Source of the DNA: Chamaesiphon sp. | GTDB taxonomy: Bacteria > Cyanobacteriota > Cyanobacteriia > Cyanobacteriales > Chamaesiphonaceae | DNA: 64,000 nucleotides | Direction of reading: 5' to 3' | NCBI GenBank assembly: GCA_965246715.1 | Contig: CBDFFH010000009.1 | Coordinates: 32,001-96,000, forward strand | Shown: positions 1-64,000 of the stretch, one piece after another | Numbering within the stretch: the first letter of the stretch is position 1 | Layout: every line of letters begins with the position of its first letter | Program-made: the position numbers and the translations under genes | Notes under the pieces: generated by a model | Databases searched by the model: none | The model's input: only the letters and a program-made list of their open reading frames with translations | What the model was told of the DNA's origin: nothing

Positions 1-756
1 AGGCAATGGTTTCAGACTCGATCCCACCAGCGGACAATGGGAACCGCCAGCCAATAAAACCGACCCACAAACGAATATTCAAGCTGATATTCATCTCACA
101 GTCAAAGCGACTACTAATCTACTCTCGATCGAACCATTAGATCTACCAGAACACGAGCGAGAGTCATTCATCACAACCTTCCAATACGCCTTAGAGCGAT
201 CGATTCAAACAGTATACAAGCTCGAACAATCCGAACTAGATTCCGAACGGCTGGGGCAAAATAGCGACCGCTTACTATTCTGGGAAGCGGCGGAAGGTGG
301 CGCGGGAGTTCTCTCCCAAATCGCCATACAATTGGAGATTTCTTGAATCGATTACGGGGGAGTAAATTAGAGCGGCACTCGATTGGGTTATCTCGCGAAC
401 AGCAATATCAAAAACTACTAGCCAAAACCGATCCCAATTCTGAGTTTGAACGGGTGGTATTAACAGCGATGTTCGATCGAGGGTTGAAATTACCCGATAC
501 TGCTCAAATGTATATTCCTGAAGCCAACTGCAAACCAGATTTTGTCTATAACAATGGTGTCAAAATTGCGATTTTCTGCGACGGTTCGGTTCATGATTCA
601 CCAGAACGAAAACGACAAGATAAGATCGATCGGGATAATTTGCAGTATGTAGTCGGTTACTCGGTGTTATCGATTCGGCAAAGCCGACGCGATGCGATCG
701 GTTATGAAGAGGAGTTAGAGTTGGGATTGCAACATTTGGCAGCTCTATTGGCGTAA
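1..756 (+). pseudogene. 3' end of DEAD/DEAH helicase with DUF1998 (MZB) region and C-terminal DUF559/Vsr-like nuclease domain; internal deletion and frameshift near 320
   Basis: Frame +2 (2-346) reads ...YALERSIQTVYKLEQSEL..LLFWEAAEGGAGVLSQI then stops. ORF 343-756 has KPDFVY..IAIFCDGSVHD (PD-(D/E)xK/Vsr-like). The Cys-rich segment expected between them is absent. Confidence 0.7.
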
Positions 757-839
757 TTCATAGCTGATAAAATATGCTTATAGCCAAGTAATAATTACTT
801 GGGCATACTTTTGTCCGAGTTAATACAGTTTTCGCTCGA

Positions 840-877
840 TTAATGCAGTGCCCAGTAATTATTGGGCACTGCATTAA
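840..877. terminator. bidirectional hairpin between convergent genes
   Basis: ttaatgcagtgcccagtaa / ttattgggcactgcattaa near-perfect inverted repeat. Confidence 0.65.
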
Positions 878-880
878 TAA

Positions 881-1435
881 CTATGAATAATTCGGCATCT
901 TCGCACGATCCGTAGTAATCTCATCCACAATCGGATAGAGATAATCGGGATGAACCAGGTGCAGTGCCAACCAATAAGGATCGGGCGATCGCATACCCAC
1001 TAGCCGATCGCAATAATAGAGATCGGCAGAGCGGCGCAGATAACCGATGCGTAGATCGAGATGGCAGACTTCAACGGCAATTTCACCGTCTTTTGCTCCT
1101 GGCGCGTCGTCATAAACATCGAGCCAGTTCAAAGATAAGTTGATGCGATCGCAAACCCACTCTGGTTCTAGTCCTTGGAGATCGGGCAGCGGTAACGGTT
1201 GGAAATAGCGGCGCATCGAAGTCGAGGTTTCCTCGACTTTGTGTGCGACAAGACAGCGGTGGGAAAGATTGCGAACGGCATCGTGGCACTCGGCGGTACT
1301 AGGATGATGACCGCGTACCACTTTAGTCAAGCTGTTACCACAAAAGAAGCGATTCTCCAGGGGAGAGGCTACGCCAACGCGATCTAAATGACGTGCCATC
1401 GGACAATCTAAGCAATTTGAGGGTAGTGCTGTCAT
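881..1435 (-). CDS. hypothetical protein with CxxC...C...H..C metal-binding-like N-terminus; contains in-frame 24-nt insertion
   Basis: ORF 184 aa with CLDCP..FFC..HH...CH; VGVASPLEN comes from the insertion at 1354-1377. Confidence 0.55.
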   Translation of the reverse strand: MTALPSNCLDCPMARHLDRVGVASPLENRFFCGNSLTKVVRGHHPSTAECHDAVRNLSHRCLVAHKVEETSTSMRRYFQPLPLPDLQGLEPEWVCDRINLSLNWLDVYDDAPGAKDGEIAVEVCHLDLRIGYLRRSADLYYCDRLVGMRSPDPYWLALHLVHPDYLYPIVDEITTDRAKMPNYS

Positions 1436-1539
1436 GTTTTAATAGTTACGATCGATTAATTGAAAGTATTTTGAGAAACAACTGAGGGTAAGGTGCAAAC
1501 TCTCAGTTGTTTTTGTGATGGGAAATAGATAACTAGCGA

Positions 1540-1683
1540 TTAATATTGGGGATCGGAGTGATAATAATCTTGGCGATCGTTATGAGATGACTCGCAAATT
1601 TCGAGTATTAATTCTTCCAAGAATTGCAAGTATTCTGTGGATTCGAGCGGCTGGTCGGTGGTTAAATCGGCTTCGATGTACAT
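1540..1683 (-). CDS. small acidic hypothetical protein
   Basis: ATG at 1683 (MYIEADL...), flanked by hairpins at ~1477-1513 and ~1702-1738. Confidence 0.35.
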   Translation of the reverse strand: MYIEADLTTDQPLESTEYLQFLEELILEICESSHNDRQDYYHSDPQY

Positions 1684-1837
1684 GATGGTTATAAATAAAT
1701 GAACGAGGTAGCACAATTTCACTTGTGCTACCTCGTTTAGATGCGGCTATGCCGCCCAATAAATTAGTTAACTCCTCGTCCGAGAAGCTCGAATTAACAA
1801 AATGGGAACTCGGAAGATCGCCTTAGAGTAAAGTGGT

Positions 1838-2068
1838 AATTTTATCGTCAGTATCGTCAGCCGAGCGTGATTCTCCACCAAAAACTAGTCAGGGCAACGC
1901 TCTTGGGGCTGACGATAATGCTGACGATATTTTAATGGCTGACGATATTGACGGTAAGGCTGACGATATTTTCAATGGCTGACGATCGGACTAAAGATAT
2001 CGTCAGCCATCGAACGACATAACAGCAGTGGGTTTCAAGGTTGGCTGACGATACTGACGATAAAAATT
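1838..2068. repeat. iteron-like array of CTGACGATA (about 10 copies, both orientations) bounded by a ~25 bp inverted repeat; putative origin remnant
   Basis: Copies at 1843(rc), 1852(rc), 1909, 1921, 1939, 1960, 1979 (1 mismatch), 1998(rc), 2045, 2054; aattttatcgtcagtatcgtcagcc vs ggctgacgatactgacgataaaaatt. Confidence 0.8.
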
Positions 2069-2252
2069 CCTGCTCGACCTGTTCTAATAATCGTCCGCGC
2101 TGATTTAAAATTGGGAATTTAGTCAGGTAAGCGACAAAAGTGCCAACCTCAAGCAGCAACACGCTGGAAACCTGACAAGCTGGATCGAGTTTGTGGCGGG
2201 TTGAGACTGGCGATCGAAGATCTATTTATTAGTAAAATGTCACATCGAACGA

Positions 2253-5200
2253 TTACCTCCGGTAGGCTTCGCCAACGATATTTTCAGTTGGCGATCGTTC
2301 TACTACGATAGAATTCTTCGCTCTATTAACGGGTACGATTACAGTAGGTTCTTGAGCTATAGATATAGAGGGAGTTTCAATTATTTCTTGTTCGGGCACA
2401 GGAATTTCTACAACCCAATGAGAAAAATCATCCGGTGCGCGATCGCCATCGGGGTAAACGTCATTGAGCAGTACTCCCAAGCTCTTTATCTCTGCCATCT
2501 TCGCAACATCTCCAGCCAGCTCCGAAGCTTGATAGAGCTGCGGCAGCTCTCCTGCTGTTGGCAAGTAGCGTCGCTGTGATGAAGGGGCTGGATCGACCCG
2601 CTCCAGTGGTGTAGATTGCTGCGGTAGTGGCATGAGTTCCCCGCGTTCGCGAAGCGCGCCGAGGCGGTCGATACTGGCGACAGGCTGATGGTCGATGAGG
2701 GATCGAACTTGAATCTCAAGAATTTTCTCGTTCGAGCCACGCGATAACGTTCCTTTGAGTAGATGAGTGCCACTGTTGAGCTTGGCTTTGGACTCTTTAT
2801 TGATTAACTCTCGACCTAGCAACCCGATCGGTATCCGTCGTCCCCCAGAACCAAGATAATCGGCTGAAATCTCCTTGCCCTGACGATTGAATGCAAACTT
2901 ACCTGTAAAGTCTTCGATCTGAATCTGGCTAATAGCGGGATTAGGATTGACAACAAATTCTCCTAGCTCGGTGCGGATGTGAATTTTCAGATCGAGGGGT
3001 CGAACGATTTTAGCAGCTACCACCGTGCCAGGAGCCAGCAGCGGTGAGTCGCCATAAGTACTCAGACCCAAGTCGATCGTGCGGCCATCTGGTTCGATCG
3101 CGCTCACACGTAAATCGCGCTCGAATCTAATTGCCAGTTCCGCTCCATCTCGTAACTCTAACGCTGCTGCCATAGGACGATTGAGCGCCATCGGCGGTAC
3201 GTTATCCAGGTGTTGGCTAATTTCGTTAGCAAAGATTTTGGTAGCCATGCCCATCCCCGCGCTGGAATGCCATGCGGCAGACACATACTGTATTCGCTTG
3301 TCATTGGCAATGTTTTCCAGTTTGCTCAGTACCTTATCTGCACTAGCAAATACCGCATCGACATCGTTTTCTAGAGTAAAGGGTGGATGAAATTCGAGCG
3401 TCGATCTGGTAATTCTCGATACAGTCGATCCTGAATTTGCCCGATCGCCCTAGTACAATTACGATATTGCCGAGCGAACTCGTCTACGACTGCTTTTTGA
3501 TCGTCATTATGAGTAATCGGTATCAGCGAGCGAAACCGTTTGTTTAAATCTTCTGATTCGATTTCTTGTAATTCATGCTGCTGCCCACCATTGTAAAATC
3601 GGTTGGCAGTCTCCACCGCCCAACCGATCGGCTCTTGAGTATTCGTGGGGAGGTCGCGGGTGAGGTAAATATCGGGCTTTTTGACATTCTGACGGAGTTG
3701 GTGAGACTTGTACTGAATGCGTTCGCCAAATTCGTGAATAGTTTCATCGATCCCAACGCTGCTTTTGGCTGTATCGACAGCAGTTTGCAGGTTTTTTGCC
3801 ACCGCACTGTCACAATAGCCTTTGAGAAGCCGATTGACACTACCTAAATTCTGCTCGGCAAATGCCAGTCGCTCTGCCGCTGGGAATTTATCGAGCTGTT
3901 TACTCGCCTGGACGATCTTCTCGATCTTCTCTGCTAGCTGCATTGGGGGCAACCCACGCTCGACTAGATACTCATCGCTGGGAATCTCTTCAATTGAAAT
4001 CTCACTATAAGCTGCGCCAACTTGCTTGAGCAAACCGATCTTCCGCTTCGGTTCGATGTAGACTGTTTCGGATGCGAGGGATTGTAAGATTATCGACTGG
4101 TTGGCAACTTTGCCCGTCGGGTTGTTAGCAGTAATATCCCAGGCTCGCCAAATAGCTTGAGTTAGTGACTCGCCTTCATGCCAAAGGTGGTCTGCTTTTT
4201 TGGCTTTGGCGATTCTCCAAGGGAGAGGCTTCGCCAACGGTAACGGCTTGCGATCGGGAGTATTAGCTTCGATAAATTCCTTAACTGACAGCGGAAATTT
4301 CCCGCGTTCTAAATCTGGCTGAAGGATTATTTGAGCGATAATATCTCTACCTGCTTCATACCGATTGCTACCTGTAAGGGGTAAATTGCCTAACTGCTCG
4401 CGGAGTTGGTGGGGGAGATTATCATTTGCTAGATAACCGACGAAGAAACCATTGCGATCGCCATCAAAATCGGTAATTGCAATGTGTTTTGCTGTCCAGG
4501 GATTCAGATAGACTACGCCGCGTTTATCGAAGGCTTCGGGGTCGCGATCGCGCAACACTTCTAAGTTATTAATCGCAATCGCCGCAGCACCGACATTGGG
4601 AAAGGGCGATCGATAGTAATCAATGATCGCGCCGTGGGGTAAGTCACGATTGCAGATCTCCCAAGGTTCCAGCTTGCTATGGTGCTGGGCGATCGCAGCG
4701 GGGACGACGATTCCACTAGTCGCTACATCCAACCTGTCGCGCCTGAGCGATTTGTTAAGCTGGCGGCTGATATTTGGCATGGTTGAGCTGTCCGTACTTG
4801 TCAGCTTTGAGCAGCGCGGCAAGTGTCGATCGATTGTTGCGCGGTTCGTCATCGTCTACACCATCGATTCCTTCCGGCGTGTCGATAACTAACTCGCGAT
4901 CGCGTCTTGCTTCTTCTTTTGCTACGAATTTAGCTGCCACCTGCCAATTGTCGATCGCAACATCGGCAAGTTCGGCGGCTTTGGCTGCCATTATCGGATT
5001 GAGTTCGTTAAGAGTTGCCTCTGGAATCGTACTCTTGACTTGGGCACCCACTGATTGATTGGAATACTCGGCTTTAATTTTCCGATTGATCCACCAAAAA
5101 CTCTCTAATTCTAAGATTCCTGGCTGCTTGAGTCTGCCGTCATCGCCCTTGATGTCGTTGGTTGAGACGATCGCATCCACACCCAATCGTTCGCACCAGG

Positions 5201-6107
5201 AGCTAGTAGCTACAGTCCCTTTAGCAATTCCAGGTAAATCTGGCGTGGCGGCACGAAATTGTAGTACGGCACTCCGAGCGATCCTGTCGATCTTTTTCTC
5301 GATTGTTTGGGCAGTTTGCAAATCTACAAAATAGTTGGCGATTCTGCCCGTATGCTTGAATTCTTCCAGCAACTTTCCGGCTAATTCTGGATCTAAACTA
5401 TCGCCGAATGCTACATCGTTGGCGAAGCCTCTCCTTTGGAGAATCCACTCGCCCAAGTCACCTAGCTCGTCATCATTAATATCTTCGGTCTGTTGCAATC
5501 CACGATCTATGGCAAGTAAAACCTCTTTATCCAACAACAGCCCGCGCAAGAGCTGAGTCGATGCCAACATCGTCCCGTCGCCCATTTTGTCGTAGAGAGC
5601 GTCTAGCTGTTTGGTAGAAATTTTGCGCCCATCGCGGTCTATGAGTGGAGCTGCACCACTCGCTCTTTGCTCGTCATCGATAATCAAGATTCGAGTATTG
5701 CCCGATTTTGTCTGAGCCGCAGCTTTCCCGTCGCTGACGATTAGCGAACCATAAGCAACTGCATTGTGGGCACTGCGCTTACCGTCTGCGTAAATTGGTC
5801 GAACACCACGGCTACTGTCGCCTTTGGCAATTAATTCGGCAGTAAGTCGATCTGTGAAATATCCAGACTTACCACTGGTACAGATCAAATATTTGCCTTT
5901 GGCTTCCAAGCGAAGGCGATCTGAGTCATTGACTCCGTTATAAAAGTTAGCTACATGTAAACTTCGTGGCCCGATCCGATGCGTCTGGAGCCACTTTTCT
6001 AAATAGCAGTTCTCGATCGATTTCAACTTTGGCGTTCGCTTGCCCTCTGGATTAAAGTCGGTGAGGTGTTTACCAGTCTTTAAGTCAAATTCTTGGAACT
6101 GAAGCAT
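2253..6107 (-). pseudogene. large single-subunit two-barrel RNA polymerase (RdRP/QDE-1/YonO-like), split by frameshifts at ~4780 and ~3400 into ORFs 4755-6107, 3371-4852 and 2253-~3400
   Basis: Ordered RdRP-like motifs: MGDGTM, VLQFR..PGIAKG, IVSTNDIKG, YYRSP, ITDFDGD (4457-4471), TGKVAN, TAVDTAKS. Confidence 0.75.
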
Positions 6108-6119
6108 GAAATTCGGTTC

Positions 6120-6452
6120 CTAAAAAGGAATTCTTTCTACATCGTTGTCGGATTCATTCTGTATAAAGATAGTAGGAGGTCTAGATACAGCTTTTTGCTT
6201 ATTCCCCTTCGTATAGTAAGACTCAGGAATATCGTCGATATCGATGCCGTTGGCAAGCATATCACCTAAATTGTCATAGTCTTCATGTCGATACGATCGC
6301 TCGTATGCCCATCCTTCCATGTCAACTTCAGCCATTAGTTTCTCATCCTCAATATTTTGAGCTTCTTCTTCCTCGGTGTAGGTGCGTGGTGGCGGTGGGA
6401 TGATATCGCCTTCTTTGTAGAAAATGTCTTCGATCGAATTTATTTTAACCAC
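6120..6452 (-). CDS. small acidic protein directly upstream of the polymerase-like gene; ends in DNDVERIPF
   Basis: ORF 110 aa, D/E-rich, 12 bp gap to the next gene. Confidence 0.6.
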   Translation of the reverse strand: MVKINSIEDIFYKEGDIIPPPPRTYTEEEEAQNIEDEKLMAEVDMEGWAYERSYRHEDYDNLGDMLANGIDIDDIPESYYTKGNKQKAVSRPPTIFIQNESDNDVERIPF

Positions 6453-6646
6453 AATTTTACTCTGAATATAAGATTGCTGCTTTTAGGGTAGCAAACTTCT
6501 TCATGGTTTCATTTGCAGCGGAGCTAGCTGGTGACATTTTATTCAACATTTTTTGTAGTTCGCGATTGACTGCAAATCTAAAATAGCTACGCCTTGGTTG
6601 TGGGTGTAGAGGTAGAAAGATTGAGAGAGACATTACCATCAGAGGG

Positions 6647-6835
6647 GATGGCGTGAAGTTGGAGCCGATTCGGTTGTGTGGGGATTGCTATGGGGATTGT
6701 TATGGGGAGTCGTCTTATCATCGGATTGAGTGGCAATTGAAAAGTGTCGATCGGTGTCAACGACATCAGTTGCGGTTATTGCCAAAATGTCGTAATTGTC
6801 AGGCTAAGTTTCCGATGCCAGCATGTCAATTTTAA
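6647..6835 (+). pseudogene. tniQ: TniQ fragment (Zn-binding C-terminal part), similar to type V-K CAST TniQ
   Basis: EPIRLCGDCY..HRIEWQLKSVDRCQRHQLRLLPKCRNCQAKFPMPA matches the cyanobacterial CAST TniQ pattern as recalled; has a 12-bp tandem duplication; N- and C-termini missing. Confidence 0.8.
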
Positions 6836-7567
6836 TACAGCATGTTTGAAACTAACCATCATGGCATTGAGGGAAAATAGCTAATGGAGGCTTTTGCTGG
6901 GCTGGGATTTTAAAGACAGCATCGATCTCTCTAACTTGGCAGAGATTAGGATTAGCTGAAGAGATCGCATGTCACAAGCAAGTCGCTGTATAGATCGCGT
7001 GGCGATAGGTGTTCACGATTGTGACACTCAAAGCATTGGAAGACACTTGTAGCCATATTTTATCTGGAATCTGACGAAGCTCAATAATCGAGAGTTTCTA
7101 ATGCAGCAACAAACCTCGCTCTGAATAAGTAGAACGAGGTGGATAAATTTGCTATTTGGGTCGATTACCTATGGCAAGCGAACAGACCAAACAGTCCCTA
7201 CTTATGTGAGTCGATCCGGTTAAAGTATCAATCTCTCAGTAGGAACCAAGTTCAAATTTATGCACTGATTTTACTAAAATAGTTTTATTTTAAAATATTT
7301 TTATTGGCAATAATGGTATTGCGATGACTGTCGTTACAAGACTTGTTTCATTTTGTCTTGTTGCAACATATTAATCGATCTTATGAGCAATAATTTACTA
7401 GCTATTAGTGGCTATTGTGATACAATATGGATGAAATTAAAATGCACCTTTGTCTCTAAACGCCAATTAAGAGATAAGGTGCAATCATTCATTAGTTTTA
7501 TTTTACTAGTAGTGCTTGGGATTCTAGCCCTTGCACTGCTCCATAGCAATTAGGAGAAGCTGTATCT

Positions 7568-8113
7568 ATGCCTATAGTACCAGATTCAAATCGATGTGAA
7601 GGGGTGCAACCTCTCCCATTTCATTCGTATTCTTACGACAGTATCATAAAGTTACAGAACCTCATCCTACCACAGGAACCGCTCCTATTGTGGTTTGCCA
7701 AGCGAGCTGCTGAGTACAAAGATGTGCAGGAGTTCTGGCAAGAGCATAAATATTTGTTGCCAGGGACAATCGAAAGCAATTGGCGAGGGTACGAATACGT
7801 TCGGATTTTTTGCCATGCAATCAATGTCGAAATCACCGCCTGCTTCTTTCCTTCTGGTTCTTACACAGATGTCCACGATCACGATGGTTGGAATTGGAAC
7901 TTCTCAATCGTTGGAGAACTACTGCTAGACATAAAATATAAGGTCAGCAACAACAAATTTAAAGAAGTTGAGTGCATAAAAATGACCGCATCGCAGCCGC
8001 AAGGCTGCATTCTCAAACCACACCAAAGTCATGAAATGTTTGTTCCGCACTGGGCACAACCCAGTATCTCCTTTAACTTCCATTACCCCGCCAGACCGCT
8101 AGATTTAAGTTAA
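7568..8113 (+). CDS. cupin protein, cysteine-dioxygenase-like
   Basis: FFPSGSYTDVHDHDG...ILKPHQSHEM..SISFNFH (HxH...H cupin metal motif); RBS aggag upstream. Confidence 0.65.
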   Translation: MPIVPDSNRCEGVQPLPFHSYSYDSIIKLQNLILPQEPLLLWFAKRAAEYKDVQEFWQEHKYLLPGTIESNWRGYEYVRIFCHAINVEITACFFPSGSYTDVHDHDGWNWNFSIVGELLLDIKYKVSNNKFKEVECIKMTASQPQGCILKPHQSHEMFVPHWAQPSISFNFHYPARPLDLS

Positions 8114-8300
8114 AGCGGTGGACTATTGCTTTACAACAAAAATTTTAGAAGCTTACGTAGTCCAACTAAGCTTTGTCTTTTAAAAGCTGGATGAAACCTG
8201 TCATTCAGCTTTTATTTTGGTGAGAGCATTGGGTTCGCCCTTGATTATATTTCCTGCTGAAATGCAGGGAACGCCGTAGGGCTAAATATTGTGATATTAG

Positions 8301-8615
8301 TTACGATCGAGCGGTAGTTGGCAAACTGATACGATCTATATTGTTGTGAAACTTCCACTTATTTGCCTTTTCCCAAGCTTCCTCAAACTCGTGGCGGTCG
8401 ATCTTATGCTCCTCTTTTATTTTGAGCCGAGACAGAGACTGATCGCACATCCGCAACTTGTCTTTCATGCTACTTTCGGCTCCACAAGAAAACCATTCTT
8501 GCTTATCTGGGTATTGTTCGACCTGTCGATTAGCCCAGTCATCAATGAACTCAATATACTGAACGATCCTTTTCCCTGGTTGCTCTACCGTGAATTTATA
8601 ATACTGAGTAGTCAT
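8301..8615 (-). CDS. small hypothetical protein, putative immunity/antitoxin of the upstream ART
   Basis: 104 aa, 33 bp downstream of the ART gene; C-terminal IDRHEFEEAW. Confidence 0.55.
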   Translation of the reverse strand: MTTQYYKFTVEQPGKRIVQYIEFIDDWANRQVEQYPDKQEWFSCGAESSMKDKLRMCDQSLSRLKIKEEHKIDRHEFEEAWEKANKWKFHNNIDRISLPTTARS

Positions 8616-8648
8616 AAAATTATTGTGTTTATATTTTTTATGTATAGA

Positions 8649-9056
8649 TCACAAAAGTGTATCTTCAGTTTTTCCATGTATTGAATCTCCAATTTTCAGA
8701 CCTACATTAGTCTTGAAAAGACTAATTCTCCTAATGTCTTCTGGATCTGGATCTTCTCCTATTATTTCTAAATATAGCTGTCTAAAATCGGAAACTTCAT
8801 TTTCTGGTAAAATCAACTGAAAATAATAATCGAGCGTATCTATGTCTACGGCTGTCCCAAACAATTCAATTGGGACATCCATGTTGCCTACTTGAATTGC
8901 TCTAGCAACTTCTATTGGTTCAATCGTTGTTAAGTAGACACCATCACCAAAGGTTGCATCCTTCCTTCCGCTGCTTTTGAGTGATGGCTTAATGATACCC
9001 GTTTCGAGAATACCTTCATATCCCTCTTTAGAGGTATAGTGACGATAGGAGCGCAA
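8649..9056 (-). CDS. HYD1-signature ADP-ribosyltransferase (Tox-ART-HYD1-like)
   Basis: YRHYTSKEGYEGILETGIIKPS....DATFGDGVYLT; TTG start. Confidence 0.75.
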   Translation of the reverse strand: MRSYRHYTSKEGYEGILETGIIKPSLKSSGRKDATFGDGVYLTTIEPIEVARAIQVGNMDVPIELFGTAVDIDTLDYYFQLILPENEVSDFRQLYLEIIGEDPDPEDIRRISLFKTNVGLKIGDSIHGKTEDTLL

Positions 9057-9221
9057 AATAAACTTAATTTACATCACATAATTTAGTTGCTCAAGTTTAA
9101 CACTCTATTTTTTATCTTAACGAATCATTATTTGATTTTCTATAAATTACTATTGAAATAATTTGTTTGATAAATTATCACAACCTAGCTAAAACAAATT
9201 ATTTTATCAAATGAAACGAAA

Positions 9222-9244
9222 ATATTTTTGCTTTAAAAGACATT
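9222..9244. promoter_or_regulatory. putative operator, copy 1 (ATATTTTWGCTTTAAAAGACATT)
   Basis: 22/23 identical to 9892-9914. Confidence 0.5.
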
Positions 9245-9517
9245 CAAGGCAAATTGTATGTGGTAAAAAGATTGTAATCTACAGTCAAGGTTCGATCTCG
9301 TAAGCGCGAACGGATGAGGATTGGTGCGCTGCTAGAAGAACGACAATACACCCTAACGCTTAGATCTCGTCAGGATCGATGTCTAGCGATCGAAACCTAG
9401 CGCGTAATCGCTCGTTTCTCAATTGGCAAAGCCAGTAATCTCGATATCTCGATCGACATTCCGATCGTGGTGCTGGCTTTGATCATAGCAAGATTTAGCT
9501 CGACCGAGGATTGATCG

Positions 9518-9754
9518 ATGGTATATCTAATTCCCGAAGTAGCCAAGCTAACCAACGATTTAATCGATCGAGGTGAAGACATCATCATGGAATCAGATCC
9601 CAGCACCAAAGATATTTCATACTGGCATTACGGCAACATCATTATGCCCTGCGGCGGTACTCATGTCCGCAGTGCCAAAGATATTGGCGTAGTAAACATT
9701 CGGCGGAAGAGTCATGGCAAGTCGCTCGATCGAATTTATCTCACCATTGAGTAA
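9518..9754 (+). pseudogene. C-terminal tRNA_SAD domain of an AlaX-type tRNA editing protein (N-terminus missing)
   Basis: IMPCGGTHVRSAKDIGVVNIRRKSHGKSLDRIYLTI; no upstream HxxxH found in frame. Confidence 0.7.
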
Positions 9755-9891
9755 ATGAACTAATTTCTTTGGTATGGCCGCTTGCGGTCGATCTCATGCC
9801 AGATCGCTGAGGGCGGAACTTGCTAGCCAATTTCACGTCAAATGCGAACATATGAGCTAATGACAGACTTTAACTTTACTTTGTGGTTAAT

Positions 9892-9914
9892 ATATTTTAG
9901 CTTTAAAAGACATT
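9892..9914. promoter_or_regulatory. putative operator, copy 2, just upstream of a TATGAT -10-like box of the regulator gene
   Basis: atattttagctttaaaagacatt followed by tatgctatgat. Confidence 0.5.
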
Positions 9915-9969
9915 TATGCTATGATGTTATTGTAAAATATTTTAGTGCTATAGTTTATAGCCCAAAATT

Positions 9970-11073
9970 ATGAATGAGCCAAAAAAGCGGGGACGACCGC
10001 GAAAGGATGGTGAATCAGAACAGCCGGAATTGGCAATTTCAAACGGTTATCCAGATTTCCTTGACGTTATCGAGAAGTATCTGGCTGAAGCCAAGTGGAC
10101 TAAACGAGAGTTGATGACAGCGATCGGTTTTGGCGAGACACAACTATATCGTTGGAGTCGTGGCGAGAGCGTCCCACGCAAAGCAACGGTTAATCGAATC
10201 GCCATTCAACTGGCAAATAGGCTAGATGCGATTTATGGCAATCGTCTGAACGATCCCTCTCCAGCAACAGATGCGATCGATAGCTTGCTCAACGAGTTAC
10301 TGGGAGCCGCCGGATTTGCTGCTTCGGTTAGAGGTATCACTGGTGATGATTGCTGGAACAAAATCGCTCAGAATCAATGCTGGACACTGGGCTATACAAT
10401 GGTTTCAGAGTTGGCTATCCCACCAGAACGACGTGGTGGTAAGCCCACAGGAAAAGCTATAGAGTACGCCGAAACGATCGGACGATTACTAGGAATAGAA
10501 ACTCTCTGGGAATATCTTGACTTCAACGTCATGCCAGGTGCGATCAGGCAAAGACAAGTCGATGGCATTGCTCCAATTATGTTGGTGCTGCCAGGAAGAT
10601 TATTCGACTACAGTTTTTCAAATCGATGTAGTGAGACACCCTTCACTTTGACAGCGATCTCCGATCGTCAGCTTATTGATGGTGCCGATTGTTTGGAAGC
10701 CCTGCCAGCAAATAAAGTCGAGCTACTTTTTGTAAAGGGTGAGTTGGGTGATTGGGGTGCAAGTGTCTTATCTAACAAGTATCTTCTCAGACAGAGTTTT
10801 GCTAATGCTGACGAGGCGATTAGTTATATGCAGGGGTTAATCGAGCGGCAGGAGTTAGACAAAATACCCGTATTACTCATTGACAATAGCACTGGCGGAT
10901 ATCTAGTCGATCGAGAAAATGATAGAGGTCAACCTAAGCTATTGCAGATTGAAATCAAAAGCGTCAACCTAACAACGTTTAATTCTTTTGCATTTCATCC
11001 AGATGAGAAAATGCTGGTTAATGCAGTCAACCAGTCCATTCCACTTACTCCATATATTCAAATCAAAAACTAG
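9970..11073 (+). CDS. XRE-type HTH regulator fused to a family-3 substrate-binding domain
   Basis: KKRGRPRK AT-hook-like; WTKRELMTAIGFGETQLYRWSRGESVP HTH; PTGKAIEYAETIGRLLG...AIRQRQVDGI..YSFS SBP-like; no signal peptide. Confidence 0.75.
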   Translation: MNEPKKRGRPRKDGESEQPELAISNGYPDFLDVIEKYLAEAKWTKRELMTAIGFGETQLYRWSRGESVPRKATVNRIAIQLANRLDAIYGNRLNDPSPATDAIDSLLNELLGAAGFAASVRGITGDDCWNKIAQNQCWTLGYTMVSELAIPPERRGGKPTGKAIEYAETIGRLLGIETLWEYLDFNVMPGAIRQRQVDGIAPIMLVLPGRLFDYSFSNRCSETPFTLTAISDRQLIDGADCLEALPANKVELLFVKGELGDWGASVLSNKYLLRQSFANADEAISYMQGLIERQELDKIPVLLIDNSTGGYLVDRENDRGQPKLLQIEIKSVNLTTFNSFAFHPDEKMLVNAVNQSIPLTPYIQIKN

Positions 11074-11084
11074 AGGGTAACAAA

Positions 11085-11777
11085 ATGAGCCAGCAGATCG
11101 ACATTCAAGAGCTAATTTCACTGATCCTAAATTCCGAGAAGCTATTTATAAACACCAAGATTCGTGAAGAATTGATTGCATGTATCTTGAATTCAAGTAA
11201 ATTGGTTGAATTTGGTGAAGGCTTTTACTTCATTAGACATGATTTTTGCAAGCTAAATTTCATAGTTGGTGCAAGATGTTCTAATGATGAAATGCTCTGG
11301 TCTGGCTTGGCTAAGAATTTAGTGGAAGAGCTAGGCGGCAAGAGCGGTATCAGTCACAACAAACTCTATTGTGACTTTCTAAAGTCTATTGGAGCCAAAA
11401 CGGAAAATGAATTAGACTGCCCTACCTTCGCTCAAGAATTTAATGATCGCTGGGAAGAATTTGCTAGAACCGCCCCTCTAATGGAGGCTTTATCGGCAAT
11501 AGCTATCTACGAAATTTTTGACGTTCCAGATTACCAGATGTTTTTAGAAATACTAGAACGAGCGAAAGTACCAAAAGAAGGACTAATATTCTTCAGGGTT
11601 CATGCAAATGCTCACCACTTTGAAATGTTTGAAGATACGGTAGCTTGGATACTCACTCAAGAAAGTGGTCAAGAAGCATTCGATCGAGCCAAAGATTTTG
11701 TATTTGATACTCAAAGAAAAATGTGGATTGGCCTAACAGAATTCCTCCAGTCAAAACAATTAGTAGCCGCAAATTAA
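11085..11777 (+). CDS. heme-oxygenase-like diiron redox enzyme (TenA/PqqC/CADD/BesC superfamily)
   Basis: NLVEELGG..SHNKLYCDFL...AIYEIFD...FFRVHANAHH: E/H/E/H/H ligand pattern. Confidence 0.75.
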   Translation: MSQQIDIQELISLILNSEKLFINTKIREELIACILNSSKLVEFGEGFYFIRHDFCKLNFIVGARCSNDEMLWSGLAKNLVEELGGKSGISHNKLYCDFLKSIGAKTENELDCPTFAQEFNDRWEEFARTAPLMEALSAIAIYEIFDVPDYQMFLEILERAKVPKEGLIFFRVHANAHHFEMFEDTVAWILTQESGQEAFDRAKDFVFDTQRKMWIGLTEFLQSKQLVAAN

Positions 11778-11799
11778 AATCTAAAACGGGAGAGATAGA

Positions 11800-12672
11800 A
11801 TGTTAAAAAAATCACTGCTCAGGTATGTATTGCTAGGGTTGTCCCTATTTAGCGTACTCATCTTTAATTTAGCTGGATGCACCAATAGTAATGTGGCACC
11901 TCCCACAGCTACTGCTAGTGCCTCCGTCATGGATCGGGTAGCAACCGATAGCAAAGTCAAAATCGGCTACTTAGTCTTCCCGCCAGCGATTACCAAAAAT
12001 CAAACTAGTGGCGAAATTGGCGGACATCTAATCGATACCATCAAAGAGATTGCCCGACTCAGTAAATGGACACCTGAGTTTGTCGAAACAGATTGGGCGG
12101 GATTTACAACGGGATTAGATTCTGGTCGGTTTGATATTTCCGTCGTGCCAACCTTTGTGACAGTCCCTAGAGCATTATCCATCTACTTTACCAAACCACT
12201 ATTCTTCGCTGGTAACAGTGCGATCGTCCGTGCTGGTGAAACTAAAATTACCACCCTTGCCAGCATCGACAAACCCGAAATTAGAGTCGCCGTCACCCAA
12301 GGTGAAGCGGGGGATGAATACGCTAAGGCAAACTTTAAAAAAGCGAAGATTACCAGCTTTCCAGGTAGCGATCAATCCGCCGCATTCCAAGCTGTAGTCG
12401 CTGGACGCGCCGATATTGCCTTGGGGGATGCTTATGCTACCGCTCAGTTCGCCAAAGCCAATGCAGCCAAGGTCAAAGACCTATTTGCCGCTAATCCCTA
12501 TAACCTCACCCCCGTATCCTGGGCAGTGAGAAAGGGCGACGACAAATTACTCAACTTCCTCAATAGCAGCATTGAAGCCCTCGATTATCAGGGACGCTTA
12601 CGCGAGTTCGAGCAAAAAGCAGGTGCTAACTGGTTGCACCCTAAAAAAGTCTTGGAATTCACTAAAGGCTAA
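11800..12672 (+). CDS. polar amino-acid ABC transporter substrate-binding lipoprotein
   Basis: Lipobox LAGC; GLDSGRFDI, FTKP, AVVAGRADIAL, AVRKGD. Confidence 0.9.
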   Translation: MLKKSLLRYVLLGLSLFSVLIFNLAGCTNSNVAPPTATASASVMDRVATDSKVKIGYLVFPPAITKNQTSGEIGGHLIDTIKEIARLSKWTPEFVETDWAGFTTGLDSGRFDISVVPTFVTVPRALSIYFTKPLFFAGNSAIVRAGETKITTLASIDKPEIRVAVTQGEAGDEYAKANFKKAKITSFPGSDQSAAFQAVVAGRADIALGDAYATAQFAKANAAKVKDLFAANPYNLTPVSWAVRKGDDKLLNFLNSSIEALDYQGRLREFEQKAGANWLHPKKVLEFTKG

Positions 12673-12678
12673 AACCTC

Positions 12679-13353
12679 ATGGGCTGGAACTTTGCGGTCA
12701 TGTGGAATAGTTTTCTACCCCTGTGCCTTGCCATGCTCACCACCATTTGGATTAGCATTGGCACGATTGCCATCGGCACGACTTTAGGGGTGCTGCTGGG
12801 GATTCTATCCCTCACCTCAAATCAATTTGCCTCCAGACTCGCACAGGCATTTATCGAACTATTCCTCGCCCTCCCAGCCCTAGTGATTCTCGTCTGGCTC
12901 TACTATAGTTTGCCGCTGATTTTCCCTGGCTTCATCTTGAGTGGCGATGCCTGTGCTGTGCTGGGGTTAGGATTGAGTTTATCCGCCTTCGTTGCCGACA
13001 TTATCCGAGGTGGCATCAACGCCATCCCCCCAGGGGAACTGGAAGTTGCCTACTGTACGGGAATGACTCGGCTCCAAGCAATTCGCTACATCCTCATCCC
13101 CCAAGTCCTCCAGCGATCTTGGCTGCCGCTGATGGGGCAATATATCACCACCTACAAATTTTCGACCCTAGCATCAGTCATCGCCGTTCCCGAAATCCTG
13201 CATACAGCTAATGCAATCATCGCTCAAACCTATCGCCCATTAGAGATTTACTCGATCGTCGCCTTCATGTTCGTCATCACAATTATGCCGCTCAACCTGC
13301 TCCTCCGCAGACTTCAGCGAGTGAGCAACCTTGGTGGCATGGAGAAAATATAG
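12679..13353 (+). CDS. polar amino-acid ABC permease (HisM/GlnP-like)
   Basis: ADIIRGGINAIPPGELEVAYCTGMT..IRYILIPQ EAA-like loop. Confidence 0.9.
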   Translation: MGWNFAVMWNSFLPLCLAMLTTIWISIGTIAIGTTLGVLLGILSLTSNQFASRLAQAFIELFLALPALVILVWLYYSLPLIFPGFILSGDACAVLGLGLSLSAFVADIIRGGINAIPPGELEVAYCTGMTRLQAIRYILIPQVLQRSWLPLMGQYITTYKFSTLASVIAVPEILHTANAIIAQTYRPLEIYSIVAFMFVITIMPLNLLLRRLQRVSNLGGMEKI

Positions 13354-13358
13354 TCCCT

Positions 13359-14039
13359 ATGGCAGAAGTACTCCTCCGACTCGAAAACATCCAAAAAAAA
13401 ATCGCTGGCAATACGATCCTCGATAACGTTAGCTTGACACTCGATCGCGGTGAAAGTCTGCTAATTCGCGGTAAGAGCGGCTGCGGCAAAACCACACTGC
13501 TCAGATGTATCGCCCTGCTAGAACAGATCGATCGAGGACAAATCCTGTTCGATGGCAAGGTAGTATCTGAGAAGGGTGTACTCGATCGCACCAAGTACAA
13601 GCCCGAAATCGGGATGGTATTCCAGCAACTCTACCTCTGGCCGCATCTAACCGTCTTAGATAATGTCTCCCTCCCCCTCCATTTGCGCCAAGGCGGACAC
13701 AAAAAACTAGCTGACGGGCTGGCGATCGAAAAACTATTCCAACTCGGCGTAATCGGCAAAGAAACCGCCTATCCCCATCAACTCTCCGGCGGACAAAGAC
13801 AACGAGTTGCCCTCGCCAGAGCCTTAGTCCATTCCCCCAGCCTCCTCCTCCTCGATGAAATCACCGCCAACCTCGATCCCGAAACCGCCAGCGTCGTCCT
13901 CGAACTCGTCGAAAAAATTATCCTCTCCGGTACCACCGTCATCATGATTTCCCACCTACCCGTCACCTCTTCCGTCTGGATGTACGAACTAAACGCCAGC
14001 AACTGGGAGTTGGAAAAAAGACAACAGCGCAATAGCTGA
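13359..14039 (+). CDS. polar amino-acid ABC ATPase (GlnQ-like)
   Basis: GKSGCGKTT, LSGGQRQR, LLLDEIT. Confidence 0.92.
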   Translation: MAEVLLRLENIQKKIAGNTILDNVSLTLDRGESLLIRGKSGCGKTTLLRCIALLEQIDRGQILFDGKVVSEKGVLDRTKYKPEIGMVFQQLYLWPHLTVLDNVSLPLHLRQGGHKKLADGLAIEKLFQLGVIGKETAYPHQLSGGQRQRVALARALVHSPSLLLLDEITANLDPETASVVLELVEKIILSGTTVIMISHLPVTSSVWMYELNASNWELEKRQQRNS

Positions 14040-14476
14040 AATTAATGAGTCCGCGCAATACTAATTTACAAAGGTATTTAACGGCGATCTTCCTGTTATT
14101 CCAAGATATATTCGACTGCTATTGGGCGGTTGAGGTAGTAATTTACCGATATCTCAGCTTCGTAACATGATACTTCTAGAAGCTAGAATGGGTATACTTG
14201 CTAGAGGAACCGCTTAAATTGCTTAGTTAAGTACACATTACTTCTCAATTCCCCAGGCTATGTGTAAAATTGAGGTAAGTTAATAATCTGTCAAAAAATA
14301 TATTTCATAAATATACATAAAAGATATACATTCTCAGTGACACATCCAAAACCTTGTGTACCTTTCGGGCAGAAGTTTTTAGTCATTGTATATATCTAAG
14401 CCACAGACCTAGTTATTATTTAATTAGTAAACATGTTCTTACATATTAAGCTTGAACGGTTTCCCATAGATGAACA

Positions 14477-15238
14477 ATGACATTCTCTAATCCACCGATT
14501 GTTGAAGCCATATTCCATGTAGTAGTAGAGCGTGACAGTGAATTTAATAATGAAACATTAAATGATTATGCTAAGTACATCACAGAAAAATTTCCTGCTT
14601 TCGATCGACAAGAACAAAGATTTCTAAAAAATGACATATCATTTCATTCTGACAATCCACACAACATAACTTCTTCTATTAGCAATATTTTACAAGGATA
14701 TCTTTTAGCATCCAATGATAACCCCAGAGTTATTCAAGCTAATATAGACAACTTCTCCTTTAGTAAATTGCCTCCTTATGGAACATGGGAATCATTCTAC
14801 AAAGAAGCAAATGAATTCTGGGAGAAATACGCTGAGATAACTTCAGTCGATCGAGTCAAACGCCTTGGATTACGCTATCTAAATCGGATTGAAATTCCTT
14901 TTGATAATAGATCTTTTAAGTTACGAGAATACATCAAGATATTCCCTGAAGTCACTGATGATTTATCAGTAACAATTTCTGGACACTTTATGCAAATGTC
15001 TCTTGACTCTGAGCTTTATAAACCGTCCAGAGCAATTGTAAATCAAGCAGTTGGCAATGTAGGCGATATGAAGTCCACTCCTTTAATATTTGATGTTGAA
15101 GTTTTTCAAGATGTAGACCTTACGCATCAAAACAATTCCAAAGAAATAGAATCAATTTTTATTAATAACTTACGAATATTCAAGAATAGTATATTCTTGA
15201 ATAGTATCACTGAAAAATCACAGGAGCTTTTCAAATGA
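14477..15238 (+). CDS. TIGR04255-family protein
   Basis: FSNPPIVEAIF..., PYGTWESF, VKRLGLRYLNRI, LIFDVEV, FLNSITE. Confidence 0.85.
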   Translation: MTFSNPPIVEAIFHVVVERDSEFNNETLNDYAKYITEKFPAFDRQEQRFLKNDISFHSDNPHNITSSISNILQGYLLASNDNPRVIQANIDNFSFSKLPPYGTWESFYKEANEFWEKYAEITSVDRVKRLGLRYLNRIEIPFDNRSFKLREYIKIFPEVTDDLSVTISGHFMQMSLDSELYKPSRAIVNQAVGNVGDMKSTPLIFDVEVFQDVDLTHQNNSKEIESIFINNLRIFKNSIFLNSITEKSQELFK

Positions 15239-15810
15239 TAGTTTCAGAACGTCAAACCATCGCAAAAAGTCCTATTCAAACAGTAACAAAATCAGGTAGT
15301 TACAATGTTATTGCAAGCTCTAGCAAAGGTGAAAGCTGCGAATACAAGCGAGTTGAAGCACAGATAAAGTGTCAAGATCGTACTGAGGTTGCTCACGTAC
15401 TTGAAAGTCCTGATGTTGCTGAATTAGAAAAAAGAGCAGAGGATTTAAGAGACTTATTACTTGAAAATCGTACTGCTTTGTCAGAGCAGGAAATGCGTCT
15501 ACTCAAAGGACTTTTTAATAGTAACAAGCAACTCATTGCTCTGAACAAAAAAACATCTCCATTAATTTTAGTAGCATTAGCAAGTCTTTTAGAGCCACTA
15601 ATTGAAAATCCTGCCTATGCTCAAGACATAGAGTCTATCGTCAAGAGCTTACTAAAATCACCATCAACAAGTTTAAGATATGCTGCTCTAGACATTATCA
15701 CTGCTGGATTAGGAATAGTTCCTGTTGCAGATTCATTACTAAAAGAAGCGAAAATATTGCTAAAAAATGAAGAGCCTGGGTATGTTCTCGAATACTTGGA
15801 GTCTCTTTAA
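15235..15810 (+). CDS. hypothetical protein, coupled to TIGR04255 (ATGA overlap); helical/HEAT-like C-terminus; candidate antitoxin
   Basis: ORF 191 aa, 4-nt overlap. Confidence 0.7.
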   Translation: MIVSERQTIAKSPIQTVTKSGSYNVIASSSKGESCEYKRVEAQIKCQDRTEVAHVLESPDVAELEKRAEDLRDLLLENRTALSEQEMRLLKGLFNSNKQLIALNKKTSPLILVALASLLEPLIENPAYAQDIESIVKSLLKSPSTSLRYAALDIITAGLGIVPVADSLLKEAKILLKNEEPGYVLEYLESL

Positions 15811-15813
15811 TTT

Positions 15814-17788
15814 GTGGAGCAATTTCTTTATTATCGAAGTTTGAGTAAAAGTGCAGATATCTGGAGAAAGGGGAAAAAAATCAGGTTCTACCGAACTTAC
15901 TATGCTAAATCAAGGATTGAAATGCCATGCTAGCAAACTTCTGATCTGAAAATTCTCAAAATTTCTAAACCCATATCCCATTCTTTTTATTAGCTTGAGT
16001 TTATTGTTAATTCCTTCGACGACTCCTTGAGTTGTTCTATTATCAAAATAGGCAATTATTTCACCAATCCATCTTTTAATAGTTCCACAACTCTTGGGGA
16101 ATTTCCCACAAGCATTCTTGAGCCAGTCACACAAGCTTATTAGCCCATTTCCCCAATCTGTTTTTGATTCAAATATATCTCTAAATAACTCTTTTGTTTT
16201 GTGCATTGCTGCTAATTCTGGAAAAACGTCTCCAATCTCTTTCAACTTCTCTTTTTGCAATTCATTCAAATCCGCTTCGTTTTTGAGTATTGCATATTTA
16301 CTGTGAGTTAATGCTGCTAATTTCTTGTTCTTTTCATCTTTGTTCTTCACCCTCTCAGCCTCTCTTTTGATTTTAATTCTCTCTCGATCTAACTCTTCAT
16401 TTATCTGTTTCATTACATGAAATCTGTCTCCAACCACTTCAGCATTTGGTATCAATTCATTTACCAGACTTTTGTATGATGAAAATAGATCGATACTTAC
16501 TTCTGTAATTTGGTTCAAAACCTCCGAACCCCAAGACTTCAAGCACTCACCAATACATTCTTGAGTCCTTTTTGGTAAGATGGCTATTAACTCTCTTTTT
16601 TCTAGATCTACTAACACCGCACAATAGTTTTTTTGCCCTTTAACAAAGGCAATTTCATCAATTCCTAGTCTGGTTAAATTCTCTGGCTTTTTTTGCACTA
16701 GATTTACCCCAGCTTTTTTGATTATTGTCTCCACTTCTTGCTCACTTAATCCATTTCTTTTGGCAACACTTTTAATATCACTAGCTAGACTCTCTTCGAC
16801 AATCTTCTGCTTCATTCGCTCGGTGAAATGACTTCTCTTTTTGATGAAATTTAATTCCTCACTGAATTTTCGACCACAACTCATACACTTGAATTGACGA
16901 CGATTAATTTTAAGGTAAACATCATGTTCACCGAATGGTAGATCTCTCACTGTTAATTGGTGATTCTCATGAAGTTTATTACTTTCAGTTCCACAATGAG
17001 GACACACTGCTTTTAATTGCTGATTTTCTAGATAAATAAAATAACCGATTTCATCTAAGATCTTATAAGCAGTGACGGTCATTCCGTCGATATTAAGAAT
17101 TTCATTAATGGTTTTTAGTTGCGATTTGGATGACATAATGCAATTCAAGCTTATTTGTTGCCAGAAATCAAGATCTTACTATTCTATAATAAAATCTGTC
17201 ATTTATGCTGCACCAAGCTTCCATAACTCAAAATTATCAATTTTGTCAATTAAACTTGATTCTTATCCACTACTTAGCATAGCAAGTTCGGTAGAGCCAA
17301 AAATCAAAGCTTTTCCCCCTGATGTTGAAAAAGAGACATACTTGAGCCACATGACAATGGGAAAAGGATTTCCTTCGATATGGATGTCATCAAACAATGA
17401 AGATCTAGAAAGAATTGCTCTTGGGCTTATGCTATGCAAAGGAAGTCTTGACAGGATAGAATTTGTCGGATTAAATCTATGCTGTTTTGAAAAAACACAA
17501 GTCAAAATTATCCAATCTTCTAATCCTCAATTTCCATTACCTTCGGTTGGCAATCTTCATCATGAATTACACAGCTATAATGACGACAATATTACCGAAT
17601 CAATTGAAATATTCCTATATTGCAATGGAAAGATCGAGAAATTTCCAAAAGTCTCGAATTCAGACACAGAGACAAGTATGCTAAACATAGCAAAGAAGTA
17701 TATCGATGAAATAAGTGGTGAAGTTTATATAAAGAAAGCTAGGGACTGGATTGAAAAATACGGAAAATCTCAAGTAACTGGGAATTAA
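15814..17788 (+). pseudogene. 183-aa putative ART/RES-fold toxin interrupted by ISL3
   Basis: Removing 15884-17306 rejoins MEQFLYYRSLSK...KKI/KAFPPD...PSIW..LERIALGL..LDRIEFV..NLHHEL in frame. Confidence 0.7.
15884..17298 (-). mobile_element. ISL3-family IS; transposase 15910-17148
   Basis: IRs ggttctaccgaacttactatgctaa / ggctctaccgaacttgctatgctaa; 8-bp TSD aaaaatca; GIDEIAF, DRFHV, EGINNKLKLIKR. Confidence 0.95.
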
Positions 17789-17847
17789 AAAAGACAGTTG
17801 AATTAAATGGAGTTATTTCTCGATCTACTATAGACGTTAGTAGATCT

Positions 17848-18364
17848 AGGACAAATCCTCTTCGATGGCAAAGTAGTATCAGAAAAAGGTGGACTCGATC
17901 GCGCCAAGCACAAACCAGAAATTGGCATGGTATTCCAGCAACTCTATCTATGGCCGCATCTAACCGTCTTAGATAATGTCTCCCTCCCCCTCCATCTACG
18001 CCAAGGCGGACACAAAAAAATAGCTGATGGACTCGCGATCGAAAAACTATCCCAACTCGGCGTAATCGGCAAAGAAACCGCCTATCTCCATCAACTCTCA
18101 TGCGGACAAAGACAGCGAGTCGCCCTAGCCAGAGCCTTAGTCCATTCCCCAAGTCTTCTCCTCCTCGATGAAATCACCGCCAACCTAGATCCCGAAACCA
18201 CCAGCGTCGTCCTCGAACTCGTCGAGAAAATTATCCTTTCCGGTACCACTTTCATCATGATTTCCCACCTGCCCGTCACATCTCCAGTCTGGATGTACGA
18301 ACTAAACGCCACCAACTGGACATTGGAAACAAGGCAACAGCATCAAGAATTTGAGAATCGATGA
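17848..18364 (+). pseudogene. diverged duplicate of the 3' two-thirds of the ABC ATPase gene (13535-14028)
   Basis: Near-identical protein without Walker A; signature changed to LSCGQ. Confidence 0.9.
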
Positions 18365-18697
18365 ATTAGCCTATCCAGGCATGGCAATTATCCCTGAAGG
18401 AGGGCGGATATTGAAATTCGTCGAAATCACCCAACAAGGCATCAGCATCGTGTTAGTAGAACAAAAGATTCATCCGAGTTTTATTAAGTGACAGCGACAT
18501 TGGCAATCGCCTCCCCTGTCACCGATCCGGAGAAATGAGAGTACGATATCGCGCTTTTTCGCTTTATAGTTATTTTAATTAAGAATGATACAACTACCGT
18601 TCAATCGAACCGCTGTTGACAATGGATTGAGCGAATCAGGCTGTCTCAAACTTATTTGGAATGACTATACCAAGGCAAAATAGCGATGCTGACAGCA

Positions 18698-19231
18698 TCA
18701 ACCCATCATCAATCTGATATCTTTGAGCAACTTATACATAGTCAGTGGCGATGCTGGAAATGGCTCGAACCCAAAATGACCATAAAACTTGCCCGCACTC
18801 TCATCTTTAGCATGAACGAGAATCGCCCTAATTCCAGCAATGTCAGCGGCATTTACGGTTCGACGCAAAGCGTCCAACAATAAACCTTGTCCGAGCTTTT
18901 GCCCTTGAAAACGATTATCTACAGCCAACCGCGCCAAAACCATCACGGGGATCGGGTAACGTGCCAACCCTTTACTCAACCCTTCAGGTGACTCAGAATG
19001 CGTGACTTCTCCCACCGTGAGGGTGTAATAACCAACCACCCGTTCGCCAATTAACGCCAGCCAAGTTTGGGCACTGTCTTTCTTCTGATTTTGGGATGCG
19101 TATCGGTGTAAAAACTGATTTAGTGCCTCTACCCCACAATCGAATTCGGCGATCGGTTGCCCAGATGTAAGTTTTTCGATCCGTGGCTGAGAATCGTCTG
19201 TGGCTATGGACATCGTTCGCGTAGCGTTCAC
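18698..19231 (-). CDS. GNAT acetyltransferase toxin (AtaT/TacT type)
   Basis: FDCGVEALNQFL, LARLAVD..FQGQKLG, FYGHFGF. Confidence 0.9.
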   Translation of the reverse strand: MNATRTMSIATDDSQPRIEKLTSGQPIAEFDCGVEALNQFLHRYASQNQKKDSAQTWLALIGERVVGYYTLTVGEVTHSESPEGLSKGLARYPIPVMVLARLAVDNRFQGQKLGQGLLLDALRRTVNAADIAGIRAILVHAKDESAGKFYGHFGFEPFPASPLTMYKLLKDIRLMMG

Positions 19232-19509
19232 TTTGTGAAATCGAACACACTGGGTGTATTTAGCAGTTGTTGCAGACGGGGATGAGTGCGAGGCGGAGCA
19301 TCAAGAGCTGCCTGGAAAGCATCCCATTGTTCATCGTTGAGACTAAATTGCCGCCGTTCGGCTAGGGTACTTTCTGCTTCTGTCAGAGCGGTATCCAGTA
19401 CGAATTCACTGAGGGTTTTATGACGAGATTGTGCCGCAGCCTGCAACAACCTCTTCGCAGTTGGGGAAAGGCGAATATCTAGCCTTTCTGCCCGTAAATT
19501 AGAAGACAT
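19228..19509 (-). CDS. DUF1778 RHH antitoxin
   Basis: ERLDIRLS..K.LLQAAA....TLSEFVL..; overlaps the toxin start. Confidence 0.9.
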   Translation of the reverse strand: MSSNLRAERLDIRLSPTAKRLLQAAAQSRHKTLSEFVLDTALTEAESTLAERRQFSLNDEQWDAFQAALDAPPRTHPRLQQLLNTPSVFDFTK

Positions 19510-19727
19510 ACTCGATCTCTCAGCTATTTAATCTTATTTTACCATAACGTGTGTACGTTGGCGACACAAACCCGATCGCTTGAAATCTTACAACTATGCC
19601 CTCACGAGCATAAAAGCGATTCGACAGCGGATGGAATCGCGCTGAGGCTCCCGCCTGCGGCACGTCTTCGCCTACAGCGTGCGTTCCACCAAGCAGAGCC
19701 GACGCTACGCGAACGAAATAACGAAGC

Positions 19728-20372
19728 TTAATAATGAAAAAAAGGTTGAAGTTGACAGAGCGTTGATAAAAGCTCGGCAACCTTAGCATTAGTATATCGA
19801 TCGGAACGGGGATAAATCAGACAACTGCGTATCTGTCGATTGCGATCTGTATAATTGAGTTTTTGAAGATCGATATCGGGTAGTCTAACTAGGGTATTTT
19901 TTTGACCGATCGTTTTTAGAGTCAGAGAATCGACCATAGTAAAAATTGTCTTCCAGATTTCTGCTGCGTAAGCTTGACTCAGTAAAAAACTATATTTTAA
20001 GTTCTTATACTTAGCAGTAAATCCTGCTACTAACGAAACAATCTTTTGTAACTCCCGATGACATGGGGGTAAAACCTGCCACCAGTGAGCGCGAGTATCG
20101 ATACTAAGAGGTAGACGTTCGAGATAAATATTAAATCTTACAGGATCGCACTCAGACACGATCGCGTGAACTTGGTGGTCACACATCAACTCATCTAATT
20201 GCCAATCTGCAATCGTGTCAAACATGTACCGTTGATATGAGGCTCCATAACACGTTAGCAGAGTTTGTAAGGCGCGATTCGGCAGAGCCGACGCTTCGCG
20301 AACGACTAATTCTCCTCCCGATGATACATAATGAATCAAGGTAAATACCCCGTATTCCGAAAAGATTGCCAA
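19728..20372 (-). CDS. hypothetical protein downstream of the ParA-like ATPase
   Basis: ORF 214 aa; in-frame 24-nt insertion at 20279-20302. Confidence 0.55.
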   Translation of the reverse strand: MAIFSEYGVFTLIHYVSSGGELVVREASALPNRALQTLLTCYGASYQRYMFDTIADWQLDELMCDHQVHAIVSECDPVRFNIYLERLPLSIDTRAHWWQVLPPCHRELQKIVSLVAGFTAKYKNLKYSFLLSQAYAAEIWKTIFTMVDSLTLKTIGQKNTLVRLPDIDLQKLNYTDRNRQIRSCLIYPRSDRYTNAKVAELLSTLCQLQPFFHY

Positions 20373-21169
20373 TTATCCTCCAACCATTTATCTATTTTAA
20401 GTTTCACGATCGGATTGAGTTGCTTCCCTTGCTGATATCCATTCTTGACAATTTCATGTAACGGAGTACCGAGATCTACAGCTTCAAGAATTGCCGGATC
20501 TGCAAGCCAGGGCAGGATGTTAGCAATTTTAACTTTACTATCCTGCGAAAATTTGTCTAGCAGAGGTAACGGATCGAATCTATCCCAGTTAGGAACCGCA
20601 CTAGTAATTCCTAAGTTAAATACACATACATGCTGAATATTTGGATATTTGGTGACAAAATCGACGAACATCTGCTGGGAAGTACCGCTCCCAAAGCTAC
20701 ACCACCAATTTACAACTTTAAACGGTGACGATTCGCTCGCCATTAGCCCATTAATATTATTACTGTCCAGCCAAAGTTCGATCCCATCATTTGCTGGTAG
20801 AGAGACGATAATATCTTGCTTCAATCCATAGATAATATCCAATAATCGATCGCCTAAATAGCTAAACTTAGCATCTTTAGAGAAGATAATTTGTTCGCTC
20901 ATCAGATTTGAATCTACTTGCAATTTAAGTTCTTCTTTATCTGCTAACGATCGACCGAAGCGACTGCCGATTCCCAAAAGGGGACGCTCCGCGATCGAGC
21001 TGACCAAGGACTTAACATCCTTGTGTTGCCAAAGAGCCACGGTTTCTTTATCATAAGCACGAGCTACATTATAATTAGGATCGGCATCAATTAATGTAAA
21101 CGATCGCCCCAGCTCGATCGACCGTTCGCAAAACAGACGTGCGAGAGTAGATTTCCCCACTCCCCCTAA
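20336..21169 (-). pseudogene. ParA/MobD-like P-loop ATPase, 5' end removed at the IS5 junction
   Basis: GGVGKSTLAR..LIDADP; the frame runs into the IS end. Confidence 0.7.
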
Positions 21170-22086
21170 GAAGCTGTTTGAAAAGTATTGAGAACGCCTC
21201 TGAGCCTCTGTGACAAGGCAATTGTAAAGTAAAAGGGTCTAAAAACAGACCCTTATAATGACACGACTAGCATACGACACAGACCTCACAGATGACCAGT
21301 GGCAAATTTTAGAACCGTATATTCCGGCGGCCAAACAAGGAGGTCGTCCTCGGAGCTTAGAGATGAGAGAAGTGCTCAATGCAATCTTCTATCTGCTGGC
21401 TAACGGGATTAAATGGCGAGCAATGCCCCATGACCTACCAAAATGGCCGAGTGTTTACACCTATTTCCGCGCATGGGAGGCAGATGGGACATGGCAGAAA
21501 CTCAATCATGAATTACAAGTAAAGGTGCGACTAGCAGCCGGAAGAAATGCCCAACCGAGTGCAGGGAGCGTGGATAGTCAATCGGTGAAAACAGCCAGTG
21601 GGGGTGAGGAGATCGGATTTGATGGTGGCAAGAAGGTTAAAGGACGTAAACGAACCATCTTGGTCGATACAATGGGTCTGCTGCTGGGTGTCTGTGTGCA
21701 TAGTGCTGGACGCTCCGACCATGCGGGGATGATTTTACTAGCCACGTTCTGGGCTTGGTTATGGCAGTGCCTGCAAGTGATTTGGATCGACAGCACCTTT
21801 GCTGGTAAGGAATTTGTGGCAAAGATCGAACGACAGTTTGGCTGGAAGTTGGAACATCTCAAGCGTACTGATGAGAAACCTGGTTTTCAGGTTATTCCTA
21901 AACGTTGGGTGGTGGAGCGGACTTACTCCTGGTTTGGACATTATCGGCGTTTAAGTAAAGACTATGAATTTTTGCCCACTACCAGCGAAATGATGCTGTT
22001 TGCTGCTATGGTTCATTTGATGGTTCGTCGATTAGAGCCTAAAACTCATGCTGGGTAAGCTATCCTCAAACTTTTCAAACAGGTTC
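21170..22086 (+). mobile_element. IS5-family (IS1031-like) element; transposase 21258-22058
   Basis: IRs gaagctgtttgaaaagt / gaacctgtttgaaaagt; TAA on both sides; DSQSVK, GKKVKGRKR, RWVVERT. Confidence 0.95.
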
Positions 22087-22332
22087 TAAGGTTCCGTTCT
22101 GATTTTCAATGCCTCGAATCGAAATTGATGTTGTACTAGAGCTACCGTTAACTCGACTACATCTGGCGGATAAAAACCTTTTGTAAACCTGAATATTCCG
22201 ACAAGAATTTTGATAACTGCTACGAGATGTGGATTCTGCCACAGCATCATTAGGGATTGCCGCCAGCATTACAACGCAAGCGATCATAGTTATTAAACTT
22301 GACAACTGACTTAGTTTTGGAAAATAAGACAT
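22087..22332 (-). pseudogene. secreted cyanovirin-N-like (CVNH) protein, 3' end truncated by IS5
   Basis: Signal peptide plus SSYQNSCRNI....LSARC......SISIRGIENQNGTL. Confidence 0.7.
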
Positions 22333-22591
22333 AAGTGTTTTCTGATGGTAAACAAAGATTTATTTTTAGAAATGGAGATAGAAGACGCAGGGCAAATCGT
22401 CGGAACGACCTTGACGGACTTCGATCTTACAGATGACTGAGATCTAAATAACTAATAGCTTAATTTTGCCTAGTAAGCTATCAGCGTCTTCTGTAAGTAA
22501 ACAAAGTTTGATTTCGATTGAGAGGAAGGTGCAAAAATAGAAATAGTGAATTATTATTTAAATCTAAAACTTTCGCAAAGGACAAACTTCG

Positions 22592-24120
22592 ATGAAACGA
22601 TCTATAGCTTGGATCTCAATTATTAGTGCTTATGTCTTAGGAATTGCTACAGGGAGCATCCCACTTTTTATTTAGCGGTCGCAAATTAACCCGTTGAGGT
22701 AGGCGCAGCGATGCGCTAATACTTGAGGAACATTTTCAGATTTCCACTGCGCTCCAGAAATTTTAGTCCGGCGATCGATCTGTTTAATTGTAGACTCAAT
22801 GGAACCAGAACCAATAGAGCAGATTTGTTCGGCTTGAAAATAATAATAATTAATTATCCGATGACGATGTTTCTCTAAATAAGCACAAAAGTTTTCAGCT
22901 TGCTTGAGATTACAATCACCAAACAACTTAATCGTCTCATCAACTTTTCCGTACCAGAGTAATTCTCTGGCTGCAAATAATCTTTGGTTGGAACCGCCAA
23001 TTTTATGGAGATTTTCCATCAAATGAAACCAGTCGAGAATTTCTCTTCTTTCACCAATAGGTACAAATTCCTTGATGATATTCCATACCCCGTCATGGCC
23101 ATCACCTAAGCAAGTAACAACTGGAGCTAATTCTTGACTATTTACCCAATTAACGATCGTCTCATTTTCTTGAAATGATGATGCAATTTTTTGCTGTTGA
23201 TGTAGTACTGTTGCTTTGTATCCTTTCCAGCTACACACCTCTCCCTTTGGGGTTCTCACTCGAATATTCCCCCCATCTACACTCAATTCTGCCACGGGTG
23301 TCTCAGCTTGAGGCAATTCAAATTCTTGTCTGTGAATTAACCTCTGTTGGGCACTTTTTGATATCTCCACTCCAGTTAAATATTTGACTTCCTCTGTTGT
23401 CCTTTCGTAAGAAATTGATGCACTTATACGCAAGCAACAAGCTTCCAAATACGGACTGATTTGGGTATGACTTTTGATATTTAGCTTGGCTGCCTGTTTG
23501 CTTGTGATTGCTAATTCTCCAATTATGCTTTGGATCTGTCTTTTATATCCTCCAGTTTCGACTGTGACATTTTCGATAAAAAAATTCCGACGGATGGCAT
23601 CACATACTCTTGCATTCTCGCTCTCACCGCTTCTTCGATTTTTCCTAAGCTTGTTAGTTCTTCTTTTGGTGTATTTTTATACAATATTTTGGCAATAGCT
23701 TTTGTGTGTCGATCGAGTTCTTTTTGCTCTTCTGGACTCATTACACTACCTTAGTTTACTTGACCCCATTATCTCAAGATTATGCTCCCTCTGCTGCTAT
23801 TTTCACCAGATTTCTCGATCGCCATACTAGTACATACGCTTTATCTACATAAAACTAATAAAAAGTGGGATGCTCCCATTGCTACATTCGTTGGCGGAGC
23901 CTCTCCTTTGGAGAATCGAGTTAACCTCAAAGCTGTTGCAACTGCACCAAATCTTCAGCCAGAATTGACTAAACTTGGTAGCAAATCTTATTTACTCACT
24001 TGGACAGATAATTCTGTTGTCTATGTCTCTTGCTATCCCACAGTTAAACCCAGCATGAAACCTGCACCAATTAAACAAACCCCAAATAGATATGTCATCA
24101 CCTGTAAAAACAGATCGTAA
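22592..24120 (+). pseudogene. small secreted hypothetical protein interrupted by ISKra4-like copy 1
   Basis: MKRSIAWISIISAYVLGIAT | F..RVNLKAVATAPNLQ...CKNRS rejoin across the TSD. Confidence 0.65.
22652..23877 (-). mobile_element. ISKra4-like IS, copy 1 (ORFs 23523-23741 and 22672-23448 joined by a probable -1 frameshift)
   Basis: IR gggagcatcccactttttatt; 9-bp TSD attgctaca; LGDGHDGVW, LDWFHL, IGSGSIES. Confidence 0.92.
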
Positions 24121-24176
24121 ACAACACTGACAGTGCTGAAAATAAAATATTTATAGGGCGTTAGTGAATGAGTTGG

Positions 24177-25358
24177 CTAAACGCCCAGCCCAAATGTTTC
24201 AAATTCAGTAGATACCTGCTGAATAAATCGATGAGTAACATACTCCATTACCACAGGCGGCAACCAGAATAACCCATCTGTTTTTTCGACGATCGATCGC
24301 CGCATCAATGAGTTTAGTTGTTTGGGTACACTTTGCTCAGGGGGCAAACCGACAATATTTTCACGAATTTTGGCAATTGATACTGGCTCACGATGAATCG
24401 CCAAGCAAAACAATACTTGCTGTTCGGCTGTGAATAACCGATTCTCATTCTGTTCGCGAAGCGTCTGCCTGCGCAGAGAGGCTACGCCAACGAACTGTCG
24501 ATCGAGCAAATCGCTAATGTCTGCAAATACCGAAATTCCGCAGTCGAGATCGGCGATAACCTCGGCGATGTTGCCATCGAACAGTGTTTGGGTGCTGGCT
24601 GCTACCATCTTCAGCATCAGCGGATTGCCACCATAGTGATGAATTAGCTGCTGCCAGTGGGCTGTCGTACCTGTAAATTCGCCTTTTTGGTCAAAGATGG
24701 CGCGTCCATCTGCGGGTGTGAGTCCCTTCAATGACAACGCGGCACAAGTGCTCTGTCTATCTTCCATCAGGGTGATTTCGCTGGGCTGTTCGCGACTGGT
24801 AAGCAATAGACAACTCTGGTGAGGAGTTTCGCCGATCGTTTTGAGTAGTTGTCCATAGGCTTCATAACCCGCGCTCCATTGTCCCACCCGCTGGGAATCT
24901 AAAATAACTTCAGCACTATCTAGCATCAATAGACACCGACGCGATCGCAGGTACTCCATCAACTTAGAAAACTTTTCATCAAGCATGGAGGGAATCACCG
25001 GATCTTCCCCATAGAGTGGCATCAGGAATTTCAACAGACTCGATAGCAGCTCTGCCAATGTTGGTGCATGAGTGAGACTGCGCCACACGACAATCTCAAA
25101 CTCGGATTGCATCTGGAGCGCAGCCTTAACAGCGATCGCACTTTTGCCAATCCCCTCCATTCCCATTACCCCAACCACGCGACAGCGATTGCAAACAATC
25201 CACTGCCACAGTTGCGCCAATTCTCGATCGCGCCCGTAGAAAACCGATGTATCGACAGCATTATCCCAATCCTGATGCGAATTTGGCTGTCTGTTGTTAT
25301 CCTCTTCATATATGGCGATTACAGATGTATGATCTGCCTTGGTTAATTCCAGCCCAAA
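24177..25358 (-). pseudogene. NB-ARC/STAND NTPase remnant (N-terminus cut by IS; no WD40 tail)
   Basis: FYGRDREL, GMEGIGKS, LLMLDS, LLLTSRE, GGNPLML. Confidence 0.85.
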
Positions 25359-26584
25359 GGGAGCATCCCACTTTTTATTTAGCGGTCGCAAATTAACCCG
25401 TTGAGGTAGGCGCAGCGATGCGCTAATACTTGAGGAACATTTTCAGATTTCCACTGCGCTCCAGAAATTTTAGTCCGGCGATCGATCTGTTTAATTGTAG
25501 ACTCAATGGAACCAGAACCAATAGAGCAGATTTGTTCGGCTTGAAAATAATAATAATTAATTATCCGATGACGATGTTTCTCTAAATAAGCACAAAAGTT
25601 TTCAGCTTGCTTGAGATTACAATCACCAAACAACTTAATCGTCTCATCAACTTTTCCGTACCAGAGTAATTCTCTGGCTGCAAATAATCTTTGGTTGGAA
25701 CCGCCAATTTTATGGAGATTTTCCATCAAATGAAACCAGTCGAGAATTTCTCTTCTTTCACCAATAGGTACAAATTCCTTGATGATATTCCATACCCCGT
25801 CATGGCCATCACCTAAGCAAGTAACAACTGGAGCTAATTCTTGACTATTTACCCAATTAACGATCGTCTCATTTTCTTGAAATGATGATGCAATTTTTTG
25901 CTGTTGATGTAGTACTGTTGCTTTGTATCCTTTCCAGCTACACACCTCTCCCTTTGGGGTTCTCACTCGAATATTCCCCCCATCTACACTCAATTCTGCC
26001 ACGGGTGTCTCAGCTTGAGGCAATTCAAATTCTTGTCTGTGAATTAACCTCTGTTGGGCACTTTTTGATATCTCCACTCCAGTTAAATATTTGACTTCCT
26101 CTGTTGTCCTTTCGTAAGAAATTGATGCACTTATACGCAAGCAACAAGCTTCCAAATACGGACTGATTTGGGTATGACTTTTGATATTTAGCTTGGCTGC
26201 CTGTTTGCTTGTGATTGCTAATTCTCCAATTATGCTTTGGATCTGTCTTTTATATCCTCCAGTTTCGACTGTGACATTTTCGATAAAAAAATTCCGACGG
26301 ATGGCATCACATACTCTTGCATTCTCGCTCTCACCGCTTCTTCGATTTTTCCTAAGCTTGTTAGTTCTTCTTTTGGTGTATTTTTATACAATATTTTGGC
26401 AATAGCTTTTGTGTGTCGATCGAGTTCTTTTTGCTCTTCTGGACTCATTACACTACCTTAGTTTACTTGACCCCATTATCTCAAGATTATGCTCCCTCTG
26501 CTGCTATTTTCACCAGATTTCTCGATCGCCATACTAGTACATACGCTTTATCTACATAAAACTAATAAAAAGTGGGATGCTCCC
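25359..26584 (-). mobile_element. ISKra4-like IS, copy 2 (no TSD)
   Basis: Same IRs and identical ORF translations to copy 1; flanks do not match. Confidence 0.92.
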
Positions 26585-28992
26585 TTGCGAATTCTCCTAT
26601 CTCCGGTAAGTTGGTTGCTAGTCTGAATTCAGTTCGTTCTTCTAAATCGCAATAATTAACAATTCTGCACTCTACCGCTTGGGTATGGGTCATGGGCGGG
26701 TGTCCCGATTCGTGACAAGTTAAGAAAAACCGAGGGTTGTCAAGGGGAGAAAGAAAAAATGTCAAACTGTTACTAGCAAAGAGTTAGAACCAAATTTGAC
26801 ACATGCCTAAAAAGCGGACAACAAATCGCGACCACGCCAAGCGACAACAACGTCCGATGATGGAAGAGGAGGTGATAGCAGCACAATTAGAACAGCTAGT
26901 CACGCCAGCAGTACTAGCACAAGAAAAGTACTATCGCCAACTCGGAATGAGGGATAGAATACTGAATCTGCCGCTGATGGTAGCAGCAGTGCTGACACTA
27001 ATTTGGCGAGACGTAGCTGGAGTCAGAGAACTCAGCAGAATACTCGCCAGAGAAGGATTTCTCTGGTGCGAACCAACACAAGTCAGCCAACAAGCATTAT
27101 CACAGAGATTTTTGACATTTCCCGCTGAAATATTTGAGCGAATATTTAGAGAATTACTGCCAGAATTCGAGCGAAAATGGCACAGTCGCAACAAAAGACA
27201 ACTACCCTCCAGTATTCAATTTGCCCGAACTAAATTTGCTAGAGTTTGGGCTAGTGACGGTTCAACATTAGAAGCAATCTTCAAGAAATTAGAAAGTCTG
27301 ACAGATGTGCCAAAAAATCAATTAGCTGGAAAAATAGGAGTAGTCATCGATCTAGTAACCCGACTACCAGTAGAAATTTGGTTTGAGTCGAATGCCAAAG
27401 CTAGTGACATGAAGTTTGAGGCAGATATCCTAAAGCTAGTCAAGCCCCAGACATTAATTTTACTAGATCGAGGATTTTGTCATTATCTGTTTTGGCAACA
27501 ACTAATCGAAAGGAATGTTCATGTAATTACCCGCCTAAACAACAAAGCATCATTTACCGTCGAGAGCGCATTCACGAATAGTTACAGCATCCGCGACCGA
27601 ATAGTAACAATGGGTGCTGGTAATAAAACAACTCCATGTATCACGATGAGATTAGTGGAAATCAAAATGGGTAAAGCTTGGTACTCTTATCTAACTAGCG
27701 TGCTTGACCCATTAATTTTACCACCCTACGTAGTTGCCGATTTGTATGGTAGAAGATGGCGAATAGAAGAGGCATTTAATATTGTCAAACGATTGTTAGG
27801 ATTGAGTTATATCTGGACAGGCTCACTTAATGGTATTAAGTTGCAACTCTGGGGAACTTGGCTATTTTATATTGTATTAGTCGATCTTGGCGATGCGATT
27901 GCTGATGAGCTATCTCTTCCTTTTGACCGCATTTCTTTAGAGATGATTTATCGTGGTCTTTACCATTTTTATGTTGCCCATCACAAAGGTTTAGCTACCG
28001 ACCCCATTAAATATTTTGCAGCTCCTGAAAATAGAGATTTAGGTATTATTAAATCTATCCGAAAGCCATTCAAGAAATTAATGATTGACCCCTTTCCCGA
28101 CCAAGCGAGCAGGGAAGGCTCATTCTTTTTTGAGCCTTCCGCTCAACCCGGCTTGACAACTGCGCTCGCTCCTTAACTTGTCACGAATCGGGAAACCCGA
28201 CCGACCCAACTCCGCTTTTTCGTTCCTGTTCCTACTAAAAACTTACCATTTTCTTGCATCTGTAAACTCATATCATTCTTTATTCTCAAGACAAAGTATC
28301 GCTCTTTATCTTGAATTAGATCCTTGATTCTTTCCAGCTTACAAAATCCTCTATCCATTATGTTGACTCCATTCTTCGGTGTCGCTGCTATGGTTTCTTC
28401 TCCATATTTACTGTCATGTCCTTGTCCAAAATGAATTAATATTCCACCTGGCTCTGCTGTTAATAAATTAATACCGCTAAATAGTTTAACTTGCGGATGA
28501 AATCGCGCTGAGGTCTCCTCAGCGTGCGTTTCACCAAGCAGGTGATATCCTTCTTTCCATAGCAATTTACTAGTCAAGGATATAATCGTTGAATCAATTG
28601 GAAATAATACTAGAGCTTTCGGGTCAATGTTTTTCTTTTTATTCAGCTCACTTCTTAATCTTAAAAATAAATTATGAAATACAACTGGATCTCTATTTTT
28701 GCTAGCCTTCGAGAAAGTTGATATGTCCATATCTATTCCTCTAACATTCAACCTCTTGAATAAATCTCTCATACTGGATTGACTTTGATCCATTACAAAG
28801 CTCAACCAGCATGATCCAAACTTGAAGGTGTCCAGCACTGGATAATCATCTTTGGGAAGGTCGCCCAAGAATTTATTGATTATATTCGGAAAATTTGATA
28901 ACATGCTAACTAGTTTTTTGTTTTTAATCACCTCCATTTTATCTGAATGGGGGTCATTTTTTACCAGTTGTTACTATCATTCAACACTTCTG
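26585..28992 (-). mobile_element. outer IS4-family element, disrupted (transposase 28937 down to ~28210, resuming ~26680-26585)
   Basis: End cagaagtgttgaa (rc) at 28980-28992; IDSTIISLTSKLLW, MDRGF, EFRLATNL. Confidence 0.8.
26704..28192 (+). mobile_element. inner IS4-family element; transposase 26803-28176
   Basis: 21-bp perfect IR cccgattcgtgacaagttaag; DGSTL, LDRGF, YGRRWRIEEAF. Confidence 0.92.
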
Positions 28993-29307
28993 ATATCGAC
29001 CATCTGCACTCTGACTTGAAAATTAAATAAACATAGCTATTATACCCCTCATAAATTCTCTGGCAATCGATTGGCAGCTTATGCGAAAAAAATTGCCGAG
29101 CGAGATAGTGTCGATGCGGGGGTGGTGATTTGGAACTATGCTTGGACGAAAAAAGAATGGGCAGTAGCTCAAAATGCGCTCAAAGTAGTAGAAGGTGCGA
29201 GTAAAGCTAACGAAATTATCGATCGATATCTTCAGGATCGACTAGATTGGGAGCGGTTGAGTGATGATAATCAAGATTATCTATCACTGATGTTGCGATT
29301 GGATTAG
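28993..29307 (+). pseudogene. C-terminal remnant of a hypothetical protein (possibly ImmA/IrrE-HTH type) upstream of the PIN-like gene
   Basis: ORF fragment abutting the IS4 end; family assignment is weak. Confidence 0.35.
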
Positions 29308-29317
29308 GGCAGAAATT

Positions 29318-29962
29318 TTGAGTGCGATCTGCTTTTTAGATAACGATGCAATTCTCAAGTTGACTGCTTGTAATTTACTGGCAGAAGCGATGCTCTGTTT
29401 GGGTGTGGAGCGGGCTGATATTTATGTACTGGAATCAGCCCAGCATGTTTTTAGATCGAATCAGAGACTGCGCCGCAACTATTCAGAGCAAACTTGCAAT
29501 CTGGCGATCGAATTTGTCCTTGGCTGTCAAGTAATTACACCACCAACCGATCTGAGTGAATTGGATCTATTGAACCAGATTGTGAATATCGATCGTGGTG
29601 AAGCATTATTAATCTCTGCTACTGCAAATGTTGATGTATTTTGGTTGACTACTGGTGATAAACGCTGTATCAATGCGGTTGCTAGTTCGGGTTTAGAAGA
29701 GATCGAGCGACGATTAGCTGGTCGGGTTGTATGTCTAGAGCAAGTCATACTCAAATTAATCGATCGAGAGGGGTTTGAGTTAGTACGCGATTACCTCCGG
29801 TAGACTTCGCCAACGAGTTATCCCAGGTAGAGATTGCGACAAAGTTCTCAAATCTGCGTTTGGTTCTGGGAGATATGCAGAGTAAAAAAATGTGGTAGAG
29901 ACGTTGGAAAGTTACGTTCTAGATTTGCGGAATAGTTCGCAGGGATTACTGGCAAATTTTTA
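29318..29962 (+). pseudogene. PIN-like (DUF3368-like) protein truncated by a 22-nt insertion and a later stop
   Basis: FLDNDAILKL...IDRGEALL...LTTGDKR; without 29792-29813 it continues RDRVIPGRDCDKVLKSAFGSG. Confidence 0.65.
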
Positions 29963-30073
29963 AACGCGAACTGCTGTGCTGGTCTACCATAATGAGAAAC
30001 AAGGATGACCTCAACCCGCTCATCAGTAGTTATCGTCTGCCATAATAATAGATAAATTAGCGCAATCTCAGCT

Positions 30074-30307
30074 ATGGAAGCGATCGCTCTCGAACAACAA
30101 ATCTTAGTAAGTATCCGCACCTTGCCCGTACAGCAACAGCATGAGGTGTTAAACTTTGCCCAATTCCTGCATCAAAAAGCAGCAGTCAAGCCCCCTCGTC
30201 GCAGTCTCAAGGGTTTAGGTGCTGATTTGAAGGTTCAGATTACTGAAACCGATATTGATGAAGTCCGTCAGGAAATGTGGGGTAACTTTCCAAGGGAGAT
30301 CGTTTAG
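30074..30307 (+). CDS. DUF2281-like antitoxin
   Basis: LPVQQQHEVLNFAQFL; precedes the PIN toxin. Confidence 0.75.
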   Translation: MEAIALEQQILVSIRTLPVQQQHEVLNFAQFLHQKAAVKPPRRSLKGLGADLKVQITETDIDEVRQEMWGNFPREIV

Positions 30308-30309
30308 GG

Positions 30310-30734
30310 ATGGCGATTGTTGCCGATACACACGCCATCATTTGGTATTTGGTTGAGCCAGAGCGATTATCTCAAGTAGCCCTAGATGCACTAGAAGGAG
30401 AGATTGCGGCTGGAGAACCAATATATATTTCTGCAATCTCTTTGATTGAAATTTGTTATTTAATTGAAAAACGTAGAATAGCCAGCGATTTACTTCAACG
30501 GATTCTAGCAGTACTGAATGAGCCAGATCCTAGCCTAATCGTAGTGCCGATCGATCTGGCAATTTCCATCGCGGTTCAAAATATCGTTGGCGTAGCCTCT
30601 CTTTGGAGAATCGCGATACCGTTCCCGATATGCCGGATCGAATTATTGCCGCAACCGCCTTACATTTGAATTTACCACTGGTGACTCGCGATCGAAAGAT
30701 CCAAGCCGAACGATCGATTATCACAATTTGGTAA
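30310..30734 (+). pseudogene. vapC: VapC/PIN toxin frameshifted by a 23-nt insertion
   Basis: IVADTHAIIW, SAISLIEI; after removing 30587-30609 it reads DRDTVPDMPDRIIAATALHLNLPLVTRDRKI..TIW*. Confidence 0.85.
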
Positions 30735-31190
30735 ACATGCCTATTCGTACTCAGCAGCCATTCTCTAATGAGGGGCTACACCAACGGCCAATTCGGAATA
30801 GCCGCATCGATCGCCTCCATCACCTCGATCGTTTCTCCCAATGCGGCGACAATCCCCTGATAGTGGGCGATATCCGCTGCACTCAATATCCGCCCTTTGC
30901 GATCTTTGAGCCACTTGTGACAGACTTGATAACCCCCAACATGGAACTTCCACACCGCTTCGGGGACATTAATAAACCCTTCTTCCTGTTTGTTGATGGG
31001 GTGACTTTGCCCGATTCATACTTGGGATAACCCGCCCCAACTTCTGCGGAACTATTACCACCTAAGCCACTCTCCCAGTCGCCTCCTCTCGCTGTCTCTA
31101 CAGATTTCATCAAGTGTAAGTTAACCAATCTCTCGCCGAAGTTGGCTAGTTTCTCGAACAGTTCGTTATTGCTGGTGAGGGGTACGCGGG

Positions 31191-32678
31191 CAGGGTGAAC
31201 GCACTTAAATTTCCTACTATTTAAAATCCTCGCAAATCAGTTGCAGATTTGAATTACGAAAAGTATGAAAGCTTTAATGGTAAACAAGTATAGCCAGTTA
31301 ATTATGTTATATTTATTGGAAATTCAGATCGCGTCAAATGAAGCTAAAGCCAAGGCATAGTATCGCAGAACACTTTGGTGACATAAAAGACATTAGAATT
31401 GAACGGGGGAAAAAACACAAACTAATCGATATTATCACGATCTCGATTTGTGCAGTAGTATGTGGAGCAGATGGATGGGAAGACATAGAGCTGTATGGCA
31501 TCACCAGAAAAAAATGGCTGGAGGAATTTCTAGAATTACCGAATGGGATACCATCTCACGATACATTTGCACGGGTATTTTCACAAATTAATCCTGAAGA
31601 ATTCAATAAATCTTTCCTGCATTGGATTAAAGGAATAAGTAAAATAACAGCAGGAGAGATAATCGCATTTGATGGAAAACAATCTCGAAATTCAAGAGAC
31701 GAAAAAAATGGTAAAGGAGTAATTAATACGGTCAGTGCTTGGGCAGCAAGTAATAGATTAGTATTAGGACAAACAAAAGTCGAGAGTAAATCAAATGAAA
31801 TTACTGCATTGCCTGAGTTGATTAATGCCTTAGATCTAGCTGGATGTATAGTGACAATTGATGCAATGGGATGTCAGCGAGAAATAGTCAAGAAAATTGT
31901 CAAAAAAGAAGCAGATTATGTAATTGCTGTCAAAAAGAATCAACCAAGTTTATATGAAAGGGTAGAACAGCTATTCAAACAGGCGATTAAAACTCGTGGT
32001 GAAAGTCTGAAAACGCATAGCTTCAGCAGTAGAGAGATGAATAGAGGTAGAGAGGAAACTCGTAATTACCTAATGATATCAGACATTGCAACATCAATAG
32101 ATCCATTGCTAAAATGGCAAAATCTGACTAGTATTTGCATGGTAGAATCAGTTCGAGTTGTCAATGAAAAAACCAGCGTAGAAGCTCGTTATTTCATCAG
32201 TAGCTTAGAAGATAATGTTGAAAAACTAGCAGAAGCAATCAGAGGTCATTGGTCGATAGAAAATTCACTCCATTGGGTACTTGATGTTATTTTCAAAGAA
32301 GACATTAGTCGAATTAGAAAAGATAATGCTCCAGCTAATTTTGCTGTTTTAAGACATATAGCAGTTAATATAATGAGTCAGAACAAGAGTCGAAAACTAA
32401 GTGTTAGGAAGAAGCGATTTATTGCGAGCCTTGATGAAGAATATTCGCGCGAACTTCTAGAGGCTATTTTAGCCTAAATTTAACTAACCCCAGAGTATGA
32501 ATTTGGCTAAATATCTTTAGCCGCACTTTTGCCGGACTAAATTGAGTTAATTTAACCTCGTCTTTGGTTTCGATTTTATTGATATTGTCGTAATTGTAGT
32601 TAAGCAATCGAATATCATTAATCGCCTATTTTAGTGGCTCTCGATCGAAATAAATCCTGTTTTGATGCGTTCACCCTG
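31191..32678 (+). mobile_element. ISAs1-family IS; transposase 31338-32477
   Basis: IR cagggtgaacgca; 10-bp TSD ggtac(g/t)cggg; PSHDTF, IDAMGCQ, HWSIENSLHWVLDV. Confidence 0.95.
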
Positions 32679-33577
32679 GGTACTCGGGGAAAGTCGATCT
32701 TGAGAAATTCGGCGTAGCGGCTGCGGTAGCTGGGCGAGTGGAAGATGGCGTAAATATAGTAAAAGATGGCTTCGGGGGTGGGGAGATAGCCGAGATTTTG
32801 TTCGATTTTGGTGAGAAATTCTGACTTGAAATTTGTGGTGCGTTTTGATTTTATAATTGACTGCTGATTATTTTCATCATTTTCATCCAAACAATAAAGT
32901 GGAAATACACTTTCTCTGCCTTTGTTGTCAATGGCAAATGAACCATCGATTACAAGAGTATTTGACACACAAAACCATGTGTAGTCAGAATTTTCATTTG
33001 CTTGTCTTTTTGCTATTAACGCAATGTTATTAGACAATAAATGGCGCATGGTTTTTGCACCAGGAGTTCCAATGAACCCTCGACTTTTGCCACTGTACCA
33101 TGTCTGTCTAATATCAAATGGTCGGTATAAAATTGGATGGAAAGAGTTTCTATCTTTGTTTGTCAATAAATCTGCTCTAGCATTTGAGACCTTCCAATCT
33201 CTACTATCTTGACCGAGAGAATATTTGTTTAGGAGAATAAAGTCATCTAGTGATTGAAAATCATGTACAGATTCTTCTATTCCAAGACGATCGAAATGTA
33301 TGGAAACTTTGTCTCTTTCTGTTTTTACCCCTGACCCTAATATGTGAAAAATGTCTTTCAACGAAGTAAATTTGGTATATTCAGGCTCTAATGAAAAGTC
33401 TTTTGGTACGAAGAAAAAATGAGTTTTTGCGGGGGAAATTACATTCCAGCTAGTAGTATGAATGGACATCTTTTGAAGTGCAGAATATTTTTCAATTCTA
33501 AGTCCTTGCATACTTGAATGTTTTACAGTACAGTGCTTAACTGATTGTAAGCATCGAGAAAATATGTTGATTGATAC

Positions 33578-34451
33578 GTAAGCTCTCAATAAAAGCTGGC
33601 AGCCAAAAAAGCTGGTCGTGATAAAGACCAAAAATAAATGTACTCGCGAAAATAGTTTCCGAAAAAAGCCTAAATCGGAACGAGAATCTTCGCCGCAGCT
33701 TTAGCTCTAATCACATCGAACAATGATAGTACTTGCTCATTGCCATGTAATCTAGATGTGAGATAATTCCAAAACGAAATTCCTAACTTCCGGCAAGTCT
33801 TTTTCAAGCCAACGAATGTATCTCTAGCTTTTCTGCCTAGTTCAGAGCGTGTGCCGCCACTAATTTTCCGGCGAGTGACATATTCTCTAATATCGGTTTC
33901 TGCCGCATTGTTATGTAAGGGGAATTCTGGGCAATCTAGTACCTGTAGTAGTTCAATCTTATGATTTCTGATTTGATTAAGGACACCATTTAATAGCCCG
34001 TGACGAATATAACAACGCCCAAATACTTCATCAAATTTACTCTGTAAACTTAATGAAAATTCTCGGTTATGCTGCTGTTGATACTGTTTTAGCTCTTGAT
34101 AGTAGTTCCACTGGACTTGGCCGAACCTGCTCTTTTATCCGATTTTATCTCTTTCTCTTCGGGCTGATTTAGCAGACTGGCACTTAGTTTTGGCTTTCCT
34201 TTTAGTTTCTTTTTTGCTCTTAATTCTGCTTCTAATTGTTCTATTCTTTCTTTCTGATTTGTCAGTTGCTTGGATAGTTTGTCAATGAGCTTTCTTTGTT
34301 CTTCTACCAGCCGCCGCAAACCTTCTACCTCTGTGGCTAGGGTATTTGTTTGGGCTGGACTAGTTTCGCTGTTTATACTCATCTCTTTGTTAAACCAGAT
34401 TTTTGCTCTTTTGGCAACCCCCTAATTTACCAGCGTTTATTGAGACGTTAC
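33578..34451 (-). mobile_element. internally deleted IS66-like element
   Basis: IRs gtaagctctcaataaa / gtaacgtctcaataaa; 8-bp TSD attgatac; coiled-coil N-terminus (34089-34382) plus PLHNNAAETDIRE C-terminal piece. Confidence 0.8.
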
Positions 34452-35029
34452 ATTGATACCCCTTGCTGAATGTTAAATATATTTTCGTCTTTCGATCCAT
34501 CAGGGCATTTTTCTTTTTTCTTTGTACTTCCATGTAAGTCAAGTATCCAAATATCATCAAAACTATTCATTAAGCTTTCACGCATTCGCCTATGTGTTAT
34601 ACCATCTAAAAAAGTGTTATTGGAGATAAATGACACAATGCCATGACCAGTAAAATCAATTCGCCATTGAGCAGCTCTAATGAACTTAATAAAATCATCG
34701 TCTAAGTTAATCTTCTTCTCAATTAAATCTTTCTTATAATCTTTGATTAAATTACTAATTCATTCGCTAGAATTTGTAGAGCTAACAGAGTAAGGAGGAT
34801 TACCGATTACAACCATGATTGGTTTTTCTTGTTTGATATCGGCTGCTTGACTAGATTCTTCTGAAATAAAGCCTTCAATTAGTAACTCACTTTTCTTAGT
34901 AGGCGCATCCAAAGTATTAGTTAGATAAACGCCCAGCCTTTTACCAGCATTAAACTGATAACCAGTCTCCTCTAAAAACAATCCTAACTTGAGATGAGCG
35001 ATCGCATAAGGAGCCATTAACAACTCAAA

Positions 35030-36987
35030 TCAAGAAGGTGCTGGGACTGCCTGGTAAAAATAATAATGCAGCCGTTGCTACCGTATTTATTGAATTAATC
35101 AATGAAGCTTTTAAACAGCATCGGCTCTGGCGAGAAGATGGTGATTTCTCCACCTATTATCCATGGGCTGTTGAATTCAAAGCAAGATTGAATCAATCTC
35201 TGCAAACTTGGCTCTCTCAGGTTGGTTGTGCTGCTGGTTTATTGCTTAAATCCTTACGCGATAAGGCGGAACAATGGTGGTATTTTCTGGATGACCCCTC
35301 TGTTCCACCTGATAACAATTTGGCTGAACGTTCTCTTCGCCTAGCTGTAACTAAACGCAAAGTTTCGGCTCTTCACTAGTTAGTATGCCAAATTAATGAT
35401 TGAAGTGCCAATTAAGCAAGCATCTATTTCGGAAATTCTCAAAATTAGTAAATCCATATGCTGAACGTTTGATTAGTTTTAGCTTGTTATTAATTCCCTC
35501 CACTACTCCACTAGTTGTTCCATTGTCAAAATAAGCCAGTATTTCATCAAACCATCGATAAATTGTCCCTTGACTTTTGACAAAATATTTTTGAGCTTTT
35601 GACAGCCATTCCCCTAAGCCTAGTAATCCCTCATTCCAGTTTTCCTTTTTCTCAAATATTTCTCGAAAATCCTCTTTCAATTGATGCATTTTTCCGAGCT
35701 GACTTGATACATTTTTTACCTGAGCTAGCTTGTCTTTCTGTTCTTCATTTAAGTCTTCTTCGTTTTTCAATATTGGATACTTACTATTAGTTATTCCTGC
35801 TAATATAGCCGCTTTCTCCGCTTTTTCTTCTGGGGTTTTTGCTTGCTTTATTTCTGCTTCGATTTTTCGCTTCTCCTTCTTTCTTTCTCCATCTAATTCT
35901 TGATTTATTTGTACCATTATATGGAATCGATCTGCTACTATCTGAGCTTTTGGCATCATTTCTATTGCTAGACTTTTATATCCCTGCCATAAGTCTATGC
36001 TTACTTCTTCGATTCCTTCTAATACCTCTGACCCCCACTCTCTCAGGACTTTCTTAATTTCTTCTTTGGTTCTTCCCTCGATAATTGCCAATAATTTAGA
36101 ACGATCTATGTCTATTAATACTGCACAATATTTTCCCTGCCCTTTAATCAATGCTATTTCGTCTATCCCTAATCTTTTTAATCCTATTGGTTTTATTTTT
36201 GATAAATCTCCTGATGCATCCTTTAGCATTCTTTCTATTTCTTTCTCTGTTACCTTCCCCTTCTTCGCTACACTCCTAATGTCATCTGCTAATACTTCTT
36301 CTATTATCCGATCTGCTAATCTTTTCGTGTATCTTCTTCTTGACTTGACAAATTCTAATTCTTCGCTAAATGGTTTCTGGCATTTTTCGCAGTTGAATTG
36401 TCTTCTATTTATTTCTAAAAATACCGCTTGCCCTCCCCAATCCAAATCTTTGATTATTTGCCGATGGTTTTGGTGTAACTTGTCGCTTTTCAAACCACAG
36501 CGTTGGCAAACACTTATTTTTTCGCTCGACTCAACTCCTAAAATTATTCCAATTCCTTCATGTTGGTGCTTGGCATTTACTTTTACTCCCGCTAGATTTA
36601 GTACTTCTGTTAGTAGTTGTATTTCCTTTTTGGTGAGCATTTTCTTCTGGTTTGTCTCAAGATCGCTTTCAATTAGATTATACTTAATAACAAAATGCCC
36701 CCAATGTCAATTATCACTCCACTTTTATGGCAATTTCACATATTGATTAATTTCTATTTGCCACATTTGCTATCGATCGAGCATACTAAGTAGTGAAGAG
36801 CCAAAGTTTCTAGCGGCTCTCGTTCGATGGCTCGATTTCAACAAACTGCTGATTTGCTCAGTGTTATTCAAACTTGTCGCTTTCAATCTCGTTCTGCAAT
36901 GGCTTTTTTCCGTGAGGCTATTTCTGCCCATTCTTGTCACTTAGCTATGCCCTCTCTCATTCCCCTTTCCTCAACCTGAATCCTTAC
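35030..36987 (+). mobile_element. IS66-family transposase 3' fragment, itself interrupted by ISL3; marks the accessory/core boundary
   Basis: VPPDNNLAERSLRLAVTKRKVS continues after the ISL3; end cctgaatccttac. Confidence 0.8.
35367..36802 (-). mobile_element. ISL3-family IS; transposase 35393-36640
   Basis: IR ggctcttcacta(g/c)ttagtatgc; 8-bp TSD aaagtttc; GIDEIAL, DRFH. Confidence 0.95.
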
Positions 36988-37003
36988 GGAGAAATCAGCA
37001 CAG

Positions 37004-37771
37004 CTACCACGGTAAACGGCTACCATCCCAATTAAAGAATTCACCACTATCCGTAGATTCTAACCGATCGATGACTGCCAATAATTGTGCCACAGTACGA
37101 TCGACAGAAAATAGTTTCTCTGGCGGGACATTGCGTTGAAATGGTAGCGATAATTGAGTATCTGTCGTACCGGGATGTAGGGCGATGACAATTGCTTGGG
37201 GACAAGTGCGTTTATACTCGATCGAAGTTGTTTTGATAAACATATTCAGTGCGGCTTTTGATGCCCGGTAGCCATACCAACCGCCCGCTTGATTATCGCC
37301 AATACTACCAACTTTAGCGGAAATAGTCGCGACGATCGATCGATGTTCGTGTTTTAATAATGGCTGAATGTATTTAAACAATAACATCGCACCAATACTA
37401 TTTACCTGAAAATAACGTAACAGTCGATCGGCATCAATCTGACGCAAACTTTTCTCAGGTTGGATTTCGCCTTCATGCAAGATCCCGACTGAATTAATTG
37501 TATAGTGCAGCGTTTCCGTCTCGGATTGAATTTTGGCGATCGTTGCGGCAATTTGGGATTCATCGGTAATATCCATTTGGATACACTGCAATCTATTGTC
37601 GGTAATTGTCAGTAATTCCGTGGCTGATTCTAGCTGTCGATATGTGGCATAGATCCGGCTGAGATCTTTTCTAGCTAAGAGTTGACGGACGAACCCCAAC
37701 CCGATTCCTCTCCCACCACCTACAACTAATGCTGTTTTTAAAAACTTGCTATCTTCAACTAAATTCAACAT
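37004..37771 (-). CDS. short-chain dehydrogenase (C-factor/CsgA-like)
   Basis: GGGRGIG, YRASKAALN, LHPGTTDT. Confidence 0.9.
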   Translation of the reverse strand: MLNLVEDSKFLKTALVVGGGRGIGLGFVRQLLARKDLSRIYATYRQLESATELLTITDNRLQCIQMDITDESQIAATIAKIQSETETLHYTINSVGILHEGEIQPEKSLRQIDADRLLRYFQVNSIGAMLLFKYIQPLLKHEHRSIVATISAKVGSIGDNQAGGWYGYRASKAALNMFIKTTSIEYKRTCPQAIVIALHPGTTDTQLSLPFQRNVPPEKLFSVDRTVAQLLAVIDRLESTDSGEFFNWDGSRLPW

Positions 37772-37774
37772 ATT

Positions 37775-39205
37775 TTAAACTCCAGATCGAATCTTATTTA
37801 ACAGCGCATTAAAAGGTTCCCAATCATTATTTTGAGCGATCGGTTCCCAAATTGCTTCGATTTGCGGGCGTAGTAAAATAGTCTGGGGATTCGATCGGCT
37901 TAAAATATTTCCGACCGAGTTAAGCTCGGATTCAGACAACTCGCTCAGTACCTGATGATAAAGTTGCAGCCAATTTTGATGTTGAGAATTTGCAATAACT
38001 TCTGGCAGGAGTTCGGTTTCATTTAACACATAATTGAGATCGTTCTGCCATCTGCAATTGAATGCCTGGGACAAATCGAAGAAAAACTGATGATATCCGA
38101 CCTGAGTATCGGATAATAGTTGCAATGTCGCAACTAATAAGTCGTCGCGTTTAGGTGTGGTGGCACCTTCTAACCCCAACTTTTGCAACATCAATTGTTT
38201 ATAAGCTGTAAAATAATACTCCTCAAATTTTGCCAAAGTTACCTGCATCTCTGCTTTGTCGATAACTGCACCTAGCGGCTGCTGGAGTAGTTCTAAATTG
38301 AGCTTACAGATGCCAGGTTGGTTGCCGTAACTGTAACGGCTATAATAGTCGAAATAGGCGGCAGTAAATTCAGGATTATAAGTGGGTAAAAAGGCATAAG
38401 GCCCATAGTCGAAACTCTCCCCCGTAATCGACATATTATCGGTATTGAGTACTGCATGACAAAAACCAGCAGCCATCCATTGCGCCACCAAGTTGGCAAC
38501 TCGCCGAACTAATTCATCATAAAATCTGGCATAGCGATCGGTTGCGGGGACTGCGACCAGATGTGGATAATAGTAAGTAATCACATGGTCTAATAACTTG
38601 CGAATCAGATCTGGACGCTTGAGATAATTCAATCGCTCGAATGTCCCAAAGCGAATGTGCGATCGACTGAATCTCACCATCACTGAAGACCGCGTCGGCG
38701 AAGGTTCGTCGCCACGCCATAAGTCCAAACCTGTCTCTACCAGACTCAAACAGCGCGAAGTTCTCACCCCCATTCGATGCAAAGCTTCCGCCGCTAACAC
38801 CTCCCGCACGCCGCCCTTGAGCGTCAACATCCCATCGCCACCGCGTGAGTATGGCGTGCGTCCCGAACCTTTAGTCCCAAAATCATAGAGTTCGCCATCG
38901 ATTCCGCGTACTTGTCCGTACAAAAATCCCCGTCCGTCGCCCAATCCAGGATTGTATTCGCCAAACTGATAACCGTGATAGCGTAAAGCGAGGAATGAAT
39001 GTGGTGGATTTTCGAATTTCCCAAACGCTTCAACAAAATGCTCGTCGCTTACCTGTTGGGGGTCTAGTCCCAGTTTGACTAATACATCATCATTGCGAAA
39101 GCGTAAGATCTGTTTGGGAAAGTCGGCTGCTACTACGTCATCATAGTAGTCGGTACCCATCGATTCCATTGCTGGTTCGTAGTTGAGTGCGAGAATAGGA
39201 TTCAT
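37775..39205 (-). CDS. selO: SelO/YdiU protein adenylyltransferase
   Basis: [38 protein letters not shown]; probable start 39205. Confidence 0.92.
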
Positions 39206-39316
39206 GAGTTCGGGGATAGGATAGAGATTGGGGGATAATAGTTTAAAAGAGTTAATGATTAATTGTAGACAAGTAGTTATCATCAGCCTAATTCATAATT
39301 CATAATTCATAATTTT

Positions 39317-39574
39317 ATGTCTGACTCTTTAATGTTCGATAATGATGCTTATGTCTTATTAGAAACAGATCGGCCGGAGCAACTACTGACTCCAGCAGAA
39401 ATGTCCGATAAGCTTAAAGAAATTGTTGTTAAATTTACTGACGATCTGCCTGAAGATGTCCGGCGGATCGCTGGTGTAGACGAGCGCGTGCGATACCTCT
39501 TAGATACCAGCTGTGAGCTAAATCTAGCACCAGGAGAATATTTGCAATGGTATGCAGTTAGGTTGGAAAAGTAA
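39317..39574 (+). CDS. chlororespiratory reduction protein 7 (CRR7)
   Basis: YVLLE..EQLLT..E...LLDTSCEL....YLQWYAVRLEK. Confidence 0.85.
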   Translation: MSDSLMFDNDAYVLLETDRPEQLLTPAEMSDKLKEIVVKFTDDLPEDVRRIAGVDERVRYLLDTSCELNLAPGEYLQWYAVRLEK

Positions 39575-39579
39575 TTAAA

Positions 39580-40134
39580 TTACGTGGCTGAATCGACGAT
39601 TAGCGTAACGCTAACTTCTTCATCTTCATCGGTTGGTGCGATCTTAGCCTTAACACCAGGGCCAAAGAATTTAGCGATTTTCTCGCATTTATCTTGCCAA
39701 ATATCAATTTTAAAAAAAGGAGAATAAAACTCTAGAATTAGGGCATAAGCACCATCGATCTCGGTTTCTTGAATTCCTTTTAAAATCGGTCGATCGTCAT
39801 CGCTGGGCGCGAGACCTAATTTTTCTAAAGCTACATCTAAATGAGCTTCTTGACCGTACCGAAATCGGGTAACATCTTTGCGTAATTGATTGAGCGTAGG
39901 TGTCGCTTGTCGATCGCGCAGTTTGAGCAGGCTCGGGGTGGTAAGTTGCGTAAAGGGGACGGGTTCGAGTTCGGCTGACTTGAGTGCCAGACCGCCAAGG
40001 AAAATCGGAATGCCGTAGAAGAAGCCGATTAGATTGAAGGTCGGGTCGTGAATCGCATAGGCAAAAAAGCCAATGAGTGCGAGCAACCCACCAAAATTTA
40101 TCAGGACTAAACTAAGTGGAATTTGACTGAACAT
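39580..40134 (-). CDS. DUF2854 membrane protein
   Basis: FYGIPIFLGGLALKSAEL, DVTRFRYGQEAHLD, FFGPGV. Confidence 0.85.
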   Translation of the reverse strand: MFSQIPLSLVLINFGGLLALIGFFAYAIHDPTFNLIGFFYGIPIFLGGLALKSAELEPVPFTQLTTPSLLKLRDRQATPTLNQLRKDVTRFRYGQEAHLDVALEKLGLAPSDDDRPILKGIQETEIDGAYALILEFYSPFFKIDIWQDKCEKIAKFFGPGVKAKIAPTDEDEEVSVTLIVDSAT

Positions 40135-40277
40135 ATCGATCGAATTTAAGACTAAAGCCTTTTTATTATCAACTAACTCGCACTGCTGTTGCTAGCGAAC
40201 ACTCATAGATCGACAAATAGTAAATAAAAAATTATCGAGATCGAGCTTTTCGGGACTAATTTGGGAAAAATCTAAAT

Positions 40278-43088
40278 ATGGGCGGTGCCTTGGGCACATC
40301 ACCTGTCACCCACCAATTTTTGGACACAGCAATCATGAGTGTAGATCCCCAAACTCAGCGCTTATTTGACGCGATCTCAGCAGCTAATTACGATCGCGTC
40401 AAACACTCGATCGATTCAGGAGCCTCAGTCAATCGCCCAAATGTTTTGGGACAGACACCTTTAGCGATGGCTTGCCAGCAAAGTAATCTGCAGATCGTCG
40501 ATCTGTTAGTCGCGGCTGGCGCTCAAATGCAGGTGGATCGAGCTTCAACTCAGTCAATCCAAGTCACATCTGCTGGTGCCCCGGCACAACCTGTGTCAGC
40601 AGCGACAGATAAACTGTCCCCGTCAGAGCCGCCGCGCCAATACCAACAAGAATCCACTTTACCCACAATGCCCACTGCTCGGGAAGATCTGAGCATTAGC
40701 GGGCTTCCAGAGGGAAGTAAGGAAATTGCTTATGATAATTTGATCGATCTCATCCATCAACCCACCAAAAATAGTCCGACGGAAATTGATGAGTCGATCC
40801 AAAATGATAATTTAATTTCTCCACTCGATCGACCCCTCGTACTAGATCGCGAACCCACACCTCCAGCAGGTAGCTTACCAACTTTACAGTCAGCGCTAAA
40901 CCATGCTGCAATTTCCAACCAGAATTTTACCCAGGCAGAGCGACAGTGGGAAGATTTTAGTTCCGATTCTGAAACTACTTATACCTTCGATCTCGATGCT
41001 GTCTTTGCGGAGCGCGATAATGCAACTATGGCAGATTCGCTCGCAGATCTCCGCGCAGACGTATTTGAGCAAGAACTAAAGATAACTTCGATTTCACCTA
41101 CCCCAACCACATTAGCCGCAGGTGAAACCCCAGCTTTCGATCTCAGTCCCGACTTCGCGCAATTGATGGCTGAGGGACAAGTAGCCGCTGACGAGAGATC
41201 GCTCTCCATGGGCGAATGGGAAGCGGAGGAGACTTATGCGATCGGACTAGAAGACTTCGAGGGATTGGGATCGCTGCGAGTGACCGAACACGATCGGGTT
41301 GTCGATGTATCGCGGTTATTATTAGCCGATGACGATCGCTTTTTACCCGCCGATGCCTTTGAAGAAGGTGAGACTTATGCGATCGATCTCGACGATCTCG
41401 CATCTTACGAATTGGTGGATGGCAATACTAGCGTTCGGGTCGAGCGGCACTTGCTAGCCGATATTGATTCGAGCCTGTTTCCCGCTCTGGGCGGCGAAGA
41501 TGGGGACGAACGACCAGATTTCGATCCAGACACTCAAACTAGTACGGATATCTTCGGACAGAGCAAAGACGACAGTGGCGATCTGGCGACCATCGATAAC
41601 GAACACGCCACCAATACCTCATTAATGGCAGCAATCGTCGAAGGGGATCTCGAACTCGCTCAACAAGCGATCGAAGCTGGAGCTAATCTAGATCGTTACG
41701 ATTGGCATCTGGGTTATTCACCCCTGGGAATGGCGATCGATCGCGGACATGTCGAGATCGTGGAATGCCTGCTAACTGCTGGAGCTAACGCTCACTATGG
41801 GAGTACTGCCAGCACGGCATTAGGTCTAGCAGCAGAACGCGGGGAGGTGGAGATCGTGCAAATGCTCTTACCTCGCGGTATCGATATCAACGAACCTGTC
41901 GGTCTCGATAACTGGACGGCTTTATTAGCCGCGATCGAGCACGGACATAAATCAGTCGTGCAATTATTAGTAACTGCTGGTGCAAATGTCAATATTTGGA
42001 GTCGGGGACAAACACCAATTCTCCTAGCCGCTAAACAGGAAGAACGCGAGATTTATAACTATCTATATCCCCTCGTCAATACCTCGATTCGACTGTATGC
42101 CGATCGCGATGGCGAGCAATTGCTCCAATCGACCCGCAAACGCCGGATTCGCGAACAAAATCGCCCGATTGAAAAGTTTATCAGTATGGCGCTGGAAGGG
42201 AATATCGATGAGGTCGAGCGGGCGATCGAGATCGGCATCGAAATCGATGAATTAGGTGCTAGAGGACATACCGCACTGATGGCGGCAGCTTATTACGGGC
42301 ATAAATCGGTTGTCAAGCGGCTGCTGGAGGCGGGAGCCAATCCCAATATCCTTAGCGATGATGATGGTTTGGGTAAGGGCATGACGGCACTGATGCTCGT
42401 GGCGGGAAGTTTCTTTGCTAGCAATCGTCAAGCGATCGCTAAACTACTAATTGCCAATGGTGCCGATGTCAATCAACAGGGGCTACGCGGTAAAACGGCG
42501 ATTGTTTATGCGGCATTGGCTGGTTCGGGATATCGGGACTGTGTCGAGACATTGATTGCGGCGGGTGCCGATCTCGATCTCCGAGACGATCGAGGGCATA
42601 CCGTACTGACATTGGTAGCTGCTGCGGAAAATTACCAGTTGCTCAATCTGCTGATTCAAGCTGGAGCCTCCACCGCCGGACTGGAATCGATTCAATTGAT
42701 TCAGGCTGCCACGGTGGGGAATGTCGAACGCGTCCGCTCGCTCCTAGCTACCAACAAGGTAAATCTCGATCTCGATCGAGGTGCGGCTATTGGCAATGCC
42801 GCCGCTGCAGGACATACTGAGATTGTCGAGCTATTGATTCAAGCTGGCGCGAATGTCAATTTAAGCAATCAGGCTGGCTTTACACCGATTGCTAGTGCCG
42901 CTTATGCAGGTTATGGCGAAATCGTCCGGCTCTCGATCGAGGCTGGTGCCGATATTCAAGCTCCTGCTAGTGAATCTCACAGTTATTCGGCACTAGAATA
43001 CGCTCAAATGGGGATGTATCAATTCGATCGAGAGGATCGCCAACACGCTCAGATCGTGCGACTGCTAGAACATTTGGAAACACTGTAA
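40278..43088 (+). CDS. ankyrin-repeat protein with a long acidic linker (start may be 40335)
   Basis: Many G.TAL..AA..G..EIV.LL..GA.VN repeats. Confidence 0.9.
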   Translation: MGGALGTSPVTHQFLDTAIMSVDPQTQRLFDAISAANYDRVKHSIDSGASVNRPNVLGQTPLAMACQQSNLQIVDLLVAAGAQMQVDRASTQSIQVTSAGAPAQPVSAATDKLSPSEPPRQYQQESTLPTMPTAREDLSISGLPEGSKEIAYDNLIDLIHQPTKNSPTEIDESIQNDNLISPLDRPLVLDREPTPPAGSLPTLQSALNHAAISNQNFTQAERQWEDFSSDSETTYTFDLDAVFAERDNATMADSLADLRADVFEQELKITSISPTPTTLAAGETPAFDLSPDFAQLMAEGQVAADERSLSMGEWEAEETYAIGLEDFEGLGSLRVTEHDRVVDVSRLLLADDDRFLPADAFEEGETYAIDLDDLASYELVDGNTSVRVERHLLADIDSSLFPALGGEDGDERPDFDPDTQTSTDIFGQSKDDSGDLATIDNEHATNTSLMAAIVEGDLELAQQAIEAGANLDRYDWHLGYSPLGMAIDRGHVEIVECLLTAGANAHYGSTASTALGLAAERGEVEIVQMLLPRGIDINEPVGLDNWTALLAAIEHGHKSVVQLLVTAGANVNIWSRGQTPILLAAKQEEREIYNYLYPLVNTSIRLYADRDGEQLLQSTRKRRIREQNRPIEKFISMALEGNIDEVERAIEIGIEIDELGARGHTALMAAAYYGHKSVVKRLLEAGANPNILSDDDGLGKGMTALMLVAGSFFASNRQAIAKLLIANGADVNQQGLRGKTAIVYAALAGSGYRDCVETLIAAGADLDLRDDRGHTVLTLVAAAENYQLLNLLIQAGASTAGLESIQLIQAATVGNVERVRSLLATNKVNLDLDRGAAIGNAAAAGHTEIVELLIQAGANVNLSNQAGFTPIASAAYAGYGEIVRLSIEAGADIQAPASESHSYSALEYAQMGMYQFDREDRQHAQIVRLLEHLETL

Positions 43089-43227
43089 AAGCAATTCCTC
43101 CGTTGGTAGTAGGGGCAATGTCTTGTCGGTTTTTTTATTCGGAGGGAACCTCCGAATAAAACCGCCGCTTCATGAATTGCCCCTACCAACGACCAACGAT
43201 TGGGTCTCATGCCTAACACCAAAAACA

Positions 43228-43261
43228 AACCCCGATCGAGAATTTAGTCTCGATCGGGGTT
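43228..43261 (-). terminator. hairpin downstream of ssrA
   Basis: aaccccgatcgaga / tctcgatcggggtt. Confidence 0.7.
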
Positions 43262-43271
43262 GATTTGGTAG

Positions 43272-43665
43272 TGGAGCTGGGCAGAGTCGAACTGCCGTCC
43301 GCCCTGGGTATTAACTTTCCGCTCATTCACAGGTATAGTCTATCTAATCCTCAAGACGGGAGTGACCAATTATCCCAGGTCGCAGGATGCTCTGATGAAT
43401 CTTAGCTAAATAATCTACCAGAGACGATTATTTAGAGCATCCGTTGAGGGTTATCTATAGTACTTAACGGAGTCGTACTATAAATGCTCGGACTTAGAAA
43501 TTAATCTTAAGTGTTTTTAGGCAGCTACAGGAGCGGCTTTACGAGCGAAAGGTACAATGTTGTTTGCATCTATATTTAGTTGAGCCGATATTAACGAGAG
43601 TGGACTCCCTCTCGACCTGTATCACAGTGCAGCGTTCGCCAACACGTCGAAACCTTTACAGCCCC
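43272..43665 (-). ncRNA. ssrA: tmRNA
   Basis: 5' GGGGCTGTAAAGGTTTCGAC; 3' GGACGGCAGTTCGACTCTGCCCAGCTCCA; tag ANNIVPFARKAAPVAA*. Confidence 0.97.
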
Positions 43666-43865
43666 AAGTCTTTCTATTATAGGATATTTTTAGATGTTTG
43701 TGGGAGGGTAATTTTGAATTTTGAATTTTGGATTTTGCGGCTGAAATCACGCGGAGGGAACCTCCGCATGTGTTTCAGTCAAGACAGGATTTTGGATTAA
43801 AAATACATCTAGCCCCTAGCCCATATCTACTATTCACTATTCACTGATTCCCTATCCCCTAATTC

Positions 43866-45140
43866 ATGAAACTCCTCTGTATCAGCAACGGACACGGTGA
43901 AGACGCGATCGCATTACCCGTATTACAGGAGGTGCGAAAGTTAGCCGAGTTGCCAATAGAAATAGTTACGTTACCGATCGTGGGTGTGGGCAAGGCTTTT
44001 AGCGACAATAATTTTGACATTATCGGTACGGTGCAGACGATGCCATCGGGGGGATTCAATCAAGACAGTCGTCAACTGCTGCGAGATCTGCGGGGTGGGC
44101 TGCTGGGACTGACGATCGACCAAATCGAAACCGCCCAAAACTGGGCGAAATCTGGGGGTAAGATCCTGGCAGTCGGTGATATCGTGCCATTAGTTTTTGC
44201 GTGGTTGAGTGGTGCGGACTATGCCTTTATCGGTACTGCCAAATCAGAGTACTATATTCGCGATCGTCAGGGGCAAATCTTACCCTCGCAGCGCAATAGT
44301 CTGGAAGTCAAAACTGGCTCCTATTATTTTCCCTGGGAACGATGGTTGCTGGGTCGGAGTAGATGTAAGGCAGTGTTTGCTCGCGATCGATTGACGGCGG
44401 AAATCCTCCAACAGCATCACATTCCGGCGTTCGATTTAGGTAATCCGATGACAGATGGAGTCGCAATAGATTTCCGTCAGCCGAGATTTTATGGAGCTGA
44501 ATCAGTCAAACGCGAACGCGAACGTCCCCTAACTGTCACGCTGTTACCTGGATCTCGGCCACCAGAAGCGTATGCCAATTGGGAGCAGATCGTTATCGCC
44601 GCAAATAGCCTCCTTCCGCTCTGCAATCAGCGTTCGTTGGTATTTTTAGCCGCGATCGACCCCAAATTAGATTTGGATACCTTACAGCAGATTCTTCGCG
44701 CGCGAGGATGGACTGTGCAAGCTAATCCAGAGCGGAATTTTATCGATAACATCACCGATCCAAGCGCGATTTATTACCAACAGGGGAGTACGATCCTGAC
44801 GATCGGCACTCAATCCTATCGGCAATTTATGCATTTGGGCGACTGTGCGATCGCGATGGCGGGTACGGCGACGGAACAATTTATCAGCTTGGGGAAACCT
44901 GCCGTTATCATCCCTGGCAAAGGACCACAATTTACACCAGCCTTTGCTGAAGCGCAAACTCGATTATTGGGCGAGTCGGTGATTTTAGTGCCCCAGGCGC
45001 AGGAGGTGGGGCAAGAGATCGATCGATTATTACAGCAGCCAGATCGATTACAATCGATCGCCAAGAATGGTTTGTTGCGAATGGGTACGCCTGGTGCGGC
45101 AAGACGGATTGCCGAACATTTGCTGGAGATAATGCTCTAA
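43866..45140 (+). CDS. lipid-A-disaccharide synthase-related protein
   Basis: SNGHGED, LLPGSR, MAGTATEQ, GPQFT..FAEAQ.RLLG. Confidence 0.85.
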   Translation: MKLLCISNGHGEDAIALPVLQEVRKLAELPIEIVTLPIVGVGKAFSDNNFDIIGTVQTMPSGGFNQDSRQLLRDLRGGLLGLTIDQIETAQNWAKSGGKILAVGDIVPLVFAWLSGADYAFIGTAKSEYYIRDRQGQILPSQRNSLEVKTGSYYFPWERWLLGRSRCKAVFARDRLTAEILQQHHIPAFDLGNPMTDGVAIDFRQPRFYGAESVKRERERPLTVTLLPGSRPPEAYANWEQIVIAANSLLPLCNQRSLVFLAAIDPKLDLDTLQQILRARGWTVQANPERNFIDNITDPSAIYYQQGSTILTIGTQSYRQFMHLGDCAIAMAGTATEQFISLGKPAVIIPGKGPQFTPAFAEAQTRLLGESVILVPQAQEVGQEIDRLLQQPDRLQSIAKNGLLRMGTPGAARRIAEHLLEIML

Positions 45141-45248
45141 ATTCTGTAGGGGTGAATTTATTACAATTAATCCTCGCGGAGCCTTAATCCCGCTCCGAGA
45201 ACAAACGAAAACCCGATCGCGTCGTAAAATAGGTTATCTATCGATCGA

Positions 45249-46985
45249 GTGGGTCTTTTGAAAAAGCGTTCTACCTATTGGCAACTTCTCCCTTATCTCA
45301 ATCCTTATTGGCAGACGATCGGTTTTGGGTTATTTTGCGTCATTCTATTTAGCCTACTATCGCCAGTTTTGGCCTATTTGGCACGGGATTTGTCGGAATA
45401 TATCAGCAAAGGTAACGTTCCCGCATTGATTCAATTGTCATTGATTGGTGCGGGGGTATTTGTTGTCAGGGGACTCGCTCAATATGGGCAAGACGCGCTG
45501 ATGGCGAAGGTGTCATTTGCAGTGACGTTAGATTTACGCAAAAAGATTTACGCGCATTTGCTCCAAGTTGGTGAGGCTTATACAGATAAATTACGGTCGG
45601 GAGATTTATCTTATCGGTTGACGGAAGAAATCGATCGAGTTGCCGAAGTAATTTACAAAATTTTTCATCAGTTTATTCCTTGCATCATTCAATTAGTCCT
45701 ACTTTTGGGATATATGATCTGGATTAACTGGCCACTGACGATTACCGTATTTCTGATCGCGCCAATTATTGCCTTGTTAGTTGGTTGGTTTGGCGATAAG
45801 TTACACAAATTTTCGCTGCGCAGCCAAAATCGGATCTCCGATCTGTCTTCACTTATTGCTGAATTTGGTGGGGGGATGCGGTTGATTCAAGCCTTCGCTG
45901 CCGAAGATTATGCTAATTTTAGATTTGGGCAGGAGTCGGAACTAAATCGTCAAGCAAAATATAGTACCGAAAAGCTCAAAGCAATCCAATTTCCAGTAAT
46001 TGGATTTATACAAGCTGCGAGTATTTTATTCTTATTTACGATCGCCGGATGGCAAATTTCATTAGGGAATTTGACTGGCAGTCAATTTGTGAGTTATGCC
46101 ACCGCAATCGCGTTGTTAATCGATCCGATTTCGCTGACAACTAGCAATTTTAATGAAATCAAACAAAGTGAAGCGTCAGTCGATCGCGTGTTTGAATTAC
46201 TAACTATTCCCATCTCGATCGTCGAACGTCCCGATGCGATCTCCTTACCACCGATTTCTGGTCTAGTTGAATATCGGCATGTCAGCTTCGGTTATACAGC
46301 CGATCGACCGATTCTCAAGGATTTCGACCTCACAGTAGCGCCAGGCGAAACGATCGCGCTAGTGGGGGCTTCTGGTGCTGGTAAAAGCACAATTTTAAGC
46401 CTCTTAAATCGGTTTCATGATGTGACTGGTGGGAGCATTGCGATCGATGGAATCGATATTCGCGATGTCACGCTCAAAAGCTTACGCCGTCAGATTGGCA
46501 TCGTCCCTCAAGACAACATGTTATTTTCGGGATATATCGCCCAAAATATTGCTTTCGGACAGACCGAATTCGATATTGAAGCAGTTGAGAAGGCGGCTAA
46601 AATTGCTAACGCTCATCAATTTATCTCACAACTTTCACAAGGTTATTATACATTTGTTGGCGAACAAGGTACTACGTTATCGGGAGGACAAAAACAACGC
46701 ATTGCGATCGCCAGAGCGGTATTATTTGACCCCCAAATCCTAATTCTCGACGAAGCAACGTCGGCATTAGATTCAGAATCAGAAGCCTTGGTGCAAGAGG
46801 CATTAGAGCGAGTAATGGCCGATCGAACGGTATTTATTATCGCTCATCGTTTGGCGACGGTAAGAAAAGCCGATCGAATTTTGGTAGTGGAAGATGGTCG
46901 AATCATTGAGGCGGGTACCCATAGTGAATTACTTGCAAAAACCGGAAGATATGCCAAGTTTTACGCGCAACAATTTAGTGAGTAG
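45249..46985 (+). CDS. MsbA-like ABC exporter (TMD plus NBD)
   Basis: GASGAGKS, LSGGQKQR, ILDEATSALD. Confidence 0.92.
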   Translation: MGLLKKRSTYWQLLPYLNPYWQTIGFGLFCVILFSLLSPVLAYLARDLSEYISKGNVPALIQLSLIGAGVFVVRGLAQYGQDALMAKVSFAVTLDLRKKIYAHLLQVGEAYTDKLRSGDLSYRLTEEIDRVAEVIYKIFHQFIPCIIQLVLLLGYMIWINWPLTITVFLIAPIIALLVGWFGDKLHKFSLRSQNRISDLSSLIAEFGGGMRLIQAFAAEDYANFRFGQESELNRQAKYSTEKLKAIQFPVIGFIQAASILFLFTIAGWQISLGNLTGSQFVSYATAIALLIDPISLTTSNFNEIKQSEASVDRVFELLTIPISIVERPDAISLPPISGLVEYRHVSFGYTADRPILKDFDLTVAPGETIALVGASGAGKSTILSLLNRFHDVTGGSIAIDGIDIRDVTLKSLRRQIGIVPQDNMLFSGYIAQNIAFGQTEFDIEAVEKAAKIANAHQFISQLSQGYYTFVGEQGTTLSGGQKQRIAIARAVLFDPQILILDEATSALDSESEALVQEALERVMADRTVFIIAHRLATVRKADRILVVEDGRIIEAGTHSELLAKTGRYAKFYAQQFSE

Positions 46986-47036
46986 TTGTGGGGAATCAAC
47001 TATCTGAATTTCCTCCCTCTCTTGAAAATTATTAGC

Positions 47037-47168
47037 AGAGTGGTTTCATACACCGAAAGAAAAATCTCTTAGTTCACTTCAGTGAACTTTTGCTGTTAGC
47101 CCGAACTTACAGTTCAGGGCGGTGCCTGAGCGAAGCAAATCAATTTTCCCTATCCCGAACTGACGTTA
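47037..47168. repeat. partial MITE-like repeats
   Basis: gtggtttcatacaccgaaagaaaaa... is the reverse complement of part of 53662-53802; cccgaactgacgtt end shared with 58548-58841. Confidence 0.65.
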
Positions 47169-47169
47169 C

Positions 47170-48783
47170 TTAACTCACCTTAAATTGCACCGTTGCTGAC
47201 TCAAGATGCTTAATCAAAGTAGCTTGAGGCAATGGCCCTTGAATGTGCTGCCAAGGTAACACCTGACTCGTCTCCCACTCCTCATGTACGTAAAAAGCCA
47301 TCGGCGCAATCTGTCCCCGTAACTCCTTAAATGCCCGTCGATAACTCCCGATCGAATCCCCATAACTCCGAGTTAATTCGAGTAAATAAGATACCCGGCG
47401 ATCGCCTCGCGAAATTAACGCCTGAATTACCGACCAGTTATAACTTTCTGGGCGAAAATCGATCCCGTTCGGGGTCAGCCGTTTTTGAAGCAATTGCAAT
47501 CGTTTCTCCGCATCCTTATTCACTCCCAACCATTGGAATGGTGTATGTGATTTCGGGACAAATGTACTGCATCCAAAGGTCAACCGTAACCCTGGAGCGG
47601 CTTTCTTTAGCGACTTTAGCATCGCCACAGTCTTATCGAGATCCGCTAATTCCTCACCAGGAATTCCCGCCATTCCATACAGTTTTAATCCCTTCAAACC
47701 GCCAGCTTTTGCATTAATTGCCGCTTGGACGATCTCTTCAGTTTCGAGCTTTTTGTTGACAATCTTTCTGACTCGTTCCGAACCACTTTCGACGGCGATC
47801 GTAATTGATTTACTATCGCGTTTAGCCAGCGTTTCAGCTAATTGGACGGTGAGGGTATTTGTCCGCACTGAAGATACACTCAAGCGAATATCATCGTATT
47901 TTGGCTTGCTGAGATGTTCTAATAGGGCGGGAAACTCTGGATGTTGAGTCACCGAAGCACCGAGTAACCCCAATCTGTCGGTTACTTCCAAACCGCGATC
48001 GATCGCTGGAATGAGCGAATCTGCTACGTCAGCAACGCGAAATGGTAAAGTCAGATAACTTGCCAAACAAAACCGACACATTTCAGGGCAACTCCGGACG
48101 ACTTCGACCATGAAAATGTTTTCCCATGCCGCTTTTTCGGTGACGACGGAGGAGACAGAAAGGGTATTGCCGCGATAGGTTTGTTTGGTAATAGTTGCGG
48201 GAATATTACTCGAGATCGGCGTAATACTGGCAAGGAGATCGCCTTGATACTCTACCTGATATAAGCTGGGAATATAAATTCCGGGTACCTGTGCTAACCG
48301 TTGTAATTTAGTAGCTCGATCTGCCGTCCGAACTTCTTGATACGCATTAATAAAATTGCCGAGTAAATCCTCACCATCGCCGACTAAAATTACATCAAAG
48401 AAATCAGCAAATGGTTCGGGATTGGCACTCAAAACGGGGCCACCTCCAAAAATTAGTGGGTCGTTATCGCCGCGTACCGCACTCCGGAGCGGGACTTCTA
48501 GAAATTCTAATAAATTGAGAATATTGACATAATCTAACTCCCAAGACAGCGAAAAACCGACTAATTCTGGCGATCGAGGTAAAGACTCATGCACGTCGGT
48601 AAATAATCGACTCACATCTAAATCCGCTCGCATGGCTAAAGTCGCCCACACTACCTGATAGCCTAAACTGGTAATCCCCACCGTATACTCATTGGGAAAA
48701 GCAAAGATCGTCGGAATCGCCGCTCGCTCGGGTGATGCTGGTGTAAATAATAACTGTTCGGCAGCGAAGACAGAGTTTGACAA
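47170..48783 (-). CDS. B12-binding-like radical SAM protein
   Basis: CPEMCRFC motif; FVPKSHTPFQW. Confidence 0.9.
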   Translation of the reverse strand: MSNSVFAAEQLLFTPASPERAAIPTIFAFPNEYTVGITSLGYQVVWATLAMRADLDVSRLFTDVHESLPRSPELVGFSLSWELDYVNILNLLEFLEVPLRSAVRGDNDPLIFGGGPVLSANPEPFADFFDVILVGDGEDLLGNFINAYQEVRTADRATKLQRLAQVPGIYIPSLYQVEYQGDLLASITPISSNIPATITKQTYRGNTLSVSSVVTEKAAWENIFMVEVVRSCPEMCRFCLASYLTLPFRVADVADSLIPAIDRGLEVTDRLGLLGASVTQHPEFPALLEHLSKPKYDDIRLSVSSVRTNTLTVQLAETLAKRDSKSITIAVESGSERVRKIVNKKLETEEIVQAAINAKAGGLKGLKLYGMAGIPGEELADLDKTVAMLKSLKKAAPGLRLTFGCSTFVPKSHTPFQWLGVNKDAEKRLQLLQKRLTPNGIDFRPESYNWSVIQALISRGDRRVSYLLELTRSYGDSIGSYRRAFKELRGQIAPMAFYVHEEWETSQVLPWQHIQGPLPQATLIKHLESATVQFKVS

Positions 48784-48822
48784 AGTAATATTTAATAAAA
48801 TCGGTAGGTCAGAGCTGGATAT

Positions 48823-48956
48823 TTAACCTAGGTTTCTACCTATACTCGAAGTGGTTAAAACCACTCCTCGTGATGCTATAGTCCGCGTAGGCGGACTATA
48901 GTATTGTTAGCCACGATTTCAATCGTAGGCATTTCGGTAGGTAGCAACTTGGGTTA
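48823..48956. repeat. MITE-like inverted-repeat element
   Basis: taacctaggtttctaccta / taggtagcaacttgggtta; related to 58841-58975. Confidence 0.6.
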
Positions 48957-49096
48957 GTTAGGCGATCGTCGCAGTTTCAATTAGTAAAATTCTTGCTGGG
49001 GATATCCTCATTTTAGATGGTTCGTCTCAAATTTCACACCCTCACCGATCGAGCGCTGCTTGTTCTCCAGAGCCGATCTGCGCGTTGTTGAGGTAA

Positions 49097-49810
49097 TTAC
49101 CCTAGCAATACTTGCCAACTAATTATCTGCAGAGCTAAATCTGCTGCTAGATGGCTGATGTAGCACGGGAGGATCGATCGATAGATCGCAAAACAGCGCG
49201 CCCAGATTACCCCTGCCAAAAATACTGCAATTGCACCGATCGCGACTAATTTTAGATCGTTACAATAGGCGATGAGCAAAATCACATGATGCAGGGTAAA
49301 AAAGAGTGCAGAGAGCCAAACTGCAACTCGTTTACCGACTAATACTTCACATTTTTGATAGACAAACCAGCGCCAGACATATTCCTCGACAAACGAATTA
49401 ATCAGCGTTTGAAAAGTGCCGAAGCCAAATATCATCAACGGTACATTCATCTGCATTCGATCTACTCTAGCTCGAATATCGGCAAGATCCAACCAATGTT
49501 GACCGATTGCGTAATAACTACCTAAAATAATCCCAAACATCGCCACTCCCAGTAGAATTCCTACTACTAAACCACTACCTGCTTTAGTCAGCTTGAAATC
49601 CAACGGTTGGCGATCGATAAATCGATGCCAATAAATGGGAAAAATTACCATCCAAACCCCACAACAGATCGCAATCGATTGTCCGACGATCCCTGGCGCG
49701 ATGAAAGTGGATGCAATGGCACCGATGCTAGTCGCTGGGACAATAGCGACAAGCGGGAGACACGCTCGAATAAAGTTGCGGTTAGCGAACCGAGATTGCC
49801 GAAATTTCAC
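49097..49810 (-). CDS. CPBP (CAAX/Abi) intramembrane metalloprotease
   Basis: EEYVWRW, FFTLHH, SHLAAD. Confidence 0.88.
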   Translation of the reverse strand: MKFRQSRFANRNFIRACLPLVAIVPATSIGAIASTFIAPGIVGQSIAICCGVWMVIFPIYWHRFIDRQPLDFKLTKAGSGLVVGILLGVAMFGIILGSYYAIGQHWLDLADIRARVDRMQMNVPLMIFGFGTFQTLINSFVEEYVWRWFVYQKCEVLVGKRVAVWLSALFFTLHHVILLIAYCNDLKLVAIGAIAVFLAGVIWARCFAIYRSILPCYISHLAADLALQIISWQVLLG

Positions 49811-50928
49811 GATCTTTGCCTTTGAAAAGATACTTATCAGACTACCGAGACAACTTGATGTTCGGCTCGATCCTCGTGACAGTTATTCGATCGTCCATAA
49901 CCAAATTCAGATACAAACGTCTGGCAAACTATGATGAGTTTGTCAAGATTCAAGCTCACATATAATCAAAGATTTAAGTATCTTAACGAACATCTTCGTA
50001 AAGATACCGAGTTAGTAACATTTGTGGCTGCATCGAGCACCAAATCGATCTTTCTTTTTAATTAGCGTTAAAAGTCCCCCGTAGTAGACAGGATCCGATT
50101 GTCAATTTTTTATACTACATCAATAATTAGCAAAGGAAAATTAAGCGATCTTGCCGATCGCGATCCACTCGTCCCAAAAGTAGAATGATAGGGAGGCTGA
50201 AGCTTAGGCTGCAAGATCGTTCGGCTAAATGTTAAGTCGATTGGTTCTGTAAGAATGCAGATTTAAAGATGCATGACGATCTTCGATTGGTATGCAAAAT
50301 TAGCTTGTAAACTAATGAGCTAAGGCTCATTTAACTCTCATCAAGTATCCTGTTAATCGATCGCTGAAAAAATTGATATTTTTATGAAGACACAGATAAA
50401 TTATCTTAATGCGGTGCGAGCTTTAATCGGTGAGAACAGACAATTATTAAACGACTGGGATATAGTAGTACAGCATAATTTAGCTCGTGGCGGATTAGAT
50501 ATCAACGTTCTCGCCTACCGCTGGTTAGCTGAATATTATCTGATGTGCAAAAATAGATAATCTTTCTTCCTCAACTGCCAACATCAGCTCATTTTGATAC
50601 TGTTGGGATTCCCCATCGGCAAAATTTATCGCATTAAGTAATGCCCCTACATTCACAGAACTTGTGAGCGGGTTATTACCACAACCAAGTGTAATGCTTT
50701 GGGCCGCGATTTTTTTGTGGCATGGCAGCAACAAGACCGCCGACAAGCAATTTTGGCGGACACAGTCGTGCCAGCCGAGCGTCGGTTCGCGCTAGATCGA
50801 GCGGCTATTTGTTTAAGCTTTGTTACTGGGAGTCTCAAATAGGACAGAATTTACCGAAAATAAGAGCGATCGCTAATCGTAGCTGAATCCTTTTCAAAAT
50901 CAATTACTTAAAAATAGGAAAAGTAACT

Positions 50929-51210
50929 ATGGCACTCCAACGTGGGTCGAAAGTTCGCGTCCTTCGCAAAGAATCCTACTGGTTCCAAGATGTCGGTAGC
51001 GTCGTATCGATCGACCAAAGCGGCATCAAATATAACGTCATCGTCAGATTTAACAAAGTTAACTACTCTGGCTTCAGCGGTAGTGCTGGTGGCGTTAATA
51101 CTAACAACTTTGCTGTTAGTGAATTGGTAGAAGTGGAAGCACCGAAAGCAGCGGTTAAAGTCCCCACTCCAGCTAAAGACTCCACCGTATCCGTTAAAGC
51201 TAGCAAATAA
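50929..51210 (+). CDS. psaE: photosystem I subunit IV
   Basis: [31 protein letters not shown]....TNNF. Confidence 0.95.
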
Positions 51211-51308
51211 AGCTAACGATCCGACTGGTGAGCGGAGAGTGGCGATCGATCTCGGCCGATTTCGGTAAGATGGACTTTACCATTCTCTAGTTACCAGTCT
51301 TTCCCTTC

Positions 51309-52172
51309 ATGCCAGAATTACCTGAGGTTGAAACAGTCCGCCGGGGTTTAAATCAACACACACTCGATCGATCGATTACTGGCACTGAGGTATTATTACC
51401 ACGGACGATCGCTTATCCCGATACGCCGGACGAGTTTATCGCGGCATTGCATCACACTCAAATTCGGACTTGGCACCGGCGGGGCAAATATTTATATGCT
51501 GAATTAGTCTCAGCAGCCACTCAGCAGCCTGCTGGCTGGTTGGGGGTGCATTTACGCATGACGGGACAATTGCTATGGGTACAGCCCCAGACAGACCTTC
51601 AGAAACATACTCGCGTGCGCCTGTTTGTGGGCAAGGATTGGGAATTGCGCTTTGTCGATCAGCGCACATTCGGACAGATGTGGTGGATTCCACCCACTAA
51701 ACAGCTAGAGCAGGTGATGACTGGGTTGAGTAGATTAGGGCCAGAGCCTTTCGATCCGACTTTTAGCGTCGAATATTTTGCGGCGAAACTGCAGAAATCC
51801 CAGCGTAATATCAAAACCGTCATCCTCGATCAAGCTCTCGTCGCTGGAGTAGGCAACATTTATGCCGATGAAGCGTTGTTTTTGAGCAAAATTCATCCCA
51901 AGACACAGGCAAACGCGCTCACGCCAATCCAAATTGCGGCATTGCATGAGTCCACCATAACTGTCCTCAAAACCTCGATCGAGCAAGGCGGCACTACTTT
52001 CAGCAATTATCTCAGCATCGAGGGCACTAACGGCAATTACGGTGGCATAGCGTTGGTTTACAATCGCACCGGTCAACCCTGTCGCATCTGCCAAACCCCG
52101 ATCGAGAAAATCCGACTAGGGGGTCGCGGCACTCATTATTGTCCTCACTGTCAACCAGATCCGGAATCGTAA
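51309..52172 (+). CDS. mutM: formamidopyrimidine-DNA glycosylase
   Basis: MPELPEVET, HLRMTG, GNIYADE, C-terminal CxxC..CxxCQ. Confidence 0.97.
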   Translation: MPELPEVETVRRGLNQHTLDRSITGTEVLLPRTIAYPDTPDEFIAALHHTQIRTWHRRGKYLYAELVSAATQQPAGWLGVHLRMTGQLLWVQPQTDLQKHTRVRLFVGKDWELRFVDQRTFGQMWWIPPTKQLEQVMTGLSRLGPEPFDPTFSVEYFAAKLQKSQRNIKTVILDQALVAGVGNIYADEALFLSKIHPKTQANALTPIQIAALHESTITVLKTSIEQGGTTFSNYLSIEGTNGNYGGIALVYNRTGQPCRICQTPIEKIRLGGRGTHYCPHCQPDPES

Positions 52173-52263
52173 AGTTCAAACCTAGCTCGGTAACGTCAAT
52201 TCGGGTTAAGGATTTCCCGTTTAGGCCATTCTTTGACTAGTGCTTGGTCTTAAGTGTCGTCCC

Positions 52264-52416
52264 AGTAGGGTGGGCAGTGCCCACCCTACTGGGTTTGAGC
52301 GAATATTCTCTAAGCTATCTGCATGAGATAATCGATTTGCCAATAGCCTGTCTACATAAATATTTATGAGAATAGAATAGCCTCAATCCTAGCTGGTGGG
52401 CACTGCCCACCCTACT
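52264..52416. repeat. REP-like palindromes (GTAGGGTGGGCA..GCCCACCCTAC)
   Basis: agtagggtgggcagtgcccaccctact at ~52264 and ggtgggcactgcccaccctac at ~52395. Confidence 0.65.
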
Positions 52417-52499
52417 TTCTACGTTCTCTAACCCCTATCCTCTCTTCCCTATCCCCCGATCGGGTAAGATGAAAAATTGCTTATATAAATAACCCTAAA

Positions 52500-53564
52500 A
52501 TGACCGATCTAAATCAAGAGCCTTTATTATTACGCGCTGCAAAGGGTGCAACTTTAGACCGTCCGCCAGTCTGGATGATGCGGCAGGCGGGACGATATAT
52601 GAAAGTTTATCGGGATCTGCGCGACAAATACCCCTCATTCCGCGATCGATCGGAAAAAGCCGAACTCGCGATCGAAATTTCGCTCCAACCCTGGCGCGCG
52701 TTCGAGCCGGATGGGGTAATTATGTTCTCGGATATCCTCACGCCCCTCCCAGGGATCGGGATTCCCTTCGATATCATCGAGAGTCGCGGGCCGATTATCG
52801 AGCCAGCAATCCGCTCTCAGGCGCAAATCGACGCACTTCATCCCCTAACTCCCGACGAATCACTACCATTCATCAAGGAGATCCTGGGCACGTTGCGACG
52901 GGAAGTCGGTAACAAATCTACAGTTCTCGGTTTTGTCGGCGCACCTTGGACGTTAGCAGCATATGCGATCGAAGGTAAAAGCTCGAAGGACTATGCCAAT
53001 ATCAAGGGGATGGCCTTCCGCGAACCGGCGATGCTCCATAGCTTACTATCCAAAATCGCCGATGCGATCGCGGTTTATGTGCGTTATCAAATCGATTGTG
53101 GCGCTCAAGTGGTGCAAATGTTTGATTCTTGGGCGGGACAACTCAGCCCCCAAGATTATGAGACTTTCGCGTTACCTTATCAGCAGCAAGTAGTGCGTCA
53201 AGTCAAAGCAACTCACCCGGATACACCACTGATTCTGTATATCAGTGGCAGTTCTGGTGTCTTAGAACTGATGGGTAAATCTGGTGTCGATATTGTCAGT
53301 CTGGATTGGACTGTGGATATGGCAGTGGGCAGGCAGCGGATTGGAGCGCATTTGGGCGTACAGGGTAATATGGACCCTTGTGCGTTATTTGGTTCTAAGG
53401 ATTTTATCCGCGATCGGATTATCGATACGGTGCGGAAGGCTGGCAAAACTGGGCATATCATGAATCTCGGGCATGGGGTTTTACCAACCGTTCCCGAAGA
53501 GAATGTCGCACATTTCTTTGAGACTGCCAAGCAGGTGGATAAATTAATCGCTGCTGCTGGTTAG
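52500..53564 (+). CDS. hemE: uroporphyrinogen decarboxylase
   Basis: [27 protein letters not shown]. Confidence 0.97.
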
Positions 53565-53568
53565 GATT

Positions 53569-53899
53569 GATTAACTCATATCTTGCACCAATACAGAAAG
53601 ACTAGTAAAAGCAGAGATCTGAGGATACCCACAAGGGGCCCCCCTTCAGGATTAATTGCGCAGGGTGGTTTCATACAAGAAAATAAAAATGCAAGAACCT
53701 TAGTGCTCAGTCTTCAACCGCCCTGAAATGAATTTCGGGCTAAGAGCAAAAGTCCACTGCAGTGGACTGAGCGATTTTTCTTTCGGTGTATGAAACCACC
53801 CTGCCTACAGGATTAATTGCGTAGGGGTGCCCCTTGTGGGTACCCTGGATCTAAGCCAAGCAATAGTATATTAAAACTGGTGCAAGATATGAGTTAATC
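53569..53899. mobile_element. nested MITEs: outer 22-bp IR element containing REP-like hairpins and an inner element at 53662-53802
   Basis: gattaactcatatcttgcacca / tggtgcaagatatgagttaatc; inner agggtggtttcataca / tgtatgaaaccaccct. Confidence 0.8.
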
Positions 53900-53960
53900 G
53901 ATCTCAGCTTAGTGCTTTCACTAAATCGATCGAGTCGAATCATCGATTCGTCAGACTAAC

Positions 53961-53996
53961 AAAGGCAGGATGTAGTTGTAACTACATCCTGCCTTT
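53961..53996. terminator. perfect hairpin between convergent hemE and vipp1
   Basis: aaaggcaggatgtagtt gt aactacatcctgccttt. Confidence 0.75.
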
Positions 53997-54034
53997 ACTA
54001 ATAGCATGTCCAGAGGAGAGGGTGAGATCGCCGC

Positions 54035-54832
54035 TTACAAGCTATCGATTTGTTTGCGTAAAGCTTCTAATTCGCGTTCTTCGGCAGTCATTAACCGATC
54101 GGCAGTTGGGGGCGTTGTGGGCGCAGCAGTAGGCGATACAGTGCCTTGTGGTAGCGAAGCTGCGGGCTTGCTACCGCCGAGCATTTGCTGTTTCATGGCT
54201 GCGAGTTCGTCATCTACGTCGCTACCTGCGGATAGTGCGGCAAATTTGCTTTCCAAGTCTGCTCCAGTAATTTCTGCGGCAGCTTGAGATTTGGCTTCTT
54301 GGAGGAGAACTTTTTCTTCCATCCGCTCGAAGGCAGACATCGCGCTGTTGTTGCCGATGCGTCCGACTGCACCTTGAAGTTGTTCTTGCGCTTTGGCTGC
54401 TTGAGCGCGCGACTTGAGCATGTCCTTCTTGGTTTTGGCTTCGGAAATCTTGCCTTCAAGCTGGATCAAGCTTTTTTTCATCGTATCGACAGTTCCGGCT
54501 TGCCCGTCTAATTGGGCTTTGAGCGCGGCAGCAGTTTCGCTGTAGTTTTTCTTGCGGACTAGCGCTTCGCGAGCGAGATCTTCATCGCCTTTTTGGAGCG
54601 CTAATTGCGCTTTACCCTGCCAGCTATTGGCATCAGCCATGGCTTTATTGTATTGTTGCTCGGTGCGTTTTTGGTTGGCGATCGCACTGGCAACTGCTTG
54701 ACGAAGTTGCACCAAGTCTTCTTGCATATCCATTACCGCCTGTTCCAGAATTTTTTCTGGATCTTCGGCTTTGCTCACCATATCGTTGACATTCGCCCGC
54801 AGCAGTCTGCTCACCCGATCGAATAATCCCAT
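54035..54832 (-). CDS. vipp1: PspA/IM30 (Vipp1)
   Basis: MGLFDRVSR..AEDPEKILEQ..AFERMEEKV plus C-terminal helix ELEALRKQIDSL. Confidence 0.95.
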   Translation of the reverse strand: MGLFDRVSRLLRANVNDMVSKAEDPEKILEQAVMDMQEDLVQLRQAVASAIANQKRTEQQYNKAMADANSWQGKAQLALQKGDEDLAREALVRKKNYSETAAALKAQLDGQAGTVDTMKKSLIQLEGKISEAKTKKDMLKSRAQAAKAQEQLQGAVGRIGNNSAMSAFERMEEKVLLQEAKSQAAAEITGADLESKFAALSAGSDVDDELAAMKQQMLGGSKPAASLPQGTVSPTAAPTTPPTADRLMTAEERELEALRKQIDSL

Positions 54833-55039
54833 ATTACTATCCTCTTAATAGTTTCCTTTACTAGAATCCCAGTACTTAGCTCGCGCTGGAGCTAACACTT
54901 TAACTTCACGATTTAAAAATACAACCTAGTAATTATGATAGCTGTTGGATCTACCGATCGGGCAGTACTGATTTAGGAATTAGTCACCGACCAGAGCGTC
55001 ACCAGGCGCGATCCACGCACAGCTAAATTATAAATTAAT

Positions 55040-56110
55040 CTAACGTCTCAACCCTGGTTGTGCGGCTGGATACCGAGTTTGTTTGGCAGCAGTGTGAAAA
55101 TTCGGGGGTAGGAGCGATCGGATCAAGCTATCTGCCAGTCGTGGTTGCGCGACAATCGGTGCTGGGGCTACGGGAGCCGTACTCATGCCGTTATAGGGAA
55201 TCGCTACTGGAGCGCCTGCTGGCGTTGGGTTGGCGATCGAAGTTGGAGTAGTGCTGGGATTCGCCGTTGCGGTTGGTGGCATTTTTACCGTTGCGATCGT
55301 ACTTAAATTAAGGTCGGTAAATTCAGTAGCCGCTAAATTCGGACTCTGAATCGATTGTCCTAACGAACTACTAGTTGCCACCGGAACGCTCGGTTTGGTA
55401 GCCATCAGTGGAGCCAAGATCGCGGGATTGAGATAAACGTAAGCCGCGCCACCTGCGAGCGCACAAACTGCGGCTAACGAACCGATTTTTACTGGCGTAA
55501 ACAGTTTGCGTTTTTTGGCAGGAACTGGTGCAGGCTGCGGCTGAGGAGCAAAATTATCGGCTGGTGTCGTGTATCCCGATTGGATCTGTCGCAGCAATTC
55601 TTGCGACGAGGCTGAATATTCGCGATCGTATGCGGCGATCTCACCTCTTGGGGAAAAGTTTAAATCCAGGTTCTCATGCGAAGAAGAGATATCTGTTGGC
55701 GAGGACGAGTGCGTAGCTCGCTCGACATGCGTAATCGCGGAGAGATTGTCTTGTGGCGGATAGATCCCATTGATAATCACAAATCCACCCGCCTGTGGTA
55801 GCGCTGGCTGAGGATCGTTTATATTAGTGTTCGAGATCGCCGATCTCACGATTTCTCCTGTGACTATCTCGCTATCGGGATCGTCTCCAGATTGCTGTTC
55901 CCAAGTTGTCGCACTTGCTACCATCGATTGGTGCTCGTCAGTGAGATCTGCCTGTTTGGCTCTAAATCTAGTAAGTTCGTCTTCCAATTTAATATCTAAA
56001 CAACCAAGAGCTTGCTGGAGTGAAAGGTTGAGCCGCTCGGGAATCCGATCTGCTACGGCTTGACTGGATGGGGATGCATTGGCGTTATCGCCTGATGGGT
56101 GGTCGTTCAT
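55040..56110 (-). CDS. conserved cyanobacterial membrane-anchored hypothetical protein
   Basis: ALGCLDIKLEDELTRFR, YSASSQELLR, one TM, PNLAATEFTDLNL. Confidence 0.75.
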   Translation of the reverse strand: MNDHPSGDNANASPSSQAVADRIPERLNLSLQQALGCLDIKLEDELTRFRAKQADLTDEHQSMVASATTWEQQSGDDPDSEIVTGEIVRSAISNTNINDPQPALPQAGGFVIINGIYPPQDNLSAITHVERATHSSSPTDISSSHENLDLNFSPRGEIAAYDREYSASSQELLRQIQSGYTTPADNFAPQPQPAPVPAKKRKLFTPVKIGSLAAVCALAGGAAYVYLNPAILAPLMATKPSVPVATSSSLGQSIQSPNLAATEFTDLNLSTIATVKMPPTATANPSTTPTSIANPTPAGAPVAIPYNGMSTAPVAPAPIVAQPRLADSLIRSLLPPNFHTAAKQTRYPAAQPGLRR

Positions 56111-56402
56111 AACTCACTTTAAAACACAGATATTTCTAGAGATGTCAGTCGAAATAAACTAGATCGATAGCAACTTATGCTCTTAGATTACCCACTATTG
56201 CTGTTGCTGGCGACAATTATTTCGGACGAACCGATCGGTCATCAGCTAGGGTTGGCGATCTATGCTTGGACTGGCAGATAGCGGGAGATTTTCTCAGTTG
56301 CTATTTTCACGAGTCATTGCTGTGTCATTAATATATTCCAAAATTTAGTCGATTCACCAAAAGTCAGAAATTTGACCGAGATGTCACTATTACCTGAGAG
56401 CT

Positions 56403-56873
56403 ATGTCACTAACATCGATTTCTACGATTACTAGCGATCTGCAAAACCAGCCTGGATGGGAAGGCGTTCGCGATTGGGGGCTAATCGTCCGTGCCTGGTT
56501 TACGATCGTCTCGCCGACTATTGCCAGTCACAGTCGCCCAAAATCTCTTGCTAGAGGCATCCTCACGATCGCCACCAATAGTTCTAGCCTAGCTCATCAA
56601 CTCACTTTTGGGCGACAAGCACTCTGCAAACAATTAAATACGCAATTAATTGTACCAGTGACGGATCTGCGCTTCGTGCCCGTCGGTTATCGCAGCCAGC
56701 ATCTACCGACAGCCACCGATCTCGATGGCATCGCGATCGATGCCGGTGAGATTGTTGTTTGTACCCATTGTGATTGCCGCGCCCGCCAGGGGGAATTGCT
56801 CCGGTGGGGAGTATGTCAGTTTTGTGCGATCGATCTGGGAATCGTCGGAGGTAAAAGATCTCCCAAAATGTAG
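56403..56873 (+). CDS. DUF721/DciA-like protein with Zn ribbon
   Basis: W..IV...IASHSRP....GIL.IAT.SS..AH.L; CxxC..CxxC. Confidence 0.8.
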   Translation: MSLTSISTITSDLQNQPGWEGVRDWGLIVRAWFTIVSPTIASHSRPKSLARGILTIATNSSSLAHQLTFGRQALCKQLNTQLIVPVTDLRFVPVGYRSQHLPTATDLDGIAIDAGEIVVCTHCDCRARQGELLRWGVCQFCAIDLGIVGGKRSPKM

Positions 56874-57236
56874 ATATTTTATCATTTTTGCTATTTAGTT
56901 AGATAAAATTGCCGATCGTTTGAAAATTTTTTAGCACATGAATATACGATTACCGCGATCGGTTATTTTTGGTTTTCAGCGATCCCTTCTGGTTTTAGAT
57001 GAATTAGTTCTAGGATCGACCATGAATAAATTTACTCCGTGTATGTACTGAACGCTTCCACAAATGTATCTTTCCATAAACTGAATCTAAAGAGAATATA
57101 AAATTCAAATGTGCTCGGGGATCGCTAAAAAGGAGATGGCATATTCGTTTGCTACTACTTTTGGCCGATCGGGTAACAGCGACAATGGAAGTCAAGAGAG
57201 AATTGAATTTAGTGCTCTCCCAAAAGGGTAACGCCG

Positions 57237-57518
57237 ATGAACGACCGAAATTGTCTGACTACTGCCTGTCGCTACTGTCGCTTTTACCAGCCAGACGGAC
57301 TCCACCGTGGTGCTTGTCAGCAACTTAACGTATCCGTCAATAGTGACTGGAAGGCATGTCAGCTCGCTCTCCCCGCATTTGCCAACACCTGGGAAAATGC
57401 TGAAGAACTCACCCATGCCAATTGGCAAGCAGAATTACCACAAGTAATTCAGAGTACACCACAGTTAAATATTGTCAGCTTGGAACTAAGTAGTAATTCG
57501 CTCAGTGTAAATAATTAA
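57237..57518 (+). CDS. conserved cyanobacterial Cys-rich hypothetical protein
   Basis: CRYCRFYQPDG..G.C.QL.V.V...WKAC. Confidence 0.7.
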   Translation: MNDRNCLTTACRYCRFYQPDGLHRGACQQLNVSVNSDWKACQLALPAFANTWENAEELTHANWQAELPQVIQSTPQLNIVSLELSSNSLSVNN

Positions 57519-57622
57519 TGAGTTTTTAGATATTGGGCTTGCGCTCTGACCTCGATCGGTGAGAAGATCGATGCTCTTAACGATTCTTTTTTCTAGTTAA
57601 GATCGCAAATTGGTACTTGCCA

Positions 57623-57992
<370 letters not shown>

Positions 57993-58052
57993 AACGCTTT
58001 GCGCCCACTTATCACTTTATAGTTCCAACTATCCACATGCCCATCTATCCAT

Positions 58053-58355
58053 CTACCAGCTAGATTTGACTACGCCAGGTAGTAAGCCTTGGTGTGCCCA
58101 TTCACGTAAGACGTTACGGGACAGACCAAAATCGCGGTAGTAACCACGCGGACGACCAGTTACCCAGCAACGGTTGTGCAACCGAGTGGGCGCACTATTG
58201 CGGGGTAATTGCTGGATTTTGCGATGAATTGCGAATCTCGCTTGGGGAGTCGTTGCAGCTCTAAACTCTTCGAGCAGAGCTTCGCGTTTGTCTGCATATT
58301 TTGCGACTAGACGCTCGCGGTTTTTTTCCCGCTGGATCGTACCTTTCTTTGCCAT
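58053..58355 (-). CDS. rpsN: 30S ribosomal protein S14
   Basis: [36 protein letters not shown]. Confidence 0.98.
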
Positions 58356-58547
58356 GTGGATAAATTTCTCTAATTACAAAAACCCGAACGCTCTCATGTA
58401 ATTACGCGATCGTCGTGAGACGATGCGATCGCTTCGCCCTAGAGCGTCGCGCCAGCTTCGCTAATGCAGCAAATTACAAGAGTGTCAAACACTCAATTAT
58501 ACACTATGTCAGGTCTATTTACCTAAGATCGATTATAGATATAACCC

Positions 58548-58975
58548 AACGTCAGTTCGGGATAAGGAGCGGTAAGTTGTTGTACTAAGCAGAGTGGCAA
58601 ACGATGTATGCTAGTTGGCCTCGATTTTCCTAGTGGGGGCAGAACCCGGATCTGGGGGTGCCGACCCCCAGACCCCCCGTTGAGAGGCGGAACGCCGCCT
58701 CTCAAACTCTCCTGCGTAAGGTTCGATTTGTGTGAAGCGCAGTGCGGCATTCACTCCACCTGAGATTTTAGTTGGAGATTATTAGACTAAAATCTCAGGT
58801 GGAGCTTTCTTCTCAAGATATTCTTAACCCGAACTGACGTTACCCCAAGTTGATATCTATAAAAATGCCAACGATAGTCCGCGAAGGCAGGCTTTTGCCG
58901 CGAGCGGCAACAACCGGACTTTGCATTACGAGCAGCGGTTTTAACCGCTGGAGTTGTAGGTAGCAACTTGGGTTA
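58548..58975. mobile_element. adjacent/nested MITE-like elements with internal hairpins
   Basis: aacgtcagttcgggataag ... cttaacccgaactgacgtt, followed by cccaagttg ... caacttggg. Confidence 0.7.
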
Positions 58976-58994
58976 GATACACTGTCAGATCGAA

Positions 58995-60062
58995 TTAGGA
59001 AATCGGATCGATAATCCCGCCACCCAACAAGATATCACCGTCATACCAGACCGCAGCCTGACCGGGCGTAATCCCAAATTGAGGCTCATCAAATACCAAT
59101 CTAACTTTGCCTCCAGCTAGCGGGATAACGCTGACGGGTACTGCTTCAGAACGGTATCTTACCTGAACTTCTGCCCTAATCGGGGCGATCGGTTGGACGA
59201 TCGACACCCAATTGACCCGATCGACGGTACACTCAGGACTGTGAGTTTCTGCCCGCGAACCGACGACAACCCGATTTTTAATCGCATCGAGGGCGACGAC
59301 ATATAGCGGTTCTGGTGCCGCTAGTCCGATGCCTCGGCGTTGCCCGATCGTATAATGATGGATGCCCAGATGTTGACCTAGCACTTCACCTTGAGTATCG
59401 ACAATATCGCCTGGACGTTGGTTAATATACCGATCGAGGAAGGTTTTCATCGAGCCATGTTTTTCTACCAAACAGAGATCTTGGCTTTCCGGTTTGTCAG
59501 CAGTAGAGAGATTCAACCCCGCTGCCAGTTCCCGCGTCTGCGTCTTGAGCGTATCGCCGAGTGGGAAGACAGTAGCACCGAGAATATCTTGCTCTAAATC
59601 GTACAGGAAATACGTTTGATCCTTCGATCGATCGATCGCCCGTCGCAATTGATAGCGTTGCAGATTATCGTCGTAGGTAATCCGGGCATAATGTCCCGTA
59701 GCGATATAATCAGCACCCAATTCTTCCTTGGCGTATTTCACCATCGGCCCAAATTTCACCGCTTTATTGCACTGCGAACAGGGCAAGGGTGTAATCCCCG
59801 CTTCATAACCAGTGACGAGATAATCGATAATATATTTCTCAAAGGTATCGCGACTATCGACAATCTGATGGGTAATCCCCAACTGTTCGCAAATCCGCGC
59901 TGCATCGACCATTCCTTCCGAGCAGCACTGACCCTTACCCCGCATCAACCAGAGGGTCAAACCGAGAACATCATAACCTTGCTCGCACAGAATCGCAGCG
60001 GCGACAGAACTGTCTACCCCGCCGGAGAGTCCGACAACGACTTTTTTCATAGTGGACGGCAT
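58995..60062 (-). CDS. mnmA: tRNA 2-thiouridylase
   Basis: SGGVDS, CN..VKFG, ATGHYAR, KDQTYFL, ESQDLC, TPGQAAV. Confidence 0.97.
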
Positions 60063-60191
60063 AACATTCGCGCCATAATTTGCCCATATCTAAGGTAGCA
60101 TTTCTCGATCTACTTTGGATTGAGAATATATCCTCGAAAGAGTTACGATGGATTTGAAGATCTCCATCCGCACAACTAGAATGGTAAATCT

Positions 60192-61944
60192 ATGATTGCT
60201 GTAAACAACACCCCCAGGTTAAACGCACTTAAATTTGTTATTACTAAAAACTTTGACGATCGAATGAATAAATAGCATCTAGAAATCTTGTAATTACTGC
60301 TAGGTAATAGTTAGAGCTAATTAACTATGTTAGAATTTAACAAATTTAATTTAACTAAAATGAAGCTGAAGCCAAAATATAGTATTATAGAACACTTCGA
60401 GAGTGTAGAAGACTACAGGACAGAGCGCGGGAAAAAGCATAAATTAATTGATATCATCACCATTACCATTTGTGCTGTAGTATCTGGAGCTGATACATGG
60501 ATAGATATAGAAATTTATGGTTTGGCGAAGAAGGAATGGCTAGGTAAATTTTTAGAGTTGCCGCATGGTATTCCATCACATGATACATTTGGAAGGGTAT
60601 TTTCACGAATTAATCCTGAAGAATTTCAAAAAAGTTTCCTGAGTTGGGTTAAAGGAATATCTAAAATAACAGCAGGAGAAATAATTGCACTTGACGGCAA
60701 ACAATCTCGAAATTCAGGAGATAATACTAATGGACAAGGTGTACTAAATACTGTTAGTGCATGGGCTGTAACTAATAGATTAGTATTAGGACAGAAAATG
60801 GTTGAGGGCAAATCTAATGAAATCACAGCACTTCCTGAATTAATTAAAGTTCTAGATTTAGCCGGATGTATAGTTACCATTGATGCAATGGGATGTCAAA
60901 GAGAAATAGTAAAAAAAATTGTTGAAAAAGATGCAGATTATGTAATTGCTGTGAAAAAGAATCAACCAAGTTTATACGACCAAGTAGAAAGGCTATTTAA
61001 ACAGGCTATTGCAACTGGTGGCGCAGGTTTCAATCTGAGTGATTTCAGGACTAAGGAGATTAATGGGGGTAGGGAAGAAATCCGTAATTATTTAATGATA
61101 TCAGATGTTGCCGATCGAATAGATTCATCCCATAACTGGATGAAATTGACTAGTATTGCGATGGTTGAATCAGTAAGAACTATTGGGGATAAAACCACCA
61201 TAGAGACTCGTTATTTTATTAGTAGTTTAGCTAATAATGCCAAGAGAGTCGCCGGAGCAATTAGAGGTCATTGGGGGATAGAAAATTCACTTCATTGGGT
61301 ACTTGATGTTTCTTTAAGAGAAGATTATAGTCGAATTAGGAAAGATAATGCGCCAGCTAATTTTGCAGTATTACGGCACATAGCTATTAACTTAATTAGT
61401 CAAAATAAAAGTCGGAAATTAAGTGTGAAAAGCAAGAGATTTCTAGCAGGTATAGATGACAAATACTTGGCTGAAATTTTAGAAGGTATTTTATAATTTA
61501 CGAACTATTGGTTGAAATCAAATTACTTCTATAATATATCGACGATTTAAGTTATTCCTTCGATCGACTACTTTATATTGCATTAAATTAAATAAATATT
61601 GCCTTATACTATACATCAGTTCTAATTGAATTCGTCGTAAATGTATTTAGTTCATAAATACTGCTTAAGTTGTATGTATTATTGAATTCGATCGCCTCAT
61701 ATCAAGTTTTGATGCGTTTAACCTGACAACACCCCTAACCTAGTTTTGAATTTAGAACCAAAGCTCAAACTTTGGACGGTGGCTGAATACCACCGGATGA
61801 GTGCGTTGGGAATGCTCGATGCTGATGGAAGAACCGAACTAATGGCTGGGGAAATTTTACTAATGGCTGCGAAAGGAACTCCCCACGTTGTTGGATTACA
61901 ATTATTAGCAATTTCTCTGTCCGAACAACTGCAAGATAGTGATT
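60192..61944 (+). pseudogene. Uma2/DUF820 endonuclease-like gene, split by ISAs1 and truncated by the ISKra4-like IS
   Basis: MIAVNNTP|NLVLNLEPKLKLWTVAEYHRM...RTELMAGEILLM...PH. Confidence 0.85.
60215..61725 (+). mobile_element. ISAs1-family IS; transposase ~60360-61496
   Basis: IR caggttaaacgca; 10-bp TSD acaacacccc. Confidence 0.95.
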
Positions 61945-63170
61945 GGGAGCATCCCACTTTTTATTAGTTTTATGTAGATAAAGCGTATGTACTAGTATGG
62001 CGATCGAGAAATCTGGTGAAAATAGCAGCAGAGGGAGCATAATCTTGAGATAATGGGGTCAAGTAAACTAAGGTAGTGTAATGAGTCCAGAAGAGCAAAA
62101 AGAACTCGATCGACACACAAAAGCTATTGCCAAAATATTGTATAAAAATACACCAAAAGAAGAACTAACAAGCTTAGGAAAAATCGAAGAAGCGGTGAGA
62201 GCGAGAATGCAAGAGTATGTGATGCCATCCGTCGGAATTTTTTTATCGAAAATGTCACAGTCGAAACTGGAGGATATAAAAGACAGATCCAAAGCATAAT
62301 TGGAGAATTAGCAATCACAAGCAAACAGGCAGCCAAGCTAAATATCAAAAGTCATACCCAAATCAGTCCGTATTTGGAAGCTTGTTGCTTGCGTATAAGT
62401 GCATCAATTTCTTACGAAAGGACAACAGAGGAAGTCAAATATTTAACTGGAGTGGAGATATCAAAAAGTGCCCAACAGAGGTTAATTCACAGACAAGAAT
62501 TTGAATTGCCTCAAGCTGAGACACCCGTGGCAGAATTGAGTGTAGATGGGGGGAATATTCGAGTGAGAACCCCAAAGGGAGAGGTGTGTAGCTGGAAAGG
62601 ATACAAAGCAACAGTACTACATCAACAGCAAAAAATTGCATCATCATTTCAAGAAAATGAGACGATCGTTAATTGGGTAAATAGTCAAGAATTAGCTCCA
62701 GTTGTTACTTGCTTAGGTGATGGCCATGACGGGGTATGGAATATCATCAAGGAATTTGTACCTATTGGTGAAAGAAGAGAAATTCTCGACTGGTTTCATT
62801 TGATGGAAAATCTCCATAAAATTGGCGGTTCCAACCAAAGATTATTTGCAGCCAGAGAATTACTCTGGTACGGAAAAGTTGATGAGACGATTAAGTTGTT
62901 TGGTGATTGTAATCTCAAGCAAGCTGAAAACTTTTGTGCTTATTTAGAGAAACATCGTCATCGGATAATTAATTATTATTATTTTCAAGCCGAACAAATC
63001 TGCTCTATTGGTTCTGGTTCCATTGAGTCTACAATTAAACAGATCGATCGCCGGACTAAAATTTCTGGAGCGCAGTGGAAATCTGAAAATGTTCCTCAAG
63101 TATTAGCGCATCGCTGCGCCTACCTCAACGGGTTAATTTGCGACCGCTAAATAAAAAGTGGGATGCTCCC
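61945..63170 (+). mobile_element. ISKra4-like IS, copy 3 (no TSD)
   Basis: Same IRs and identical translations to copies 1 and 2. Confidence 0.92.
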
Positions 63171-63423
63171 AACGAAAAGCTTGTCGCGCCAATTCCCCAA
63201 CAGCATAATAACGATCGTCGATTCCTACAACACAGTATTTAGCCGGATCGACTTTAAATGCACTACGATACTTCTCGATCGCATCTGCTGAAACCTCGAT
63301 TACTTCTGGACTCATGGTGAAATAGTGAGGATTTTCAGATTTAGGATGTTCGTTAATTTCTTTGGTAAAAGCTACTTTTAATGACGAACTCCCGTAATCT
63401 ATAACGGCATACAGATATTCCAT
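63171..63423 (-). pseudogene. ParM/StbA-like actin ATPase N-terminus truncated by IS
   Basis: AVIDYGSSSLKV phosphate-1 motif; YAVGELA. Confidence 0.65.
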
Positions 63424-63427
63424 CGGT

Positions 63428-63844
63428 CTAATCCTCTAACTTCATAATTCTCTCGATCGTTACGAATGGTGGCTCATCATCGAATACATCCTCCTCTAAC
63501 TCATCGCGATCGTCAAATCGCTCGGTGTTTGCTCGATTACCCTGCTGTCGATCGATGCTTGGTTGTAGTTGTCCCTCAACGCTAGTAGTCACATTTGCAT
63601 CCACACCCCTTCCTGCATCGAGCGACATGATTCTTACTCTCGATCGGAGAATATCGATCGACCTTTGATATGCTTTCTGAATTTCTAAAGGTGAAGCATT
63701 GATGTGTTCGAGAGCGTAGGGCAAATAGAATGCCTCTAATGCTTGCGTTACTTTGTCTTTCATCCGACTAAGGCTTTTCAAGTATTGGTAGAGTCTCACA
63801 TCTAACTCATTGCTATCGTAAATCGTCCACGACCACTTAGGCAT
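63428..63844 (-). CDS. hypothetical protein upstream of the ParM-like gene (possible partition adaptor)
   Basis: ORF 138 aa, 4 bp from the next gene. Confidence 0.55.
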   Translation of the reverse strand: MPKWSWTIYDSNELDVRLYQYLKSLSRMKDKVTQALEAFYLPYALEHINASPLEIQKAYQRSIDILRSRVRIMSLDAGRGVDANVTTSVEGQLQPSIDRQQGNRANTERFDDRDELEEDVFDDEPPFVTIERIMKLED

Positions 63845-64000
63845 GATATTAATCTCAATTTACTACTGTTTTCGGGTGTCTAATAACCACCTAGTCGTAG
63901 GGTTAGCAGTTAGTTATTAACTGCTTATCAACCGCCTAATAGTTAGTTATTGGGTGACTATACTATCATCGATACTCAAAACAAGAATTTTATCGGGTGG

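Follow-up and report, generated by a model that had tools for sequence, protein, structure and literature searches.

A broken gene for a predicted two-barrel, RdRP/YonO-like polymerase in the probable chromosomal remnant of a conjugative element of Chamaesiphon sp.

Does a cyanobacterial gene whose motifs recall the polymerases of eukaryotic RNA interference still encode an enzyme, and what might such an enzyme do in a mobile element? Bacterial relatives of the eukaryotic RNAi polymerases have posed a puzzle since 2010, and in the literature that we found the assayed ones are phage members only. A preliminary description of a 64,000-nucleotide stretch of Chamaesiphon sp. DNA (the window) proposed a hidden polymerase of this type, which overstates its novelty since YonO/RdRP-like proteins of cyanobacteria had already been predicted between 2010 and 2012 (Ruprich-Robert and Thuriaux 2010, PMC2919709; Aravind et al. 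2012, PMC3417536, which cites Iyer and Aravind 2011). In the passages at hand, those proteins match the present family by description, as single-chain two-barrel proteins of cyanobacterial selfish elements with invariant active-site residues and RNase H fusions among homologues, and a primase role is proposed for them; the window copy differs in being broken and in having no RNase H. The same passages mention neither a conjugative setting nor an acidic partner nor an array derived from a Rep gene. The description also held that such proteins had been predicted but were functionally uncharacterised, in agreement with our literature search, made mostly without subscription papers, which brought up no experiments on the cyanobacterial family. 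Our additions are the acidic gene as a conserved partner family, the array as the 3' end of a Rep gene, and the relaxase/T4SS and ssb/ardC/radC/DUF932 context.

The three open reading frames that were thought to form one gene were confirmed on the minus strand, with their motifs in the order given: MGDGTM (5568-5585), VLQFRAA (5247-5267), IAKGT (5214-5228) and IVSTNDIKG (5145-5171) in the first half, followed by YYRSP (4604-4618), DFDGD (4457-4471), TGKVAN (4100-4117) and AVDTAKS (3761-3781) in the second. Two lesions separate the pieces.

4755..6107, minus strand: polymerase piece 1, 450 aa, in the true frame to ~4781; N-terminal part and first-barrel motifs DG, QxR, K and K
4779..4781, minus strand: lesion 1, a 2-bp deletion between both barrel regions, absent from 8/8 aligned relatives
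3371..4852, minus strand: polymerase piece 2, 493 aa, in the true frame over ~4779-3408; carries the second barrel, including R-x-P, DFDGD, TGKVAN and V-D-x-x-K
3407..3409, minus strand: lesion 2, the junction of a 310-334-bp deletion, scored against four relatives
2253..3284, minus strand: polymerase piece 3, 343 aa, open in frame from 3449; helical and beta domains of the C-terminal part, with a low-confidence tail

Joined, the pieces amount to 1,283 codons, close to the ~1,280 described, but they are not the whole gene: the second break is a deletion rather than a simple frameshift to be repaired, so that the intact gene would have ~1,385 codons, and intact relatives have 1,355-1,479. The missing stretch corresponds to an inserted beta-rich domain (approximately residues 897-1005 of an intact relative). 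An assembly artefact is ruled out as the cause of the breaks, as contigs of public reads bridge both lesions with zero differences (lesion 1 in runs X1 and X2, the latter spanning this lesion only, at depth 2; lesion 2 in run X1). Run X1 may be the source sample, and its bridging therefore proves that the reads hold the lesions, not that they occur a second time. A programmed frameshift at lesion 1 is likewise ruled out by the eight relatives without it. The window copy is thus a recently broken pseudogene with two real deletions, and not the working RNA polymerase or primase first supposed.

The nature of the family is therefore best read from intact relatives. An AlphaFold model of one of these (pLDDT 89, pTM 0.88) is predicted to hold two double-psi beta-barrels in one chain, in a QDE-1/RDR2-like fold. 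Its best Foldseek matches were RDR2 (E 5e-9), QDE-1 (1.3e-7), phi14:2 gp66 (1e-5) and P74 gp62 (6e-5), and its VIA Z scores were 15.6 against P74 gp62 (512 residues aligned, rmsd 4.7), 15.4 against QDE-1 (568, rmsd 4.6) and 14.6 against RDR2 (605, rmsd 6.2), the first non-polymerase row standing at Z 7.3. Specifically, model residues 1/31-1077 align with QDE-1, RDR2 and P74 gp62 (Z 14.6-15.6), while isolated DPBB proteins match residues 468-559. A fold search with the C-terminal beta domains found no match above background, which is no proof of a new fold. QDE-1 of Neurospora and RDR2 of maize and Arabidopsis (Pfam PF05183) are the best structural matches over ~570-600 residues and share Q-x-R, K..K (24 apart), R-x-P, D-x-D-G-D and V-D-x-x-K with the family, which differs from QDE-1 and RDR2 in its 8-12% identity, the lack of a Pfam match, its setting in a bacterial mobile element and its extra beta domains. 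Phage enzymes are also structural matches, namely phi14:2 gp66 and gp62, gp64 and gp96 of Thermus phage P23-45/P74 (Z 15.6, 12.2, 7.1).

Conserved residues, together with these fold matches, support the two-barrel RdRP/YonO-like assignment at the level of a model. D177, Q283, R285, K296, K320, R500, P502, D547/549/551, D771 and K774 are kept in 178-190 of 191 homologues, in an order that matches QDE-1 D709, Q736, R738, K743, K767, R962, P964, D1007/9/11, D1116 and K1119, a pairing that rests on motif order and spacing. All eight invariant two-barrel residues (QDE-1 D709, R738, K743, R962, P964, D1007, D1009 and D1011) have counterparts (D177, R285, K296, R500, P502, D547, D549 and D551). Within the DFDGD motif, the expected conservation holds for the catalytic aspartates of the DxDxD triad (190, 190 and 189 of 191) but not for the glycine position, which is G in 120, R in 31, S in 20 and K in 15. 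The suggested PF05183 (RdRP) search gave no support, matching neither the three window pieces nor the intact relative P0003, with the best of 31 homologues scanned (a single one) reaching 22.5 bits against a curated cut-off of 23.8; Pfam, PHROGs and PDB sequence searches with the intact relative also returned nothing.

Homologues occur in 52/401 genomes of the phylum, where intact relatives are under purifying selection (dN/dS ~0.07-0.27), and some are fused to other domains: RNase H in 4 of 31 scanned, and elsewhere SLOG, RepB-primase-C or DUF4326. Members of the family sit in integrative conjugative elements and on plasmids. In two near-complete genomes, 3/4 chromosomal copies are broken and 2/2 small-replicon copies are intact. 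As to expression, one RNA run contained 5% of the words and divergent pieces only, from which no conclusion is drawn.

An intact gene lies immediately upstream.

6120..6452, minus strand: small acidic protein gene, intact, 110 aa, pI ~4.2, 25% D+E, 12 bp upstream of the polymerase start

The acidic partner noted in the preliminary description has a homologue on the same strand, no more than 600 bp upstream of the polymerase, in 32/36 loci, carries the motif L-x-x-G-x-x-x-D and evolves at dN/dS 0.05-0.37 (15 pairs); judged by this conservation of sequence and position, it is a partner family of the polymerase. It accompanies the polymerase in 0/10 loci of a distant clade, and an ESM Atlas search with the acidic protein gave no usable match. 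An intact pair is found on plasmid pLBX of Leptolyngbya boryana (WP_017291803.1 with WP_017291804.1).

What remains of the surrounding element is fragmentary.

881..1435, minus strand: conserved element gene with no function assigned, 184 aa, which opens a DUF5895-ssb-like-DUF932 module in relatives
9970..19547, no strand given: cargo common to the related element in genome G020, including a regulator, an iron redox enzyme and an ABC-type transporter
19728..21160, minus strand: two conserved element genes, one of 214 aa with no assigned function and one ParA-like without its first 54 codons

Window positions 942-21172 are collinear with the element in genome G020, a full one in the order tRNA-integrase-Rep-TrwC-...-polymerase-...-VirD4-VirB4, which unites an integrase at a tRNA, a relaxase, a coupling protein and VirB4. 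The window element has lost both arms, with no att repeat found to bound it, and the VirB4-VirD4 gene run that the 214-aa and ParA-like genes close in relatives is missing. Moreover, the 159-kb contig carries three tRNAs and a tmRNA, along with rpsN, mnmA, hemE and fpg, which we take to be housekeeping genes. The gene is therefore element-encoded, as proposed, but the locus is chromosomal, not a plasmid, and is probably what is left of an integrative conjugative element. Among loci of at least 15 kb, a relaxase or T4SS gene lies within 20 kb of the polymerase in 25/42, against 5.5% for their own genome, with no such marker at the window copy or at 17/42 of these long loci; ssb/ardC/radC/DUF932 genes are near it in 28/54 loci, on the same strand in 26/28. 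These loci are related and their counts not independent. The polymerase may follow the T4SS run, sit among ssb/ardC/radC genes or stand beside the relaxase, so neither a leading region nor a transfer operon is its constant address.

We hypothesize that intact relatives are DNA-templated RNA polymerases that work on the element's single-stranded DNA while it passes to a new cell or shortly afterwards, a reading toward which the evidence leans slightly. Ribonucleotide use is suggested by the residues matching QDE-1 R962 and D1116, the template would be DNA, and both QDE-1 and phi14:2 gp66 use ssDNA templates. By analogy with Sog/TraC primases and virion polymerases, the RNA product would serve to prime second-strand synthesis or as the first transcripts in the recipient. 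As far as the available text of PMC5512222 goes, Sog/TraC-type proteins move across at conjugation and prime the incoming strand, and these primases and other polyvalent proteins resemble the present family as large element proteins with ArdC/MPTase and RadC neighbours; the Sog/TraC primases have Toprim or Primpol folds, unlike the present family, and the RNA polymerases among polyvalent proteins are N4-type only, in phages. The gp66, gp62, gp64 and gp96 enzymes are likewise phage proteins, virion-packaged or early, whereas the present family belongs to a conjugative element; gp66 is brought in together with DNA and favours ssDNA, and its non-glycine DFDID resembles the DFD[RKS]D variants of the family. 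The polymerase gene would be dispensable once the element no longer moves, which fits repeated decay on chromosomes. Counting against this explanation, the elements carry DUF3854 Reps, which have been suggested to be Toprim-related, so a primase may already be present.

A fuller version, in which a QDE-1-like polymerase is sent into the recipient by the secretion system, primes or transcribes the incoming strand and is curbed in the donor by the acidic protein, is possible but distinctly more tentative. Export by the element's own secretion system is faintly suggested by a relaxase-like tail, with similarity to the cognate relaxase at p = 0.06 (20 pairs) and a C-terminal R in 57/167 homologues vs 90/1,307 genome ORFs; a tail profile search found no other element protein with E <0.6. 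The putative role of the acidic protein would be to bind the polymerase in the donor and either stabilise it or keep it inactive.

A YonO-like transcriptase is somewhat doubtful: in the donor it would read specific double-stranded promoters of the element, ahead of transfer or establishment genes, and the acidic protein would serve it as regulator or specificity factor. YonO, from the SPbeta prophage of Bacillus (PMC5467207), belongs by description to the same single-chain two-barrel family with an aspartate triad, and, as the closest tested bacterial relative, its activity as a processive DNA-dependent RNA polymerase for late genes is a point against the ssDNA-transfer reading. The extra C-terminal beta domains could bind promoters, and the polymerase gene is often co-directional with element operons. 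YonO differs in being a ~100-kDa phage protein; for the present family, viral contigs gave 205 pattern matches, of which 0 were confirmed as relatives. Against a transcriptase, fusions to RNase H or primase-C are suggestive of RNA-DNA hybrids and of priming; the closest solved folds include ssDNA-preferring enzymes; and no element-specific promoter emerged from promoter scans, which stayed at chance level.

The sequence downstream of the polymerase bears on whether it could instead be a vegetative primase or initiator of the element, working at an adjacent repeat array.

1775..2135, plus strand: orphan 3' end copied from a DUF3854 (CyRepA-type) Rep gene, now non-coding and iteron-like
1702..1737, minus strand: 15-bp perfect hairpin with a T-rich tail, a terminator-like consensus match downstream of polymerase and array

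The iteron-like repeats reported here are real: ten CTGACGAT units, some direct and some inverted (~1835-2070), with 36-nt inverted arms (1835-1870 and 2035-2070), forming the sole cluster of at least three CTGACGAT in the 6.1-Mb genome. The array adjoins the polymerase in 11 loci, with constant orientation in the 8 aligned, which together with the primase role proposed in the available part of PMC3417536 speaks for an initiator. Such arrays nevertheless lie inside DUF3854 Rep genes in 7/18 loci examined, and the window array is a detached copy of the 3' end of such a gene, hence no sign that the polymerase is a Rep or has its own origin there. Its homologues are the 3' ends of CyRepA (DUF3854) genes from the same genus, and it differs from them in being detached and non-coding, as judged from the portion of PMC10079941 at hand; kinship with CyRepX was set apart by description, the CyRepX paper describing helicase-like proteins. 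No such cluster adjoins the intact copies L029, L030, L032, L033 and L035, the elements encode their own Rep, and the adjacency may reflect shared descent within one genus, all of which makes an initiator improbable. The orphan arrays may have one origin; they never formed a single clade across 200 bootstrap trees. The array's single-strand folding (z -7.5) follows from the inverted repeats and is not evidence for an ssDNA promoter.

There is similarly little likelihood of an RNA-templated or conflict enzyme, making dsRNA or decoy RNA or draining nucleotides against host defences or rival elements, with the acidic protein as antitoxin: the fold closest to eukaryotic RdRPs, the SLOG and DUF4326 fusions, the anti-restriction neighbours and the tight two-gene arrangement would suit it, against which stand the absence of RNAi-type partners among neighbours scanned and the distant clade lacking the acidic gene. 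Residual function of the window copy, as an enzyme split into two subunits, is hardly credible, even with lesion 1 between the barrels, an ATG at the break (4780-4778) starting MPNISRQ in frame with piece 2, every catalytic motif intact and a dN/dS of ~0.1 for the pieces, as lesion 2 deletes a domain, the neck partner helix is left without a start codon, other broken copies have their break sites elsewhere and a low dN/dS is expected after recent breakage.

The comparison removes a false lead, the nearby array coming from a Rep gene, and offers testable handles on the family in the conjugative context, the acidic partner gene, the DFD[G/R/K/S]D variants and the intact pair of pLBX. If the fuller reading of a polymerase sent into the recipient is true, the family would give virion RNA polymerases their conjugative counterpart and offer, in bacteria, a model of the ancestor from which RNAi polymerases arose.

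Three minus-strand ORFs, in which the preliminary description recognised a single gene, carry polymerase-type motifs in the order claimed:

4755-6107, minus strand: piece 1
3371-4852, minus strand: piece 2
2253-3284, minus strand: piece 3

They do form one gene, although the window copy is interrupted. Alignment of its DNA with eight relatives places a 2-bp deletion at about 4780; near 3408, four of the eight were used to score a second deletion, of 310-334 bp. Most relatives of piece 2, which is matched in 10/41 genomes (8/24 within the genus, with up to four copies per genome), have one uninterrupted frame of 1,355-1,479 codons. The nearest named homologues are also from Chamaesiphon (84-88% identity). 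A Pfam scan of the three ORFs returned no match at E up to 0.1. Contigs from a public read run that is possibly the source sample (X1) span both lesions with zero differences (3325-3458 and 4745-4900, depth 9-10), and a second run, X2, spans the first (depth 2). Since read contigs bridge these sites without difference, the lesions are present in the reads. With comparisons to the saturated locus L033 excluded, dN/dS per piece was 0.07-0.27 against eight close intact genes and 0.10-0.21 between intact pairs; because each piece resembles the intact pairs, these ratios point to recent breakage. Other copies are broken at different sites: L021 has a 129-bp insertion, L022 a transposase, and L034 and L123 other splits. 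In two three-contig genomes, broken copies were 3/4 of those on the largest contig and intact copies 2/2 of those on smaller contigs, though these numbers are small. A dispersed repeat of some 24 bp, similar to the short dispersed repeats of cyanobacteria, forms in-frame inserts in the gene (4209-4241 and 5414-5443; peptide LAKPLPWRIA) and recurs at its 3' end (about 2254-2280) and elsewhere in the genome, including within another ORF, with many loose ends in read contigs.

The predicted RdRP/YonO-like two-barrel fold was supported by the model of an intact relative. This AlphaFold2 model (P0003, residues 1-1100), built from 61 sequences, reached pLDDT 89 and pTM 0.88; its top Foldseek matches were RDR2, QDE-1, phi14:2 gp66 and Thermus phage polymerases, a viral structure library returned phage RdRP-like and crAss-type proteins, and a wide VIA search gave Z scores of 15.6 (P74 gp62), 15.4 (QDE-1), 14.6 (RDR2) and 12.2 (gp96). 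For the C-terminal beta domains, structure searches gave nothing clear. Homologue searches yielded 232 and 122 matches, and residues were counted in the 191 sequences of at least 700 residues, shorter ones being dropped and four being our own translations that duplicate database entries. The DFDGD motif held in its aspartates (D547, D549 and D551 in 190, 190 and 189 of 191) but not in its glycine (G in 120, R in 31, S in 20, K in 15). Other residues were retained as follows, misses being mostly alignment gaps: D177 in 178, Q283 in 179, R285 in 178, K296 and K320 in 182 each, R500 in 189, P502 in 190, D771 in 186 and K774 in 189. DFDRD, DFDKD or DFDSD replaces the motif in 66/191 sequences, homologues P0059-P0128 of a Leptolyngbya-type clade, and DFDID is reported to support activity in phage gp66. 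By motif-based mapping rather than superposition, family residues follow Q736/R738, K743/K767, R962/P964, the triad and V1115/D1116/K1119 in published accounts of QDE-1, with the same lysine spacing of 24. R962 and D1116 are described there as favouring ribonucleotides and, since their counterparts are kept, the likely product of the intact enzyme would be RNA. A domain scan of 31 homologues found RNase H in 4, cpYpsA SLOG in 2, a RepB-primase C-terminal domain in 1 and a sub-threshold PF05183 match in 1.

The acidic ORF suggested as a partner (6120-6452, minus strand) is intact and lies 12 bp upstream of the polymerase. Its family, with the motif L-x-x-G-x-x-x-D, spans several genera, and in 32/36 loci a profile found a co-oriented member no more than 600 bp upstream of the polymerase. 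Of the 32, 25 were in the training set; of the 11 held-out loci, 7 matched at E < 1e-14. The opposite strand of the loci gave nothing under E 2, and the own genome has a single match. Weak matches precede the L034, L035 and pLBX polymerase genes, and the gene is absent from 10/10 loci of a distant polymerase clade.

Downstream, the array (units at about 1835-2070) is iteron-like in design, as first proposed, but belongs to Rep, namely the 3' end of DUF3854 genes. It is the sole cluster of CTGACGAT among 711 genome occurrences, and its design recurs, built from a variant unit, as the 3' end of DUF3854 Rep genes on the window's contig, C9. A genus search found the design in 12/27 genomes. Among 18 further array loci, a Rep gene contains the array in 7 (the unit being identical in 6 of them); in 10 the array stands apart from Rep, next to the polymerase or the acidic gene, and 1 locus is unassigned. 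Rep-embedded arrays are open frames, and the window array and several other orphans contain stops and indels. Position varies: in some elements the array follows the polymerase, in others it precedes the acidic gene, and its orientation relative to the polymerase was constant in the 8 aligned; five intact polymerase copies showed no adjoining array cluster. An orphan array may be a relic, may act as a second origin or may serve as an incompatibility decoy. C9 1-16834 and 95172-103366 hold two element arms integrated at tRNA genes (Pro, Thr), both with a DUF3854 Rep and TrwC and each Rep having its own unit (GGACGAT, CAGACGAT). On contig C27 (1-24754), a second polymerase copy, truncated by the contig end, comes first and adjoins a T4SS run; C27 may form one element with the start of C9. 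A TrwC relaxase-DUF3854 fusion (L156:6355-11157) occurs on plasmid-sized contigs near distant polymerase homologues.

That the gene is element-encoded is upheld by collinearity of window 942-21172, cargo included, with the middle of a full integrative conjugative element in genome G020, ordered tRNA-Val, integrase, DUF3854 Rep, TrwC, ParM-like, DUF932, ssb-like, DUF5895, array, polymerase, acidic gene, cargo, ParA-like, VirD4 and VirB4. The ParM, VirB4 and VirB6 labels of the Chamaesiphon genes are tentative assignments, in part by similarity, rather than direct Pfam matches. Both arms are absent beside the window copy, and C9 (159 kb of a 6.1-Mb genome, with the window at 32001-96000) bears three tRNAs, one tmRNA and ORFs that we take to be housekeeping genes; the locus is therefore a chromosomal remnant rather than the plasmid-like element initially envisaged. 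Neighbouring features are:

8301-9056, minus strand: ORF with a Tox-ART-HYD1 ADP-ribosyltransferase domain (E 2e-9)
9970-14039, plus strand: cargo cluster shared with the G020 element (HTH and solute-binding regulator, iron-containing redox enzyme (Haem_oxygenas_2), ABC-type transporter)
C9 28396-32756 (window 1-756 and upstream), several ORFs: DEAD-box helicase with Helicase_C, MrfA zinc-binding and REase-like pieces

The first, together with the 104-aa ORF after it, resembles a bacterial toxin-tip/immunity pair; the cargo ATPase gene has a partial duplicate at 17927-18364; and the split helicase adjoins an AbiE toxin-antitoxin pair and methylase fragments. Polymerase matches occur in 52/401 genomes of the phylum and 18 plasmid records, all cyanobacterial, with no relative confirmed in the viral contigs searched. 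The neighbourhood survey covered 54 loci (one short locus, L111, excluded) with a small marker set, so that a miss does not equal absence, and related loci are not independent. A relaxase or T4SS marker lay within 20 kb in 25/42 loci of at least 15 kb, versus 5.5% of the own genome, and ssb, ardC, radC or DUF932 lay near the polymerase in 28/54 (same strand in 26/28); with this small set, the window locus itself had no relaxase/T4SS marker within 20 kb.

We hypothesize, somewhat in favour, that the intact polymerase would make RNA on the transferred single strand: the nearest solved relatives are reported to synthesise RNA on ssDNA, the fusions point to RNA-DNA hybrids, and the neighbours are transfer and establishment genes. 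Published accounts also describe conjugative elements as transferring primases, with the incoming strand primed with RNA. The main rival, a YonO-like transcriptase, seems a doubtful reading by comparison, and a vegetative role is unlikely because the elements already own a Rep. Export of the polymerase through the secretion system is only hinted at by its tail. A C-terminal arginine ends 57/167 homologues versus 90/1,307 genome ORFs, and tails of this general type can serve as secretion signals; similarity to the cognate relaxase gave p = 0.06, and a tail profile search found no other substrate. A polymerase-like V-x-(L/I/V)-P motif with polar tail, a possible common export signal that is not significant by profile, ends a HipA-like kinase, a TrwC relaxase and an unknown element protein (L030:8239-9453, L029:7940-10699, L036:7149-8804).

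Proteins of the YonO/RdRP-like type have been in print for cyanobacteria since 2010 (PMC2919709), and a 2012 account (PMC3417536) places them in selfish elements, with a possible primase role, and notes fusions to RNase H; our literature searches found no experimental study of the cyanobacterial family. The window gene is a broken new member of this predicted family; the useful additions are the family of its acidic partner and the descent of the array from a Rep gene.

Follow-up and report, generated by a model that had tools for sequence, protein, structure and literature searches.

A conserved, mobile five-gene operon of cyanobacteria that may sense, import and oxidise an unusual amino-acid-like solute

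Of the enzymes of the heme-oxygenase-like HDO superfamily, about a dozen have been characterised according to a 2026 review (PMC13108848); almost every new one brought new chemistry, and those characterised are presented as biosynthetic. A survey of about 5,000 HDOs (PMC11363339) assigned no motif to about 9% of its groups. Among described HDOs, BesC (4-chloro-allylglycine synthase) and CADD are of the 3His/3-carboxylate type, and FlcD is, according to PMC11363339, a mononuclear member with an E-H-E-H-V-R motif. On the transport side, the family-3 binding proteins AncCDT/Ws0279/Pu1068 and EhuB are the best PDB sequence matches to the binding protein studied here, and operons of Azospirillum and Sodalis combine a related binding protein and permease with hydrolases and an XRE regulator. 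In the literature searched, with subscription papers mostly outside, there was no description of the operon, enzyme motif or regulator architecture reported below.

Here, we have analysed a 64,000-nucleotide stretch of a Chamaesiphon sp. contig (the window), which carries the following features:

6653..6835, + strand: TniQ remnant, likely a relic of the transposon around the operon in locus L001
7568..8113, + strand: CDO-like cupin ORF, local to this lineage
9518..9754, + strand: AlaX tRNA deacylase remnant, inverted, C-terminal (residues 171-244)
9970..11073, + strand: regulator, 367 aa, XRE/Cro-type HTH (~residues 30-90) and cytoplasmic family-3 solute-binding domain (~125-360), likely ligand-responsive
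11085..11777, + strand: heme-oxygenase-like (PF14518) enzyme, 230 aa, predicted ligands E82, H91, E143, D146, H173 and H178
11800..12672, + strand: family-3 solute-binding lipoprotein, 290 aa, lipobox LAGC
12679..13353, + strand: polar-amino-acid-type ABC permease, 224 aa, HEQRo 3TM domain above cut-off
13359..14039, + strand: ABC ATPase, 226 aa, with Walker A, LSGGQ, Walker B and H-loop

The five-gene operon is real. Its ORFs share the + strand with gaps of 11, 22, 6 and 5 bp, and the sequence-only reading of co-oriented genes without lesions agrees with the ORF calls, with ORF lengths equal to those of homologues (the short C-terminus of the ATPase included) and with dN/dS values of 0.02-0.12 against L019, so that all five genes are under purifying selection. 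One public contig, which may come from the source sample itself, matches letter for letter over 7000-13667; of the public runs, one covers the importer side only and another is without the 5' part of the enzyme gene, which is no evidence that the uncovered parts are absent, and no RNA run with the locus was among those listed. An Rfam scan of 6800-19000 gave no match, and neither the promoter scan nor the terminator scan rose above chance level.

Conservation of the gene order had been set beforehand as a test of the proposed system. Thirteen other genomes combine a close homologue of the enzyme with sequenced flanks, and the order recurs in 11 of them; this count leaves out five short metagenome loci (L010-L014, 1.6-2.6 kb). 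Among these, the 2.6 kb of L011 contain a coupling-protein gene but no transporter, L012 shows part of an ATPase, and L014 is a weak match. In an Acidobacteriaceae genome the gene order is different, yet enzyme and importer are still adjacent. The membrane proteins next to the enzyme in L008 and L012 are unrelated.

The enzyme is a member of the HDO superfamily, which has a seven-helix fold. Its PF14518 match scores 48.4 bits (cut-off 28.9), its AF2 model has a pLDDT of 92, and its best fold matches are BesC (Z 21.9), HrmI (21.2), Npun_F6505 (20.7), CADD (20.5) and FlcD (20.1), with PqqC (16.1) and TenA (14.3) below them. At 14-19% identity to BesC and CADD, it has in common with them the first four ligands E-H-E-H and the pocket motifs F-R-x-x-F and N-x-x-x-E. 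However, a two-residue deletion in helix alpha3 removes the D/E ligand and shortens the canonical H-x3-D/E-x2-H to H173-x4-H178; against the family profile, BesC and CADD carry a two-residue insertion. Position 177 is variable (H/N/E/Q), as is position 180. The enzyme was earlier called diiron, which is not a given since the canonical motif E-H-E-H-(D/E)-H is replaced by a variant, but the six potential ligands of that variant are invariant in 33 sequences down to 21% identity. Asp146 sits one turn past Glu143, at the E+3 position where BesC has Ser and CADD has Ile, and is present in 122/122 H-x4-H relatives versus 0/49 canonical ones. That Asp146 tracks the deletion points to a relocated third carboxylate ligand and a predicted new 3His/3-carboxylate geometry, in which Asp146 would bind metal and the rearranged set would hold a dimetal centre. 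This predicted arrangement is in none of the solved HDOs aligned, and the clade may be among the surveyed groups to which no motif was assigned. The same motif occurs in a cyanobacterial homologue further away (L037, 29% identity), which lies beside PhyH and SET genes with no importer; therefore, the motif is wider than the operon.

Could the enzyme instead be a housekeeping-type or non-diiron member, namely a metal-free TenA/PqqC-like protein, a self-sacrificing CADD-like pABA synthase or a mononuclear FlcD-like enzyme? We consider this improbable. Many database copies are auto-named PqqC, but the TenA and PqqC family models gave no match at E up to 0.1, which together with the lower Z and with no thiamine or pqq genes seen in the loci rules out the plain orthologue that the sequence-only reading had named as fatal to its own proposal; nor were folate genes seen near the loci. 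CADD/pABA synthase is rejected as well, as the enzyme scores 20.5 bits on TIGR04305 (cut-off 200) and has invariant Phe43 and Phe169 where CADD has Y43 and Y170, which we take to be its radical-relay tyrosines; the CADD Tyr27 position is outside the alignment. The canonical fifth ligand on alpha3 is missing as in mononuclear FlcD, which also departs from the canonical last two ligands (PMC11363339). Whereas FlcD lost both, the enzyme keeps the third His and gains Asp, and therefore six potential ligands remain. Two other identities were tried and dropped: BesC (20.6 versus 500 bits on NF042919) and GntA of the guanitoxin pathway (no such match in the NCBIfam scan). No halogenase was among the ORFs scanned at close loci.

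The importer is of the PAAT ABC type, with an SBP_bac_3 lipoprotein, an HEQRo permease and an ATPase with intact motifs (PF00497, PF00528 and PF00005 all above cut-off). The equivalog cut-offs of the named importers GlnH, HisJ, ArgT, ArtJ, FliY and EhuB were not reached (best 72.8 versus 256 bits). The pocket of the binding protein is made of F60, W99, P117-T118-F119, R124, G168-E169 and D210, where R124 and F119 are kept in 81/81 and D210 in 80/81 sequences. The position of F119 is Thr or similar in control amino-acid binders and aromatic in EhuB. The ligand is probably not a standard polar amino acid, because the alpha-amino site has Thr-to-Phe and Gly-to-Pro changes. Like AncCDT/Ws0279/Pu1068 and EhuB, the binding protein has Arg for a carboxylate and an aromatic pair; unlike them, it carries nothing acidic where AncCDT-1 has Asp19 or EhuB has Glu. 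In the window protein, Ala stands in place of the catalytic Glu173 of CDT, and Asp210 is kept where EhuB is without it. The most likely ligands would be carboxylates whose cationic nitrogen is delocalised or alkylated (guanidino, amidino or cyclic imino acids). The nearest annotated relatives of the binding protein, with 34-36% identity and the same T-F, are those of Azospirillum and Sodalis, which lie in catabolic operons together with an XRE regulator and two hydrolases, one of the arginase family and one an N-carbamoyl amidohydrolase. These operons have the same importer-enzyme-XRE logic, but with hydrolases where ours has a putative oxidase and with an XRE-cupin rather than an XRE-SBP regulator.

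The HTH and SBP_bac_3 matches of the regulator are below cut-off, yet supported by 41 homologues, and HTH_3 is above cut-off in the L001 regulator. With Q58, Y60 and R61 of the recognition helix invariant in 39 sequences, a soluble sensor domain and no TM-like segment, the protein classes as a one-component XRE regulator. The sensor domain aligns with the periplasmic binding protein of the operon (hhalign 84%, E 7e-6) and keeps P202, R210, E258 and D305 in 38-39/39. Its profile finds 4/4 operon-type binding proteins at 10-25 bits, whereas 12 further family-3 matches in the five genomes concerned do not exceed 9.4 bits. The best operon-type proteins reach 37 and 33 bits against the sensor profile, but reconstructed ancestral binding proteins in the PDB score equally well against the regulator profile (32 bits); therefore, these scores do not establish that the sensor stems from the binding protein of the operon itself. 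The earlier proposal that one ligand is both sensed and imported gains support from the binding-site residues common to the two proteins, which suggest that they share a ligand. Since the two soluble binding domains have the same pocket signature, ligand screens on them offer a direct way to the substrate, and biosensors could be built on the HTH-SBP fusion as it stands. No operator motif was common to 11 upstream regions; the box GCTT(T/A)(A/T)AAAGACAT is found in the window, L001 and L019 only.

Regulator and enzyme are fused in frame in three records (L001, P0322 and P0324), and the sensor and the N-terminal surface helices of the enzyme diverge jointly. Both observations would fit an enzyme-fold protein that is mainly the regulator's partner, a co-sensor that binds the sensor domain and responds to ligand, O2 or metal, rather than a bulk catabolic enzyme. 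We think this quite unlikely: in L008 the enzyme accompanies the importer while such a regulator is missing within 8 kb, in L005, L006, L009, L034 and L035 the two genes are 200-500 bp apart, and adjacent co-transcribed genes fuse easily. The single-sequence fold of a natural fusion (pLDDT 38) was uninformative.

In our preferred reading, which we hold to be about as probable as all others combined, the operon would allow the cell to take up and oxidise an unusual amino-acid-like solute rich in nitrogen, on induction. The ABC system would import the solute, the HTH regulator, with a binding domain of the importer's type, would sense it in the cytoplasm and would presumably autoregulate the operon, and the enzyme with its predicted rearranged dimetal site would oxidise or cleave it. 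Such oxidative breakdown would serve nitrogen scavenging or detoxification, and an importer-tied HDO would be a catabolic candidate in a family known for biosynthesis. The sense-import-oxidise scheme of the sequence-only reading is supported in part: the conserved order, the distinction from TenA/PqqC and the shared pocket residues speak for it, and qualifications apply to the diiron label, to the kind of ligand and to the cupin. Several observations weigh on our reading: characterised HDOs are presented as biosynthetic (PMC13108848); the arginase-linked relatives are just about 35% identical; the loci compared have no conserved downstream catabolic enzyme that would act on the product; and divergence of the sensor and enzyme N-terminus over a constant importer would not be expected from a simple shared-substrate model.

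Such divergence is seen in several pairs of loci, where the sensor and the N-terminal two-thirds of the enzyme diverge together. In L003/L004 this block is 53-82% identical in DNA within flanks of 86-100%, and protein identities for HTH/sensor/HDO-N/HDO-C/SBP are 95/64/64/85/100; a second pair has 89/62/61/87/88. This pattern would suit a biosynthetic or signalling circuit with swappable sensor-enzyme alleles, in which the product of the enzyme is a small non-canonical amino acid, newly made or edited, that the importer retrieves and the HTH-sensor reads. Such a circuit can be likened to import-dependent quorum sensing. The bes cluster holds the HDO BesC. It also has an AlaX deacylase, BesG, according to PMC13149037, and a divergent CysE-JAB-CysK-AlaX cassette lies upstream of the operon in L001, L003 and L019, with DUF2000 and a broken GntB-like desaturase upstream in L004; the biosynthetic roles of characterised HDOs point the same way. 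However, variable positions account for most allele differences (of 62-77 differences in the enzyme, 2-8 fall at columns conserved in at least 80%), and there is no change in the sensor P/R/E or in the invariant residues of metal site and pocket. The pattern is absent in L005/L034 and L006/L009. Between the window and L019 the block is near the genome background of 73-83%, and therefore the importer is the recently exchanged part there; with this background as control, hypervariability of regulator and enzyme within the window's genus was rejected as a reading. Moreover, the Cys cassette is absent beside 8/11 full loci, AlaX is commonly found beside cysteine biosynthesis as part of primary metabolism (11% of the large AlaX cluster, PMC13149037), and across the loci compared the five genes have neither an exporter nor a biosynthetic partner as a conserved neighbour. 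We therefore regard the biosynthetic circuit as possible but clearly less probable than uptake and oxidation.

The operon is rare (6/401 genomes in the order), its carriers are a scattered set of cyanobacteria, and the plasmid collection held no enzyme homologue. It is also mobile: in L001 it is cargo of an intact type V-K CRISPR-associated transposon, between TnsB/TnsC/TniQ and MerR/Cas12k. The window retains the TniQ fragment only, likely a relic of this transposon, and the queries used found no Cas12k or TnsB in its genome. A bolder and rather doubtful extension is that CRISPR-associated transposons spread the operon among mat-forming cyanobacteria as a circuit, not described before, for signalling with a small molecule or scavenging it. 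A new-geometry diiron oxidase and a cytoplasmic receptor derived from the importer's binding protein would then be a cognate pair, and strains would exchange this pair as an allelic cassette, comparable to quorum-sensing pherotypes, while the importer stays constant.

Upstream, the AlaX remnant noted earlier is present, lacks the HxxxH half of the editing site and is a relic of the optional Cys cassette. The cupin, also proposed as a neighbour of interest, is CDO-like by language-model features only (0.92), has no Pfam or NCBIfam match and lies outside the conserved system, with no tblastn homologue in the loci covered by that search (one match at E=0.39). The region had been described as decayed, which holds for its IS-rich flanks with TniQ, AlaX and ATPase fragments but not for the TIGR04255 gene pair directly downstream, which is intact and 98-100% identical in L019.

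The operon at 9970-14039 on the plus strand of the window is real and conserved. The predicted arrangement of five open reading frames (regulator, enzyme, binding protein, permease and ATPase) was borne out, with intergenic gaps of 11, 22, 6 and 5 bp, and the order of the genes also held: among 13 other genomes having flanking DNA and a close enzyme homologue (at least 43%), 11 (loci L001-L006, L009, L019 and L033-L035) carry all five genes in the same order. The contig of L007 begins just upstream of the last four genes, which are present. L008, from an Acidobacteriaceae, encodes the binding protein, permease, ATPase, a membrane protein and the enzyme, and no regulator of the operon type was found within 8 kb. 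Wider linkage is indirectly supported by 29 of 53 enzyme homologues, which putatively co-occur with a homologue of the binding protein or regulator. Between the window and L019, dN/dS is low across genes 1-5 (0.09, 0.12, 0.017, 0.068, 0.106), so all five are maintained. Each is single-copy in the genome except for an ATPase fragment at 17843-18341, a second copy of the 3' 500 bp (91% identical); since L019 has the same fragment, the duplication is old. In L034, a SLATT-domain gene (9029-9454) sits between the enzyme and binding-protein genes.

The operon is also rare. Within the family, 3 of 39 genomes have the close enzyme, and a second family gave 2 of 144. Across the order, a search with an E limit of 1e-20 detected the enzyme in 6 of 401 genomes, of which one has a distant form; the binding protein was detected in 7 of 351 genomes and in 2 of 401. 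In L001 the operon lies between TnsB, TnsC and TniQ on one side and MerR and Cas12k on the other, so that in this genome a type V-K CRISPR-associated transposon carries it as cargo; a TniQ fragment is retained in the window and L019. The importer DNA of these two is 84-98% identical against 73-83% for unlinked genes, which shows recent exchange between species. The window shares with L001 and L019 a TIGR04255 gene and a 191-residue ORF (14477-15810) that accompany the operon. This ORF has no amino-acid or synonymous differences from L019, in genomes that are elsewhere 73-83% alike.

The nearest named relatives of the operon proteins are Chamaesiphon proteins. In Pfam, the second gene matches PF14518 and the last three a polar-amino-acid ABC importer, while the HTH and SBP_bac_3 matches of the regulator are both sub-threshold. 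The structure model of the enzyme (pLDDT 92, built from 47 sequences) places it by fold in the heme-oxygenase-like diiron oxidase (HDO) superfamily, with BesC, HrmI, Npun_F6505, CADD and FlcD as best matches (Z 20-22, identity 10-16%) and a similar top set from Foldseek. PqqC (Z 16.1) and TenA (Z 14.3) rank below the top HDOs, and the enzyme has no TenA or PqqC family match. Identity with BesC or CADD was rejected, the scores falling far under both family cut-offs.

Characterised dimetal HDOs share the ligand motif E-H-E-H-(D/E)-H (PMC11363339, PMC13108848). The enzyme matches the canonical positions at E82, H91, E143 and H173, and its helix alpha3 reads H173-x4-H178, whereas BesC and CADD both align with a two-residue insertion that holds the D/E ligand. 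Three residues after E143 is D146, invariant in homologues down to 21% identity. In a census of 175 sequences of at least 190 residues (the window enzyme and 174 of 203 matches), H-x4-H occurs in 122, all 122 with D146; canonical alpha3 spacing occurs in 49, none with an acid at that position, and 4 have neither pattern. P0121 and P0090, two homologues matching both patterns by chance, were placed by eye. A quick IQ-TREE analysis of 140 rows, with 35 close homologues omitted, puts the H-x4-H group on one side of a branch (SH-aLRT 99); FastTree without the motif columns yielded identical change counts, accompanied by warnings about long branches. The switch was probably a single event, so that the 122 co-occurrences are not 122 independent tests. 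We infer a shift of the third carboxylate out of alpha3 and into alpha2, which would preserve a predicted 3His/3-carboxylate dimetal site. The sequence-only reading of a diiron HDO stands for the fold and fails for the canonical motif, making the enzyme a new variant. A non-diiron or housekeeping role, which the departure from the canonical motif might suggest and the predicted site and family searches do not, is improbable.

The operon is undescribed in the literature searched; the motif may already figure among unassigned groups in the supplement of the FlcD survey. A distant enzyme with the same E-x2-D/H-x4-H motif lies in a cluster of PhyH-family dioxygenase, SET-domain and HDO genes (L037:5683-8626); it belongs to a sister clade of about 57 representatives, among which P0133 also carries an NAD-binding reductase domain as a fusion.

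The binding protein is a lipoprotein. Its top PDB matches belong to the AncCDT/Ws0279/Pu1068 lineage, binders of cationic amino acids and carboxylates (bioRxiv 10.1101/157495). It has P117-T118-F119 where aligned family-3 controls have S-I-T, G-M-T or similar. R124 and D210 are retained; in family-3 proteins these positions bind the alpha-carboxylate and the alpha-amino group of the ligand. An annotated EhuB resembles it in having Tyr at the F119 position, an aromatic with a cation-pi role, but lacks D210. The nearest annotated relatives (34-36% identical) share T-F and adjoin an arginase-family hydrolase, an N-carbamoyl amidohydrolase and an XRE regulator, a weak hint that the solute is a guanidino, amidino or N-alkyl acid imported for its nitrogen. 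Uncharacterised operons of an ABC importer, a divergent arginase-family gene and a carbamoylase on Azospirillum (L057:4520-10012) and Sodalis (L058:3885-9283) plasmids may inform the present system.

The operon would work like an importer-plus-enzyme module under a predicted one-component regulator, and we consider a sense-import-oxidise system about evenly poised between right and wrong. A biosynthetic or signalling circuit is a distinctly less probable reading, on which the upstream genes bear. A divergent CysE, JAB, CysK and AlaX cassette adjoins the regulator in L001, L003 and L019, and within the family its AlaX is confined to the three genomes with the close enzyme (3/39). AlaX may mark non-canonical amino acid pathways, and 11% of a large AlaX cluster lies beside cysteine biosynthesis (PMC13149037); the cassette therefore cannot settle catabolism versus biosynthesis. 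In the window only an inverted AlaX 3' end is left, in L004 DUF2000 and a broken GntB-like desaturase replace the cassette, and the remaining seven full loci have neither. The upstream cupin proved local and not part of the conserved system.

All taxon-named members among 41 regulator homologues are cyanobacterial, and the HTH recognition residues are invariant. The C-terminal domain shares with the operon's binding protein a conserved Pro, Arg, Gly-Glu and Asp. Its profile scores operon-type binding proteins at 10-25 bits (4/4) and 12 other family-3 matches from the same five genomes at 9.4 bits or less; since ancestral binding proteins in the PDB score comparably, descent of the sensor from the operon's own binding-protein gene is only likely. 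A 15-base box, GCTTTAAAAGACATT, occurs at 9230-9244 and 9900-9914, 670 bp apart, with no third site in the genome, and a similar box lies upstream of the regulator in L001 and L019. It is possibly a promoter or operator, duplicated at a rearrangement.

Regulator and enzyme form a single ORF in L001, P0322 and P0324. In the congeneric carriers L003 and L004, DNA identity falls to 53-82% over a 1.2-kb stretch that takes in the sensor and most of the enzyme gene, against 86-100% in the promoter, the HTH, the 3' end of the enzyme gene and the importer. A second, putative pair repeats this profile and two further pairs do not. Most of the differences lie outside the conserved residues of the pocket and metal site, and thus give no sign of a changed ligand. 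A simple sense-import-oxidise model does not explain this divergence; co-evolving surfaces, or old alleles retained as a block, are possible. That the enzyme-fold protein acts as a regulatory partner would suit the fusions but seems to us unlikely, slightly less so than a non-diiron or housekeeping role.

Other features of the window are as follows.
8649-9056, minus strand: 135-residue ORF with a Tox-ART-HYD1 match, adjoining a 104-residue ORF with a weak DUF6881 match; possibly a toxin-immunity pair.
15885-17300: ISL3 element, present in the genome in about 20 near-identical copies and interrupting an ORF that is intact in L001 and L019.
18698-19509, minus strand: GNAT acetyltransferase and small upstream ORF, a toxin-antitoxin-like pair, IS-interrupted in L019.
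43271-43665, minus strand: tmRNA gene, lying about 7 kb to the right of the IS-rich stretch.

Follow-up and report, generated by a model that had tools for sequence, protein, structure and literature searches.

The described systems nearest to the locus reported here are CmdTAC (PD-T4-9) and other anti-phage systems of the three-gene toxin–antitoxin–chaperone (TAC) class, to which HigBAC and MqsRAC also belong. In the available text of their descriptions (PMC11618068; 10.1101/2024.02.24.581848) these consist of three coupled genes with an ART-fold toxin, a middle protein that carries a low-complexity tail, and one component that is common to systems with different toxins, and each of these features has a counterpart here, the ART-fold toxin as a candidate. 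The RES-Xre systems (MbcT) place a divergent ART fold in a toxin–antitoxin setting (available parts of PMC6436930 and PMC9503650), as gene C of this locus may do, and Tse2 of Pseudomonas aeruginosa is characterized in the accessible portion of PMC6099711 as NAD-dependent and ART-like. A further trio, DS-42 (PRO1), appears in the available part of the DefensePredictor report as a validated anti-phage system of a 238 aa protein, a 190 aa protein and an enzyme, with about 1.1 log of protection in one row of a screen (PMC13092281).

The first gene of our locus belongs to TIGR04255, an NCBIfam family of sporadic distribution without an assigned function. Eight TIGR04255 proteins are listed among the new defence genes that DefensePredictor predicts, in the portion of its supplement available (PMC13092281). 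A literature search with the term TIGR04255 returned 0 full texts, and one covering titles and the starts of abstracts found no description of the trio system, for which an earlier description under another name is possible. The supplements of PMC13586616 and PMC13069673 gave 0 matches, and none of the papers searched was found to describe the fixed position of TIGR04255 as first gene of trios in which a toxin-like third gene varies.

Organization of the locus

The locus lies in a 64,000-nucleotide stretch of Chamaesiphon sp. DNA (the window) and contains the following features.

14040..14476, plus strand: upstream AT-rich region, GC 0.34, likely promoter-bearing
14477..15238, plus strand: gene A, encoding a TIGR04255 member of 253 aa that is predicted to fold as a two-fold TBP-like beta-saddle and is put forward as helper or sensor
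15235..15810, plus strand: gene B, middle protein of 191 aa with an S/T-rich N-terminal tail; proposed antitoxin
15814..15883, plus strand: gene C 5' piece, with GTG start and conserved R8 and W17; its 3' end is the left target duplication (15876-15883)
15884..17298, minus strand: ISL3-family insertion sequence, 1415 bp; transposase at 15910-17148
17299..17788, plus strand: gene C 3' piece, starting with the right target duplication (17299-17306); carries S47, W49, P100, H108 and E110

A first-pass annotation, made from the sequence letters, described an AT-rich operon with junctions of -4 and +3 bp, and both features hold: the GC content of genes A, B and C is 0.33-0.37, whereas the window as a whole has 0.435 and the upstream gene 0.52, genes A and B overlap by four bases, and a gap of three bases separates B from the GTG start of gene C at 15814. 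A promoter scan of the upstream region found 3 consensus sites where shuffled sequences gave 2.1 +/- 1.1, which is not beyond chance. From RNA runs with small shares came short contigs of low depth on parts of A, B and C, two of which span the B-C junction; they may be DNA carry-over and are not taken as a sign of expression.

The copy of gene C in this genome is broken after codon 23 by a recent insertion of an ISL3-family element. The segment from 15884 to 17298 has all the features of such an element, with a transposase matching NF033550 (E 8e-99), terminal inverted repeats of 34 nt that are 82% complementary, and an exact 8 bp target duplication, AAAAATCA; lengths from 4 to 13 were tried and 8 alone fits. 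Removal of the element leaves an open frame of 183 codons that contains the motifs quoted in the first-pass annotation, which had correctly deduced both the split gene and the duplication. The repaired gene is not an artefact of excision, because an intact natural relative of 183 aa (P0001) is 99% identical across the 3' piece, and because contigs from three of the four runs examined (X2, X4 and X5) contain the empty site, with exactly 1423 bases skipped. The further suggestion that the insertion reflects selection against a toxin is unsupported. The genome contains 21 full-length copies of the element at 99.9-100% identity, its targets are AT-rich and gene C makes up 29% of the cassette coding length; with so many near-identical copies present, the position of this one means little.

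Conservation and distribution of the trio

All 16 cyanobacterial genome loci found via gene C carry the complete trio in one gene order, gene B included, so that conservation of the trio, on which the earlier proposal depended, is borne out; the trio is also on a Crinalium plasmid and at two further metagenome loci. Naturally intact copies are present in cultured cyanobacteria, for example in Chlorogloeopsis fritschii PCC 6912 and on the Crinalium plasmid pCRI9333.03. Values of dN/dS lie between 0.12 and 0.34 in 20 of 24 comparisons, the exceptions being one gene B pair (0.45) and a close pair whose dS is very low (0.63-0.79), and these ratios show the trio to be under purifying selection as judged from its sequences. 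TIGR04255 itself is patchily distributed, with members in 36 of 301 cyanobacterial genomes.

Distant relatives of gene C are the third genes of same-sized trios located 3' of the lysis gene in Acinetobacter temperate phages, and of same-sized trios in small plasmids. Profile-profile comparison did not link the first genes of these distant trios to A (probability 0.2%, with just 4-15 bits to the A-family HMM) or their middle genes to B (2%). Scans of viral contigs with gene A and with the gene C alignment found no relative.

Gene C has a predicted ART-like fold

The first-pass annotation saw in gene C a layout of residues suggestive of an ART- or RES-like toxin, and the ART part of this is supported as a prediction, the RES identity is not. 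The model of the intact relative P0001 (pLDDT 91.5, pTM 0.88) has as its closest solved structure Tse2 (PDB 5ako; Z 6.9, rmsd 3.0, 102 residues aligned, 11% identity), a value in the range that the tool calls common, with unrelated helical proteins next at 5-6. Tse2 has an R-S-H catalytic triad. Lower matches include AvrPphF ORF2 (Z 4.6), CC0527 (4.1), DarT (3.7) and RES (3.6-3.7); the top Foldseek matches are weak (pertussis S1, cholera A1 and DarT, none at E 0.001), and those in the Atlas (DUF952, DarT and NarE) have TM scores of 0.41-0.46, all below 0.5. The 3' piece has 21 homologues. Across the family, with identities down to 14%, W17, S47, W49 and H108 are invariant and R8 is present in 18 of 20, and the model places R8, S47 and H108/E110 on its first, second and fifth strands. 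The strand order is that of the ART core in the available part of 10.1101/2020.07.21.169896. We therefore predict an ART-like fold for gene C and an NAD-using activity, of which NAD destruction, by analogy with the RES toxins, is a plausible form. Neither Pfam, NCBIfam nor PADLOC names the family (30 C-family members in the case of PADLOC); no RES match in Pfam was found in 20 members, nor a Tse2 or MBL match, and two C profiles gave nothing significant against the sequences of solved structures.

The third gene of TIGR04255 trios is variable

All 30 TIGR04255 loci read have a coupled downstream gene pair, compared with 46 of 849 control ORFs (5%), and the third gene varies. Its types are the ART-like C family, HEPN (E 5e-8), PIN (E 7e-11), two unassigned families and zeta, the last an annotated zeta toxin in the TIGR04255 trio of a Vibrio plasmid. 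The two unassigned families account for 22 of the 30 third genes (17 with a TQxCD motif and five short proteins with R..N-x-x-H), and neither Pfam nor NCBIfam names the representatives scanned. In a tree of 33 A proteins the third-gene label changes nine times, against a minimum of five, with mixed labels within well-supported clades. These comparisons of sequence show the third slot to be variable, with recognised toxin domains among its occupants, and one helper would serve many toxins, because TIGR04255 heads trios in which the third gene is exchanged.

A PemK/MazF-like reading of the TQxCD family found no support in profile scans and solved-structure searches, and its profile gave nothing significant against the sequences of solved structures. 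The short R..N-x-x-H family cannot be equated with the C family, as the two do not align.

Genes B and A

Gene B has no family match above noise in profile searches and no HTH match in Pfam, Xre-type HTH included. Its conserved part is the C-terminus, which to judge by its sequence looks helical and HEAT-like, and its N-terminus is a low-complexity tail with a serine plus threonine fraction of 0.24 in the first 45 aa against 0.12 in the remainder. Across 33 middle proteins the corresponding means are 0.234 and 0.130, with an N-terminal excess in 31; the genome control gives 0.134 and 0.125, and the middle-protein value was reached in 0 of 10,000 draws.

Gene A is by sequence a member of TIGR04255, as first annotated, matching positions 2-252 of the 252 in the model (E 6e-33; score 114.7 bits, NCBIfam cut-off 30). 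In its structural model (pLDDT 88, pTM 0.84) a strand-helix-strands-helix unit occurs twice, and the fold is predicted to be a two-fold TBP-like saddle; comparison of the two halves detected no sequence repeat. The best structural matches are RepDE (Z 7.5), McsB (Z 7.2), AdoMetDC (Z 6.6) and TBP (Z 6.3-6.5), with taurocyamine kinase (Z 7.2), glutamate-cysteine ligase (5.3) and PafA (4.8) also present. A BFVD structure search gave a single unnamed match (TM 0.45), and neither the gene A sequence nor the A profile found anything significant among solved structures. A SecB-like chaperone, raised earlier as a possibility, is not supported: SecB is absent among the matches listed in two structure searches (Foldseek and VIA), and there is no SecB or TY-chaperone Pfam match in gene A or in 27 TIGR04255 members. 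Gene A resembles no known chaperone among the structural matches listed, and its proposed helper role is therefore argued from gene order and the tail of gene B. Prediction of an A+B+C complex with B as the partner scored 0.79, falling to 0.65 with A replaced and to 0.00 with B replaced, which gives no verdict either way.

Proposed function and alternatives

Beside the observed anatomy, conservation, purifying selection, variable third slot and tail bias of the cassette, we propose that A-B-C is a conserved, mobile and modular toxin–antitoxin–helper abortive defence cassette with a non-SecB helper, a reading that as a whole we consider evenly balanced. To take its parts in descending order of confidence, gene C is probably toxic, the cassette is likely to have a role in defence, gene B is rather more credible than not as the antitoxin, and gene A may, more tentatively, bind the tail of B as a helper or sensor. 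In such a scheme, gene C would be an NAD-using ART-fold toxin that gene B keeps inactive, and gene A would bind the low-complexity N-terminal tail of B and act as the trigger. A protein of an invading phage or plasmid would displace or destabilize B, and the freed C would then use up NAD or attach ADP-ribose to a target in the cell.

With the same toxin–antitoxin core, gene A could instead sense or bind nucleic acid, either foreign DNA or the promoter of the cassette, through a TBP/Rep-like saddle. That DNA-binding saddles are among its top structural matches, that R129 and R133 are conserved on its central strand, and that most middle proteins of TIGR04255 trios have no obvious DNA-binding domain all point this way. 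However, the likeness to the RepDE and TBP saddles is one of shared arrangement only, because the rmsd is 4-6 A and the TM score about 0.3; the B protein of one subgroup has a weak HTH, and an S/T-rich tail on unrelated middle proteins is better explained by a peptide-binding partner, so that we regard nucleic-acid binding as unlikely.

Slightly less likely still is that the trio is an addiction or stress module of mobile DNA without a part in phage defence. Its occurrence on plasmids and as phage cargo, the integrase and transposon genes among neighbours that vary between loci, and the housekeeping genes adjacent to about half of the 16 trio loci would suit such a module. Against it are the DefensePredictor scores and the restriction-modification-type neighbours at 7 of the 16 loci (a raw count without a background control, from loci that are in part kin), and three-part modules with exchanged toxins would by analogy fit the modular pattern of the anti-phage TAC systems.

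Gene A might also be an enzyme of the glutamine-synthetase or guanido-kinase type that covalently modifies the B tail or the toxin and so switches the toxin on or off. McsB, taurocyamine kinase, glutamate-cysteine ligase and PafA are among its structural matches, the conserved polar residues E10, R133 and D206 sit on strands, and the S/T-rich tails could serve as acceptor sites. Yet in an alignment of 27 diverse TIGR04255 members F232 is the sole invariant residue and the charged positions vary, unlike a catalytic site, and searches by profile and by sequence matched gene A to no enzyme of this kind; we consider this improbable. Very improbable is a non-catalytic or detoxifying ART-like gene C in a trio with a benign accessory role, which would suit the weak structural scores and the unnamed family but not the invariant polar residues on the ART active-site strands, nor the occupation of the same slot elsewhere by PIN, HEPN and zeta.

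Comparison with known systems

The defence cassette proposed here, if correct, would provide a function for the widespread TIGR04255 family, and the logic of phage sensing by toxin, antitoxin and chaperone would have arisen with a second, non-SecB fold. As a fixed first gene TIGR04255 would mark a toxin-collecting slot and so point the way to new families of toxins; of the families that fill the third position here, two of the commonest are unnamed. A wider and doubtful extension is that a large and undescribed class of three-part immune systems, parallel to the SecB TAC systems but independent of them and found in cyanobacteria, plasmids and temperate phages, has TIGR04255 as its constant sensor-chaperone. 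In this class a single-chain saddle would grip the S/T-rich N-terminal tails of antitoxins that are unrelated to one another, and at least six toxin families would be exchangeable (the Tse2-like R-S-H ART, HEPN, PIN, zeta, the two unnamed families and probably the DS-42 MBL nuclease).

The parallel with CmdTAC drawn in the first-pass annotation holds in that TIGR04255 heads trios with recognised toxin domains, but not as an identity of the toxin with CmdT. TAC systems are marked by a toxin that is kept neutral only while the chaperone is present and by release that a phage protein sets off. The PADLOC profiles, CmdTAC included, gave 0 matches to A, to B or to the 30 members of the C family, and CmdT belongs to an H-Y-[E/D/Q] clade whereas gene C has R..S..H-x-D/E (CmdT as in the available text of PMC11618068). 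According to the same portion of that source CmdC is a tetramer-forming SecB homologue, in contrast to the 253 aa gene A product with its saddle model, and the disordered chaperone-addiction tail of TAC antitoxins is C-terminal (available text of 10.1101/2024.02.24.581848) whereas the low-complexity tail of B is N-terminal. At the positions of S and E in the R-S-E clade RES toxins carry Y and N, and gene C keeps the S (RES as in the parts available of PMC6436930 and PMC9503650); the RES-Xre antitoxin is an Xre-type HTH protein, and no such HTH was matched in gene B. The likeness of DS-42 to A-B-C lies in gene order and size class, its third gene being an MBL hydrolase and its first annotated as hypothetical in the available part of PMC13092281, whereas gene C encodes 183 aa with no MBL domain matched. 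Gene C differs in setting from Tse2, its best structural match: Tse2 is secreted as a type VI effector and has a small immunity protein, whereas gene C lies in a three-gene cassette and has an extra helical C-terminus; if the prediction is correct, gene C adds a cytoplasmic relative to the poorly understood Tse2-type ART fold.

Organization of the cassette and its ISL3 insertion

The cassette comprises three overlapping or adjacent genes of low GC content (33-37%, versus 43.5% for the window), the first of which is a TIGR04255 member as the first-pass annotation had it.

Features of the cassette and its surroundings (window coordinates)
8301-8615, small ORF downstream of the Tox-ART-HYD1 gene; could be an immunity or antitoxin partner
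8649-9056 (-), gene of the Tox-ART-HYD1 family (135 aa, E 2e-9), separate from the cassette
9970-14039 (+), operon encoding a regulator (HTH plus solute-binding), an oxidase of heme-oxygenase-like (BesC/CADD-like) type and an ABC transporter for amino acids
13530-14028, 3' part of an ABC-transporter ATPase gene, first copy
14477-15238, gene A, full-length TIGR04255 member (253 aa, E 6e-33)
15235-15810, gene B (191 aa), overlapping gene A by 4 bases
15814, GTG start of gene C (183 aa), interrupted after codon 23 by ISL3
15884-17298, ISL3 (1415 bp), bounded by terminal inverted repeats, with a perfect 8-bp duplication of the target
17843-18341, second copy of the ATPase gene 3' part
18698-19509 (-), TacA/GNAT toxin-antitoxin pair, ~1 kb downstream of the cassette

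Gene B matched no family in profile searches. Because an intact 183-aa database protein (P0001) shares 99% identity with the 3' piece of gene C, and the empty insertion site is present in contigs of three of four runs, gene C without the IS is a natural gene, confirming its earlier reconstruction. It had also been argued that an insertion in the third gene reflects selection against a toxin, and this does not hold: the host genome carries 21 full-length ISL3 copies at 99.9-100% identity, 19 with the 8-bp duplication and mostly in AT-rich targets, and gene C makes up 29% of the cassette coding length. A single recent insertion into an AT-rich gene during an IS burst requires no selection and is uninformative about gene C toxicity; loss of the toxin gene would nevertheless be the viable route to losing such a module.

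The two flanking ATPase-gene copies are 90.6% identical over 499 bases, the start being absent from the second, and resemble a scar left by an earlier recombination or insertion event. Both are present in the contigs of other runs, and the related locus L003 combines the upstream copy with the trio and lacks the second copy; the 9970-14039 operon is linked to the trio there too.

Conservation and genomic context

A gene-C alignment scanned against one genome per species gave 16 loci, all with A and B directly upstream of C in the same order, and dN/dS is 0.12-0.34 in 20 of the 24 comparisons made, with higher values in one very close pair (0.63-0.79) and for gene B in one pair (0.45). The trio is both conserved and mobile. 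The nearest named relatives are in Chamaesiphon and other cyanobacteria. The trio recurs on a Crinalium plasmid and at two further metagenome loci, one incomplete in C (a third match was L012 again). The close C family is rare, present in 5 of 401 cyanobacterial genomes, host included, in a search that missed the distant L045. The B-C gap is ~135-160 bases in most Nostocales loci (L011-L016), versus 3 here, and may contain a repeat or internal promoter.

Among the 39 of 60 flanking ORFs scanned at the 16 loci, type I restriction genes, C-5 methylases or an HsdR-N protein adjoin seven loci, which is suggestive only, because four of the seven are from related Nostocales and the count is without a background control. 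TniB/TniQ adjoin two of these seven (L013 and L014), DUF499 adjoins one further locus, and some of the remaining loci lie beside mutL, ATP synthase or cytochrome oxidase genes. At L003 a 628-aa ORF (7599-9485) beside a MerR-HsdR_N gene has no Pfam match at 1e-8, and its start presumably resembles Cas12k of CRISPR-associated transposons; together with TniB/TniQ this hints at the trio as transposon cargo.

A distant C relative matches nine plasmid-collection and five phage records. In three of the four opened, it stands third in a coupled set of hypothetical genes (~230, 200 and 180 aa); the fourth is truncated at the start of its record. Such a trio follows the lysis gene in Acinetobacter phage Ab105-1phi, and on plasmids of 4-7 kb the trio is the main cargo. 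With the C profile, the C genes of these trios reach 46-58 bits, and profile comparison found no homology of their first and second genes to A and B.

TIGR04255 loci and their third genes

TIGR04255 is present in 36 of 301 cyanobacterial genomes, and 30 of the 45 matches came with loci, one of them the second copy in the host genome (L001). Each of the 30 is followed by two closely coupled genes, a rule passed by 46 of 849 same-sized ORFs of the host genome. By our own grouping the third gene belongs to the C family at 5 loci, TQxCD at 17, a short R..N-x-x-H family at 5, HEPN at 2 (E 5e-8 and 0.006) and PIN at 1 (E 7e-11). On plasmids, the last gene of a Vibrio trio is annotated as a zeta toxin, and a Thermus copy has a VapC pair on one side and cas6 on the other. 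Mapped on a tree of 33 gene-A proteins (near-duplicates excluded; several long branches), the third-gene labels require 9 changes where 5 would be the minimum; TQxCD and the short family occur together in one well-supported clade, as do HEPN and PIN in another.

TQxCD (L024:2516-3040, L032:2661-3272, L001:2848-3702 and 14 others), the most frequent third gene, has invariant Q-G and Q-x-C-D motifs. It lacks any Pfam, NCBIfam or PDB match, phrog_4575 (E 3e-6) being its sole match, and is a candidate new toxin family. The short family (L037:2702-3109, L038:2870-3328, L042:2735-3172, L019 and L043), which has an Arg early in the sequence and an N-x-x-H motif late in it, failed to align to gene C and is possibly another ART-like clade. 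L001 (host genome G000, contig C3, 21041-24775) is a second intact trio beside a tyrosine integrase; its first gene is ~20% identical to gene A, its middle gene has a weak HTH and its third is TQxCD.

The middle proteins of different groups are unrelated yet share an S/T-rich start: S+T is 0.234 in the first 45 residues versus 0.130 in the rest, and higher in 31 of 33 proteins, although kin are not independent and we chose the start codon for seven. In 2755 small ORFs of the host genome the values are 0.134 versus 0.125, and none of 10,000 random sets of 33 reached the observed tail mean. Gene-C proteins are biased likewise but less (0.13-0.15 versus 0.10-0.11).

Predicted structures

For gene C, P0001 was modelled with 30 sequences, at high confidence (pLDDT 91.5, pTM 0.88). 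The best match of this model among 48,161 solved chains is Tse2 (Z 6.9, rmsd 3.0, 102 residues, model 3-131); AvrPphF ORF2 (4.6), CC0527 (4.1), DarT (3.7) and a toxin of the Xre-RES type (3.6) rank below it, interspersed with unrelated helical matches (Z 4-6). Foldseek gave no row at E 0.001, its sub-threshold top rows being ART toxins and DarT, and an Atlas model gives TM 0.41-0.46 with DUF952, DarT and NarE. Because these individually weak scores agree, and R8, S47 and H108-x-E110 sit on strands 1, 2 and 5, gene C is likely to have an ART-like fold. W17, S47, W49 and H108 are invariant across 20 sequences (identity down to 14%), R8 is present in 18 and D/E at position 110 in 16. The catalytic triad of Tse2 is R-S-H. 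Tse2 is an NAD-dependent ART-like toxin, according to a review (PMC6099711). Gene C matches no Pfam, NCBIfam or PADLOC model, and distant members match phrog_10743, of undefined function. An ART/RES-like toxin had been proposed; the ART-like part is supported as a prediction, at a modest Z, and the RES or CmdT identity is not supported, the motif differing and no profile matching. Gene C differs from the H-Y-E type of CmdT (PMC11618068) and from RES toxins (PMC9503650; see also PMC6436930 and, for the ART core, 10.1101/2020.07.21.169896).

The gene-A model (pLDDT 88) contains a strand-helix-strands-helix unit twice. It matches TBP-like saddles and related sheets best, with RepDE at Z 7.5 (rmsd 5.8), McsB and taurocyamine kinase at 7.2, AdoMetDC at 6.6 and TBP at 6.3-6.5, and no match is decisive. 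The suggestion of a SecB-like chaperone gained no support, SecB being absent among the listed rows and SecB and TY-chaperone Pfam models matching none of 27 diverse family members.

Proposed mechanism and comparison with known systems

In TAC systems, as outlined in PMC11618068 and 10.1101/2024.02.24.581848, the disordered tail of the antitoxin stays bound to a chaperone until it is displaced by a competing phage protein. In the present trios the first gene is constant, the middle one carries a tail and the toxin-like last one is exchanged; this follows the same logic, and we infer a similar working here. B would inhibit C, A would bind the N-terminal tail of B, and an invader protein would disrupt the A-B-C state, so that freed C could consume NAD or modify a target. 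We give about even chances to this TAC-like toxin-antitoxin-helper system with a non-SecB helper and an N-terminal tail. That gene A, with its TBP-like matches, is instead a nucleic-acid sensor is unlikely, and slightly less likely still is that the trio, found also on plasmids, is an addiction module with no defence role; the DefensePredictor supplement rows searched (PMC13092281) list eight TIGR04255 proteins among predicted novel defence genes. A modifying enzyme, to set beside the kinase rows of gene A, is improbable, and that gene C is not a toxin more improbable still.

The cassette is real, conserved and, in the full texts searched, undescribed: 'TIGR04255' occurs in none of them, and subscription papers or preprint supplements could hold a prior description. 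Nothing relevant came from PMC9846239, and 10.64898/2026.10.19.760177 concerns a different ternary theme. DS-42, reported in PMC13092281 as a replicated anti-phage trio (238 and 190 aa plus an MBL hydrolase), resembles the TIGR04255 trio in its described size and order. Of the parallel to CmdTAC drawn at first, the three-gene logic survives, the CmdT motif type is absent, and no SecB-like chaperone appeared among the listed matches; on the best reading the cassette would work like a TAC system, and by the tests made it is not a CmdTAC member. Like TAC systems, TIGR04255 trios have three coupled genes, a tailed middle protein and an exchangeable toxin-like gene; unlike them, the tail is N-terminal and the putative helper has a different predicted fold.
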